From Amoebophrya sp. A120 (taxonomy: Eukaryota > Protista > Dinoflagellata), in the NCBI GenBank assembly GCA_905178155.1, contig CAJINV010000006.1, positions 3,782,130 to 3,846,129 on the forward strand: a stretch of 64,000 bases of DNA. Direction: 5' to 3'. The position numbers and the translations under genes are program-made. Under the pieces are notes generated by a model, which worked only from the letters and a program-made list of their open reading frames with translations, had not been told where the DNA came from and did no database searches. Within the stretch, counting starts at the first letter, position 1. Each line of letters opens with the position of its first letter. Shown in pieces: positions 1 to 64,000 of this stretch.

Positions 1-310
1 GTGTCCCCGTGCCAGTTTGCGCGAGACACCGGGCACCGCCCTCGCCCAATTCTGGGGGGGGGAGCGGTTTTGCTCCGTGTGCCAGTGCGGCGGGCACGAT
101 TCTGGCCGCGGCTTTGCTCCGTGTCCCCGTGCCAGTTTGCGCGAGACACCGGGCACCGCCTTCGCCCTATTGTGTTCGGGGCAGCTTCATGCCACGGCTT
201 TGCTTCGTGTGTGTCCCCGTGCCGATTTGCGCGAGAAACCGGGCACCACCTTCGCCCAATTCTGGGAAACTTCTTGCCGCGGTTTTGCTCCGTGTCCCCA
301 GGCCAGTTCC
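1..310. repeat. Degenerate tandem repeat (about 100-120 bp unit), probably part of an insertion inside an intron
   Basis: gtgtccccgtgccagtttgcgcgagacaccgggcaccgcc occurs at 1 and 121, with a variant near 211. It lies left of an introner right end at 871-900. Confidence 0.7.
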
Positions 311-900
311 CGCGCGTCCTTCCTACATGGTGCCCTCATCCAAAAAGCCAGCCGCGGCGCTTTGTGGCGAGCGTGGTTTTGCTCCTAGCGAATAATGGGC
401 CACGCACAGTATGCGTGACCGACTTGGCCTCTTCCAACCAGACCCACACACATCGGCAAAGGATATCGCATCAGCTGGAGTCGGGTAGAGTCGGGTAGGG
501 TCGCTTTGCCTTTCCCGAGCTATTTGCCCGACTTTACCCGACTCAAAACCTACCCTGGACCCGACTTTTACCCGACTCTTCACCCGACTCCACAGCTCGT
601 GTTTGTTTTTTTCCCCGAGCTGTATCGGTCGGCTGAGGAGTCGGGTTGAGTCGGTTCCTGGGTCGGTTCCTGGGTAGGCTGTACCCCCCCCTCTTAAATC
701 CACTGTCCCCTCGTGTTACCTACCCCGGAACCTACCCTGGAACCTACCCTGGAACCAGGGTAGGAATGCCAATTTTGGCTTGTTGCTGCAGTTTCAATAG
801 TAATCTTTTTGTTAAGTCAAATCCGCATTACAAATGTTATTTCTCACGCTTGGGAAATATGTAATGCATTTATACGAGTACGATACTTTTGCAGTGCATA

Positions 901-1599
901 AGACCAGCTGGCCGCGGGGAAATTTCGGGTGCGCGTAGCACAGCTTCTCCGCGGTGCCCTCGAAGGGGGACGTGAGCACGAGCGCGTGCGGTTTCTCTTC
1001 GCGGGGAATGTCGCTGAAGTGGCAAGATTGGGGGTATCAAATGCAAATAGAACTCAAGTCTGGGTGGGCGTCGGGAAACTTGTCGTGAACGTGATGCAGG
1101 TCTGTGAACGACAATGAAGATGCAATTCATATGTGGCCAGGAGGCATGACAAGTTTCATCTGAGCTCCTACGTGTTGCGTAATTTGTTCTCGCAGGGCGA
1201 GCTGCCGGGTTCATTTTAGTACAGAGCATCTTCTCGCAGCTGAGCATCAACACAGAGCTCCTCACTGCGGTCCTGCCAGATAATGGCAGAGCAAGTCTTG
1301 CACTTGCAAAAATCTTCCAGACCAGAGGACCTCCGAGACATGATATTTCTTGCAGTGCATAGATTCAGGGTGACGACGAAATTTGTACCCGATGAAGCTG
1401 CCGCGAGAGTGTCGGAGGAGGAGGAGGAGGGTGCTGCTGGGGGGTCGGTTTCATCGGAAGCGTCCACCTCGCGCTTTTGCTTCTTCCGACTCGGCTGCAC
1501 AAGCATCGTCCCGTCAGTTGTACTGGTAGTTGTACCTCCAGGACGGTTCATCTTCGTCGAGTCGCAAGAGGAAGAGAGGGTGGACTGATTCGCGCCCAT
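901..1599 (-). CDS. Hypothetical protein, 5' part; continues off the left edge through an intron
   Basis: ATG at 1599 (MGANQS..., possible N-myristoylation). Exon 1599-1362, introner 1035-1361, exon 1034-901, then an introner right TIR at 871-900. Confidence 0.5.
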
Positions 1600-3211
1600 C
1601 CTGCTCTTATTTTCACTTCGCAAATTTTATGAAGCCAAAAGGTCGACGTCGTGTAACAGGGCTGCGAGGTACTACGCGTTCGAACAAAGAAGTAAGTACT
1701 CACATACTACTTCTGCCGATGATGTGGTTGTGCGTCCTCTTTTTTACTTTCTTGTTTGTTGATGAGTATGACTACAACTGAATTTCAATTTAGTACTTAT
1801 CGCCGTCGGAGTCGGGAACTAGGTAGTTGTGGGCCGGTACTAAAAGGAGGAATTACGTAGACCGTCACGGCTCGTCAAGTCGGGCGCGATTCGATTCTAT
1901 CAACGACGACAAAAGAGCTCTTTGTAATAAATTGCATGACAGATGATCCTTGTCTTTCAAGTATGTCCTTCACAAAGAGAATGTCCTTCCTGCGTCGCTG
2001 GGGTCACATCGTTTTGTTGGATCATTCTTTCTTGGAAAAATCGTCCTTCCCTTCCGCTGCCTCTCCTTACTCGACAAAGCGGAACTACAGCTCGTAGCGT
2101 TTTTTTAGAAGACGTTAAAACATCCTTGGGTTCTTTCCGAACCGGCAGTGCCTCCATCTGCAACTCTACTAGTACCTCTACCGTATATTCTTTCATCGGG
2201 CCAAGAAACCGGAGATCTGCTTCATCGGAGTAACTACAATCCTCTTGTGTGACGCTGCTGAATGATGTCGAGATCATCATCATACTGAAACATGGATGTA
2301 GAAGAAGCTTCTTGCTGAGCTGAAAGTAGAAGAGCATGGGCTGACGCAGCCGCGAGTTACAATTCCTGTATCAGAAAAGAAGCTCCTAGAGTACAGAAAT
2401 GCTCACGATCTGCTTCTGGGCCTCCACTGTAACTGGAACCAAAACCTCCATCTACTACATGATCTTCATCTTTACATGGGATCCTGAGTTGCCATCTCCC
2501 GCCTGCACAGGCTCGTGGTTACGTTAGTAACCACAGGACCTCACAACTTCTGAAAGTTGCACGCGCTACTTTATCGACCGCAGGCCGCAACTTGCAGGCT
2601 TCTTCACAAGAACGAACGTGAGACTATCGGGGAACAGACAGGAACCACGACCACGTCCTAGAGATGCAGCACAACACACGTGAACGTGATTTTATCTATT
2701 GTCTCACCAGGTAGTACTGTGTATTCGCTGGTACTAGAGTGAACACCGTTTGAGCACCAGGAGCACGGCAATCAGTGCCTCCGCCATCAGGACTGACTCG
2801 TCGAGTGACATTTTGAGGAAAAGCTTTCAACTTCAAGTTGATATTGTAATTCCTTTTCAAGATGTGCAACAGAAGAAACACAAACATGGTCCGCGTGTCA
2901 GCGTAACTTTTACTTTCGTTCGAAACGGTTGGATTTCATACAGCTGTGTTGTAGTTGAAGATGAAGACGGGGCATTTTTCAAAGGTACTTTTTCTCTGGG
3001 TTCGTTATGAACGGAGGTAGTTCATCATCTAAAGCTACTAAAACCGAAGACGAGCCCTCCTCTTTTCTCGTCGTGGTCATACATCAGGTCAACATGCGTG
3101 TAAAAGTATTAACTGGCAGCATCACTACAATTGTAGCCGCGCACTCCTGCAGATGAACTGACGGTGTCGACGTGTGAGTCGGTTTTAGAAGCACAGCAGC
3201 AGTCTCCTCTT

Positions 3212-4747
3212 CTACTTGTTCCTCGCTTTCACACCACCTCCTCCTGTTCCGTCCCCCGCTGGGCCGCCCGGAGCCGCTGCCGTCTTCTGGTTAACAGAAA
3301 CAAGAACACTATCTGCACCAGAACCCACTCGAACGCGACTTATCCACAGTACATTTCCCGCACACGTGGCACAAGTGCGGTTTCTGCATGACAAAATTTT
3401 CCTTGAATCCTCTTCAGCATGACAAGTTGCTTCGTCATCCAAGTTGGCGAAATTTGTGATGTACGGGAAATTTGTATTGCATACGACCACGAAGCTAACC
3501 ATCACCCAGTCGCCCGCGTAGGCACTCTCGGACTTGGCAAAGACGACCGCGGTCACCGTTGCACACACGAGGAGGAGGACCAAATTCGTGACCACGACGC
3601 GGAAGGAGCACATGGCTGCGGCTACGTCGACAAGATCCTGGCTTTCTCCATTGAATTCTTATCGCGAGAAAAAATTGTCTCAGTCTCAACTTTACTTCTC
3701 ATGCGGACAACTCTTTGTCAATGTCATTTGTCATGCTCGCATTACATGCAAATGAAAAGTGCCTTGCATAGGTTCTGTTTCATCTTGTCGTGTCTGACGC
3801 ATCACAGGTTTTGTGTGATGTCGATGTCATGCTCTCCGCATAGTACAGTGTGTTGCTGAGTGTCGTGCAAAGAGAAATTTTTTTTGGGACGACTGCGATT
3901 TTTTTTCTTGGATACTTCTTCTTCGCTGTCTATTCTGCTCTCTCCACACCACATCCAGCTTTTCAGCACCGCGTCTTCCTCCCGTGAAATCTTTGCATTT
4001 ATGAACTGCAAAAGTATCGTACTCCTATAAATGCATATACAAATTTTCTCAGCATGAGCACTGGATTTTGTCATGCTGTTTTACCTTTAAGGGCCAGACT
4101 TGTCATGCATAGTTGCAATTAGTACGAGAACGAGTACGATATACTTTTGCAATGCATAGCATTGCCGGTTTTGCAAATGGTGCACAGCATCTGGCTTCGC
4201 GGCAGGCTCACCCGGAGCATGCGACACCGCAGCGAGGCGATACGCTGGTTGTACCGGTACTCCTGCCAGCACCGGGCGTGCGTCATCGCGTTGCAGCGCG
4301 TGCAGCAGGGTAGCAGCTTGTCCCGCGGGTTCTCCCCGTCCCCCTCGAGGCACAGGAAGCAGGCCCCGCTCTCGTTGTCCGAAAGGACGTCGGCGGCGGG
4401 CTCCGTGTTCAACAGAAGCGGCTGGGTATCAATTGTAAAAGTGTCTGGAGGGTCTGGAAGAGCCGAGGCTTGTCATGCACATTTTGCATGACCCGTGAGG
4501 TCTGTGATGCTGGTCCTAGCATCGCAGATTTTTTCAGAGCTTCTTGATGCTAATTACGCATCAGAGGTGCCCTCTCCGCGTGCCAAGAACTGACTCCTCA
4601 CCTCTTGTTGCTGCTCATGCAACACAGATATTTTTAGAATCCGCAGAAAGCATTACAAGTTCCACTCTTCCAGACATCCAGGGATATTTGCAATCCATAC
4701 TGGGTACTCTGTTTGTTGCAGCTGCTCCCGGGCTTGTTGACCATCAT
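3212..4747 (-). CDS. RING-CH (RINGv/MARCH-like) zinc-finger E3 ligase with C-terminal TM segments, 5 exons
   Basis: C4HC3 pattern CFLC...PCCTRCNAMTHARC...CTIC, followed by hydrophobic LVLLLVCATVTAVVF. Introners at 4427-4699, 4000-4158, 3660-3914 and about 3340-3483. Removing 4427-4699 plus one TSD joins MMVNKPGSSCNKQSTQ to PLLLNTEP in frame. Confidence 0.75.
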
Positions 4748-6957
4748 GCCGCTATTTGTCGACACGTAGTTATTGGGAAAATTTTTTGTTCTTCCTCAAG
4801 AAGACCACGATATTACCGGTGGCACGGACGACGACGGTTTAATATGGAGAAAAAACGTCTTCTAACACGAACAAGATGTTGACGCGCTGCTGTTACAGAA
4901 GGTCTTTGTTGCTTTCCCTTTCCGGAAGCTGCTGCAGCTGGAGCAGGTCGTTCGTTCTGGTTCTTCTGCTAAAGGAACGGCTTCCAATTGAAGATGTTCC
5001 TTCTGGTCGTCTGCGGTCCCGATCGCGGGAAGATGAAGGCAAAGCGCTCCTGCTCCTTGTCTTCCTCTTGCTCCGAAATACCAATAGAGGCAGCTTCTTT
5101 CATTTCGTCACGGTGGCAACTTTGCAAGATGGTGCACTTCCACTTTTATTGAGAGCAGCCGAGTATAAAAATGTTGTAGTCTCAAGAGTCATCATCTGAT
5201 ACTCGTCTTGAAAAAAACACTAGACTTCTGAGCAAAATGGGCGATAAAAATGGATTTGAATTTAGTAAATTCAGAAAAGCAAAAATGGCACTGCTAGCTC
5301 GATCTGCGCCCTCTTTGACATCCTTCAGAAGCAAACGTCGGGGTTGCGACTTCTTACTTTGGTATAGAAAACATAGGTGGACATCAAACACGTTTACTTT
5401 ATTCCTCCGGGCGGGGAATATTAGAAATAAAATTTTTTACAACTGCAGCTGGGGGTTCTCAATGGGTGGCTGGTGGTGCAGAGTATTTTTACTGATACAC
5501 AAAGCAGTCAGCGGACGAAAGATTCATCAGTGCTCTCGTGTAGATGGAATTCCAGAGAGGAGGCGGAAAAAAAACAATTTGCTATTTTTTCAGCTACTCG
5601 TCAAATACAACTGCAACAACTACATCGTGGACATTGCAAAAAAAGGGCGGTCCTCGTGGACGAACGTTATAATCTTCATCCAGCGTTAACTTTTTTACTA
5701 ACGGTAATACCAGGCAGACGGCCACCGAGACTTCTTCTAGAAATGTTGCAAATTACGATACAAAAGGCTTTTTTGGTGGTTCTTCTCTGGACGAGTATTT
5801 TTGTCAAGAAAACGTCGGACACGATTCACCAAGAAATGACGGCGCCAGTTTCAATTTGTCGTGCGACAGCGATTTGCTTTCATGTGTTGAACGAGGTACG
5901 TAATATCAAAAAAATCAGGGCAGCTGTACTATCGAAGATGTCGAGTGTATCTACAATAGTAAGTGCCCTCTCTTCGTAAAAGAGGACACGCAGAACACGA
6001 AGACCGCGCTCACAAGATATGCAAAGTGCAGGGGGTTCTAACTTTTATTAACGTAAAGAAATTCATGCGAAATCTCCAGTGAAAGTTACAGCAGGGGGCT
6101 GCTCTTGCAAGTAGAACCGCACAGCAGGATCTGCTGGTGCTGCAGCTTCGCAATTCATTGTTATGTTTAAGGGGGTGTCTCTTGCTGTTGTCTACCTACC
6201 TGTACCTTTGGAAACAGATGTGATGATGTTGAAGTAGCTGTTTTTACTTCTACACGAGTTCGTAGATTCTGATACTCAAAGAGCAGAGGTGGTGCCGTTA
6301 TTTTGTCCTGTCGCAAGCGCAACTTGATTCCTTCTCGGCTATTTCAGTCTGTCAAGGTCAGGAGGTGCTCACAGAAGTTCTTATAGCGCTACAGCAAAAA
6401 AAACAAACCGACTTCTGGCGCGATTTATCTGTTACTTACAACGGGGAAGCTAACGGCTATTTCCATCATGTCTATCATGCGAATGCGTGTGATAAAAGAA
6501 AATCAAAATAAGAAAAAACGGAGAGAGATGCGGTGTTGTATCTTGTTTTTTATTGTTTGGCATTGGCTTCTTGGATAATTGCAGGATAATAAATTAGACT
6601 GTCATTCTCACGTCGGGGCACTATAAGGATGCTATGTATACAGACCGCGTCTTCGGTAGGAACCATAAGAACAGGGAGGTGTGGGGCAAAAACGAAAAAA
6701 AAAGGAGGTACTTACTTACCTGTAAATGAAAAAAAAAGTGCCATGGTGAAGAGCAAAATTAACATGTCGAAGTCGATATGATGGAGGTTGGCAATAATGA
6801 AAATTAAAAATTTCGGTTGTAGTTATCTTGTTGAACAAGAGCACCACATTGAGAACGCTTATTTTGCCTCAGAGAGAGTAAATGAGTAAATCTAGTACAA
6901 CGACCCCGCAGAAGACAAGAAGCAACTGCAAGGGTCAAAAATTGACAACTTGCTTTT

Positions 6958-9900
6958 TCACACCAGCAGCATGTTGTTGCCCGCGTTCTGCATTTCCCCA
7001 GCAGCGGAAGACACCTGCTCCGGAAGATGAGGAATCTGTTGCTGCTGTTCCACCTGCTGCTCCAACTCCACGCCCGCAGCAGCTGTAGTTTTTTCTTCAT
7101 CTTCCGGGCCGGCACTGCCGCCGCCCTCCGAGGACGACGAGGGTCTGGCGGGGGCAGCGGGCGCCGGTAAAAGAGAACTACCACCTTCCCCGGCGTTCTT
7201 GTAGTTCTTCTCTCCAGCAGCAGGAGCAGTCACGTCTGGCAATTCCAAGAAAGACGAAGAAGACAAGAATGTGCCGAGAATTTGGCAGTTCCAACCCTCC
7301 CACTCGGTTGAACAGTACGGCATGCACAGTGCGTAGCTCTGTATGGCGGTCTCAACTGTTACGTTCTCAACTGTGTTACACGAGTTCGTGATGCAAGCAT
7401 GGGAAAACTAAAAGGGGAAAGACTGTGCCTTTTGCATCACAGATTTGGCACAGATTCTTGGGCCATTTGGCACTTCGAGAATTTGTCATGCGAAGCAGCT
7501 TGATCGCGTCGATTCTGGTGCGAATTTTGCATGACAAAATCATGTAACAGCTGAGAATGTAACATTTGAGAACGCCATATTCTGCCAGTTGCTGTTGTAA
7601 CACGTCAAACCGGCACTGCAGCAGTTTGGTATCCTGTGCAAAAGTATCGTACTCGCAGTAATTGCAAATATGCATGACAAATCTTCTTCCTAGAGTAAAA
7701 CAGCATTTACAAATTGTATCTTTCATGCTGAGAAAATTTGTGATGCAATTTGTACTAGTGCGATGCTTTTGCAATGCATATCTGGCTCCCAGACGCAATT
7801 GGCGTTCTGCCCGAGCTTATGCACTGCAAATGAGACGTCCTGCGGGTCGTCCACTTCTTGAAGTAGTAGAGAGCGATTTATTTCAGTCGTGCGTGTTGTA
7901 GCGGGTCACAGTCACTGTCACACAAAATTTTACTGATGTCTTGCCTGCGTCGCAAAAGACAATATGGAAAAGTTGCCCATTTCTACTACTGCCAATGGGT
8001 GCTGAGAATGGATTTCTCAGGCAGAATAGCAGGCATTGGAGGTACTACCGCGGGGCTACAATAAAAAGAACTTGTGATGCGAAGCTAGCCCTACAATACA
8101 ACTAAATTCAAATTGCATGACAAGAAAATATCTCGCAAGGAGCTTCCAGACCCAGATCGTCGATATTTGCAGTGGATAGAGCTGTTGCGAACACCACGTG
8201 TTGACAGGTGTAGGGGCCGGCGTGGGCCAAGACGGCGTCGGCGAGGGCCACGACGGCGTCGGCGAGGGCCACGACGGCGTCGGCGTCGGGTAGTAAATGG
8301 TCCTGAATATTCATGTTGAAGATTTTTGAATGTAACTGTTGATCATGTAGTAATGATCCGATAATTTTTGGTTCTTGCAACAAGTGAAGATTCTGCGCAA
8401 AAAACTTCTACCCGCCCTAGTGCTGACGCGGCTGAGGGACAAAGACAAAAAGAGCGACACTCAATCGATCCGGGGAAATAATCAGCTCAACGGAACAAGT
8501 CGAGCATCGAAATCCAGGCGAGGATGGCCGAAACTAGCGAAGAAATGCCAACTATAGCCGCCGAGGCGGGGGTAGTGAGGTCGCGCGGGGTCTTTTTGAC
8601 TGGACGACGCCGGGCCTTTTTGCTCTTTTCAGAGGAGAAACGCTTTCCCGCACGCCATGGCCCCACAAGGGACTCCGCCAGGGTCGGCCCTGTGGGCCCC
8701 CCCAAATCGGGCCCATAGCATGCGGGTTGGCGTGCTGCTTTTGGCGGGATTTGCGTCCTTTGGTTTTTTTTGTTGAAAAGCCGCGCCCCTGGCTGCCGCC
8801 TCCTGAATCGAAACGCTTTCCCGCATCCATGCTATGGCCCCACAAGGGACTCCGCCAGGGTCGGCCCTGTGGGCCCCCCCAAATCGGGCCGATAACATGC
8901 GGGCTGGCGTGCTGCTTTTGGCGGGATTTGCGTCCTTTGGTTTTTTTTGTTGAAAAGCCGCGCCCCTGCCGCCTCCTGAATCGAAACGCTTTCCCGCATG
9001 CTATGGCCCCCCGAGGGCCCCCGCCAGGGCCGGCCCCTTGGGCGCCCTAAATCGGGCCCATAGCATGCGGGCTAGCTGTCAGATTTTGACGGCCTTCGAG
9101 TTTTTCTATTTTTTTTTGTTGAAGAGTCGCACTTTTTGCCCTGCTCCCCGCATTACAAATGCCAGGCTTTGGTGGCCGGCTTTGCGACCTCCAAAAGTGG
9201 GCCGAAATGGGGCCCATACCATGCGGATTCGCACTTTTTTTCGTCTTGGCATTTTTCCGGCGCCCCTTTTTGGGCGCCCCAAATCGACGGAAATAGGTGC
9301 GCGGGGCGCCTCAGAAGGGCGCCCCTTTTGCCGGCTCCCCTGCGTCGTTTTATCAATCGGAAATCGATAGACTTGGCTCGTGCTTGTTTGACAGCAAGGC
9401 CCCGCCCGATTGATAAATGGAAACTTTTTATGTGCAAAAACACTTCCGCCCGATTGAAAACTGCCGGTCGTTTTGCGTAATGCATGGCAAAAAAACCGCT
9501 AGGATAGAACGTTCGTGACCTCACTACATACTACGTTCGTATTAAATAAACAGAACGGTACGCGCTGAGGCCCAGAAAAATCCATCGTAGCACCCTGATT
9601 GGGGTCAAAGCTTGCGTATATACCCGGGCGTGGTGCCCTCGTGGAACGCCTTTTTTTAGTCTATAGAAACATAGCAATTCTACTGGCCAACGCCCACCAT
9701 ACCACGCGGATTGCGAATTTGTGGCAGCACGGATTTCCAATCCGCTCATTTTGCTGTTCTTCACCTCTTTCCGGGGTCCCGGAATTTTCGCCTTCCGAGA
9801 TTTCCCGGGAACTTGTGCAACTCGTGCAACTTTTGCACGTTTTTGCTGCGAATCACGACGGTACGGCCGAGTTGCACGGCGAGTTGCACGGTGCAACTCG

Positions 9901-12900
9901 CCGTGCAACTATCACAACCCTTCGCGCCGAACCAGGTGGGTACAGGCCTTGTTGCAACTTCCCGAAAATTGTGCAACTCGTGCAACTTTTGCGCGTTTTG
10001 TGTTGCCATCCACGATGGTATGGCCCCAGTTGCACGGCGGGTTGCACGGTGCCACTCGCCGCGCAACTCTGACGGCTCTTCGTACCGAACCAGGACGGCA
10101 CGGGCCGCGTTTCGCTTCGAATTTTGCTAATCGCGCAGCTTCGGCAGTTTTGTTGTGCGAACCACGGCGCGCCCGGTTTCCCAACTTCCACGCGGAGCCA
10201 CGCTGGCGCCGCATGTGGGCAGTATTTCCAGCGCGCGCACGCTGGCTGCTGCGCATGTGGGGGATGTGTCCACTGTGGCGCGCGGCGGCGCATGTTGGCG
10301 CCTTGTCGCGCTGAGAATGGGCATGCGCATGTCGGCTGTGTCTCCTCTTCGGTTGGTTGTTGTTGGTTGTCAATACGCCAGCACGACAACTCGCGACCCC
10401 GCGAGCTGTCGCTCTGGCGTATTGACAGCCAACGCGCATGCACACCCTACACACAACTGCCAGCACCGCGGTCGCGAACTCCCTCGGCACGCCCGCCCGA
10501 GTATCGCGGCCCCTTTGCCAGGGGTGTGATGGCACTGCGGCTGCGGTCCCCCGGGCGGACGAGCGGACCACTCGCAGAACAGGCACCAACGAGGGGGGCG
10601 GCCTGCCAGGCGCCCAACAGAAGCGGCGCAATGGTTAGGTCCGTGGTGGGGCCCGCGCGTGCAATAGCTGTTCCCAACAGAAGCCGCGCTGTGGTTAGGC
10701 CCGTGCTGAGGCCCGCGGGCGCAATTGCTGCAGTTCCCCCCCTCCAAAGAATCTGGCGGACCAGCGGGCCAAGCGGGCGCGCGGAGCAGGCCTGCGGGGC
10801 CGCCGACTCTAAGCCCCGAAGGCTAGGGCCTGCCGCCCCTTTTCCCCAGAGGGAGCTGAAACAACCCAAACCAGCGGGGCGGCGGGGCCCCCCCAAGCTT
10901 CCCCCGTACAGGCGGCCCCCCCCCCAAGCTTTCCCCGCACAGTCGGGTAACCAACGGGGCGGAGGCCCTTTCCGGACCTGATGGGGCGGGAGTGGGGGCC
11001 CCCGGCGGGTGGGGCGGCAGAGAGCGGGGCCCCCTTGTGGGCAAGGAGGGCCGCGGGGGCCTCCCGCGGGGGGGGGCAGGAGACCCCTTTCGGCCGCCAA
11101 CCCGCCGGAGGCGGGAGCCCCCAGCGCGCGGGCAAGGAGGCGGGGGCCCCCAGCGCGCGGGCAGTGAAAGAGGGAGGCGGGGGCCCCTCTGCAGGCGGGC
11201 CGGGGGGCGGGGGCCGCCAACCCGCCGGGGGCAGTGGCCCCCTGCGCGCGGGCAAGGAGGCGGGGGCCCCCAGCGCGCGGGCAGTGAAAGAGGGAGGCGG
11301 GGGCCCCCTGCGCGCGGGCAGTGAAAGAGGGAGGCGGGGGCCCCCCTGTGGGGAGGATACCCAGCGGGCGGGAGGGCGGGAGCCGGGGGCGGGGGCCCCC
11401 TAGCGGGGAGGATATCCAGCTAGCGGAAGGGCGGGAGCCGGGGGCCCCCTGCTTTCCCCGAGCGTGTGCTCGACGCAAAAGTAAATGGCCTTCTGCGTGC
11501 CGTCGTGATTTAAAATCTGGGCCTCAGCGCGTACCGGTCTCTAAATAAATCAAAGGCCGGCAACATCATGCGACAAGGTTCCAAATGCGAATGAATCCAA
11601 CTCTACTTGGTATCAAATGTACTTGGGCGTGCAGGTGTAGGACCAGATTTTCACCGCGCTTGGCCACGGCCAAATCAACCCCGGCTCCCACTGGATGCGG
11701 AGGTAGTCGTGGTCTGATCCGGCAAAAAAACTGTTGCGGGCCTTCTGCTATCAAATGCAAGTATGTCCGGGTCATCTGGAGGATTTTTGCGATATTTGTC
11801 TTGCGCATTTCGTAGCATCCACGATGTCGCCTGATGTAATGCACGCTTTAGCATCACACCGCTTTTTAGAGGGCTTCCTGCTGCCTAGTATTCCGCATGA
11901 GAAATGCGTTCTCCGCGTAACACAAACTGGACTGCTGTTCCTGTTCTTTCTGATCACGCAATACAAATTTGTTTGGGATCCCAAGACAGCATGACAAGTT
12001 GCAACCTTCCAGACGACCCAGACATATTTGCGATCCATATCTGCGTAGCCGCGTCTTCCTTCGCAAACCACGGATGAGCAGTGCGACATCTTTCTTCATT
12101 GCAGCCAGCGATCCCAGTCCAAAAGATACCTTGATCTGTGGCGGATCCAGCCAATGCATTGTACTCATTGTTTCTGCCCCATTCGTACGTATCAAAAGAA
12201 AAAAGTTCGTCACGATCACTCATGGGCATTTTTGCAATACAAAATTGTCTCTCATGCGTAAAAATGCATCACAGCCACACTTCATAAGGGATTTCCCTAG
12301 TGTTTCTGCAATACAAGGAGAAGGTGTGATGCTAAAAAAATTTGTAATGCAAAACCTGCAACTTAGTGACTGTGACAAACTTTTTTCTCTCCATAGTACG
12401 CATCGCATTTGTACTGAATGTCAGCCCTGGTGTCCCACGCATTCCACCCCAGATCCGTTTTTTTGTACAAAAAGTCGGCTTTTGCGCCACTGTCGGCGCC
12501 TGGCCTGACGAGAAAAACGATTTCCCCTCTCGTAATGCCCCAGTCGTATTTGTTTACCGTCTCCGTCGGCAATATTACTTTCAAAAATGTTGCCCCCAAC
12601 CCGGAACTTGCAAATGAAGTTTCTTATGCAAAGTTCCAAGTGAGAGCTTTTTGTCTTGCATGAAAGCAATGCGAGCCTTTCTGATGCAGAATCTTGCAGC
12701 AGGGGCGCAATTTATCTTTTGCATAACAGAGACAGACCCGGCTGCTGCTGGGCTCGTTTGCAACTACACAGATTTGAGCTATTCAGCGTGGAGCATTTGT
12801 GATGCTGATAGATACATGCAAGCCGGGGAATCAATGTTTCCATTGGAGGAATAAAAGTTTGCAAGACAAACGCGCAAGGTTCCGGGGTCGTGGGCGCATT

Positions 12901-14402
12901 TTTCATTGTAATAGGCAATATTACAATGAAAAAGGCCCCACCCCAGAACTTGGGAGCATTTGTATTGCAAACCTTTCCAAGTGAAACACTCGCCCTCTTG
13001 CATCTATCAGCATCACAGATTTTCAATCGCGAATAGCAAAAATTTGTATTGCAGAAGATCCCAGGAAGAGCGGCGCTTGTCATGCAGGCGATGCTACACA
13101 CGCCTAGACTCTGCATCAGAAAGAGTCATAGTCCTTTCACGCATGACAAAAAGCTTTCATTTGGAAACTTCGCATCACAAATTATTACAATTTTGGGGGT
13201 TGGGGCATTTTTCATTGTAATAGGCAATCGCCGGAATTTATCCCACGAAAAAACTGTTTCACTGTGGTGATTTTGCAAAATCTGCATCACAAGTTTGTTA
13301 AGTACGAATGACACTGAACATCTGTCATGCGGAGTTCCTAAGGGAAAACACAGCTAGAAATCCATTGTCTTGCATGCGTAGCATGACACACACTTCTGCG
13401 ATCCATTTTCTGCATCACAAGTTCACAGTGAAACAGTTTTTTCTTGCAATAGAATTTCATCGTCAACCCCCGGCACCGATGCGGAACTTCATCGTTTTCC
13501 TTATGACGTGCTCAAACGTTACAGTCTATTAAAACGTTACAATAAGCACCATCTGGATTTTGTCTTGCATAATGAGCATGACAGACTCGCAGACCGTGAG
13601 CGTTCCACTTTCTGCAATACAAATTTCGGAAGATTGTAGTTCGGTTTGGGAATCCGGAAATTGTCATGCGCAATCCGATAAGAGTTGGCTAGATCATGCA
13701 CTCTTGCATCACAGAGTATTTTCATATTTTATTGCAACGTTTGAGATTGTAACACCTGAGCGGGTTATAATCCTGTTCTTCGGTTTTTGTATCGTACACG
13801 AGGCGCCGTTCGCAGGTCAGCCCTTCGGGGTCTTTTCCCTTTTCGGCTGCAGGAGCGACGTAGTGGGGGAACAGGCCTTTGTTTAAATCGTACTTAGTGT
13901 TCTTTTTTAAAGGGCTGCCCCACTCGCCCGACGTCATCAGCGACCCCCCGCCAAGAACCGGGGCCAGGTTACCAGCGCCGGCGCCCTCGGCCTCGTCGGC
14001 TTCGCCCGCCTCGTCCCCACCACCACCTTCGCCGCAGCTTGAGGTTGCGCCCCCCGACTTTGCTGCTTCGCGTTCCGAACCGACCGGCACAAAGTAGGAT
14101 TCCTGCATGTGCTCGGACTCCGTCGCTTTTTCCAGCACGACGTGCGCCCCGAAGGAAAAGCCCACATTTTTGCTCAAGCTGTAGATGAACCAGCACCAGC
14201 ACATTTTTACCTGGAAAATAAAAGTGGAGTGTTTTTTTGGCGATGTTGACGCAGTAGAGGACGAGCTGGTAGAAGTTGTACTAGCAGCAGGCGTGATCAT
14301 GTTGATGGCACCACCGCGGACGAACAAGAAATCGCCTGTAGAAATAGCACCAGCGATCGGCCGCCGTGGCAACCGACAACTGAGCAGCGTCTGTCCTGTC
14401 AT
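6958..14402 (-). CDS. Cys-rich, probably secreted protein X1 with a Pro/Thr linker and a C-terminal CBM1-like Cys module; paralog of X2
   Basis: Exons align with X2 (ESYFVP.GSEREAA.SGG; TMKFRR; FLYKKTDLGW; KARNSFFAGSDHDYLRI). GT-AG intron 8303-11622 joins TCTPK to TIYYPTPTPSWPS in frame. The C-terminal module reads CCSAGLTCYNSNWQ..YAHCMPYC. Confidence 0.6.
8220..8290 (-). repeat. 21-bp coding minisatellite (PTPSWPS linker)
   Basis: About three copies of gacggcgtcggcgagggccac. Confidence 0.7.
8575..9524. mobile_element. Non-autonomous TIR element flanked by TA, with internal tandem repeats of about 185 bp
   Basis: TA|GTGAGGTCGCG at 8573 and CGTGACCTCAC|TA ending 9526. It sits inside GT-AG intron 8303-11622. 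Confidence 0.5.
9551..11541. mobile_element. Non-autonomous DNA transposon with TIRs of about 26 bp, an 8-bp TSD and GC-rich internal repeats
   Basis: cagaacggtacgcgctgaggcccaga versus tctgggcctcagcgcgtaccggtctc. TSD taaataaa at 9543-9550 and 11542-11549. Confidence 0.7.
12190..12395. mobile_element. Introner family C (TIR TATCAAAAGAAAAAAGTTCGTCAC), representative copy
   Basis: TSD gtacg. Reverse-orientation copies at 22289-22493 (aagaa) and 58895-59100 (caaac). Confidence 0.85.
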
Positions 14403-15710
14403 CCTTGCTGATGTGAGAGCTGGAGTTCTACTGCTTTTGAAATGATGTTGCGGACGGCGGGGGTGAAGTAGAAAAAGAATAAAGAAATTATAAAGTGGGA
14501 GAATAGAAATAATAAATCAGTCCTCGAGAAGGTGTCGAAAGCACTGGGAACTGAATTCTCTGTAGAGAGCATGCTTAGGATCTCAGTCTCACGTCCGCTA
14601 GTACCGGAGGTCATTTATAATTCAGAATCAAGATCAGAAGACGTAGGCAAGCTGGCTAAACATGCGACGAACGGAAATGTTTATCAAGTTTAGACACTCT
14701 TAGAAGTTCTTCTCTTGCACGAGATAAAAGACGACAAGCTCGCCGCAACGCGCACGGTTTGCTTTCATTGCACAGAACGATTAATAACTTCACGAAGTTA
14801 TGCCTTTGGAAATGATGGAAAGCAAAGTCATTGTTGTGTTTTACGAAAGACGAACGAGTTTTGGTAAGAGTAAAAAATGGACGAACGAAAAAGAGGTCAG
14901 GCGAGGACGACAATTATCGAATATCTACATTTTTTGACACACGACACTGACGAGGTCCTACAAAAAAATCGCGACACATCTAGCTCACCGTTGCAGTATA
15001 GGACTCTGACTCAAGGGAGGAGACCTGCGCCGATACAGAAACGCGGAGCAGAAAAAGATGCTTCCAGTAGGTACCAGTCTGCTAGCCCGGGGGGGAGACG
15101 GGAAAACTTACTACTTACAAATCGGGTGAAGAAGACGTAATTGTGTTGATGATTGTTCAACAGGGTTGGTTCTAGCTACGTTTCTTGATTCTGGAGGTTG
15201 GAACTTCAAAATGACATGGATTAACATTCTTGTTGTACTGGTAAAAACAAAACGAAAACGCAAGGAAAAAGGTTGGAAGAAAAATAAGTAAATGCAAAAA
15301 ATCACTCTGAAGCTGAACTACGAGTGTGGCAATGATGAGGGGGTGTTTGTGTTTGATGAAGTGCAGCAGCAGCTATACAAAACATTTAAATTTTCTTGTT
15401 GACGGTTACGGTGGAATTGGAAATGCTTATAGTGAAATACTTCTTATTGTTCCCTGCTATAAAGAGGTAGAGGTTGGAGAAACAAAGGAGCTTCGAAAGA
15501 AAGCCAATCATACGGGCTGCGGTGCATGCACCGTTGAACAGTAACAGTTCCAGTTGACGTTGAAATAGATGTACTTAAGTGTAATAGATACCAATAGTGC
15601 GAGCTGTTGCATCTTCATCATGCGCCGCAACATAATTCATGTGTACTTCATAGTACGTGGTTTTTGGAGAGGCGCCACTTACGATGGAGGTCCAAAATTT
15701 TCTTCCGCCC

Positions 15711-18700
15711 TCACACCAGCAGTACACCCTCCTGATTTTCCCCAGCCGCCGAGGACGCGACCAGTGGCGCAAGATGCGAAGCGTGCCGCTGTTGGTCCGT
15801 CTCGTCCGCACCAGTATCAGCTGCAGCTTTTTGTTCCGGGAGGCCAGCAGGAGCAATCATGCTGCCGGGCCCCTCGGAGGACGACAGCTGCCCTGGGACA
15901 GCAGGCGCTTCTTGAAGACCACGACGACCAGAGATGAGAGCAACATCTTCTTCCCCGTCGTTCGACTGCTGCAAAAAGGAGGTGGATGAAGTAGAAGAGC
16001 TACTGCCGAGCTCGTTGCATGCCGCCGCCGTCCAAAAACTGGAAGAACAAGACCTCAGGCAGAACGCGTGGTCGGAGGAGTCGGGATAATAACCATAGCA
16101 TTTCATACCGGAACTGCAGCAGTCTGGCGCCGAGGAGCATGGGTCGTTTTCTCCGAGCTGCTCCAAGCACCGTGGCGCTGTTACAGGTGCGGGACCCGGT
16201 GTGTGCTGCCAGTTCTCGTAGTGCCGTGACGGGGTCGGCGTGTTGTGCCAGTTGATGGCCTATCAAACGCAAATTTGTCTGGGTCTGGAAGACTGCAGTT
16301 TCTGTGTGGCCCAGATCGTCTCGTCTGGCATGAAAGCCTTCATCGCATCACAGGTTTATTGTTCGAGCTGCAGGTATCCCAAGAATTATGTTTGACCCGC
16401 ATGACAAATCTTTTCTTTCTGTGACAAGATTTGGGCGACTTTATTTGCTGACCCTGCAAGAACATGAGAGATTTTGGCATGCTGTAGAATTTGCATCACA
16501 AGTTTGCAGGTTTCCAGACCCAGACATAGTTGCAGTGCATATGCCATATGCACTGGACAACTGGCAGGAGGTATAGGACCAGATTGTCACTTCGCCGCCT
16601 TGACGCGGCCACTTCTCTGTCGGCAACCACACGATGCGGAGGTAGTCGTTGTCTGATCCGGCGAAAAAATTGTCACGGGCCTTCTATGCATTGCAAATTA
16701 AGTATCGTACTTAGTACAAATGGCATTGCAAATTTGTTCAGAAGGTAATGCGCGTTTGGCTAAGAAACGTGATTTGTCATGTATGATTGCAATTAGTACG
16801 AGTACGACACTTTTGCAGAGCATATCTGCGTCTCGTGGTCCGCATTAAACCAATCATGAGCATCGTAACACATTTCGTCATCTGGCTTTCTAGGGAAACG
16901 ACACTCAAAGAAGTTGAGTGTGGGCTTTCCATAATAAGCGTATGGAAGTACTAGCATCAGGACCGCGATCGGCAAAGTTGAAATAATCTGCAATGCATAA
17001 AAACGCGAGGCACAGAGGGCCTGTCTTGCATGGATGGCCACAAGTGGGGCTGATTGTAAGCCTGTTCTTCGGGCGGGCCTGACGAGAGTGATATGCATAT
17101 GGACGGAGCAGCTAAAGTAGCATTACAAAAACTGTCTTCCCTGGTGTCCAAACAGCATGGCGATAGTATATATAATAGGCGTCTAAGGCGGAGCAGCCTG
17201 CGGGCAACGCAGCCAAGCGCACCAGCGCGGGCCCCCGAAGGGCCCACGGCCGCGGCTTTTTCATCGCATTTAACAGCGCAGCTGCCGGGCTGCACTTCTA
17301 ACGCATTGCCAGCGGCTTTTTCGATTTCGAAAGCGGGGCCGACCGCAGGGGCGAGTCCGACAACAGCGAGCCCATGGAAAGCTCGCATACTAGATGGATA
17401 TCGATGCTGGCAAAATCTGTCATGCGCCACTTGGACGAAACTGGGATCCATTCGGTATCCATTTTAGGCCTGGTAAAATATAATCCCGTCATCTTCATCA
17501 ACTTTGTCAATTTATTCGATCCAGACGCGTCCATAACTTGCCGTCTTCCCCTTCCAAACCCGGGTTGTAGTCATGTATGAATAGCAAAAGTATAATCCGC
17601 ATCGTACTACAAAGTGGAAATTAAAATCGCATGACAAATTCCCTCAGCATGAAAAACGAAATTACAATTTTTCGCATTTGTAATTAAATTTGGATAGAAG
17701 GGTAAAGCTAAAGCATGACAACTACAATTAGAAATAGAAGTACGAGGACGATATCATTTTTACACAGGATATCATCGCATTTGTACTCAATGTCTGCCTT
17801 TGTGTCCGTCTCATCCCAACCGAGGTCCGTTTTCTTGTACAAGAAGTCAGCTTCTGCGGTTCTTTCGGCGCCCGGCCTGACGAAAAAAATGACTTTATCG
17901 CGAGAAACAAGTGAAAGTGCTGTTACAGTTCTTACACATCATTGTGCTGCAGTTGCAGCAGACCAAGCAAGACAGACATGATCTGTCATCGTCGATGCCG
18001 GATACGCATAATAGGAGCCCTGTTTTGTACGTGTTTCCCTTATGGTCTCTGCATTGCAAGTTTCCTCTGTCAACATGCCGGGCATCAAGTTTGCGCTGCT
18101 GATTCATTGTCCAACAAATGTGTATACTGTAGCGCGTTATCACTTTTTTTCCTTCTTGGATAGACTTTCAACTCCTTGCCCCATTCTCCGGGTCCGTCGC
18201 AATCTTGTTTAGGGCCACACTCCTCCTTGTTCGGCTTTCGTCGGAATTTCATGGTCGACCCATGGCACCGATGGGTTTCGGTTTTTTCGTACACCAGCTC
18301 GCGCGGCGTGCAGGTCAGGTCTTCGGATATGCATTGCAAATATGTCTGAGCAGAAGTCTGGAAGGTTGCTACTTGTAACGCGGATGCTGGAATAGCAATA
18401 GGCAAAAAGATAAAGAACAATTTGTATTGCATGAGCGCTGCCCACTTCTTGCTATGCAAATAGAGAACTGCTCAAGCAAGCTAGGCATCCAGATGCCAGC
18501 GCAAAATCTGTAATGCTGCTGCGTGCAATGGAGACGACCATTGGCGCGAACGTGATCGAAACGATGCATGCCAAACAAGTGCATTCTTGTTCCAGATCCA
18601 GACATATTATTTGCACTAGACATAATATGGGCGTCACCAGGTTCCACATATCCCATAAAGATGCCTCTGTCCACGTCGACGCCTCGCATGATGTCGTCCA

Positions 18701-19244
18701 CTTTACCGAGTGGGTACAACTTTTCCATGTGTGGAATGTCTGGAGGACTGAGTGCAGATTTCGACGCCGTCAAAAGCCCAGGAGCGATTCCGGTCCCGGC
18801 ACCTCCTCCCATCTGGTCGTCTTCGGTCGTTTCGGCTGGCCCCCCACCACAACCACCTTCGCCGCAGCTTGCGCCCCCCGAGTTTGCTGCTTCGCGTTCC
18901 GACCCGGGCGGCACGAAGTAGGATTCGTGTACAAAACTGGATACAACTCCGTGCTCCGGTTCTACTCCTGGATTTTTACCGGTGTCCACCTCGTGGTCCT
19001 CTGTCCCTCGTTTTACGACGTGCGCCGCGAAGGAAAAGCCGCCCGGATGAAAGGTGGAGCTGCATAACCAACAGCAGAGCTGGCAAAAATAACGCGAGCC
19101 TTTCCGTACAAGGCGCAGCCGTGGCGGAGCAGAAATAAATCTGCTAGTGCAGCTAGGGCTTTTTGCGACGCCACGACGGGACGAATCTTCTGTCGGCCGC
19201 CCTAGCAAACGAAAACTGCTAAGAGTCGTCCGTCCTGTCAACAT
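15711..19244 (-). CDS. Cys-rich, probably secreted protein X2; tandem paralog of X1
   Basis: Its N-terminal ORF resembles 13722-14402. Introners at 18328-18624, 17896-18162, 17576-17771, 16941-17535, 16685-16824 and 16261-16541. It ends with the module PDCCSSGMKCYGYYPDSSDHAFC. Confidence 0.6.
17167..17393 (+). mobile_element. Short Helitron-like insertion inside an introner
   Basis: Starts TATATATAA. Ends with hairpin gcgagc...gctcgc followed by ATACTAG. No TSD. It lengthens a family-E introner. Confidence 0.4.
17896..18162. mobile_element. Introner family I (TIR TATCSMRAGAAAAAAAGTG), representative copy
   Basis: TSD gactt. Other copies: 3660-3914, 13239-13451 (gaatt), 23289-23499 (aacta), 26465-26695 (tcgcc). 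Confidence 0.7.
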
Positions 19245-19670
19245 CCTTGCTAGTGCTGGGGTTGTGAACGAAGATTCTGGAATAACAATGATGCTCAGAA
19301 AGACGAGGGAAAAAACGAAGTTGTGGGACGACAGTTGTAAATGTAAACGAGAAGATGTTGAAAATAACGGGAGCTCCTGGATTCTTCTTCAACCACGTAA
19401 AAAATGCAACCTTCTGTGCTACCTGGAGGGTGGTCCTGTGACTGTGTGCATCCATCATCATGAGGGCTACGTTTAATGTCATCTTGTTCAACGATTCTAT
19501 TTTTCCTTTTATCTATCTGGCGCCGAAAATTATCTATAGCAGAATGTGTATTTCACGGCAGCTACAGATCGCTTTTTTGAAAGCAAGATCTTCAGAAAAC
19601 GTCGTAGGCGAGCAGGCTCCATAGTGCTCTGCTTCTTCTTGCGCACGAGATCTGGCAAGTGTGAGTGGGA

Positions 19671-19830
19671 AGCTTTACGAAAGACGAACGAGTTCTGGTC
19701 AGCTTTACGAAAGACGAACGAGTTCTGGTCAGCTTTACGAAAGACGAACGAGTTCTGGTTAGCTTTACGAAAGACGAACGAGTTCTGGTAAGTTTGAGTA
19801 AGAAGCTTTACGAAAGACGAACGAGTTCTG
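19671..19830. repeat. 30-bp tandem repeat (about 5 copies) upstream of X2
   Basis: agctttacgaaagacgaacgagttctggt at 19671, 19701, 19731, 19761 and about 19804. Confidence 0.9.
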
Positions 19831-20291
19831 GTACGTTTGAGTGGGTGAAGGACGATGTTGAAGGACCACGACGTTACATGTAGTTGACGTAGCAAGTTCA
19901 TATGGATAAGAAACGATAAAGTAGAAAACCACAAGAGTCAGTGGGTAAAGTGGACGTGGACACGAAAAATGATGTTTTCAAGAATGGATGCTGCGAGTTT
20001 CTACTGGCTGCTACATGTACATCGTAAGCACAACAAGAATTATCCATTCGCCCTTCGCGTCCTCAAAGTAGAGGTGGACCTCATCTCGTCCTCTCCCTGC
20101 AGTTTCGATCCTTATGCGCATCTACTTCATCTCCTCTGTCTACTACTGGTGCGGTAATATGATATAGCAGTCGTAGCGCTTTTATGATTCGATTTTTAAT
20201 TTTCATTATGAGAATTTTCAAAAAAAAATGCATAGAATGTAGAAGTCAGTAGAAAGACGAGGGTGGTCACCTGGGACTACACTACGTACTT

Positions 20292-23200
20292 CTAGTTCCC
20301 TTCATCCGGCGAACCTACATCTCCATCATCTCCAGCACACGAAGATGATCCACCTGCCCCCGACGACGAACCCCCGGGCGCGCAGGGCATTCCTGAAGTA
20401 GTAGAACTACTTCGACCAGCCACGACTCCGCTCAAATGATCCTGCTCGGGGCGCATATTTGCAGGAAATAAAAGTCGTGCTGTTTTATCTTCAACCTCGC
20501 CTTGTTCCGACGGAGGAGAAGTGTGACTGCTCGTCGGGTCGAAATCGAATCTAGTTGCAGTACTTCTATCCAGCACCACAGACACGGTATTTATGTCCAC
20601 CGCCTCACACTCCTCCTTTTCCTGCAGCACCAGGTTGAACCGCGTTCGGGGGACTTGGATGTGACTTATGATTTTATTTTTCACAGGCACCACGACGGGG
20701 GCAGTTGTCTCTTCATGGGTGGCTGTTGTGATGTTGGCGTTCGTCGTGCCAAGTAGAGCTTGTTCTTGTTGATCCTCAGCATTCATCTTGTGCTGATCTT
20801 GGTCCCCGCTTCTGGTCGTGTGGTCTACTTCAGGGAGCGGGATCTCCAGCGTCTCATGTTTCCAAAAGCACACCGTTCGAGAAGTCTTAGAAGTTGTCAT
20901 ACTCGTTGTACTATCAAATGCAAATATGTCTGGGTCTGGAAGTTTGCCAGGTTTGTCATGCAGATTTTTCATGACCCATGACGTCTGTAATGCATGAGGC
21001 CCTAGCATCACATTCACAGATTCTTACAGGGCTTCCTGATGCCTATTCCGCATGAGAAATGCCTATGTCCCCCCCGCGTGCCACAAACTGGACTCCTCTG
21101 GCTGGTCATGCAATACAGATTTCTTTGGAATCCAAACACAGCATCACAACAAGATTAGAATCTTCCAGGCCCAGTAGACATTTTTGCACTTGATAGGAGG
21201 TAGAGGAGGACAATGGAATCACTTTCACCGCCACAATGTCGTCTCTGGAGTAAGTTTTCTTGTTCGCTTGATGTTCCATTTTCATTTTGTCGTCCTGCTC
21301 CTCACGACGAGCTCGTCGTACAACTGCCGGATCTTCTTCTGGCAAAAAAATTCGCAGCTGCCTATTTTCCTCGTCGAACCAGCAATCAACGTCGCCCACC
21401 ACGTCGGTTCTCCGAAATGCGCCGTGCGTGCACCGTCTTTTTTTCTCCAACATCGTCCTGGAGGGGGTTGTATCAAATGTAAAAATGTCTGGGTCTGGAA
21501 GATTGCCAGGTTTGTCATGCACATTTTGCATGACTCCTGATGTCTGTGATGCATGTCCTAGCATCACAGATTTTGTGAGGGCTTCCTGATGCCTATACCG
21601 CATGACAAATGCTCTTTCCGTGTAGCAAAACTTGGACTCTCTTTGCTGCTCATGCAATACAGATTTTTTTAGAATCCAAAATCAGCATGACAAGTTGGAT
21701 TCTTCCAGACCAAGACATTCTTACAGTTGATAGGTTGCTCTGCTACTCTCAAGTGTAGTTTCCGAAGACGAGAGTAAAGGAACGTCGGCGCGGCCACCAG
21801 AGTCATGCATTGTATCTTCAGTACTACCTCCGGATCCGTTCTTCTTCCCACTTGATGTTCCGACGCGGTTCTTCGAGGACGTCGGCATGAGCCCCTCCTT
21901 CGTGTGCCCCACCTTGTTATCAGCTGCAAAAGTGTCTGGGTCTGGAAACTTGTAATGCTAAAAGTGGATGATCGCCGGACTGCAATATTACGCAGCCAGG
22001 CATGACAAATTTTTGAGCTACTATGTGCTGCGTATTCCGCATGAGAAACAACGTTTTTCCATGACAGATAGGAGAGCCTTTTCCGATGCCCCTATGCATC
22101 ACAGATTCCCGAGTCATATCAGACACGCATGACAAATGTAAGAATCTTCCAGACCCAGACACTTTTGCAACGCATACTTCTCCTGCGTCTGCACTTGCGA
22201 ACAAATGGTCTTCCGAACAAATGAAGCACTATTTGTTCTCGTCTCCACCTGAGAGGTAGTTGTAGAAGACCAGGAAGATGAAGAAGAATATGGAAAGAAA
22301 AAAGTTTGTCACAGTCACTAACTTGCAGGTTTTGCATTACAACTTTTTTAGCATCACAACTTCTCCTTGTATTGCAGAAACACTAGGGAGATCCCTTATG
22401 AAGTGTGGCTGTGATGCATTTTTACGCATGACAGACAATTTTGTATTGCAAAAATGCCCATGAGTGATCGTGACGAACTTTTTTCTTTTGATAAAGAAGG
22501 CGGTGTTACTACTACCACTTCGTCCTTCACCATGTAGGCCTTTTATTGTGAGGAAAAATCTCCCCTCCCCATACCAAAAAGCGACACTCCTGAAAATCTG
22601 TGTTGCGGATTTGTGACCACAGATCGTCTTTGTATTGCACGAGAGCAACGCCAGAGACTCCGCAGCGTTTTGCAGGCAATTTGTAATGCTGTATTGCCTG
22701 CAGAGGATACGCCTGCCTTGCTAGGCACCTACACCAAAACGCCGCTGCTCAGGCTGTGTGCCTGCCTGCAGGCCTCTGCTGCAAGACAAAGTCTATTTGT
22801 GTACAACACAAATCCCGCATCACAGATTTCCATTTTGATATGGGGAGGGGGGACTTTTCCTTTTGATACCTTTGGGTCATTAAACACGATCACATACTCG
22901 TCACTACGCTCGCCTCCGTACCCCTATGAAAGCGCACAACCTCCCCTCCCCCTCATTTGGATGGCATCTTCCGTAGCAACACAAGGCCTGGCACAGATGC
23001 AGCTTTTGCATGACAAATTTGCGACTGATTGTACGTAGTGCTGTTTCGGCCGCTTCAGGAATCTGTCATGCATAGTAGTGGCACAAGGCAGAGGGTGGAG
23101 TTGGTGTTTTGCATGACAAAAGAGGGGGACGAGGGGGAGTTGTGCACTGTCATAACCCCGTTTTGCCGCCCAGAATTCGGAGCTCTTGGCGGGACAACTC

Positions 23201-26200
23201 TGACTCGCACTCACGTGCGGGCTCGTCGCCTGCTCCGGGAAAGTCGTAGGGCAGCTGCGGGGGGGTGTAGTAAGCTTGAGATGAACTACATCCCACGAAA
23301 AAAGTGCTACAGTTACACACTTGTTGGAGTTTCTGCATCACAAATTTTCTCGGTGTGGCAGACAAAACTTGTAATGCAAAGATCATAAGGGAAAATGCGG
23401 AGGAAACGAGGCTCGCAAGCATTTCCTGCATGACAAAGGTTGTCTGTCTTGCGGCTCCTGCAACACAATGCGTAGCTGTAGCACTTTTTTCTCACGATAA
23501 ACTAGTCGGGGCCCGCCACGACGAACCGCCCCGCCCGCCCCGACCGGTATTAATATTAGATGAGAGCAACAAATTGTTGGTTCCATATTCGGAATAGTCC
23601 GCGTATTTGTAGGATAACGCTTCGCAAAAATTTTCCAGATTCAAGCCCGCGTGGTTGAACTTTATGGCGTTCTCAAATGTTACATTCTCAACAGTTACAC
23701 GATTTGCCATGCAAAATCACAATCAGAATTGACACGCTAAAGCTGCTTCGCATGACAATTTCTCTAAGCGTCAAACAGGCTGAGAATCTGGGCGGAATCT
23801 GTCATGCAAGACGCGCAAGGTCATCCCTTTCACTTTTGCCGTTCTTGCATGACAAATTTCATGTAACAGTTGAGAATGTAACGTTTGAGAACGCCATAAA
23901 CTTGCGGCAAAATTTGGGAAGTTCGTCCTCCTCCCTCCGGCCCAACAGGAGAGCGTATGGATGTGTCAGAGTTGAAATCGACAAAGTTGAAATAATTTGC
24001 CATGCATAAAATGGATGCCAGCTGGAACCCAGTTTCCAAGTGGCGCATGACAAATTTCGGCGGTCCCTAAATCCAGTTTGTCATGCTGTTTAGGCAAAGA
24101 AGAGCGATTTTCTGATGCTACTTTAGCAGCTCGAGCTGTAACCCCAAACAGGCTTACAATCGGCCTCACTTGCCTGCGCTGCAACACACGCGCCTCGGGT
24201 CAAGCATTTTATGCATTACAGATTATTTCAACTTTGACGATTTCAAACCTGACGCTTCCATAGAACGTACTTGCAGCAGATAATTCGCTGGTTGGAAACG
24301 CCGACGTCCCTCCCATTTTCCTGCATGAAGCTCTCCTTCAGCCGGAACCAGTCCGGGCTTGTCGGACTTTGGTCGCAGCCGCGCGTGCAGTCGCCGAGCT
24401 GGTCCGAAGTTATCTCGCCTGCAGTGACCAATCGCGATAAGTCGCTGTAGTACTGATGACAAGTCCCCCTGTCGAGGCAGTTATCAAATGTGAATATGTC
24501 TGGGTCCTCTGGAAGAGTCGGGGCTTGTCATGCACATTTTGAATGAAGACCCGTGAGGGCTGAGATGCTGACGCTAGCATCACAGATTTTTTGAGAGCTG
24601 CTTGATGCTAATTACGCATGAGAACTGACTCCTCTTGCTGCTCATGCAACGCAGATACTTTATTTCCAGACAGCATTACAAGTTCCACTCTTCCAGAGGA
24701 CCCAGACATTTTTACATTTGATAGCAGTTCGGGTTTCGCGAATCGTCGCGGACGTAGCTCGTGTCTGACGCATACCAGTACTCGTCCGCCAGGTTAAACA
24801 GAGAATGCGCCACCTCGTGGCCCGCGACTGGGCCAAGGTCCCTGGCAACCACCGCCGCGCCCATATTTCTATGGAAGCGTCAGCAACGAAAACGACAAAG
24901 TTGAAATGATTTGCCATGCAAAAAATGCAACGCATGAAATGCCCGTCTTGCCGGGATAGCAACCGCGGCCGGTTGTGAGCCTCTTTAGGGTCGTTTGGGA
25001 TAGAGCTGCTAAAGGAGCATGACAAAAGCAGTCTTCGACGCCCAAACAGCATGACAAATTGGATTCCGGTGCTCGGAAAATTTGTCATTCGCCGCTTGAT
25101 ATTTGGGCTTCCAACTGGTATCGGTCTCATGCATTTACAAATCTTAATCTTTTCAACTTTGACGATTTCGATCCTGGCGCTTCCATAATTGCCGGCCCCA
25201 CCGTAACGCGCCGGCTGCGAGTTGTGAATGATAAGGAAGGTCATGTGATACCCGTGGCCGCACTGCTCAAACGCGTGGGTTCGGTATTGCGCAATGTACC
25301 CGTTTATCCACCTGTGCAAATATCATATCTTCTGGGCGCCGTCTGGAAGATGTTGACTGCACGGTTTGATTTCAACATGCGAGTTAATATTTTCACTCTT
25401 TGGCGACCATCAGGTCTGGAGGAGTGTAGTGACTAGCATGATCATCTTCACAGAGTTTTATTCGAGGGTTCTTCGTCTTTCCTGATCATGCCTATTGTTC
25501 CACATCACGAGATAATAAAACCCTCCCCAAGTAGCACAAACTGGACTCCTGTTCTTCTTGCTGGTCAACACGCAATAAAAAAAATGCAGATTTTTTTTGA
25601 AAAAATAATTCAAAAACAGCATCACAAGTTGCAACTACAAGCTTCGTCCAGATGACCCAGAGATAATATTTTAATTTCCAATGCATACCGTTCGGGTATG
25701 ATTCTTCATATTTGTTTCGCGCGCCACAGCACAGCAGCCGGTCAAAATTGTAGCAGCCGTGATAGCAGCCAGACTGCGTGGAGTCGAAGGAAGGATGCTC
25801 ATTGTCCGGCGTTGACACATAGAAAACGTTCAAACCGGGGTTGTATGAAATGCAAACATGTCTGGGCCACCTAGAAGAAAAACGCAGGAGTTTGTCATGC
25901 TGATTTTGCATGACCGATGATGTCTGTGATGCAAGCCGTAGCATCACAGACTCTGCGAGGACTTTCTGATGCCGACACCGCATGCGAAGTGCCCTCTCCG
26001 CGTGCCAAGAGCTGGACTCTTCTTGCTGCTCATGCAACACAGATATTTTTAGAATCCGCAGACAGCATTACAAATTCCACTCTTCCAGACATCCAGGGAT
26101 ATTTGCAATGCATAGGTTGTCTGCGGCGTTGTAGATCTCCTCAAACGGGGCGGCCCGCAGGAGGTCGTACATGTAATAAGCCTGCCGCTCCCATTCGGCT

Positions 26201-29130
26201 TTTGCGTTGTGGTAACCAGAGCCCAGCTATGCATTGCAAAGGTTGTATCGCACTCTAGATCTAGAAGGAACTAGTACTGATAGCCTGCATTACAAATTTG
26301 CTCAGCATTTGAAACGTAACTTGTCATGCGGAATTCCTTTAAGAGCTAGACTTGTAATGCGCCATGGCTGCGAGAAAAATTACTGCGAGTGCGACACTTT
26401 TGCAGGGCATACCAGCAGGACCAGGTTAATCGCATCATCGGGGTACTCGTTCATGGAGATCGCCTATCCAAGAACAAAGTGCTTCAGTGACACATTGTGT
26501 TATTGCAGGAGCCGCAAGACAGACAACCTCTGTGATGCAAGAAATCCTGGCGAACTTCATTTACAACATTTGTTTCCTACGTGTTTACTTCCCTTAGGAT
26601 CGCTGCATCGCAAGTTTTCTCTGGCACACAAAGAAAATTTGTGTTGCTGAAGTATACAACAAACGTGTAACTGTATGCACTTTTTTCTTGTGATATCGCC
26701 TTGCAGTTGGGATGGTCCGCTTTCCACCGTGCAATGTCCTCTAGCTTCTGCTATCAAAAGGAAAAATCCCCCCTCCCCATATCGAAAAGAAATTTGCGAC
26801 GCTGTCTGTGAATACACAAATCGACTTGTAATGCTAGAGGGCCAAGAGCCGCAGCTGTGGCCTCGTTTGCAGTCAAGTTCTCATGCTGTTTCCCACTTCC
26901 AGCTGCTTCCCGTCATGCTGAAGATACAAGGCTTTCCCACGCATCCCAGTACTGCAGTCCGCAGCTTTATTTCCCTTCTAGCATGACAAAGCTAATTTGC
27001 ATTTGTGGCCACAAATCTGCATCACAAATTTCCGTTTTGATAATGAGGAGGGGGCATTTTTCTTCTTGATATCTGCTGCAGAGCGGGGTCTGGTGTAACC
27101 GGCGCCGCGGTTGTACCAGTTGAGGAAGAAGAGCCGCTGCCGAGAACGTTGCAGTTCCAACCCTGCCAGTCGGGATTCTCCGCTCCGGGAACACAGTACG
27201 ACATGCACAGTGCGTAACCTGGTGAGTCGCTGTCGTAACACTGCAGCCCGGAACTGCAACAATCTGGTATGAATTGCAAAAATGTCTGGGTCTGGAAGAA
27301 TGAAACTTGTGATGCTGAACTTGGATTCCAAAAAAATCTGTATTGCATGAGCACCAAAGAGAACGCAACTTGTGCTACGCGGAAAGGGAATTTGTCATGC
27401 GGAATAGGCATCAAGAAGCCCTCAAAAAATCTGTGATGCTAGGGCATGCATCACCGACACCACGGCTCATGCAAAACGTGCATGACAAGCATCAGAATCT
27501 TCCAGACCCAGACATTTTTACAATCCATATCTGGCGCCTCGAAGCAATTGGCGTTCTGACCGAGCTGCTGCAAACACCACGACGGGGCGGCTGTTGATGC
27601 AGTTGTCACCGTTGCAGGAGTCGATACGGTTGTTGGTTGCGTAGTCCTCACCGATGGTTGCGTGGTCAAGGGAGTGGCCGCGGTTCTTACTGGAGTAGTG
27701 GCGGGTGTCGTTGACGCCGGCCGCACTGTTGTACTACTGCTCGAGGTCGACGTCAACACCTCGTCTAGTCTATCCTGTGCAAAAGTATCGTATTCGTAGT
27801 AATCCCATTCATGCATTACAAGTTTGAATTTCTTTGCTTTCTCAAGTTAAATCCGCATTATTTCTCATGCTGAGGAAATTTGTGATGCATTTATACGAGT
27901 ACGATACTTTTGCAATGCATATAGTCGTGTTCCTTGTCCAGCGGAATTAGCCTCGTTCTCGTCGTCCCCACTCCCGACTTCTTGCTGGGGGCCTTGTGGC
28001 GCACCTTCTTCTGAAGAAGATGAAACAACCGACGGGGGGGAGCCAAGCCCAACCTCCTCCTCGCCGTTGCCCCCTACAGTGAGAGCAGTGCCCAGAACCG
28101 CTAAGCCACTGACAACGCCCTTCTTTTCCTCGGCAAGCATATCAAATGTAAAAGTGTCTGGGTCTGGAAACTTGTGATGCTGGGTGGCGTCTCATGATGA
28201 GGCCACAAATGCTGGCCCAGCATGACAAGTTTCTGAGCTTCTAGGTGTTGCCTATTCTGCATGACAAACTGCGTTTCTGCATCACAGAAAAATGGAGCTC
28301 TTGGGTAACGTGCATGACAGATTTAAGAGTCATGCCAGACAAGCATGACAGACATGCATTCTTCCAGACCCAGACATTTTTACAGTTGATAAAGCAGTTC
28401 GGACCGTGACTTTCGGCCGTCGCACGTCTCGTATCAAAAGGAAAAATCCCTACTCCCAATATCGAAAACGAAATTTGTGATGCTGTATTTGAGTACACAA
28501 GTCGACTTGTAATGCTAGAAGGCCAAGAGACGCAGCTATGGCCTCGCTTGCAGGCAGTTTGTCATGCTGTTTCCCACTTCCAGCTGCCTCCTGTCATGCT
28601 GAAGATGCAAAGGTTTATTCCCACGCCAACCACCACTACAGTCCGCATCTTTTCCCTTCTAGCATGACAAAGCTGAATTGTGAATGTGGCCACGAATCTG
28701 CATCACAAATTTCTAGTTTGAGTATGGGGTGGGGGGATTTTTTATTTTGATATCTCGCACTGTTTCGCCTTTTGGGTTTTTCTCGACACCGACACGCGGC
28801 CGTGCCCGTGTTTACTAATTTTCCTCGTCTGCGTCCTGGAGGTGACACGCTCCTGCTGCTCCAGCAGCTTCGCTTTAATTTTCCTCGTTTTCTTGCGCCC
28901 CACGGACACCTTGCGCTGCAGCTGCAAGGCAAACACGAACACTCCTGCACAGGGGTTTCCCGGCGCGAGGATAGAATGTTGTTGCACGTGATGCAGCAAG
29001 GTCGCTGAGCTGGTGGACGAGTTGGGTGGGAATCGTAGAGCATCTTCGCCCGCATGATCCTTCGTTCTTCTTTCCTCGGTGTCATAATTTGTTTTTTCGG
29101 TAAAATGAGCAGCATTTTGCTTATGCCCAC
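20292..29130 (-). CDS. M64 (IgA peptidase)-like zinc metallopeptidase, paralog 2, with an N-terminal Thr-rich linker and CBM1-like module; about 18 introns
   Basis: Exon 24724-24869 encodes GPVAGHEVAHSLFNLADEY (HExxH...DEY). YGGAG is in 25190-25310. The C-terminal motif CTHGAFRRTDVVGD is shared with paralog 1. The start position is approximate. Confidence 0.65.
22925..23154. mobile_element. Introner family H (TIR TATGAMAGYGCACAAC), representative copy
   Basis: TSD acccc. Also 61967-62186. Confidence 0.75.
23663..23898. mobile_element. Introner family F (TIR TATGGCGTTCTCAAATGTTACATTCTCAAC), representative copy
   Basis: TSD aactt. Other copies: 7342-7579, 13502-13769. Confidence 0.8.
26752..27071. 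mobile_element. Introner family D (TIR TATCAAAAGGAAAAATCCCC), representative copy
   Basis: TSD tctgc. Other copies: 22544-22868 (ccttt), 28432-28752 (tctcg), 55770-56102 (tcatg). Confidence 0.85.
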
Positions 29131-30200
29131 CTCCTCTTTGTGAAAAAAATGAACAACGAGATAGTAGGAACGACAATAATTCTTGGCGGCATGGGAAGTT
29201 GTAGTCGAAGTGGTAGAGCAAAATTAGCAATATTAAAAGTTGCTGTATTTTCCACAGCCGCCGTGGCCCTAAAAGTTGACAAGAAATTCTTGCCTTAGTA
29301 CAACAACTTCGAAAGTTGCTATCATACATTTTTTTCATCTTCTGTTCCTCGAAAACGGCGCGTCGTTTCTTGGACGTATGCGTATCACGTAGCAACATTC
29401 TCGCTCAAGTAAATTATGTAAAGCGATAAAGTAGAAGCTCAGCTCTTGCCGAGGAAAGAAATGTACTAGAGAGCTGCAAGGGGGTGAGATTCAAGCGCGA
29501 CAGTGACAGTCCTGGTGCGAAAATAACGAAAACGATCACCACTGCTCTTTATTTAATCAATAAGTAGAAGCGGCTATACTGAAATTTGAAATTTTTGATG
29601 TTGTACTGAACGAACGATAGAGTGGTGGACGACAACTGAAAAGGTGGACGACAACAAGATTAATAAAGGCGGACGACTAGATGGACAAGCGAAAGGTGAA
29701 TGTGTTGTACTAAAGTGAACCTTCTTCCAGATCGATAGTGGATCACCAATATGCGTTATTTTTTTTACGTCAGCTGTCGAGACCACAGAACTGACTACAC
29801 GGACAACAACAAGAGCAACACAACTCCAGACTAAAAAGAAAATAAACTAGCAGCATCGAAGGAAAATAAACTATACGAGGAAAACGAAGTTTGAAGAACG
29901 TGGCTCATCCTCTTCACAAGGGATTGATTCTACTCTTTGCACGATGGACGAAAGAACCAGAGGCTGGAGCTGGAGACGGAACGAGCCACGCAAAAATTTA
30001 AAATTCTTCCTCACGATAGTGTTGTGGTAGTACCAGAAATAAAAAAATCCAAGATCTCACGGAGAACGCGAAGAAGAGAATCTTCCTCAAAGAACAACTG
30101 CAGCTACAGTCTGGATGGTCGTTCTTTCCAGAAGACGACACGAAAGCGCTGGACCTTTCACGCTCATGCTAACCATTTTCTTCACCGGGAAAATTGAGAG

Positions 30201-33200
30201 CTAGTGCCAAAGTTGCGTAGATGTCATGTTGATCCTCACCTCCTCGTGTGCTGGGAAAGTGCTTCTCCTGCTGCTGTCCTCCCCGTAGTTCTTGTTGCGG
30301 TTGATTTTCCTTTTGCTGCTCGTACTCACCCCCGGGTGGGCGGGAGGCACCTCGAGCAGCTCGTACTTGAAGTAGCAAATCGTACGACTATAAAAAGAGG
30401 ACCTTAATAGCGGACTGGTATCTGAAAAATCTTCATTTGCCGTTGTTCGTGTTGTCCCTGAGGTTGTTCCTGTTGTAGATGATGATGAAGTTGTTAAAGA
30501 TGAAGTAGAGGTTCCTAATATGTTGCCCTCTGTTCCATTCGTTTTGCTGCTCTGATCGCTGCCAGCCGCAACAGGACGAGGACCGAGAGCACCATCACGT
30601 GGGGGCTGACTATGAATATCTTCTGCCACAGGACCCCGAGGACTCGCGGGGTTGTCCTTGTCCTTATCCGCGCCGTGGTACTGGGCGAGATCATGATGGT
30701 CATCTTCATTTTCGGGGGTTGGTCGCGGTTGTAGTAGTACATCACCACTTCTGCCACTTCCACTACGAGGCGGCCGCTGTTCTGTAGTAGAAGGAGTGGC
30801 TGTCTTAGTACTCCCTCTGTACACACTGACGGCAACGACATGCCTGGGCTTGATCAGTCCCGCGTAAGCGACTATTTCCACCCCGTCCGTGTCGAGTACC
30901 AATTCCTGGGTTTTCTGGTCGACGTGACAGGGAATGTCGCCTTCCACGTCGGCCCGGGGGAAAGCGCCGTGAGAGCACTTTTTCGGGGTTGTTGTACTAG
31001 CATGATCCTCAACAACTTCTTGCTCGTTTTCGTGTCCCACATCCAGCTGCGTCTTCGGCTCACAGGACACTGTCTGTGCAAAGATCTCGTTGAACTCTTG
31101 TCCTGGAGCTTTTACCTTCTTCGCTCGAATGCCCTCGTCCTCGTCCCCCTGCTGGTGCGCGGCGCCGCTTATAATTTCGTCCTGCTCCCGCATCAAATTA
31201 TCTTCCAACAACTGCTCAGTTGCGGAGGTCTTCGTCGTTTTATTCCCCGTTGTTCGTCGTGGTTCATCTTTATTTTCCCCTTCTCCGACCACGGTAACTT
31301 GCCACGCGACCGGGTTAAACACCAGCTCGTAGGTTTCCGGCAGAGACGCGCCTAAGTCGTTATCCCTGTCCTGCAGGTTCCGTTCCTCCGTGGACAGCGT
31401 GCCCAGGCACTCCGCGGGGGTCGTGTGACTCCGCTTTGCCCTTCTTGCCCTGGTGGTCGTGGAGGAGGTTCTCTTGCTTTCATTTCTGATTCTGTGGCGG
31501 AATCTACTTTTCCTCTTGTTCATCTTCTCTAGAAGTTGTATTCGCTCGTGTCGTTCTTTTCCCGCCGTGGTCGTCGTCCTAGCTCGACGACGACGACCAC
31601 GTGCACGCTCCTGCTGCTTTTCTGCTCGTCGTGTGTTCATTATTTCGAGCAGCGATGGAATATTACTGCTCGCATGATCCACATCCTCGTGCGAGCCGTT
31701 CATCTCCTCGACGACATGTTCATTTTGATTTTCCAACGATGGAGATGGTGGCAGTGGCACCTCCACCTCCTGCGCGGACGCGGAGCCGGAGTCCTCTTGC
31801 TCTTCCTCCTCGTCCATATGTTGATCCTGAGCCACAACTTGTTGGCTCGCTTGCAACACTTGCACCGACGGTTGCCGAATGTCCGTGTTCACGCCGTTAT
31901 GCACTGCAAAAGTATCGCACTAGTATGAACCAGCCATGCTCCGGCTGCCGCCGGAGCGCAAGGCTGTTGGGCCGGGGCAAGACTGTTTGCCGATCGGCCC
32001 ACAACCCAACGGGCCTATGTACAACGAAACATACTGCATTCGTGCCGCCGGTTTGCGCCAAGGCCAACCCGCAGGACCACTTGCGCGCTTCCCGCGCCTG
32101 CGGGCGCTCTGCGCAGGGAGCAGCTGCAAAGAACACCGGGGGCGAACAGAAGGCGCTCGGCGGGAGAGGGTAGCGCGAGAGGGTGGCGCGAGAGGGTGCG
32201 CGAGAGGGTGGCGCGAGAGGGTGGCGCGAAAGGGTGCGCGAGAGGGTGCGCGAGAGGGTGGCGCGAGAGGGTGCGCGAGAGGGTGGCGGGGACAGGCGCC
32301 GAACAAAACAAGTCCGCGAATGGCCTGCAGTGCCAAATATGGGTAGTGCCATGCGGATTCGCGCCCGCCACTTTGTGTTTTTACCCTCTCGCAGACCTCT
32401 CGCAGACCCTCTTTTTTACCTCTTTTGGGGGTCCCCGCTAATAGTCCGGCTATACTCGCGGGTAGAGGTCGACAGAGGTGGCCGAGAGGTGGCCAAGAGG
32501 GTCCGCGAGAGGTCGCCCCTTATTCGCGCCACCTCTCTCGACCTCTGTCGACCTCTCGCGCCCCCTCTTTTTGACCTCTCTGCACCCTCTGAGGCACTTA
32601 GGCGCCGCCTTAAGGTGGGGCCTTCGGCGGGCTATACTCGCGCGCCCTCTCGCCGACCCTCTCGAAAGGGGTCCCGCGCCACCTCTCCACCTCTGTCGAC
32701 CTCTTTTTTACCTCTTTTGACCTCTTTTTGACCTCTCGGCCACCTCTTGCTTACCCTCTGTCTACCTCTTTTTTCGCATGAATATAATATATAGTAATCG
32801 CATGACATCGGAGTTCTAAGGGCAGTCCGTCCCCGTTGGCATCAGGCCCTACTAAAACCAATAAAAAGAAAGACATATAAGGAATAAAGCACTAGGAGGC
32901 TTGCGCAGAACCAAAAACTTACTGAAAGAGAGGTAAGCATAGCTGTAAGGGACTACAAGGGGAGGCTTACGGGGAATAACGGGGAAGGTCAACGAACGAC
33001 GTTCAACGTAGAGCGGACGAAGGCATACAAACTAAACCGGTTCACAAGTATTAAAGCGTTTTACGAAAGTACGAGGCGCGGCAGCCTAAGCAGGGCGGAG
33101 GAAGACGCTACAGCCACACGGGGTCCGTACTACCACCATACAGGTATGTCCGACCAAGGACACATGGAAAGGCCTGAAGGTAGATAGCAGGTGCTCACAT

Positions 33201-36200
33201 GGGGGGGCCCTGGTCACGCAGGGTAAAGCCCGAGGGTGCTAGCTCACCAATACCCGCGGATCCCCCCATCGCAGTCCTCAGAAAAAATACGCCCGAGACG
33301 CGATAAAGAAAAACAGACCCTATCCCTACAAAAGGTAGGCATAGAGTCTCCACCTGGCGGAGGTGTAAGCTATATAAAATCAACCTAAGACGATACGAAG
33401 AAAACTTTTCGAGAGCCACAGCTATCGTTCACACACGAAGACGTACCGATTTCGGCTTATTGTTTCTTTTTTCATTTTTTCACGACTTACAATTTTGACG
33501 TAGGACTTTTATACGAACGCACCGATATTTACGATCTACCGAGATTATCAACGTACGAGTTACTTTAACATGGGCTACTGCCGTACGGAAACACGAACTA
33601 CACGTATTCAAACTTAGACTTGTAAAACTTTGAACGAAACGTCACGAGGTTCCTGGATGTGTTTTGTGTTAGTTCAATGCATGTTACCTCTCATGCATCG
33701 AAGGACCATATACATCGTGGCGCGAACAAAATACTCTACTAATACATTTGTTTGTTTTTTCCTTTTTTCCTTTCTAACATAATTTTCCAAGACCTTAATA
33801 TACACATGCGAGATTCATTAACCGGAGCATTTGTCAAGAAGAAAGACCCATGTTGAGGCCAACGAAAAGAATGACACGTTCATTTTGCAGAAATTTATTT
33901 AGAAGAAATTATTTTGAATGGAAAAGGAAAAAACAAAAAAATGGAAGTCGTATGTGGTCGGTCCGTTGAATCGTCGGCGCAGGGTCGTTGGTGCTGGGAT
34001 CCTGCCGTTAGGTCAACTTGGGCGAAGGTGTTGTAAAATTGCTCGTGCTAAATATTCATTGTTGTCGTACTTCTGTTTGTACTGCAAAGGCTGTTTTGTT
34101 CTTCGAAGTTGTTAATCGTTTCTTCGGTCGGGTCGGAAGTTGTTGTAGCGATGGTTCTGATAGAGGAAAGTCACCGTAGCTGCGTCGTTTTGGCTAGGGC
34201 ACGTTCGTGATGCTCGGCATTACAGCTTTCCTGCTGCCATGAGGGACAGTTCGGAGGGTGTTGGCGACGGCGAAAACCTGTTGCGCCTGAACTCCGCTGC
34301 CTCGTCCTGCACCGCCCCTCTCGTGGCCCGGTCTGCATGGTCTGCAGCTACTTGCATTCGGTTGTGCCGCAGGATGTTGTTCGCATCCAGATTGTCGTTG
34401 AACTCCAAGAATTGCTGGTAGTCCCTTGAGATGTTAACTTGCAAGGTAGCCCGCAGCGGAGAACCTACCTCGTGCAGCCTCGATCTGTCGTCATTATCCG
34501 TCTCGAAGGTGCTCAGCTGTCGCGGGCTAGGATCCGGGAAGTGTCGGATGTAGGGGAGGGACCCATGCATGTCAAGCTCCATTTGTTCGATTTGGAAGAT
34601 CGAGGGGCTCAGGACTAACTGTTGCCCCGGGGACATCAAAAACGGGCTGAGCGGTTCAGGTTCCGGCTCCGCCTGCTGCAAGACCGCATCGGCCTGGTAT
34701 TGTTGCAAGTATGCAAAATACCTACACGGGCTATGACCGAAGGGCGGAGAAGGCGGGAAGTCGAGGAGCTCGATGTTCTGGTCCGGGAACTGCCGCAGCT
34801 GCTGCTCTGCATCCTGATTTTCGATGTGTTGGTTCAGGATGTTCTGCGCATTGTCGTCCCATACGAACGGGTTGCTGGGGATCATAGGGACGTGGTAATT
34901 GTAGACCGGGACCGGGAAGTCTGCGTCCATATTTAATCGCACACAAATGTTTTCCCCGAACGATCTGACGCTTGCCGGTGGAGAATCTTGCATCGACTGA
35001 AAACCCGAATGCGGCAGGCTAGCCGGGGGATCGGACATTGGCACCGGGGTGACCAATACCTGGTTACTGTTTTGCTCCAGCATTCTCCGGCACTCCTGCA
35101 AATCAAAAGCGAAGATTGACCCGTTGTTGTGCGCCAACATTTTAGCTCGCAGACCCGTCCTAGCGTTTGTATGAAGCTAATAGTGGGGCTGGAGAGGCGA
35201 GTAGTTCCCGTTCAATTCGGACTATTGACCACTCCGCTCGATCGATTAATTTGTCAGGAGTCGTAGGCAGGAACGGGTTGTAAGCGGGAACCGCTGCGGA
35301 GGGGGAGATCTGCGTGGTAGAATACTCCGCTCCAGAGTCTGCTTTTAGGTTAGAACCGCTGCTGCCTCTACTAGTGCCACTGCACGTCAGCTGAATAGAA
35401 TCCGGCGCAAGTCCCCTGTTGAAAGCACGAAACCAGGCTCGCTCCCTCCGTAATTCTTCTTTGCGTTTTTTAACCGCTGGAGGAGTGGCAAACAAGTGGT
35501 TTCCGTAAAATCGCTGCTCCGAGAACCAACCGTGTTTGGTCTCGTGGGAGTGGAACGGAAGCGGGATATCGAAGACCTGTGCTGTGCCGAACGAAATCCT
35601 CCCGGGAAGCTGTTCAGGATCCCGAAGCGTGCGTAGAAGAGCTGGGTCGGGGCCAAGTTCCGCTAGAAGCGGCGCAGGTCTGCAGAACCGATGAGGACGC
35701 GGTGATTGCCACGGGACGTACTCGTCCGACACTCCAGACGCCCGGGATGGAGATGGCACCGTATAAAAATTACTACCCGGTAGGTTTGACCGTAGGAAGT
35801 ATCTTTCTTCTGCTACTGACCAGTCCAAGTTTCTAATGCCTAAAATAACGCTTTCTTCATGAGGGTAAGACATAATCTAGGGCCCCAGTACTCTTTGGAG
35901 GCTATGAAAAAACTTTTTACTTGGACACTTCTATTACTGTTTATGTGTACGTTGTTAAGGTAGAAAGGGATGAGCATGCTCACAAGTCAAAAATATCGAA
36001 CCAATCGGAGAGAAGTAGCAGGAAACTGCGAGTCGACACTCTGCTAATACTCTCTTTATCTTACATTTTTACGACCCACCGAGCGATTAGACCCCGAGAC
36101 GTGCACGAAGCTATAAAGTAAGCGACCGTCATACCGTTATTATATCGAGAGTACTGCGCAGCAACGAAAAACGAACAAGACCCTCCTGCAACGAATCGCT

Positions 36201-39200
36201 TTGTCGCTACAGTTGGGCTAGTCGTACCGGTGTAGATTATTTGAATGCGACATGAAAAAATGTGTACAAGTACCAAAAAAGTTGTACAAAAGGAAACCAA
36301 TTATATGTTTGCATGTAGAGTTAATTTAGCAAAACAAGCAGTGAAGGAGCTTTAAGTGTGACTTTATTTCAGTATATTAGTTTAGTTTTGTTTAATCTCT
36401 AAATGTATTGCATGCTAGAATTAAAAAAGGATGTATGTGACGAAGAGACTAGTATTCCAAGAACAAAAAAAAGTAACAGAAAGAACGAAGATAGAGCTTA
36501 CATTGACTGCTGGTCTTAAGGAAGAAGGACGTCGTGACTTGCTTGCTTTCGCTTAGCTTAGAGCCAACAAAGAGATTCATGAAAACGATGTAACGGACGG
36601 ATTACAAGGAGCTTCTCGTGGTGTCTTTCTGGTCTTTTTTGATTTTTTTGAACCCACCAAACCTTCTGTGGTGGTGCACCTACTCCCAAATCCTTTTTCC
36701 GTGTACTAGCTTCAACCAAAGAAAGTGCTTTTTACATGTCATTTTCTTTACTATTTCTAACGAGTTTCGTCTTGCGGGGTACCAGCAAGGAGGGCTACAA
36801 ATCAACTGTGGAAGTTTGACAAGACTTGAAACTGTGAACCAATCAAGAACTAATCAAGAACTTTAGCGAACTCCGACTTTACTGTTAAAAACTTGTTAAA
36901 AACCAACTGGACTTGCAAGTTAGTTTCGAGTCTTTTTAAACTTTTCTTTTAACCCCCCTCACAACTTTCAGCTGCAGCGCTTGTCCGGTCGTCTTGTACG
37001 ACTTACCGCCCTACCTGCCCAGTCTCGTCCGAGGAGAAACAGGCGTCACCACCCGGGGGAAGTTGTGTTTTAATTCCCCGGTCGCAACTGTACCCAAGTT
37101 GGGTCTAAAATCGCCCGGATTTCGGCCTGCATCTGCTTCATCCAATCACCCATAGTGGAGACCATTTTGTCGGAGGTGAACCACTTGGGGGCCTCGTGGC
37201 GGGCCACAACGAGCTTGCACGCTTTTGCCGGGAACGTGTGGCGAAAGGTGCCGCTCAGCGTGAATCTAACTAGAAGCTCGACAATATCCCGTAGGAAGTG
37301 AACAACTAAATAGTTACGCTTATACGCCCGGATGACCGCGCTACAAAACGCCGATTGGTGCGTTTCCGGGTGCACCGCGCTGGCCGCCGCCGAAAACTTC
37401 GACAAATAAAATGGAAAAGTACGTGTTTTGTCGTACAAACAGTACAGCAATCTCCTCGGAATTGTGGCGTCGAGGAAAAAGTCCAAAAAGGTCGTAGTCG
37501 TGGTGCCGAGTGTTTCCGGCTTACACGCTAGCGCCCTGGGATAAATCAGGTGCAACGGCAGCCGAATGGGCGACAATAAATCGTCGAGGTAGCGAAGGAT
37601 TTGCAAGAACCTGTATTGCTGCCCAGCCGGTGAAGACACGAACAAGTACTCACTCCAGGACAGCCCTCCATCTGCCATCCTAGGAGCGGGGGTAATACCC
37701 ATAGGCATACCCCGCACTTGCAAAAATAGCAAATCGGCAATGCCGATATAACAGCTCGCGCAACACCAGCGTACCAGTGCGTCGATATCCGCAAGCGACC
37801 AGGATGAAGAAGAAGACGGGGCTTCCCGGGACAAGAACGCAAATTCTTTTTCGGGCCCTTTGCGATTCCTATCATAGGCGAGGACAACAGACTGGAAACC
37901 ACCAGCCTGGAAGACGCAGCTATTCAGCATGTGGAGGTTGTGGCAAAGAAAGGAATGTGCAAGACCGGTGTACAATCGTTCAAAATCATAACCGTCAAAT
38001 TCTGCGAAACCACCCGCCGTTACCCGGGCGAGCGCCTCTTCCGAACTCTCCACGCTCCACGCCCCGGGCCACACGCGGCTCTTGAATTCTGCCATAGTGG
38101 CCGACAGAATCAAGTGCAGGACCTTGCCGGGGGCATGAAGGACCGTTTTGTCTGTGGCCGCGGCGATGAACCTCATTTTGTAGGCCGGATACTTGTGCCC
38201 CTTGATCACAGCGTAATACGCCGGATGCGCCGAGGCTTGGCGTTGCTTTACCTTCGCCAGCAGGGCCGGCGCGAACGAGCCCAGCTGCTCGACGATCTCA
38301 TCGATCTTCTCCGCCGAGGTAGCTTTGTACACTTCATGGAGTGACTGCTGTGCCGGCGGGAATTCGGAACCTAAAAAAGAAGTACTACGCCGTGCTTGCC
38401 ATACTGGTAGCAACGGCCGAACTTTTTCCCCTCTCTGGTCTACCCCTTGCTGTACCCAGTACTGCTGAGAATTTAGGTTGGGAATTTGACTGGCCAGTAG
38501 CGCTCGGTCAAAATCCTGCTTCGGAGGCCTCTCCGGGCTGCTTGGTATTGAATCCGACAAAGACGGCGTTGAGGACGAAGATGAGCTAGACGTGGAAGAG
38601 TCCGGAGAGTTACTGGCACTTGAGGAGCTACTGGCACTTGAGGAGGGGGATCGGGGCGGAGGTCGTAGTCTGGAAATGCTACCGGCATGCGGGGTCCCAT
38701 GACCAGGTGGCATAGCATGCTGACCTTCTAACCACACCGTCGACGTCTGCGGATGTGCCGGCGCACTGACCGGCACTACGCTGCTGGCCGGAATACTGCT
38801 TCTAGGCACTAGCACCTCGAAGCTGTCGATCAATGCTGCTTCTGGAATCACATCGGGGTCGTTGATCTCGTCTGTTACTACTCCTGCCGCCACGTCCAAG
38901 AGGTTGACTGGTGGATCTTGATGTGGAACTGATTTGGTTAAATCTTCAAGCAGGTTGACCGCCGTGTTGAAAAAAGGACCTGGCTGTAGATGCCTGCTAG
39001 TACTAGCCGCGCTACTAGCGAGTGCTTCTGAATCGGTAGGTTTCGCCAAACAGTCGTTGCCCACGGTGGCGTCGCCGTCCAGCCATAACTCGAAGGCCGA
39101 GAGTGGATCCATATCCAACAGCAGCTCGTTTCTACTGGCATCAGCTCCTGTGGCGGGACACTGCGGGCGCATTCCCATCTGCAAAAGTTCAGCAGTTTCG

Positions 39201-42200
39201 TGGCGACTAGTCCAAGGGTCCAACAGGGTCACCGGGAGCGGACTGGCCTTGAGCTTGCTGGAGAACGAGCCCAAATTGACCGCTTCAGCGGTCCATTGGA
39301 GAAGATTTCTTTTCGTTTCTTCACGAAAAAGTACTTGAACGGAAGCATTCGACAGCACGAAGATCGGCGATAACCACTGTAGTTGGTGTAGACCGGCACG
39401 GATTTGTAAGATGGGTGCCCGTGACAAGATCAAGGTCGACGTGTACATCTTTTGGTGGTTGAATGCAATGATGGTCCCCGTCTGCGACACCGGGTGCAAG
39501 GCTTGCTTGGTCACCGATGTTGTGATCCCGGCCTGGAGGTCAAAAGTTGCTAACTGTTCCAAACCTACCTGCGCCGCGCGGTGCATGTCCAAGGCGCATC
39601 CAACGCCTTTAACGCCTTTGAGCAGGCTACGGGAGACAAGTCTCCATCCTGCTTTGGCGTTTAATTTCCACAACAACGATTGCCGCCGCCCTGACAATGC
39701 TGAGGGAAAAGGGCGGACATGAACCGTATTGATAGCTGCAGCCACGGGCGCCGATGACTTCGGAATGTTTTGTTTGAGTTCGGCTTGGACGGCTTTGCGG
39801 TCTGCTTCAGCCTGTTCAAGTTGCTTCTGGAGGGCGGAGCTACTGCTATCCTTTTTGAGCTTTTCCTGCGCCAGTTCGATCGCGGCATCGATTTCGGCGT
39901 GGAGCTTTATTTTTGCTTGGAGGAGGACATGCGGCTGGTCCGTGGAGTCGATCTTACCGAGTTGCAGTAGCTTGTCGCTCTTCGTCAACACAAACTGCAA
40001 CAAGTTTTTGACTCCGTGTAACTCCAGTTTTGTTTCTTCAATCAAGTCCCGTTCCAGTACCTCGAGCTGGTCTGCTGTAGTTGCTGGAAGTCCAAACTTG
40101 TTACGCGTCAGGTATAGACCTCTGTTCGCACGTTTCTCGAGACTTTGCTGCGGAGTATCTACTACTGAAGAGCCACCAACAAGCGGCGCATCGATCATGA
40201 TCTTTGCCACCGTGTCCGGGTGTCGTGGAGCCCCGGTATGAGCAAGTGCTAGTTTGTTTGTGTCACTGGATACCATCAGTCCGGTATTACTCCGTGGGTC
40301 AGCAACCGTTGGGGCCGCGGTCCTCGACGGGGTAGCATTCGCAAATACTAGTTTTGCTCGCTGGCTACTGGGAACGGGGGGAAGATGTGGGCTCAGCGAT
40401 CTCGTATCTGGAAGAGAAATACGGGTAGGAGAGGGAAGTCGCACTGCCGGGCTAATCATCCTGGGAGGGGATCCAGAAGTTCGTGGAAGCACCGCCTCAG
40501 GGGGGCTGGACGAGTTAGTAGCAGCCGGCACGGCGGTGGACGTCGGACGAGGAGGTGAAAAGTCGGCTCGATGGTAGTCGTCGCTGGTGCATGTTGGAAA
40601 AGATCCGCGTCCGGCCATGCCCAGGTCTTCCATCAGGAGCGCTGTGTACAAACTTTTACACATTAGCCAGGTAGTCGATGTGGCCTTGTCGTAGTACCCA
40701 AAGACGAACAGCTGTTGTAAATTTCGTACAATGTCGAAAGCCGTTGAAAACTTGCCCCATTCGTATGTGTTGGTAGCGGATCGGTCATACACCCGGCCGT
40801 TCGCATCAGGAACAGGAATCGGAGCCGCCGAGCCGTCAGCCGTGTTCCAATCCACCTCGTTGAACTGCTCCTCGTTTTCGGGTACGGCATTACACCAGAA
40901 AAAATGGCGCACATCCTGAATCAGTTCCTGGTCTTCGATGTTGACCCGCTCGAGCAACTTCGTAGCCGAAAATTTCTGCTCAACACGAAATTTTGGTCGC
41001 ATCAGCAGCGAAACTTTCGAAGCGACCACTGAATCAAACGCCGGACCGCACAACACTTGGAGGTTGTCTGCCGTAGCTGGCATAGCGATATGTCCTCCCC
41101 ATGTGCACCCGTCGGGGAGGTAGCGGCGATAGTCAGCACACGCGCACTTGAGATCGCTGCAGGCCTTTGGTAAAGATTTGACCCGTAGGTTGAAGGTCGT
41201 GAGGCATACGGGCGGGCCGTATGTAAAGGCCAAAAACCTATCGTTTAGCAAGTGGCGGAAGGTGGAGCGTAGGTTGAGTTTGTCCACAGTTTTATGGTGG
41301 TAGAAGAATATGACTGCCTTCTTCCCATCCCGAGACTGCTTGTCGCCGGCCAACTTTGTCATGCGCAACCTACTTTCGACCAGTTCTTGCAGGAGAAACA
41401 GTTGTTGCGGTGGAAGGACGAAAGCGGTAGTGAGGTGAATGCGGAGCGCGCGAAGTAGTTGTTTACTGCAGCCAGCGATGATTTTTAACAACCAGGAAAC
41501 GCAGTTGAATTTTGCTGCCCCGATGTGCCAGGACGGTACTGGAAGCCATCTGCCAGAAGCTGCAAAATCCTGTGGCGGGTCTAACGCAAAGAACAGCCAA
41601 ACTATCGCGAGCAGAATCCGTTTGACCTCCGCATTGTTTTTCGGGAGTTTGGTGGTATACGCAGTGTCGGGGTGCAGAGTAGACTTGTCTGGTTGAATCG
41701 GAGCATGCAGGTCCAGGCTGAGCCGATTGTTGCTGGAGGTTTCGACAGGAGTGAAGATCATTTGTTTTGCCACCCTCTTATCCTCGCTATTACGCACCGT
41801 GCTAAACTTCCGACGAAACAGCTCTTGTACCATACTACTTCTGCGAGATGGAGTAACGACCGGGTCCGGTGGTAGTAGTGGTGTTTTGGCCGCATCCGGA
41901 AGTTCGATGAGACGGGGGGCATCCGACTGGCGGCAGTTGCGTAGTTGATTTACTCGGCTAGGACCTGCTACACTCCGCCGTTTGAGGCAGGGTTCATCGG
42001 ACACCAGTCGTCGAGATTTCCGCTTCGCAACAAAAAACTCAACGGAGGAGATGAGCTTTGGCGGGGGGACGGCCGGTGGTGGAGCCATGTCCTCTACGTC
42101 CTGCGTGCATTGGACACCAACCCGCGGTGCGAAAAGCTCCTTGTTAGTGGAGTCTTCCACTTCTTGTGTACACTGCACCCCCAGCTGAGAAACATGTGTC

Positions 42201-45200
42201 TTGCCGGGTGTCACCGGGCCATCATCTTCAGGCGGACACGCGGAGCAATTCGCCTCAGACTGGTCAGAGGGAAGGAAGTTGTAGTTGCCCGCCTGTGTTC
42301 AGGTTTCTTTGTAGCCTCTGCAATTTCAAAACTCCACCTTGTTCCGCTAGAAGACGATACATGCTGGAGCCGTCTTCAGGATGTGGACGCCGACGCGGGG
42401 CAGCAGGATGCGTCACGTCCTTGAACTCCAAATTGAAACCCCACGGGTAGTACGTGCGGAGTGACACAATCCAAAACGACTCCCACGCATCAATTTGTGA
42501 TAGCGTGGAGCCGTCGGGAAGCGTAGCTGTTCTGTTGGCCTCCACTTTGTTCATGTAAAAAAGAACATCTGTCGTCACCGCATGGTTCAAGTACTGCTGC
42601 TGGTGCAGGTACATCGGGTGCGTCTCATCCTCGTGCCCCAACCGCTCCGCACAGTTTGCGTGCCCATGGAAGCGTGTACCAGCACCCGCACCCGTGTGGG
42701 CTTTACCCACGTAAGCCAGTCCACAGCTGCACCGGCGCAAGTATATGAGGCTGGTGTCGCCCGCCTCGTAACATGAACGCTGTTCGCGAGCCCGTACTTC
42801 TAGCAGTTTGCCGTTCACTTGTAAAAAGCGGTCAGGCGAGGCGGAAGAACAGAGGCTGCACGGGTTGCCCTTGGCCGCCCTACAACAACTGATCATGCGC
42901 GATCTGTCTAGCTGGAAGAGCTCGGGCTTGAGTCTATCCGCTTTCCAGTTGTTGAGGTCGAGGACGTGGGCCTTAAAAGACGCAAACTTCATTTGCAATG
43001 GGATCGAATAATCGGCCATCCAGGCCACCGGCAGCTCCTCATGTTTGAAGTCCGACTTTATCGCGAAAATATCGTTTGTGTAAATCTGTTGGACATCGCA
43101 GAATTCGGCCACGGCAACGAGCGAGTTGTTGACGGCATGGAGGAAGTTTTCAAGGGGAGGGTTAGGAGCTACAGGTCGAGATGGTTTGCGTACCAGTTGC
43201 AGCACCGACGACGAAGATTGCGCTTGAGGTTGCTGGGCGGGAGTCCGACAGGTGTCGCACAACAGAGAAATCGTAGAATTTAAGTTCTGATTGTACAGCA
43301 AGGGCGGGTTTTCGGATGCAGTCATTTTGTCACTAGAAGCCACACTATAAAGTGTAATCGGAACTACACTTTCGATTGAGCTGTAAACCAGCTAGAGTCA
43401 AGACATTTTAGGATAAATTTGGCCGTCTTCCAATACGAAGCCCGCATCCTCCCAGAAGTGGATCTCCTGGTTAGCTCGGTCCACCGAATCTTCGTACCTC
43501 CACTGATTACTGAAAAAATCGTAGTGCCAGCGGAGGGCTCCCCAACTGCTAGTCCAGTAATCTTTGCCGGTACTCCAACTACAACGGTCCTCCTGGGAAA
43601 CTGTTGAAAGAAATCGGAACGGCTGTTGATGTAATGGAGGTTTGGAAGGTTCTGCTGGCGGCTGATTAGGTGTAGATAGAGAGAAGTGCTGGCCGAGGTG
43701 GGTTTTGTTTTTTCTTCTGGGGCTGCCGTCCGCGTGCAAGGGGGTGTACGACGTACGAAGGCCGTTGTCAGCAAGTGATGCTCGTAATCCTTGAAGCTTA
43801 GTGCCGTCGTGCCCGGAAGAAGCCCTGGAAAATGTCGCCACTGGTCGATGCGGTTGGTCAGCTAGTCCAGTATCTGGGGTGGTCTGTCGTCGAGGTACCA
43901 CAGGCGATGGGGATGGCGTTCCGCGAATTTGTATAGTCGTATGATGTGTCTCCTGTCGGATCATATTCGTAGTAGCGGATATCATCTTCGAAAAAACGAT
44001 GGTGGTTGATAAAATTCCACTACTGGAAACGGCTTGCCGCGCGGTGTAGACGTAAAAGCAGCAGGACGAAACGTTGCGTCGAATATCCCCTGACGACCCG
44101 GGAATGCAATAAACCCCTTTTAATAATGTCGTACTTTGTTCGCTTGGTCCAACTAGGCGATTATTCGTAAATAATTTACACGGTTAATTTACACGGTTAG
44201 TTTCAAACTTTGACGAATCCAACTACGCAGAAACAACCCACGGACACGGAACCGAGATTGACAAATTGCCCATTTTATGTTTCAGCTTTGGACGAAGTGC
44301 TACGTTACGACTACGAAGGTCACACAACGACTCCTGGAAGTTTGGGATGAAAATGGTTAGAGTCGCTTAGTTACTGCCACCACAGCAATAGCGAGCTCTA
44401 CATGACATCGGAGTTCTAAGGGCAGTCCGTCCCCGTTGGCATCAGGCCCTACTAAAACCAATAAAAAGAATCATCATCATCATCATACCCTCGCGATTCA
44501 GTGCACTTCTGATGGTGCACGAGAGAAAAGCAAGTCGCACCAACGCACTTCTGATGGTGCGTGCAGGCGCTGCGCATTATGCTCCAATGAGCAACAGCTC
44601 ATGTTTTCCATCTTTATACTCTCCGCCGGTGGGAAGCAGCCACCAAGAGTCGATGCAAAGTGAAAGACTTACGCACCGCAAAACTATGTACGGCGCGAAT
44701 CGCCGAGCACCCCGCAGCCGGGACACTGTCTAGAGCTACGCTATCCCCGAGCGGGCGAGGCATACAGTGTGCGTTTAGCGGATCAGTGCCTTGGGTCAGG
44801 TGATACTAGACCTAAGGGGAAGCGGCCCCAAAAGCCATGAAGTTCATTGAATGCGTACACTGTCATCATCCGCCGCAGACGACACACCGCCCCCGGTTAC
44901 GTAAATCAATAAAGTTAAGCTATTACGCCCTTAGTCCCTCGATGTCATGCAAAGACGAACCCCAGCGGAAAAAGGCGGAAGAAGAAAGAAGAGGANACAA
45001 CGTTGCACCGCGCGACATGGAAATCCTCTATTTATACCAGGCTGTGGCATATTTCAACAAGAACGCCGGTAGTAGTCGTGTCAAGCTACAAAGCCTGCGA
45101 TTTTCTTTTTGCATGAGACTCACTACACGACTCCAAATCTAAAAACGACCTCCAACAAATCCCCTTAAAAATCTATACCGCTGCCCTCCTGACTTGCAAC

Positions 45201-48200
45201 TTGAGCCAGCTTCCCTCCTTTGCGTCCGCGATTTCCTGCCGCAGTTCCGTTGCGTCACAGTCAACCCGTCCGTTGACGCCGATAAGGCGCATGTAGGGCT
45301 CCAAAACCAAATCATACCTCCCCATTTGCTGGACGAGGCGTTTTATCAAATGCAAAAATGTCTGGGTCTGGAAGCTTGCGAGACTTGTCATGCTTGTCTG
45401 GCATGACCAAAAAGCTTGCGATGCGTGTCCAAGAAGAGACCCTTTTGCCTGTCATGCAAAAACGCAGTTTCTTCTGCGGAAAACGCAACACAAAGAAGCG
45501 CAGCTATTTCTCATGCTTGGCTGTGAATTACAGAGCATTCACTATTCCCAACGCAGCATTACATCGGAAGTCTACGGGCTGTTCGTCCCTACCGGCATCA
45601 GGCCTTACTTAAAACCAATAAAAAATTCGTAATTATCCCGCCGCGATTCAATGCACTTCTGATGGCGCATGCAGAAAAGCAGGGCGCGCCAACAAAAATA
45701 AAGGAAACGTAAGGAAGAGCTTAGAACGAGACGTTGTTACGAAATCACGGTACGGCGCGAACGATACGACTAACTAAGAAAGCCAGCGGCAACGGGACGA
45801 CTACAGCCACACGGGGTCCCGCGAGGACCGAGAACAGGCTTACCGGACCTGCGGTAAATAAAAGGCCTGGAGGTCTTCGTGGGTGCTCACATAAAACAAG
45901 TTTCGGTCCACACGCAGCGCACCGTGGGTGCATGCTCACCACTGCGTGAAAACTTGTTCTATCGCCGTGCCACGCCGCTTGGCAGCGCGAAAAAAGAGAA
46001 AATCGTCCCTACTCAGACCTCAATTGGAAAGTGTAGGGACGTAGCCAGCAACGGCTAGAAAAACCTAGGAGGGCCAACGCAGCATTACAAGTTTCCAGGC
46101 CCAGACATTTTTACATTTGATACGTTTGTTGATCACCTGCGTGACGCCGTAGACCTTGCCGATTTTCAATTCCGAACGCAGCCCCGAGTGCTCCTGCATC
46201 TGCAGCCCCAGCCCGATGTCGCCGGACACCTTCTTCGTGTAGAAGCTGAAGTAGCGCGAAAATTTCTGCACCTGCACCATGATGTCGTCCCCCGTGCGGA
46301 GCTCCTCTTTCATAGCTTCCACGTCGTCCTTGACGCCGTTGACAGCAACGATGCGATCCCCCACGATCACCTTCTTGTTGGCGTCCGTTTGCGCCTCGTT
46401 GTAATTGTGCAAGAGTCCGCCCCAAACGACGGATTTGACCACCAGGTGCGCCGGTGCGTCGACCGCGAGTCCCCTGTTGGCTTCTGTGAAGGCCTGACCG
46501 CCGTCGAAAAACGAGATCCCGAATTTCGTGAAAGAAAGACATATAAGGAATAAAGCACTAGGAGGCTTGCGCAGAACCAAAAACTTACTGAAAGAGAGGT
46601 AAGCATAGCTGTAAGGGACTACAAGGGGAGGCTTACGGGGAATAACGGGGAAGGTCAACGAACGACGTTCAACGTAGAGCGGACGAAGGCATACAAACTA
46701 AACCGGTTCACAAGTATTAAAGCGTTTTACGAAAGTACGAGGCGCGGCAGCCTAAGCAGGGCGGAGGAAGACGCTACAGCCACACGGGGTCCGTACTACC
46801 ACCATACAGGTATGTCCGACCAAGGACACATGGAAAGGCCTGAAGGTAGATAGCAGGTGCTCACATGGGGGGGCCCTGGTCACGCAGGGTAAAGCCCGAG
46901 GGTGCTAGCTCACCAATACCCGCGGATCCCCCCATCGCAGTCCTCAGAAAAAATACGCCCGAGACGCGATAAAGAAAAACAGACCCTATCCCTACAAAAG
47001 GTAGGCATAGAGTCTCCACCTGGCGGAGGTGTAAGCTATATAAAATCAACCTAAGACGATACGAAGAAAACTTTTCGAGAGCCACAGCTATCGTTCACAC
47101 ACGAAGACGTACCGATTTCGGCTTATTGTTTCTTTTTTCATTTTTTCACGACTTACAATTTTGACGTAGGACTTTTACGAACGCACCGATATTTACGATC
47201 TACCGAGATTATCAACGTACGAGTTACTTTAACATGGGCTACTGCCGTACGGAAACACGAACTACACGTATTCAAACTTAGACTTGTAAAACTTTGAACG
47301 AAACGTCACGAGGTTTTTTTTTTTAGTAATCGCATGACAAATTTCTCAGCGTGAGAAACGAAATCTGTAATGCGGATGTGACTTGGCAGAAAAATTTGCA
47401 AGGCATAGATGCGATCAGTACGAGTACGATGCTTTTACAGTGCGTATCCGTGTTTGACAAACCCAAGCTCCCCGTACTTCTCCTTGAGCCCGGTGCAGTA
47501 ACTTGCCATCTCCAGCCCATTTTGGTTGAACCGGCGGCAAAAGGAGGGAAGGGCATCGGTCGTGGTCCGGCCCTGCAGAAGAACCCACTTGCAGTATCCT
47601 GAGTAAAAACGTCCCCACCCCGTACTTGTCATGCAAATTTGCAAGAATTACAGAAAGACAAAGATTTGTAATGCGCATCTCCATGAGAAACATTTCCAGT
47701 CGCGTTTTGGAATTTGTAATGCTGTAAACAGGATAAGCTGATGGATTTGTCATGCGGTTGTCCTTGCTAACATGCACTACACTACGGACTGCAACTTCTC
47801 ATGCGTGGCTCCCAAAACTTGTGGATTTGTCTTGCTAGGTTCCCAACTTGACTATGGGGTGGGGACGTTTTTACATATGATATGCAGCACATGATCCGCT
47901 CGTTAGAAACGCCCACGGCGTAGGTGTTCGTTTCCATGAACGATTTCGGTAAGACATAAAACGCCTGGTTCGCGCACGCCGGCTCGCAGGTTCCGATTTC
48001 CTCAGCCGTCACTCCGTCTACTTCCAGAGCGGCCACAAGCTCCTTCCTGGTGGCCTCACAGGTGGTGTACGTCATGCAATTTGGGTTTTTCGAGTCGTCC
48101 CGCACGTACAAACCCCCACGGGCGGCAACGTCGGACTCGTAAAAATACTCGTCCCCGAGGTTGAGCTATGCAATGCAAACGCATCGCATACTCGTAGAAT

Positions 48201-50681
48201 CAATTGCAGTTATGCGTCACAAATCGAAATCTTAAGCTAAACCAGCAATACAAATTTCTAATGCCGCTGAGCTAATTTGTTCGTAACTGCGATTTTTATT
48301 TCTACTGATGCGATACAATTTCTGCACTGTGCATATGAACAAACTGTGACCAATTTCGTGGCCCGCCACGTAGTGCCCCAATTCGTTCAGCGTCACTGTC
48401 GCGCCGCCCTGGCTGCCCGCTCCGCCGTACCGGTACGTGTTGACAATAATGAGTAGGGTGGAGTAGTAGCCGTAGCCACAGTGCTCGAAGGCGAAGTGCT
48501 TGAAGGCCGGGATGAGGTCGTTCATCGTGTTGCCGGTGTTCCCCGTGCCGCAGCACAATCCTACGTAAAAACGTCCCCACCCGGTAGTTGTCATGCAGAT
48601 TTATATCCACAGAAACATCTGTCATGCGCATCCGCATGACAAGATTTTATAGTCGTGGTGCTATGAGATTTGTAATGCTGCAAACAGGATGACTATGCGT
48701 CTTTGTGATGCGGCTGCCCTTACTAAACACCACGACAATACAGACGGACACTTGTCATGCACAACTCCCAAACCTTGCAGATTTGTGTTGCAGATTTACG
48801 AACTTGACCCTGGGGCGTGGACGTTTTTACCCAGGATAAGCACACAAGGCGGTCCAAGCCGTTGCACCCGTTGGAGCAGGCGGGCTTGTCGGACGAGTCG
48901 ATTTCCAAGGCAGCCGCAGTATCAAATGCAAAAATGTCTGGGTCTGGAAGAATGCGCGATTTGTCATGCAGCTTTTCCATGACCCACGAGGTCTGGAATG
49001 CAGGACCTAGCATGACAGATTCTGTGCGACCTCTCTCATGCCTATCCTGCATGAGAAACTCCCCTGCGACTTGGTCAAAACTGGACGACTTTTGGTAATC
49101 ATGCAACACAGATTTTTGCATGCTTCAGATTTAGCATGACAAGTTGCAATCTTCCAGACCCAGACATTTTTACATTTGATACGCAGTTATGGAGTGCAAA
49201 AGTAATCTATCGATTCTATCTAATACGTAGTACTAATCGCAATCATGCATGGCAAATTTCCTTCAACATCACAAGCTAGTACGGCATGCTGAGCCACTAT
49301 CACTAATTTTTGATGCAATTAAAATTAATTTCCTTTTCCTACTACAAGAAACCATCTGATAGATGCAACTTAAACTTTTGCAATTCATAACAGTGACGTA
49401 GAAGACGTTCAGGCCTGCGTTATTTTTCGCGTCGAAAACGGCGCCGTACTGGCTCACCAGCGCGTCGTTCATTCGGCGCGCCTGTTTCGGCCACTCGTCG
49501 ACCAGATCCTGACCAAAAAATCCCGCGGGGACGAGTAGCAGGTTAATCGCCTATCCTGTGCAAAAGTATCGCACTCGTATTGCAGTCATGCATTATAAAT
49601 TTTTTTCTTAAGGGAAATCCGGATCACAAGTTTTATTTTTCATGCTGAGGAAAATTGTAATGCATTTATGCGAGTACGATACTTGTTTTACAGTTCGTAT
49701 CGCCTCCGCGGGCACCACGTCCTGGGAGATGGGCACGCAGGTGGGGTGCTGTTTCTGCCACTCCCGCACGGCCTCCGACGCGGGTTGGCCCGGGACAGGA
49801 TACGCAGATGATCCGCTACTGTAGGTGCCCCCGCCGGGGGGCACTGCGGCCGGGGCTTGCGGGAAGCTCAGATCTGCGGCGTGGATCTTCTGCCCGCCTG
49901 TGGTCGACGTTTGATGTTCTACTTCTTCTGGGGTGGTCATCTCACTTTGATGCTCTTCTTCTCCGGCGCAACAAGATGGACCACCACTACCTGCCCCGCC
50001 TATTCCACCTATTTCGTCGTCCTTTAATGTTTTTACTTCGTTCTCCACAACGTTGCTGTTGCTCTCTCGTCCCGCCATCAAAAAATCGTCTCCACGATGA
50101 TCATGTTGGCCAAGGGCGGGTTTGCTTTCTGATGTGGCGCCAGGGGCGGTTCTTTCGGTCTCCTCTGGTGTAGAAGTCCCTAAAACAACTCCTCCCCCTG
50201 CGCAGCTGGTACTATCGGCACACGAGTTTTCAATGTCATTTTCGTCCTCCGACGTTTTTTTAACAACTCCTGGCGCCAGAGCCAGTTTTGTTTTTTGCAG
50301 CTCAACTTCTACCCTTGTCGTTGTCCGACGAAGCAATGTAGTTTGTTGCTGTTGCCGACGACCACGACTCGCTGGTGCTTTATGGAGTTCTCCTGCTTCT
50401 AGCAAGGCTGTTCCTGTTCCTGTTCTTTCCGGCCGAGGTGCACTATTTCTGCCGGTATCTATTCTACGAACCACTGTCTCCTTGTTAATATTCGACGTAG
50501 TAGTTCTTGATATTGTTCTACTCTTACGGTGCCTCTGCTCCTGCGATGAAAATGTCGCCTCGTCTTCTTTCTTTACCTCCAGGAGACGCAGGGCGGATGT
50601 CGTGGTGGCCGCGACGAGAAAAAATGCCAAGGAAGAACAAACACGACCCCTCTGCCTCTGTAAGGGAAACAACAACATTTT
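30201..50681 (-). CDS. M64-like zinc metallopeptidase, paralog 1, with a signal peptide, split by a 15.5-kb composite intron
   Basis: Signal-like LAFFLVAATTTSA; YGGAGSQGGATVTLNELGHYVAGHEIGHSLF|NLGDEY. The exon ending at 47447 (FVKHG) joins 31897 (GVNTDIRQ) in frame. The last exon has CSHGAFPRADVEGD, as in paralog 2. Confidence 0.7.
31920..32791 (-). mobile_element. Non-autonomous Helitron-like element with internal (gcgcgagagggt)n repeats
   Basis: On the minus strand it starts TATATTATA and ends with hairpin cagcc...ggctg plus gttCATACTAG|T, the same CATACTAG end as 17167-17393. Confidence 0.5.
32808..33651 (-). repeat. 3' pseudo-LTR (terminal motif B plus repeat A)
   Basis: 32808-32870 is identical to 44408-44470. 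32865-33651 is near-identical to 46531-47315, with one 2-bp indel seen. Confidence 0.9.
34220..35140 (-). CDS. Accessory intronless ORF (306 aa) of the retroelement, function unknown
   Basis: ATG-started long ORF, co-oriented with RT, P/Q/D-rich. Confidence 0.5.
   Translation of the reverse strand: MLAHNNGSIFAFDLQECRRMLEQNSNQVLVTPVPMSDPPASLPHSGFQSMQDSPPASVRSFGENICVRLNMDADFPVPVYNYHVPMIPSNPFVWDDNAQNILNQHIENQDAEQQLRQFPDQNIELLDFPPSPPFGHSPCRYFAYLQQYQADAVLQQAEPEPEPLSPFLMSPGQQLVLSPSIFQIEQMELDMHGSLPYIRHFPDPSPRQLSTFETDNDDRSRLHEVGSPLRATLQVNISRDYQQFLEFNDNLDANNILRHNRMQVAADHADRATRGAVQDEAAEFRRNRFSPSPTPSELSLMAAGKL
35160..35873 (-). CDS. Accessory intronless ORF (237 aa) of the retroelement, function unknown
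   Basis: ATG-started; its stop is 19 nt before the next ATG. Confidence 0.5.
   Translation of the reverse strand: MSYPHEESVILGIRNLDWSVAEERYFLRSNLPGSNFYTVPSPSRASGVSDEYVPWQSPRPHRFCRPAPLLAELGPDPALLRTLRDPEQLPGRISFGTAQVFDIPLPFHSHETKHGWFSEQRFYGNHLFATPPAVKKRKEELRRERAWFRAFNRGLAPDSIQLTCSGTSRGSSGSNLKADSGAEYSTTQISPSAAVPAYNPFLPTTPDKLIDRAEWSIVRIERELLASPAPLLASYKR
37070..42214 (-). CDS. Penelope-type reverse transcriptase polyprotein (1714 aa)
   Basis: YYAVIKGHK..KMRFI (motifs 1/2), GYDFERLYT (A), QVRGMPMGITPAP (B'), RYLDDLL (C), TTFLD (E) and LYDK. PLE N-terminal VFGYYDKA...Y motif at about 40700. Confidence 0.9.
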   Translation of the reverse strand: MTPGKTHVSQLGVQCTQEVEDSTNKELFAPRVGVQCTQDVEDMAPPPAVPPPKLISSVEFFVAKRKSRRLVSDEPCLKRRSVAGPSRVNQLRNCRQSDAPRLIELPDAAKTPLLPPDPVVTPSRRSSMVQELFRRKFSTVRNSEDKRVAKQMIFTPVETSSNNRLSLDLHAPIQPDKSTLHPDTAYTTKLPKNNAEVKRILLAIVWLFFALDPPQDFAASGRWLPVPSWHIGAAKFNCVSWLLKIIAGCSKQLLRALRIHLTTAFVLPPQQLFLLQELVESRLRMTKLAGDKQSRDGKKAVIFFYHHKTVDKLNLRSTFRHLLNDRFLAFTYGPPVCLTTFNLRVKSLPKACSDLKCACADYRRYLPDGCTWGGHIAMPATADNLQVLCGPAFDSVVASKVSLLMRPKFRVEQKFSATKLLERVNIEDQELIQDVRHFFWCNAVPENEEQFNEVDWNTADGSAAPIPVPDANGRVYDRSATNTYEWGKFSTAFDIVRNLQQLFVFGYYDKATSTTWLMCKSLYTALLMEDLGMAGRGSFPTCTSDDYHRADFSPPRPTSTAVPAATNSSSPPEAVLPRTSGSPPRMISPAVRLPSPTRISLPDTRSLSPHLPPVPSSQRAKLVFANATPSRTAAPTVADPRSNTGLMVSSDTNKLALAHTGAPRHPDTVAKIMIDAPLVGGSSVVDTPQQSLEKRANRGLYLTRNKFGLPATTADQLEVLERDLIEETKLELHGVKNLLQFVLTKSDKLLQLGKIDSTDQPHVLLQAKIKLHAEIDAAIELAQEKLKKDSSSSALQKQLEQAEADRKAVQAELKQNIPKSSAPVAAAINTVHVRPFPSALSGRRQSLLWKLNAKAGWRLVSRSLLKGVKGVGCALDMHRAAQVGLEQLATFDLQAGITTSVTKQALHPVSQTGTIIAFNHQKMYTSTLILSRAPILQIRAGLHQLQWLSPIFVLSNASVQVLFREETKRNLLQWTAEAVNLGSFSSKLKASPLPVTLLDPWTSRHETAELLQMGMRPQCPATGADASRNELLLDMDPLSAFELWLDGDATVGNDCLAKPTDSEALASSAASTSRHLQPGPFFNTAVNLLEDLTKSVPHQDPPVNLLDVAAGVVTDEINDPDVIPEAALIDSFEVLVPRSSIPASSVVPVSAPAHPQTSTVWLEGQHAMPPGHGTPHAGSISRLRPPPRSPSSSASSSSSASNSPDSSTSSSSSSSTPSLSDSIPSSPERPPKQDFDRALLASQIPNLNSQQYWVQQGVDQRGEKVRPLLPVWQARRSTSFLGSEFPPAQQSLHEVYKATSAEKIDEIVEQLGSFAPALLAKVKQRQASAHPAYYAVIKGHKYPAYKMRFIAAATDKTVLHAPGKVLHLILSATMAEFKSRVWPGAWSVESSEEALARVTAGGFAEFDGYDFERLYTGLAHSFLCHNLHMLNSCVFQAGGFQSVVLAYDRNRKGPEKEFAFLSREAPSSSSSWSLADIDALVRWCCASCYIGIADLLFLQVRGMPMGITPAPRMADGGLSWSEYLFVSSPAGQQYRFLQILRYLDDLLSPIRLPLHLIYPRALACKPETLGTTTTTFLDFFLDATIPRRLLYCLYDKTRTFPFYLSKFSAAASAVHPETHQSAFCSAVIRAYKRNYLVVHFLRDIVELLVRFTLSGTFRHTFPAKACKLVVARHEAPKWFTSDKMVSTMGDWMKQMQAEIRAILDPTWVQLRPGN
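42264..43343 (-). CDS. GIY-YIG endonuclease of the Penelope-like element
   Basis: CC..CSLC, then LIYLRRCSCGLAYVGKA, RFHGH, H..YLH and WESFWIVSLRTYYPWGFN. Confidence 0.85.
   Translation of the reverse strand: MASSDKMTASENPPLLYNQNLNSTISLLCDTCRTPAQQPQAQSSSSVLQLVRKPSRPVAPNPPLENFLHAVNNSLVAVAEFCDVQQIYTNDIFAIKSDFKHEELPVAWMADYSIPLQMKFASFKAHVLDLNNWKADRLKPELFQLDRSRMISCCRAAKGNPCSLCSSASPDRFLQVNGKLLEVRAREQRSCYEAGDTSLIYLRRCSCGLAYVGKAHTGAGAGTRFHGHANCAERLGHEDETHPMYLHQQQYLNHAVTTDVLFYMNKVEANRTATLPDGSTLSQIDAWESFWIVSLRTYYPWGFNLEFKDVTHPAAPRRRPHPEDGSSMYRLLAEQGGVLKLQRLQRNLNTGGQLQLPSL
45173..46530 (-). pseudogene. Captured 3' fragment of a host tandem-PDZ-domain gene, intron retained
   Basis: PDZ-like VGDRIVAVNG and MRLIGVNG. 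Exons 46530-46123 and 45343-45173 join in frame (INKR|LVQQ) across introner 45344-46122. Confidence 0.65.
45564..46073 (-). mobile_element. 5'-truncated, diverged relative of the PLE terminus inserted in an introner, 16-bp TSD
   Basis: TSD ccaacgcagcattaca at 45548-45563 and 46074-46089. Starts tcggaagtctacgggc and shares ctacagccacacggggtcc with repeat A. Confidence 0.8.
46531..47315 (-). repeat. 5' pseudo-LTR, repeat A copy
   Basis: Direct repeat of 32865-33651, followed by a T-run at 47314-47324 and the TSD. Confidence 0.9.
47595..47882. mobile_element. Introner family G (TIR with GTAAAAACGTCCCCACCC), representative copy
   Basis: TSD tgcag. Also 48557-48838 (agcac). Loosely related pair at 12573-12913 and 12919-13222. 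Confidence 0.75.
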
Positions 50682-51958
50682 GATATATAAGATGGCGGCC
50701 ACGAGAAATTGAAAGTGAATTGCGTGTAAAAATGAAGAAAGAACTACTAAATACTCGCTGAATGTCGTCAAAAATGGGGAAGTATCTACGGCACAACAAG
50801 TAGTTCTAGTTGGAAACGGCTAGGAGCGGAGTGGATCGACAAAAGCCATGAATGTAGTAGAGGTTCTGAGATCGTGTTGCCCAGCACGACTCCGTCCTGT
50901 AGATGAAGTGTTCATTTATCTTTTGCTGTGCAGAATAAGTGCAGAATATCAAACTGGTTTAAGTCGATTCAGGGTACAAAACCTCATATCGTCGTCTACG
51001 AGGTACCACCTATTTTTCGCTGGTTGCACGACAATGCACTGGTGCAAAGAGAACGATGGCGCACGAAGTAGAGAAAGTACGAATTATAGCAGCAACGAAA
51101 ACCAAAACTTACTAACACGAAAGACCACGTAGCTCCTGCACTAGAAGGGAGTCTTGTGCTAGTATGCTTGCTGTACGAATTGTAGGTCGTCGTTGGAATA
51201 GATCGTTTTCATTGTACAACGAAATAGATCACGAAGAACTACAAAGACATCAATTCTCGAGCACGAGCTTGAACCTATGTATAAAAATACGAAGACAGTG
51301 GTACGAGGAGAACGACTTTTGCAACGCGCCGTAAGTAGAATACAACCCCTGATCCACCTCTGGTGTGTCAGCGCGGCTTTTTTACCCAAATTCACTTTGG
51401 CACGATGAGAAATCGAAGGAACGGAACAATGTGAAAAGAAACGGTCCTCGTCTTCACACATCCATGTAGAGGGAACATCACAAGTAGGCGCCTAACTGCG
51501 AGAAGACCTCGCAATCAGCACGCGATGCGATGCGAAGGTTCATCTTGCCAGATGTTCTCAGTAAAGAGAACAGGAGTGTTCGACTTTTTGGTTCCGCTCT
51601 TCACTTTTTCTTCTACAGTGACCACAGTTCTACTGTTCTTTAAGGAGGTTTTGCTTTATCTCACACGTCGACCTCCATGCGTAGTTTTCGTGTTCCAATT
51701 CCTCAAAAAATTGAGGTCAACGAGGAGGAGGACGTCAGTAGAACCATAAAAATATTCCCTGAAGAGGATTTACAAAATAAAGTGTTGATGATGATGATGT
51801 ACACACGTTTGTTTCTCTTTCTGTTTGGTACAACTTCTATAGCCGAAATCTAGGAGTCCCTGGCCCCCCGCTGAAAATGCAGCTAGTTGTCCACCTGACA
51901 ACCTTGTACTGCACCTACTATTTCCAGCTCGCACAGAAGAAGAAGAAGAAGAAGTACT

Positions 51959-54900
51959 TTACGCGATCGCGTTCAAGCAATTCGCAATTTCCTTCTCGAT
52001 TTCGGCGATTTCGATCTTGCGTTTTTCGATCTCCTCGTTGTTTTTGTCCTTGATTTCCTGTGGTGTTTTTTCGTCGTAGTTCGGCACCTGGGTCTTTTTC
52101 ATGGCCTGGTCGTACCTTTGCTGTTTTTCCTTCAATTTCTTGTCCAACTTTTGCGAGTGCTGCTTCAGATCGACCATATCCTTGACGTCGAGCGAAATTT
52201 GCACCTGGAGGTTCACCAAAGAAGCCAGCGTGCCCTTCGGCGCGGCGTCCACATTGGTGGCGGAGGAAACCTGGTGATTATTGTTGTGGGTTTTCGTTTT
52301 TTAGCGTTGCGACTGATTGCCATAGTTGCGCACTACAGATGATGCTAGCAAAAGCGTGCCACTGTTGCTGCCCCTAGTGATTGATTGGCGTGCGGCTGAT
52401 GCATCTGACACCGTCGCAGCTTCTTCTGTCTATCAGTTCCGCTTCTACCTCCCGGGTCAAGAAGATGAACTGAACATATCACATTCCGTTTCGCATTTAT
52501 TTTTTTCCGGAAGTTCTTCATTTTTCCAGATAGACGTATTAGGATGAAAAAGTCGTAAGTCTATCGCGTAGTCTCTATACCTTGCCGAGCGTTTTCACGA
52601 CAAACAACGCCTCCTCGTCGAACGGCTTCTCCTTCGTGTTTGACACCACGTATGCAATCGGCTGTTTCTGCGGAATGAGAAGCGCGGCCTTGCTTGACCG
52701 ATATGCTGTGCAAAAGTATCGTACTCGTATAAATGCATTACAAATTTTCTCAGCATGAGAAATAAAATTTGTAATGCTGATTTATCTCAAGAAAAAGATT
52801 TGTAATGCATGATTGCAATACGAGTACGATGCTTTTGCACAGGATAACCGGACCTCTGATACAACGTCCATGCACTCTTTCATCTGTGCCTCAGCTATGA
52901 CAGCCTCAGGTTGGAAATCCTCAAAGTGGAAATGATTTGTAATGCAAAAACACGAAGCCAGTTGAAGCACCATTTCTAGTCGGCGCATGACAAATTTATT
53001 CCCGGTCACTCAAACCGTGTCTGTCATGCGTGTTAGGCACAGGGGTGCGTTTCTTTCATGCTAAGTAACAGCACTCCAATTCTGAACCCGTAGAAGGACA
53101 ACAGTCAGCCCCCACATTGCGTTCTCTGCAATACAGTCTTTTTGATGTCGCATTTCATGCATCACAAATTATTTCCACTTTGAGACTTTCCATTCTGAGG
53201 CTTTCATATCAGCCGCTTCGTTCTGCCAAGACTTCGTGCCCAGGGGGTAGCTGTCGTTTGTCATGTGGTTTCGCATGACAAATTCTCGAATGTTGTCATG
53301 TGGTTTCATGAACGAGAGTTTTCGATTTCATATTTCTCAAGCATATTGATCTGTGGATGAAGGTGTAACAGATCATGATAACTGCAGCATGATTTAGCTG
53401 TGCTGATACGTGGTCGAACCACATTCATACTTAGCCACGACCACAAATCTTTCATGTGCGACCATCTTCAAGTAGTAGTCCAAATTTTTATACCTTGCCA
53501 CCACAATCGACTCGTATTTATTCGGGTTGCTCGGTAGTCTCTGGTAAAGCTCCTCTGTTACGAACGGCGGTGTATGCATTGCAAAAGGATCATGTTGAAG
53601 CCATACTCGTAGTACCGAAGTGATCCTCCGAATCATGCAAAAGTCGCTTTTCTAACACTAACACTAACATCACTAACACTAACACGAGTCTACATCAGAA
53701 TGACAAATTTCGTTTGAATTTGTCATGCTCCTGCACTGCAAATTTTAATTATAATTTGTAAATGCGAATAATAAAATCACTTCCACTTCTATCACTACGT
53801 ACCGGACACACGACAGTACTTTTGCAATCGATACAGCATCGGGTGCAGCAACCGAAGCCCTTGGTCCAGACAGGTGTAGAGCACGTCCCGGGCGATGTTT
53901 TTATCCTCCTCTTTCGAGTCCTGCCCGTAAAGACGCGGCTTCAGTAACTCCAGGTATACGTCACACAATTCCTTCAGCCAGAAATCGTATATGGTGGATA
54001 CCCCCTCGGAGAATATGGAATGCAAACGTGTCTGGGTCTGGAAGAATGCAAGACTTGTCATGCAAATTTTACATGGGCCTAGCATCACAGACTTCTGAAG
54101 GGCTTCCTCATGCCTATTCCGCATGAGAAACACCGTCTCCATATAGCACGAAGTAAACTCCCTTTGCTGGTCATGAAATACAGATGTTTTTAGAATGCAG
54201 AGACAGCATCACAAGTTGCATTCTTCCAGACCCAGATTATGTATTTGCATTTGATAGAGAACTCGTATTTCTTAAAGCTCTGGTCCATCTTCACACAGGC
54301 GTGGTTGAGGCGGGACAGAATCCATTTGTCCTCCAATTTCAGCTTGTGCTTGGGATTCAAGAAGCCGGGGTACTTGTGCATTTCCGTGCCTTCCTCGTTC
54401 AGCTTTAGGTTTTGCAAGGCAAACTTGGTCGCGTTCCAGAGCTTGTTGCAAAATTGTCGGTACCCAACCACGCGCTGGATATCCAAGTTCACGTTTCGGC
54501 CCTGTGCGGTGTAGGCAAGGAGGCCGAGTCTCAACGCGTCGGCGCCGCACGAAGGAATGCTATGGAAGCGTCAGGATTGAAATTGTCAAAGTTGAAATAG
54601 TTCTTTGTGATGCATAAAATGCAACCCACAGAGTGCCTGTCTTGCAGAGTACGCAAGGGAGGCAGATTGTAAGCCTGTTGAGGGGTAAAAATAGAGCTGC
54701 TACAATAGCATGACAAAAGGCGTCTTCCTTAGTACCCAAACAGCATTACAAACTGGATTTAATAGACACCACCAGGATTTGTCATGCGCCACTTGAAAAT
54801 AACTAGGCGCCTACTGGTATCCGTCTTATGCGTCGCAAATTATTTCAACTCTGACGATTTCGATCCTGACACTCCCATAGATGCCCTCCGGAAAGTCTTT

Positions 54901-57900
54901 CTGCTGCGAAAGGATGGCTTTGTTTACCTCGGAGGGGGGCAGGTTGCCGGACTTTACCTTATGGATTGCAAAAGTATCGTACTAGTAGAAATCGCATTAC
55001 AAATTCACGCAGCATGAGAAATGAAGTTTGTCATGCTGTTTTGCCTTGATATCGAGATTTGTAATGCATGACTGCGATTACTACGAGTAGTACGATACTT
55101 TTGCACAGGATATACCTTGTCGTGCAGCGACTCAAGTGTGGCGCCGTCGATTACCTTTGTTGTTTTGAATTGTTTCAAATTTATTTTCCCTTGCTACGCA
55201 AACGCAGCTCTTCCTCTTTCGCTGGATTTGGATTTTCTTGTCGTTTCACAGGTTTTCGTTTTGTACTCTATCGACAACTGATTTTTGCATCCTCCTCATG
55301 CGACGCCGTCAGCAGTGAACTATAGAATGGGCGAATTTCAGTTTGCCTTTATGCAGATAGCACTGCGACTGACACCATTTTGAGTATGTTATAATACCTC
55401 CAACGGGTCGATGACGTTTCCCTTGGATTTGCTCATTTTCTCCCCATTTTTGTCCCGTACCATGGCGTGCGACTTATGCAACACAAATCTATTTTTAGAA
55501 CCGTACTTACTATTTACCAGGCGTCCGTCGTACAAACAAATACATCACAAGTTCCTCCAGTGGCAACGAGCATTTCTTCAGCTTGAGTACTAGTAGAGCA
55601 GGTGTTCTTTGTCATGCTGTTGAGTCGTAGAGCAAAAGCTTTTCTCATGCAAAGATGATGTACGTCTACGATGATACATGATACTACGGCAGTAATACAA
55701 TAAATGTGCGAGTGATACAAGTAGACCGTGGTGAAGGGCAATTTGCCGGTCAAACCGAGCGACATCATGTATCGAAATGGAAAATCCCCCCATCCCATGT
55801 TCAAAAGACCATTTGTGTTGCTGGATTTCTGTACACAAGTGAGCTTTGTATTGCGTTTGCACTTGCAGCAAGAGCAGGTTGCCGGCGCATTATACTAAAG
55901 CCATTCGGGCACGCATCCGGTTAGCAGCTGAGCATGAGAAACAAGTCTCACATAGGCGAAAACGCATCACAGACTCGCTGTACAATGTTGCGCCACATGT
56001 TTGCCGTTTGCATTGTACGCAAGACAAAGCTGATTTGTGGCCACAAATTAGCATCACAAATTTCCTTTTTGATATGGGGAGGGGGGATTTTTCCTCGCGA
56101 TATCATGACCATTCGCGCGACCCAGAAGAAGAGGATGTCATGCCCGGTTTCGAGCAAAGTTCCGGGGAAGAAGGACTTCATGTCCTCGGTCTCGTTTGGC
56201 CAGCCCATCACCTGTGGTATAATCATTTGTGTCATCCGCGAACTACAAAAGATGTTGAACACCAGATGCAATATCAAACACATGCTCGATGGCTAAACTC
56301 AGTTTTTCACTCGAAGATGTAGGACTCGTCGTATTTAACAGCCTATATAACCTGATTTCTTAAGCATGACAAAGTAGAGCAACAGGAACAGGAAGTAGTT
56401 GTTCCGCATGACGAAAAAACATCTCGAATAATACCGAAAACGGGAACAATCCGCTGGAAAACCAGGTGTCCAGCACGTCCTCGTCCTGCTCGAGCTGCAC
56501 CTTGTCGCTGTTTAATTCCTTTTTCGCTTTTGCCAGCGCGTCTTCGAACGACAGGCCCACGAACCACTTCTCCTTTCCGTCCTTATCCAGCAACTCTTGC
56601 GGCCCGGTGACTTTGTAGGCCGGGATCCGGTGACCCCACCAGAGTTGCCGGGAAATGCACCAGTCGCGAATGTTGTCCAGCCACTTGAACCAGGTGGACT
56701 CGTGAAATTTCGGGATGATTTTCAGCTCGTTCTGCTTCACTTTGTTCACCGACTCTTCCGCCAGCTTCTTGCAGTCCATCCACCACTGTGGCTTGAGCAA
56801 GGGTTCGATCACATCTCCGGATCGGGAGCAGAATCCGAGCGACATCGCGTGGTTTTCCTTTTTCACCCACAAATTCTTCTTCTTCAATTCCTCCTCCAAC
56901 TCCCGGCGCACCAATATGGAATGCAAATCTGTCTGGCTCTGCGTCTGGGAATGTGTGATGCTAAAATGTGCATGACGAAAGCACCCCCTCACGCAGGAGA
57001 GCATGACAAGGTTGCAGAACACTTCCTCATACGCGCTCCGCATGCGAAACTGCGTTTTTGTATGACAAGAGAGGCCTCGACTTCTTTTGTGGGTCATGCA
57101 ATACAGATCTCACAGGAATGTAAGACCAGCATTACAAGTTCCAACTTTCCACACCCAGACATATTTGCAATGCATAACCAAATACCGGTGCTTGTTCCCG
57201 AAGAGCTGCCCGCCGGCCTTCTCGGTGACGGTGCCGTCGTCGTTGAGCATGTTGATGAATTCCAGGTTGTGTCTTTTCCCCATTTGGAAATCGTTATGGT
57301 CGTGCGCCGGGGTGATTTTCACGCACCCAGTTCCGAAATCCTTGTCCACATAGCTGTCTGCGATAATGTATCCCCTGCAAAAGCATCGCACATCTTCTTC
57401 TTCGCAGTATTGCTATACAAATTAGCTCAGCAGGAGAAATGGAACTTGTCATGGTGATTTAGCTTGAAAAGTAAATTTGTCGTGCCTGACTGCGATTAGT
57501 ACGAGGACGATGCTTTTGCACAGGATAAAATCGTCATTTTGCGATCCGGACAGAACGGGTGCTCCAGTGGCTTTCCGATCAAGTGCTTATACCTGAGAAG
57601 GTGTGCGCAGTTGAATTTGTCATGCTATTTTTACGTGGGGTAAGACAAGCACAAGGCGAGTCTGTCATGCATGCAACTGCAAGAACTCGAACAGATGAAC
57701 AAAGGCCTATGCAGGAGCTTCTAAGCACATAGATTTTTATACCTCTCATCCTCCGGATGCACGGCCACTGCGGTGTCGCCAAGCATGGTCTCCAGACGCG
57801 TCGTATCGAGTCCAAATATGTCTCGGTCTGGAAACTTGTGATGCTGAATGGTCATGATGGAACAGCCTTCCTAGTGCAGCCAAGCATGACAAATATTTAT

Positions 57901-60339
57901 TTTGGGCACTTTTTCATGCGTAGCGCGCATTACAAACTGCGTTTTTGCATGACGCAAAAAGTCGTGCTTTTGGTGGTCATGCAACACAGATTTTACACGA
58001 ATGCCAGACAAGCAATACAAGCTTCACTTTTCCAGGCCCAGACATATTTGCATTTGATACGTCGTCGCCACCGTGATTCTCTCCTCCGAGTCCTTCATCT
58101 TGTAACTAAAGTGGCACATCACGCCGACCTCCACTTTCAAATCTTTGCTGCCCGGGATGGGTTATCCACTGCAAATATCCCTGGACGTCTGGAAGAATGC
58201 ACTTGTTTGTCATGCCTATTTCGGATCACGGAAATGGAATCTGATGCAGGCAAAAGCATCACTGGTTTTGAGCACGCCTCTTCTTGATGGCTGTCCCGCA
58301 TGAGAAACTTTTTACTTGCGTACCAAGAAATGAGCAGCGCATGGCGCTCATGCAACACAAATTTAGTGTTCCAGAGTTTGCATTACAAGTTCCAATTCCA
58401 GACCCAGACATATTTGCAATGCATATGGGTTTCAAAGTTCGTCCGGTGATTTCTTCGTAGTCTACCTCTAAATCAGAAAGGGCGGTACGCAGGTAACTGC
58501 ACCAGTTGATAAGCCGATTGTCGCGGTAGATGAGACCTGGTAGGTGGCAAGGGGTTGTTGTGTTTTTTATCTGTGTCACTTGTAGTTCTATAATTCTTAG
58601 GCCATCAAGATGATAAAAACAGTAACATGTTGGCCGCGCCCGCGCGATAGAAAATATCAGGTACGCGGGTCATTGTAATTTAAAGTAGTTGCCATGCAAC
58701 AATATATCGTAGCAATTACTCGAAGTTGTAACAACTACAACCACTAAAGATCTGCTCGGTGGCTGTGCTGCGAAAAAGGAAAATGAAAAACGAATCATAC
58801 ATCTCTCTCAACGAGAAATGAGACTGACACGACCGCAAGGGTGGAGAGCAAGTATTTGTACTATGGAGTACGTTACTACAACTTTCCACCAAACTATGGA
58901 GAGAAAAAAGTTCGCCACAGTCACTAACTTGCAGGTTTTGCATTACAAATTTTCTTAGCACCACAAACTTTCCTTGTATTGCAGAAACACTAGGGAAATC
59001 CCTAATGCAGTTTGGCTGTGATGCATTTTTACGTATGACAAACAATTTTGTATTGCAAGAATGCGCATGAGTGATCGTGACGAACTTTTTTTCTTTGATA
59101 CAAACTCTTCGTAACACTATCTGTACCTTGTTCGTGAAACCGCACAAAAGCGTGCTTCATATGAACTGCAAAAGTATCGTACTCGTTATAAATGCATTAC
59201 AAATTTCCTCAGCATGAGAAATAAAATTTGTAATGCGAATTTACTTTAGAGAGAACATTTGTAATGCATGATTGCAATACGAGTACGATACTTCTGCAAT
59301 TCATACTTCACCGCGTTGGTTAAATTCGCGTCCATCGTAAAAGCCTCCCGGGTCCAATCCACCGATGCGCCGAGTCTTCGCAACTGCGAGCAGATTTTGT
59401 TCCCGTATTTCTCCTTCCACTGCCACACTTTCTTCAAAAACTCGTCCCGCCCCAAATCGTGTCTTGTCAGGTTCTCTTCTTTCAGTAAAATCCTCTCGAC
59501 AACGGATTGCGTCGCGATGCCCGCGTGGTCTGTGCCCGGTACCCAGAGGACGTGCTTTCCGTTCTGACGGTGCCACCTGGTCAGCGCGTCTTCGATCGCG
59601 ATGGTGATCGCGTGGCCCAAGTGCAAAGAGCCGGTCACGTTGGGTGGGGGAATCACCATCACAAATTTGCCGTCCTCGTGGGTGTTGTTCGCGTCTTTCG
59701 CGTTCGGGGTGAAATACCCCGCTTTTGCCCACCAGTCGTCCCAACTCGCCTCTACCGCGGTGGGCTCGTAGGCGTTGGCCATCGGCTCCGCGAAGGATTT
59801 CTTCTCACCTAGATGAATCATTTTTCCATGCCATGGATATCAAGTTTTTTTGCACGACGAAAAGCGTGGCAGCAGATTTATTTTTCCGAGAACTACGCAT
59901 CAAAAACAAGCATAAGCTGCACAACTGCTAGTAGGGCCGCCAAACCAAGACAAACCACACAACTGTGACGCTGGTCTTCGCTGTTCCTTTACAACTACTG
60001 CTTCTATGTAGTAAAAGTAGTGTTTTTACCTTTTGGCGTCTTGTTCACAAACGGCACTTTAACCGCCTCCTCCACTTTTTTCTCCTTCTTTTTCCCCTCG
60101 CCCCACACGGGCTTTTCTTTTTTCACCTTCTCTACCTTCTCCTTTTTCTTCTTACCCTGCTCTCCAGCATTCTCTGCTGCTTCTGCACCGCCGGCGGAAC
60201 CTGTTGCTGATGCTGGCTTGTTTTGTGCTGCCGTTGCTGGCGCTCCGAGCTTTGCTGGCACTGTTGTCCCTTGTACGGCCGTTGCAGACGTCTGGACGCG
60301 GGCCTGAACCGCGGAAAATAACTCGTCTTTCACGATCAT
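51959..60339 (-). CDS. VARS: Valyl-tRNA synthetase, about 20 introns (introners plus GT-AG)
   Basis: [96 protein letters not shown], and a C-terminal coiled coil. Confidence 0.95.
54561..54879. mobile_element. Introner family E (TIR TATGGAAGCGTCAGG...AAAGTTGAAAT), representative copy
   Basis: Other copies: 16941-17535, 23956-24262, 24870-25187, 52896-53208 (tcagc). Confidence 0.8.
59160..59305. mobile_element. Introner family A (TIR TATnnnnTGCAAAAGTATCGTACT), representative copy
   Basis: TSD cttca. Other copies: 4000-4158 (gcatt), 7630-7780, 16685-16824, 17576-17771, 26228-26411 (ccagc), 27771-27921 (tagtc), 48167-48335, 49188-49389, 49552-49699 (tcgcc), 52702-52846, 53573-53833, 54960-55112 (tacct), 57369-57527, 62631-63155. 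Confidence 0.85.
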
Positions 60340-61855
60340 GGCTTTATTTGTGATGGGGAAAAACAATTGCAACGTACTACGAATAAATAAATGCTGTCGT
60401 TGTGCTGTCGCGAAAAGCCGCGGTATTTTTAGCGGTCCTTGTTTAATACAATAGTAGTACTTTGCGCCGCTGCAAAGCGGAACACTAGTATTAGGTGTTC
60501 TACTTCTCGGCGGGGGCAGTCTAGAAGTCGTGGTCGTGGTAGCACTGGGGCAAAAATACAACTTCGGAGATAAAGGAATTTTGCGGCTCGTTTTGGGCTA
60601 GTAGAAGACTAGGTGATACAACAAATTGTGCTGAGGTGCCTGGCTCTACGAGGATTTTTTGTCAGCATGTTGGCTCATTCGAACTTTTACTGTATGCGTT
60701 TTTACCACTACTAGCGTAAGTAGTTGTTTTGATTTTTGTAAAGGCGAAATATCGAACTGGATCTGGTTGCTGGTACAACGAGCAGGTAGGATCTCGTCCT
60801 TGCTAGTGTTGGATCATCTTGCCTCACGATCACAAGAACTTCAACTTCTTCTCAGTTCAAAAACAAAAATTGAACTTGAAGGAGGCACCAGAAGAGAAGA
60901 TAGATCGCGATCGTTCTTTATTGGAGGCGGTAGGTGTGCTTAGTAAAGGATCCACCTTCTACTTCGCAGTCTTTAGTAGCAAATAGACCAGGAGCTGTTG
61001 CGTGCTGTATCTTTTGCAGACCTGCTTGCGCATGAGTCTACTAGTAGAGGTAGGAGCACCAGCTACGCTTTATTCATTACGCTGGCGATGTAGTAGTTTT
61101 TTCCATCGATCGTCTTGATCTTCGCTAAGGTAGAGAACTTTCATCTGCCTCCACGAACTAGTACTATGTTCAAAGCTGCCATCAACAAGATAGACTCGGT
61201 TGAATGCCAGCAAAAGTTGTTTTTGCGGCAGCCTGCGCACGTATTTTCTATTTCTACCGGAGCTGAATCATCTTCAATCATGATGCGTTGAGCAGCACCA
61301 TCAAGCAGGTTTCAGAGATTTTTCAGTTCTGGGAGAGCCGGTGAAGAGGAACAGGTTGGTATTGCATTGGATTCAGTCACATCTCATCAAACTCGACTGT
61401 GCAAGCACGAGGGACGAGGAGTGGAACTTGATATGAGTCTTTTTTCGTTCGTTATCGTTTGGTACAAAAGAAATCGAAGTATGATTCATTTTCATTCTGC
61501 TCTTTGTCTTTACAAAACAGCTCGGCACGCAGCTGCACAGCGACAGCATTATACAATTTTCGGAAGTCGTGCCGCAGCTTGTGGACTCGAGCACCAGAAG
61601 TTGTTTTCGTCAGACTATGAAACTGAGAAATTCTACAGTCTCCACCGTTCATTTTGAAAACTCTAAAACGCTTTTTGTTTCGAAGACTTGAGTAATGGAA
61701 GTTTTGTTATCGCAGCACTACGAAAATCGCGTAGTAGAGTGAAAGTGTTGGTTCATTTTGATCACTTTTTCGATTAGCAGAGAGCGACAGGAGCAATGAG
61801 GCGGGTCGTCGTGCAGGTTGAAGTTATTGTTATATCGGTATTCTATTCTACTTTT

Positions 61856-64000
61856 TCAACGCACTTCCATCCTGCTTCCCGACCTTCTGAAGCTACCGCC
61901 AGACCCGGCCGTTGTGCTGCCTCCGTTTATCATCGACAAACCGACGTCCTCTTCCGCGTTGGGTGCTATGACAGTGCACAACTACTTTCCCTCCCCCTCA
62001 TTTGTAAAGCACGAACGGCAATACAAGCATCAACAAGAGTGCCGGTTTTGCATGACAAATTTGCATCACATGAGTGTCTCCTTAGGCTACCACAACTTGC
62101 CATGTAAGCGCTACCAAGAAACAAAGGGTGGATTGGGTATTTTGCATGACAAATGAGGGAATGGAGGGGAGTTATGCATTGTCATAGATGCTTCCGCAGA
62201 GTCACTCTCCCGCAACACCAACTCGTCCTTTATCAGCTCCTTTTTCCCCTCATTTTCCTCGTCCTCGTTATCGATCGCACTCATGCCCCGGCTGCTCGCG
62301 ACGAAATAGGTCACCCTCCTTTGCAGCCTTTCCCGCATATCACACAGAAAAAAAAGCTGCTAACACGTCATGGTCAACTACATGTGATGCAAAAATGAAT
62401 ACCAATACGTATCTATAATAGTATTGCCACGTATCCTTCATCTACACAGCACGCGTATAGGCTCGGCTATGGCGGATCATTTTTGATTTTTGCATCACAG
62501 ATTTTTGATATGGTGTGCTTCGCTTTTTTCATCTGTGGGATACCGCATGGAACGGCAGGTGACGCCCGGTTTTTTCTTCATGAAGTATCGTTCCTTAAAT
62601 TCCAGCGCGTTCTCCGTTTGAAACCCGGTCTATGCATCACAAAAGCATCGTGGCTGAAGTAGTGTGCAAAATTTCGCATCACATCGGAGGTCTAAGGGCA
62701 GTCCGTCCCTGTGCCTTTTCTAGGCCTACTAAAACCAATAAATCGCGACTACGTAGTGTAAACTTCTACTGAAAAGCTAAATTGGAAAACTTAGTAAGGC
62801 TACTTCTACGTAAGCGCTTGTAAATAAGTACGCGATCAAAAAAGGTTTTGGCATCGCATAATTGTTGCCACCACAACAAGTGCGAATACCGCATCACATC
62901 GGAGGTCTACGGGCAGTTCGTCCCTTTGCCATTCAGAGGCCTACTAAAGCCAGTATATGCTAAGCTACCTCGTAACGTAAACTTCTACGGGAAAACTAAA
63001 TCGGAAAAAACTTAGCATTGCTACTTAAGCGCTTGTTTTGTTGAAAAGGGAATAGTCATGCGAGGTATATCCGTTTTTTAGTGATGGGATTTATATTAAA
63101 TCCTTGTCGTGCTGCTATAGCAGGAACTACTTGCACGATACTTTTGCAGCGGATACGTTTGGATCTTTGTCAATCTCTTCACTGTATTTCGACGTCGATC
63201 CTATCAAATGCAAAAGTGTCTGCGTCTGGAAGGTTGGAACTTGTGATGCCAACTTTGGACTCTAAAAAAATCTGTATTGCATGACCCGCAAGAGGAGTCT
63301 AGTTCTTTGTGCTACGCGGGGAGGGCGTCTGTCATGCGGAGTAGGCATGATCAGTAAGCCCTCTAGAAAATCTGTGCCGCTAGGTCGTGCATTACAGACA
63401 TCCTGGGTCATGCAAAACATGCATGACAACTCTCAGAATCTTCCAGACCCAGACATTTTTGCATTTGATAGATCCGGGCAACAGCCCAAACGTCCGGTGC
63501 ATTGCGACTACAATGAGTTCCATCTCCGGCTTCGTAAACACGAGCTGGCAGGGAATTTGCCCCACGTCGTCGTCCTGTAGATCCACTTGATCCTTCAACA
63601 CGTCAAAAAAGTTGACGTCAAAAGTCGGCCGCCAGAAGTGCGTGTAATCGTGGATGAACCTGGTTTTCGTTTTTTATGTTTGTTATTCGTTAGGAAGTTG
63701 TCCTATGAATGCGCTTTCGCATCACAGAATGATATCCGGATTCATCACCAGCCTGTCATGCACAGCAGCGAGAAGAAGTGGAACATTTGCTTCGTACTGT
63801 TTCATCCATGATCATAGAAGGAAGTACTTAGTAGTACCCCATGCTGCTCTTAAAAGCCAGCTTCTGCTTTGCATTCCGCTGCATTCGGACATAGAGTCTC
63901 TCCACTAACTCTGCCGTCAAAAACGCGTCCCGCACTTCAGCCGGCATCTTGTACTCTGCGACGAAGTGCTCGCGCTCGTTGAGGCGCCGCCCGGATACTG
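61856..64000 (-). CDS. Hypothetical multi-exon protein, 3' part
   Basis: Open exons lie between introners 63202-63470, 62631-63155 and 61967-62186 (e.g. FDVLKDQVDLQDDDVGQIPCQLVF). Confidence 0.5.
62684..63040 (-). mobile_element. Two tandem short relatives of the PLE terminus (about 140-215 bp) inside introner 62631-63155
   Basis: tcggaggtcta.gggcagt.cgtccc at 62684 and 62899, each immediately after gcatcaca. Confidence 0.7.
63202..63470. mobile_element. Introner family B (TIR TATCAAATGYAAAWATGTCTGGGTCTGGAA), representative copy
   Basis: TSD gatcc. Other copies: 1035-1361, 4427-4699 (ctggg), 7818-8178 (gagct), 11749-12039 (tctgc), 16261-16541, 18328-18624, 20912-21195, 21471-21732 (ggttg), 21918-22176, 24482-24723 (gcagt), 25844-26114, 27268-27529, 28140-28391, 45344-46122, 48920-49181, 54014-54256, 56915-57176, 57804-58059, 58163-58425. 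Confidence 0.9.

Follow-up and report, generated by a model that had tools for sequence, protein, structure and literature searches.

The window, a 64-kb stretch of contig CAJINV010000006.1 from the 115.5-Mb genome of Amoebophrya sp. A120 (GCA_905178155.1), contains one long retroelement copy enclosed by 16-bp target-site duplications (TSDs) and a pair of short related units (Table 1). By domain order, motifs and homologues, the element is a predicted Penelope-like element (PLE) of the Naiad/Chlamys type, with an N-terminal endonuclease. Three autonomous units of 11-13 kb each were found in the genome, plus several short non-autonomous subfamilies; common to all units are a 3' module of ~60 nt and a 5' module of ~40 nt. 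All three autonomous copies carry at least one frame break, and current activity is therefore uncertain. A 19-nt core of the 3' module, chosen without flank bias, occurred 42 times genome-wide, and a 26-nt core was kept in all 42 copies. The 26-mer of the 3' end gave four matches in the window against none in 100 shuffles; element termini in the window are far beyond chance.

Table 1. Features of the retroelement copies and their host introners in the window.
Feature	Position	Strand	Remarks
TSD copy 1, tagtaatcgcatgaca	32792..32807	+	Same as 47324-47339; ends in the 8-nt GCATGACA box, which lies in the left arm of a family-B introner
3'-terminal module H, RNA sense ...GGGACGGACUGCCCUUAGAACUCCGA-3'	32808..32870	-	Precise end, joined to box
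Region B, 3' untranslated part of full unit	32865..33651	-	99.7% identity to 46531-47315
ORF2, 1714 aa	37070..42214	-	CxC 41129-41149; DK 40676-40696; low-complexity insert of ~830 aa; RT core 37418-38182
ORF1, GIY-YIG endonuclease, 359 aa	42264..43343	-	LIY, YVG, R, H, E, N at aligned catalytic positions; upstream Cys cluster
5' end of full unit, RNA sense TGTCATG (reverse complement of target box)	44401..44407	-	Internal tandem junction with upstream partial unit
Start of upstream partial unit: H + region X (different, non-autonomous subfamily)	44408..44993	-	92% identity over 591 nt to L005; 89-93% to L043, L047
Partly spliced retrocopy of PDZ-like gene of contig C4	44994..46530	-	Three introners precisely absent, one retained
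Family-A-like introner retained within retrocopy	45344..46127	-	L053 joint 1330->2115 marks borders
Nested 5'-truncated copy	45564-46073	-	TSD ccaacgcagcattaca at 45548-45563 and 46074-46089
Region B of upstream partial unit (pseudo-LTR)	46531..47315	-	99.7% identity to 32865..33651 copy
T run	47316..47323		No counterpart in other B copy (33651 onward)
TSD copy 2	47324..47339	+	Identical to copy 1
Right arm of host family-B introner	47340..47436		Matches 52732-52836 and 59191-59293
Complete non-autonomous unit, 215 bp	62684..62898	-	Both ends present: 5' TGTGATGCGG...GUGGUGGCA hairpin, 3' H; joined to GCATCACA box; 94% identity to L010
5'-truncated partial unit, another subfamily	62899..63036	-	Head-to-tail with 215-bp unit; 99.3% identity to L007

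The first-pass annotation had placed TCGG termini at 32808 (after GCATGACA), 45564 (after GCATTACA) and 62684 and 62899 (both after GCATCACA), an internal copy with a box of its own at 44401, and two exact 16-bp TSDs; all of these were located correctly, TCGG at 44408 lying directly after ACATGACA. Two of the four termini call for correction. At 62899 two units meet in tandem, so that the box there belongs to the adjacent 215-bp unit as its 5' end (..gccaccacaacaagtgcgaataccgcatcaca). The copy at 45564 sits with its introner inside the retrocopy of the C4 gene, which places that insertion event at C4 and not in the window. Both 62899 and 44408, as internal tandem junctions, were rejected as target junctions. 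A TSD was looked for at the 62684 insertion and not found.

Module H and region B together form a pseudo-LTR of ~850 bp, which each of the three full-length copies carries at either end. Partial units of three independent copies are 831-857 bp long and their 5' ends coincide, and an internal tandem junction like that at 44401-44407 is likewise present in the C18 and C20 copies. The T run at the 5' junction of the window copy probably represents untemplated nucleotides. This 14.5-kb copy is a chimera with a partly spliced retrocopy (1.5 kb) of a gene from another contig, an observation new here; segments 148-260, 525-590, 874-939 and 1247-2464 of L053 matched it at 99.8-100%. The 14.5 kb between the TSDs could not be accepted as plain element, ~2.1 kb of it being second subfamily and host retrocopy.

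On the minus strand, ORF2 (42214-37070) follows ORF1 (43343-42264), which places the endonuclease N-terminal to the reverse transcriptase (RT). The two frames differ in the window copy; a single open frame of 1863 aa spans the end of the endonuclease and the RT in the C20 copy. Residues 146-310 of ORF1 aligned (E down to 4e-10) with GIY-YIG regions annotated by Pfam in RT homologues, and all catalytic residues (Y, Y, R, H, E, N) are present. A direct Pfam search did not reach significance for ORF1 and gave no match for eight element ORFs, ORF2 lacking one even at E = 10. A total of 413 RT homologues were recovered at E<=1e-3, the best full-length ones being GIY-YIG plus RT proteins with GIY-YIG N-terminal. 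Homologues, catalytic residues and ORF order thus bear out the earlier identification of a PLE with GIY-YIG N-terminal to RT.

The RT core of ORF2 contains the motifs YKMRFIAAA, GYDFERLY, VRGMPMG and RYLDDLL. Between endonuclease and RT, a CxC motif (KCACADY...GGH, aa 356) aligned to the C.C...GH of homologues (zf-CDGSH-like) and a DK motif (YYDKATS, aa 507) to their DKA.N. A PDB sequence search with the RT yielded noise only. An AlphaFold model of the RT (pLDDT 84) gave TERT chains as its top Foldseek matches, the predicted fold being closest to telomerase; motifs A (aa 1408) and B (aa 1500) lie ~85 aa apart, and the model shows additional helices and strands, a possible insertion-in-fingers domain (IFD) as in the Naiad/Chlamys clade. 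Cys and His positions that look Naiad-like are present in the endonuclease region (CSC inside GIY..YVG, H..H after it and CC-x7-C-xx-C upstream), at a spacing that differs from Naiad.

Introners of Amoebophrya possess terminal inverted repeats and short direct repeats, and their own ends define the spliced intron (PMC7789003). The box joined to the element occurs 194 times in the window against 9 expected, a 20-fold over-representation, with A as the middle base in just one case, and is conserved at the homologous position of uninterrupted family-B introners. It is a conserved subterminal motif of introners and a hallmark of the transposon-derived introns of this genome. Because the box recurs near introner ends, nearly all insertions land within introns. 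Target flanks matched dispersed repeats in the masked window and at other loci, and at least 31 of 36 were of introner type, in agreement with the sites first proposed. The retroelement was rejected as an introner in its own right, since it has no inverted termini and the splice borders in the one RNA case belong to the host introner and not to the insertion.

RNA contigs show that an interrupted introner is still precisely spliced, which is also new here: a contig skips an introner bearing a 510-bp fragment, at one locus. The run concerned is RNA by a database guess, although a spliced contig in it is itself an argument for RNA. Three raw RNA runs contained no reads from this organism over the stretch compared and carry no weight either way. 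As the host introner is still spliced, insertions may do little harm; the suggestion that introners serve as safe harbours that are spliced out thereby gains one direct RNA example. The window retrocopy keeps its interrupted introner, and removal of such an introner may therefore be slower than normal.

The motif CAT[C/G/T]ACA was located exactly 7 nt upstream of the core in 36 of 42 genomic copies, counted with a core pattern blind to flank sequence, and the remaining six showed variants of one or two bases; the genome-wide tabulation thus did not return random flanks. Sequences beyond the box were unrelated among insertions. TSDs of 16 bp ending in the box, exact or with one mismatch, flank at least 14 insertions of 24 bp to 14.5 kb (L002, L003, L009, L010, L011, L013, L014, L027, L030, L045, the two window pairs and the full-length C18 and C20 copies). 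The same position of different introner copies was used repeatedly, by L027 and L030, by L009 and L048, and by the window terminus at 32808 together with L024, L045 and L051. The bases past the nick read RRTTY at ~9 of 11 insertion sites and at ~1/3 of all window boxes, from a hand count of the 11 sites and a table of the most common sequences; a scripted test on RWTTY gave 7/11 sites versus 48/193 boxes (p = 0.01). Target events number ~36 against perhaps 10^5 boxes in the genome, a low copy number.

Such precision could in principle be an artefact of misplaced boundaries, the box belonging to the element and being recopied from its RNA, and internal tandem junctions do show CATSACA at the element 5' end. 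This is very improbable, as at least 14 insertions repeat the box together with 8 more unique bases at their far end, as a 16-bp TSD, and the box stands at the same position in uninterrupted paralogous introners; the TSDs already contradict it, and the box is part of the target, as first annotated. Less credible still is random insertion followed by selection sparing only harmless intronic copies. In its favour, the Amoebophrya genome is gene-dense and compact (Farhat 2021, PMC7789003), so that exonic insertions must be strongly selected against, but selection cannot make 36 of 42 junctions fall on exactly the same nucleotide of an 8-mer, which already contradicts this reading, nor can it yield recurrent use of one position across different introner copies.

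The structure of the junctions shows that integration proceeds by target-primed reverse transcription. The strand with 5'-GCAT[C/G/T]ACA-3' stops directly after ACA, where the cDNA begins with TCGG, and a second break 16 bp away results in the 16-bp duplication. As had been noted, precision is confined to the end that corresponds to the 3' terminus of RT-sense RNA, and the other end varies; 5' truncation at variable points produced insertions from 24 bp through 1.4 kb to full length. The template RNA may reach at least 7 nt past ...CCGA, into either the adjoining box or the tandem unit that follows (UGUCAUG or UGUGAUG), so that the nicked DNA end could pair with the RNA tail, setting the register and selecting the middle base, while protein may read the bases just past the nick (RRTTY). 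Since the 5' end of a unit mimics the target, a finished cDNA could re-prime on a second RNA, which would explain tandems, pseudo-LTR structure and chimeras alike. An Rfam E-value scan of 32000-48000 detected no ribozyme, including the canonical hammerhead, and no terminator was found. Across 22 copies of the 3' module, RNAalifold returned three invariant pairs only, with no covariation; a 3-bp hairpin (GGC/GCC against GCC/GGC) was too weak to claim. Folding of the tandem junction (z = -0.13) likewise offered no hint that a processing site is structured there.

Which base stands in the middle of the box depends on the element subfamily, an observation new here that strengthens the original idea of RNA pairing. 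G boxes were used by six of seven insertions of the autonomous family and by none of 29 short-subfamily insertions (Fisher p = 3.6e-6), although G boxes are commoner than the C or T boxes used by C-tailed subfamilies. The middle base matches the 5' end of each subfamily itself (TGTCATG or TGTGATG), G·T wobble allowed, and internal junctions read [A/T]CATGACA in the autonomous family and GCATCACA in the short families. The C13 copy has a T box at its target, yet C at its own junction. These patterns point to RNA-DNA pairing as the putative selector of the middle base: C-tailed subfamilies (RNA G) would use C boxes, and T boxes by G·T wobble, but never G boxes, and the autonomous family (RNA C) would use G boxes.

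Alternatively, targeting may be by protein only, with the GIY-YIG endonuclease or Zn-finger-like modules reading GCATBACA and downstream bases, no role for RNA, and differences in middle base reflecting autonomous partners that differ and are partly lost. Recognition of the entire box could be the work of the nuclease alone, RRTTY past the nick cannot pair with the RNA tail, the Cys clusters beside the nuclease are retained, and such modules are proposed as a source of microsatellite bias by Craig et al. 2021 (PMC8557442); the correlation at the middle base could then reflect unseen partner proteins. Against this, the genome has just three autonomous copies, all at G boxes, yet 29 short-subfamily insertions avoid G boxes completely and their boxes match their own 5' ends instead. 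T boxes are used by C-type elements but not by G-type ones, a pattern in keeping with G·T wobble and difficult to account for by protein readout. Targeting by protein only is therefore considered unlikely. A PLE family that uses introner boxes through target-primed reverse transcription, with RNA-tail pairing fixing register and middle base, is the probable overall explanation. There is about an even chance of the fullest form of this model, in which target choice is programmed by a 7-8 nt RNA 3' tail equal to the element 5' end, as in telomerase, the same pairing yields tandems and RNA capture, and the family, adapted to introners, would be the first RNA-guided endonuclease-bearing PLE.

R2 and other site-specific non-LTR elements employ target-primed reverse transcription at a fixed nick with target changes of fixed length, and register is aided by target sequence from downstream that the RNA contains. 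R2 has a restriction-like endonuclease and an RT of another clade, unlike the A120 element with its GIY-YIG nuclease and PLE-type RT; a site-specific non-LTR element of R2/Tx1 type was rejected on these grounds, nuclease and RT relatives. Tx1L of Xenopus, cited in Cosby et al. 2019 (PMC6719617), resembles the A120 element as a retrotransposon inserted at a site in a DNA transposon family (Tx1D), a 'safe haven', but is an APE-type LINE whose target transposons are not introns and whose insertion is unspliced.

Comparison with other PLEs draws on the available text of Craig, Yushenova, Rodriguez & Arkhipova 2021 (PMC8557442). Naiad/Chlamys elements have the order GIY-YIG, CxC, DK, RT, with pseudo-LTRs, 5' truncation and no canonical hammerhead. 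The A120 element is alike in domain order, partial-tandem pseudo-LTRs, frequent 5' truncation, absence of a canonical hammerhead and biased targets, and its nearest protein relatives share this architecture. It differs in its target, a defined 8-bp box in another transposon family instead of (CA)n, (C)n or (TA)n microsatellites, in its clean, constant 16-bp TSD and in a very long ORF with an insert of ~830 aa between DK and RT1. Its host, a syndinian dinoflagellate, is an alveolate, a group not among the Naiad/Chlamys hosts given there. A CCHH motif inside GIY-YIG and an upstream CX2-5CxxC linker are present in Naiad and absent in Chlamys; the A120 endonuclease appears to have the Naiad-typical Cys/His positions despite its protist host. 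PLE-X of Selaginella, inserted at one position of 28S rDNA, is likewise a PLE of single-site precision with a multicopy target, but has no recognisable endonuclease and targets a host gene, whereas the A120 element encodes a GIY-YIG nuclease and its target is itself selfish DNA. In the endonuclease-lacking Athena and Coprina PLEs and in telomerase, the primer is aligned before reverse transcription by an RNA 3' stretch that can pair with the DNA end, as proposed for A120; those use natural chromosome ends, whereas the A120 end is internal, presumably cut by the element nuclease, with complementarity of 7-8 nt.

Target choice by PLEs and the cause of their tandems are stated as an open question by Craig et al. 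2021 (PMC8557442). The A120 family represents an unusually clean natural data set, with a fixed nick, a constant 16-bp TSD and subfamilies that differ in a guide-like base and in the box used, and the RNA-pairing model is therefore directly testable; if it is true, a one-base change in the tail would redirect insertion to another box class. The family further shows that the RT copies host pre-mRNAs, and A120 introner families classed as 'retrotransposon-derived' or chimeric could partly represent introners that contain nested insertions. The family adds a third layer to a strange genome: a retroelement within DNA-transposon-derived introns that are spliced from host mRNAs.

All element termini proposed in the first-pass annotation were confirmed, with TCGGAGTTCTAAGGGCAGTCCGTCCC at 32808 and 44408 and variants at 45564, 62684 and 62899, and [G/A]CAT[G/T/C]ACA lies immediately before each of the five. 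The proposed 16-bp duplications (32792/47324 and 45548/46074) are exact. The 115.5-Mb genome was searched using a 19-nt core, TCTANGGGCWGTYCGTCCC, that leaves out the element's first 7 nt and all flanking sequence. This yielded 42 matches against none for the reversed control, with CAT[C/G/T]ACA exactly 7 nt upstream in 36 and one- or two-base variants of the box (e.g. CATCAGA, CATGAAA or CATCACG) in the remaining six. Setting aside five matches at junctions within tandem copies and one, the 45564 terminus, that duplicates C4:6613368 leaves 36 independent target junctions, among which the sequence past the box is unrelated. At least 14 insertions possess a 16-bp target-site duplication (TSD), exact or with one mismatch, of which the box forms the last 8 nt. 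These insertions measure 24, 26, 56, 140, 184, 198, 295, 421, 510, 917 and 1408 bp, in addition to three full-length copies. They combine a 3’ junction at a set position, 5’ truncation of varying extent and a constant stagger, as target-primed reverse transcription leaves behind. The box had also been placed on the target side and, lying within the duplications of at least 14 insertions, is clearly part of the target.

Over both strands of the window (G000:C6:3782130-3846129), 194 instances of GCATNACA were counted, compared with 9 expected. The middle base is G in 91, C in 56, T in 46 and A in a single box, which makes GCAT[C/G/T]ACA the effective form of the introner box. Most window copies are followed by A/G, A/G, T, T, indicating that the true introner motif extends past these 8 nt. 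In an alignment of the family B introner (~150 bp), the box occupies a conserved subterminal position of the left arm, and the right arm contains two reverse-complement copies; five boxes were read in one family A copy. The flanks of insertions on other contigs match dispersed repeats in the window, which is unrelated to them and was masked for the comparison, and in the other loci; only five flanks, short or unusual ones, had no match. Two observations establish these repeats as real introns: three are precisely absent from a retrocopy of a C4 gene, and an RNA contig skips them. Different subfamilies inserted independently at the same place in several cases (loci L027/L030 and L009/L048, and four insertions at one family B position). 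Tandem repeats of the GCGAGAGGGTG type and an inverted, CCTCTCGC-rich counterpart immediately adjoin, on its left, the degenerate left arm of the host introner; they resemble a further palindromic insertion into this intron. The host exons adjoining the insertion encode repeated GWGRFY...HEIGH segments with an HExxH metalloprotease-like motif.

At the C4 locus, four introners are absent from a 3171-nt RNA contig of run X1 (depth 258), among them a 784-nt introner containing a 510-bp fragment of the element; the interrupted introner is thus precisely removed at this one locus in this one run. An unspliced piece had a depth of 5.7. Three raw RNA runs yielded no reads of the organism. Retention of the interrupted introner in the retrocopy suggests that its removal is slower.

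Full-length insertions consist, in order, of a TSD, a full unit, a partial second unit and the second TSD. The full unit ends in the 3’-terminal module H on the 3’ side and in TGTCATG on the 5’ side; the partial unit, 831-857 bp long, comprises H and the 3’ untranslated region B. The ends of the partial units coincide among the three full-length copies, plus a few unmatched bases, suggesting an RNA that begins in an upstream unit, approximately 845 nt short of its H end, and reads through the junction. Such an RNA would follow the usual pseudo-LTR logic of Penelope-like elements. The partial unit in the window carries an additional 2.06 kb, made up of 586 bp of H and X, a region of another non-autonomous subfamily (92% identical to locus L005), and 1.5 kb of a fragment of a PDZ-like gene from C4 (source L053, G000:C4:6611500-6615500). 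Three introners have been excised from this retrocopy exactly at direct repeats of 3-5 nt, while the fourth, with its nested 510-bp fragment, was retained; AAAGA is common to both sides of the retrocopy-to-B junction. The simplest reading would be that the element's reverse transcriptase (RT) switched templates serially, one of these being a host pre-mRNA that was only partly spliced, and we regard the partly spliced retrocopy in the pseudo-LTR as direct evidence that this RT copies host pre-mRNAs. The assembly has one ambiguous base, a single N, 3 nt away from where subfamily X meets the retrocopy. Elsewhere in the window, the full-length layout recurs in miniature, with a non-autonomous unit complete at 215 bp and, after it, a truncated one from a different subfamily. 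A hairpin (UUGCUGU-GGUG-GCAGUAA) lies approximately 25 nt from the 5’ end of the unit, also at loci L023/L024, and is preserved in short subfamilies through compensatory changes (UUGUUGU..GCAACAA and CUUGUUGU..GCAGCAAG). A conserved element of the 5’ RNA or of a promoter is one possible role.

Searches of Pfam with ORF1 and ORF2 returned no match. The C-terminal 496 aa of ORF2 gave 413 relatives, the full-length ones having an N-terminal GIY-YIG nuclease and a C-terminal RT. ORF1 aligns with their nuclease regions, retaining GIY, YIG, R, H, E and N, and the CxC and DK motifs, described as diagnostic for the Naiad/Chlamys clade (Craig et al. 2021, PMC8557442), also align. The segment between DK and RT motif 1 is under ~100 aa in homologues, in contrast to an insert of ~830 aa here. 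As modelled with AlphaFold (pLDDT 84), the RT most resembles telomerase catalytic subunits, then group II intron RTs. No hammerhead ribozyme was found in a scan of the element region. Two further full-length copies, on C18 and C20, show 74-84% protein identity, and each of the three has at least one frame break. The closest RT relatives are from Amoebophrya AT5.2 (38%) and A25 (30%). Four other RT genes of the A120 genome probably represent other Penelope-like families.

Features of the element, its surroundings and related RT genes (window coordinates unless a contig is named)
Feature	Position	Strand	Remark
ORF1	43343-42264	minus	N-terminal nuclease ORF
ORF2	42214-37070	minus	RT at C-terminal end
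Insert in ORF2	38183-40675	minus	aa ~514-1344; Ser/Pro-rich, coiled-coil-like
5’ hairpin	44355-44390	minus	
5’ hairpin	62855-62885		
Retrocopy of C4 gene	44994-46530		in upstream pseudo-LTR
Single N	44997		
Miniature tandem layout	62684-63036		
Family A introner copy	in 63200-63470		
Tandem and inverted repeats	32159-32288, 32350-32760		
Host exons	47435-48594	minus	
Other RT genes (L034-L037)	G000:C2:151812-152933, C2:6584447-6585484, C1:10111708-10112349, C11:1608832-1609692		27-29% identity, E 1e-11 to 1e-24

The choice of box may be made by the RNA or by protein. In the proposed mechanism the cDNA strand would begin TCGG, primed by an end of the form ...GCATNACA-3’, and pairing of this primer would need an RNA running beyond ...CCGA into UGUN’AUG(C). 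At every internal junction CCGA is followed by TGTCATG in the autonomous family or by TGTGATGC in the short families, and every inserted copy likewise has sequence of the UGUN’AUG(C) type past CCGA, in its flank. A G in the RNA would accept C, or T by wobble, but not G; a C would pair with G only. Elements headed by TCGGAGTTCTAA occupy a G box in six of seven cases, compared with 23 C boxes, six T boxes and no G box for the other 29 (Fisher p = 3.6e-6), although G boxes are the commonest class. We infer that the middle base behaves as RNA-DNA pairing predicts. The wobble case is seen directly in a C13 copy that has a T box as target and C at its own junction. The far TSD copy has an identical middle base in 14 of 14 TSD-verified insertions, and the target therefore really carried that base. 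Since only three autonomous copies exist, all at G boxes, the different choice of the short families is more easily ascribed to the RNA than to protein. An excess of particular bases after the nick hints at an additional protein contact: RRTTY follows at approximately 9 of 11 insertion sites and a third of all boxes by our own count (most-common table), and a scripted test, made with the RWTTY pattern and not RRTTY, gave 7 of 11 compared with 48 of 193 (p = 0.01). Under pairing, a UGUCAUG tail would lead to G boxes, UGUGAUG to C or T boxes and UGUAAUG to T boxes; under protein-only targeting, box use would be independent of the RNA tail.

Penelope-like elements with an N-terminal endonuclease, their microsatellite bias, an rDNA-specific relative and pairing with telomeric overhangs are described in PMC8557442, and Tx1L, a LINE targeting the DNA transposon Tx1D, is cited in PMC6719617. 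A literature search returned no paper connecting Amoebophrya with Penelope-like elements, or introners, as targets, with retroelements; Farhat 2021 (PMC7789003) and Gozashti et al. 2025 (PMC12130899) describe introners and not the present element. The latter attributed A120 introners to retrotransposons and reported elements flanked by terminal inverted repeats with RT-like homology. Speculatively, nested insertions such as those found here could yield these mixed signals.
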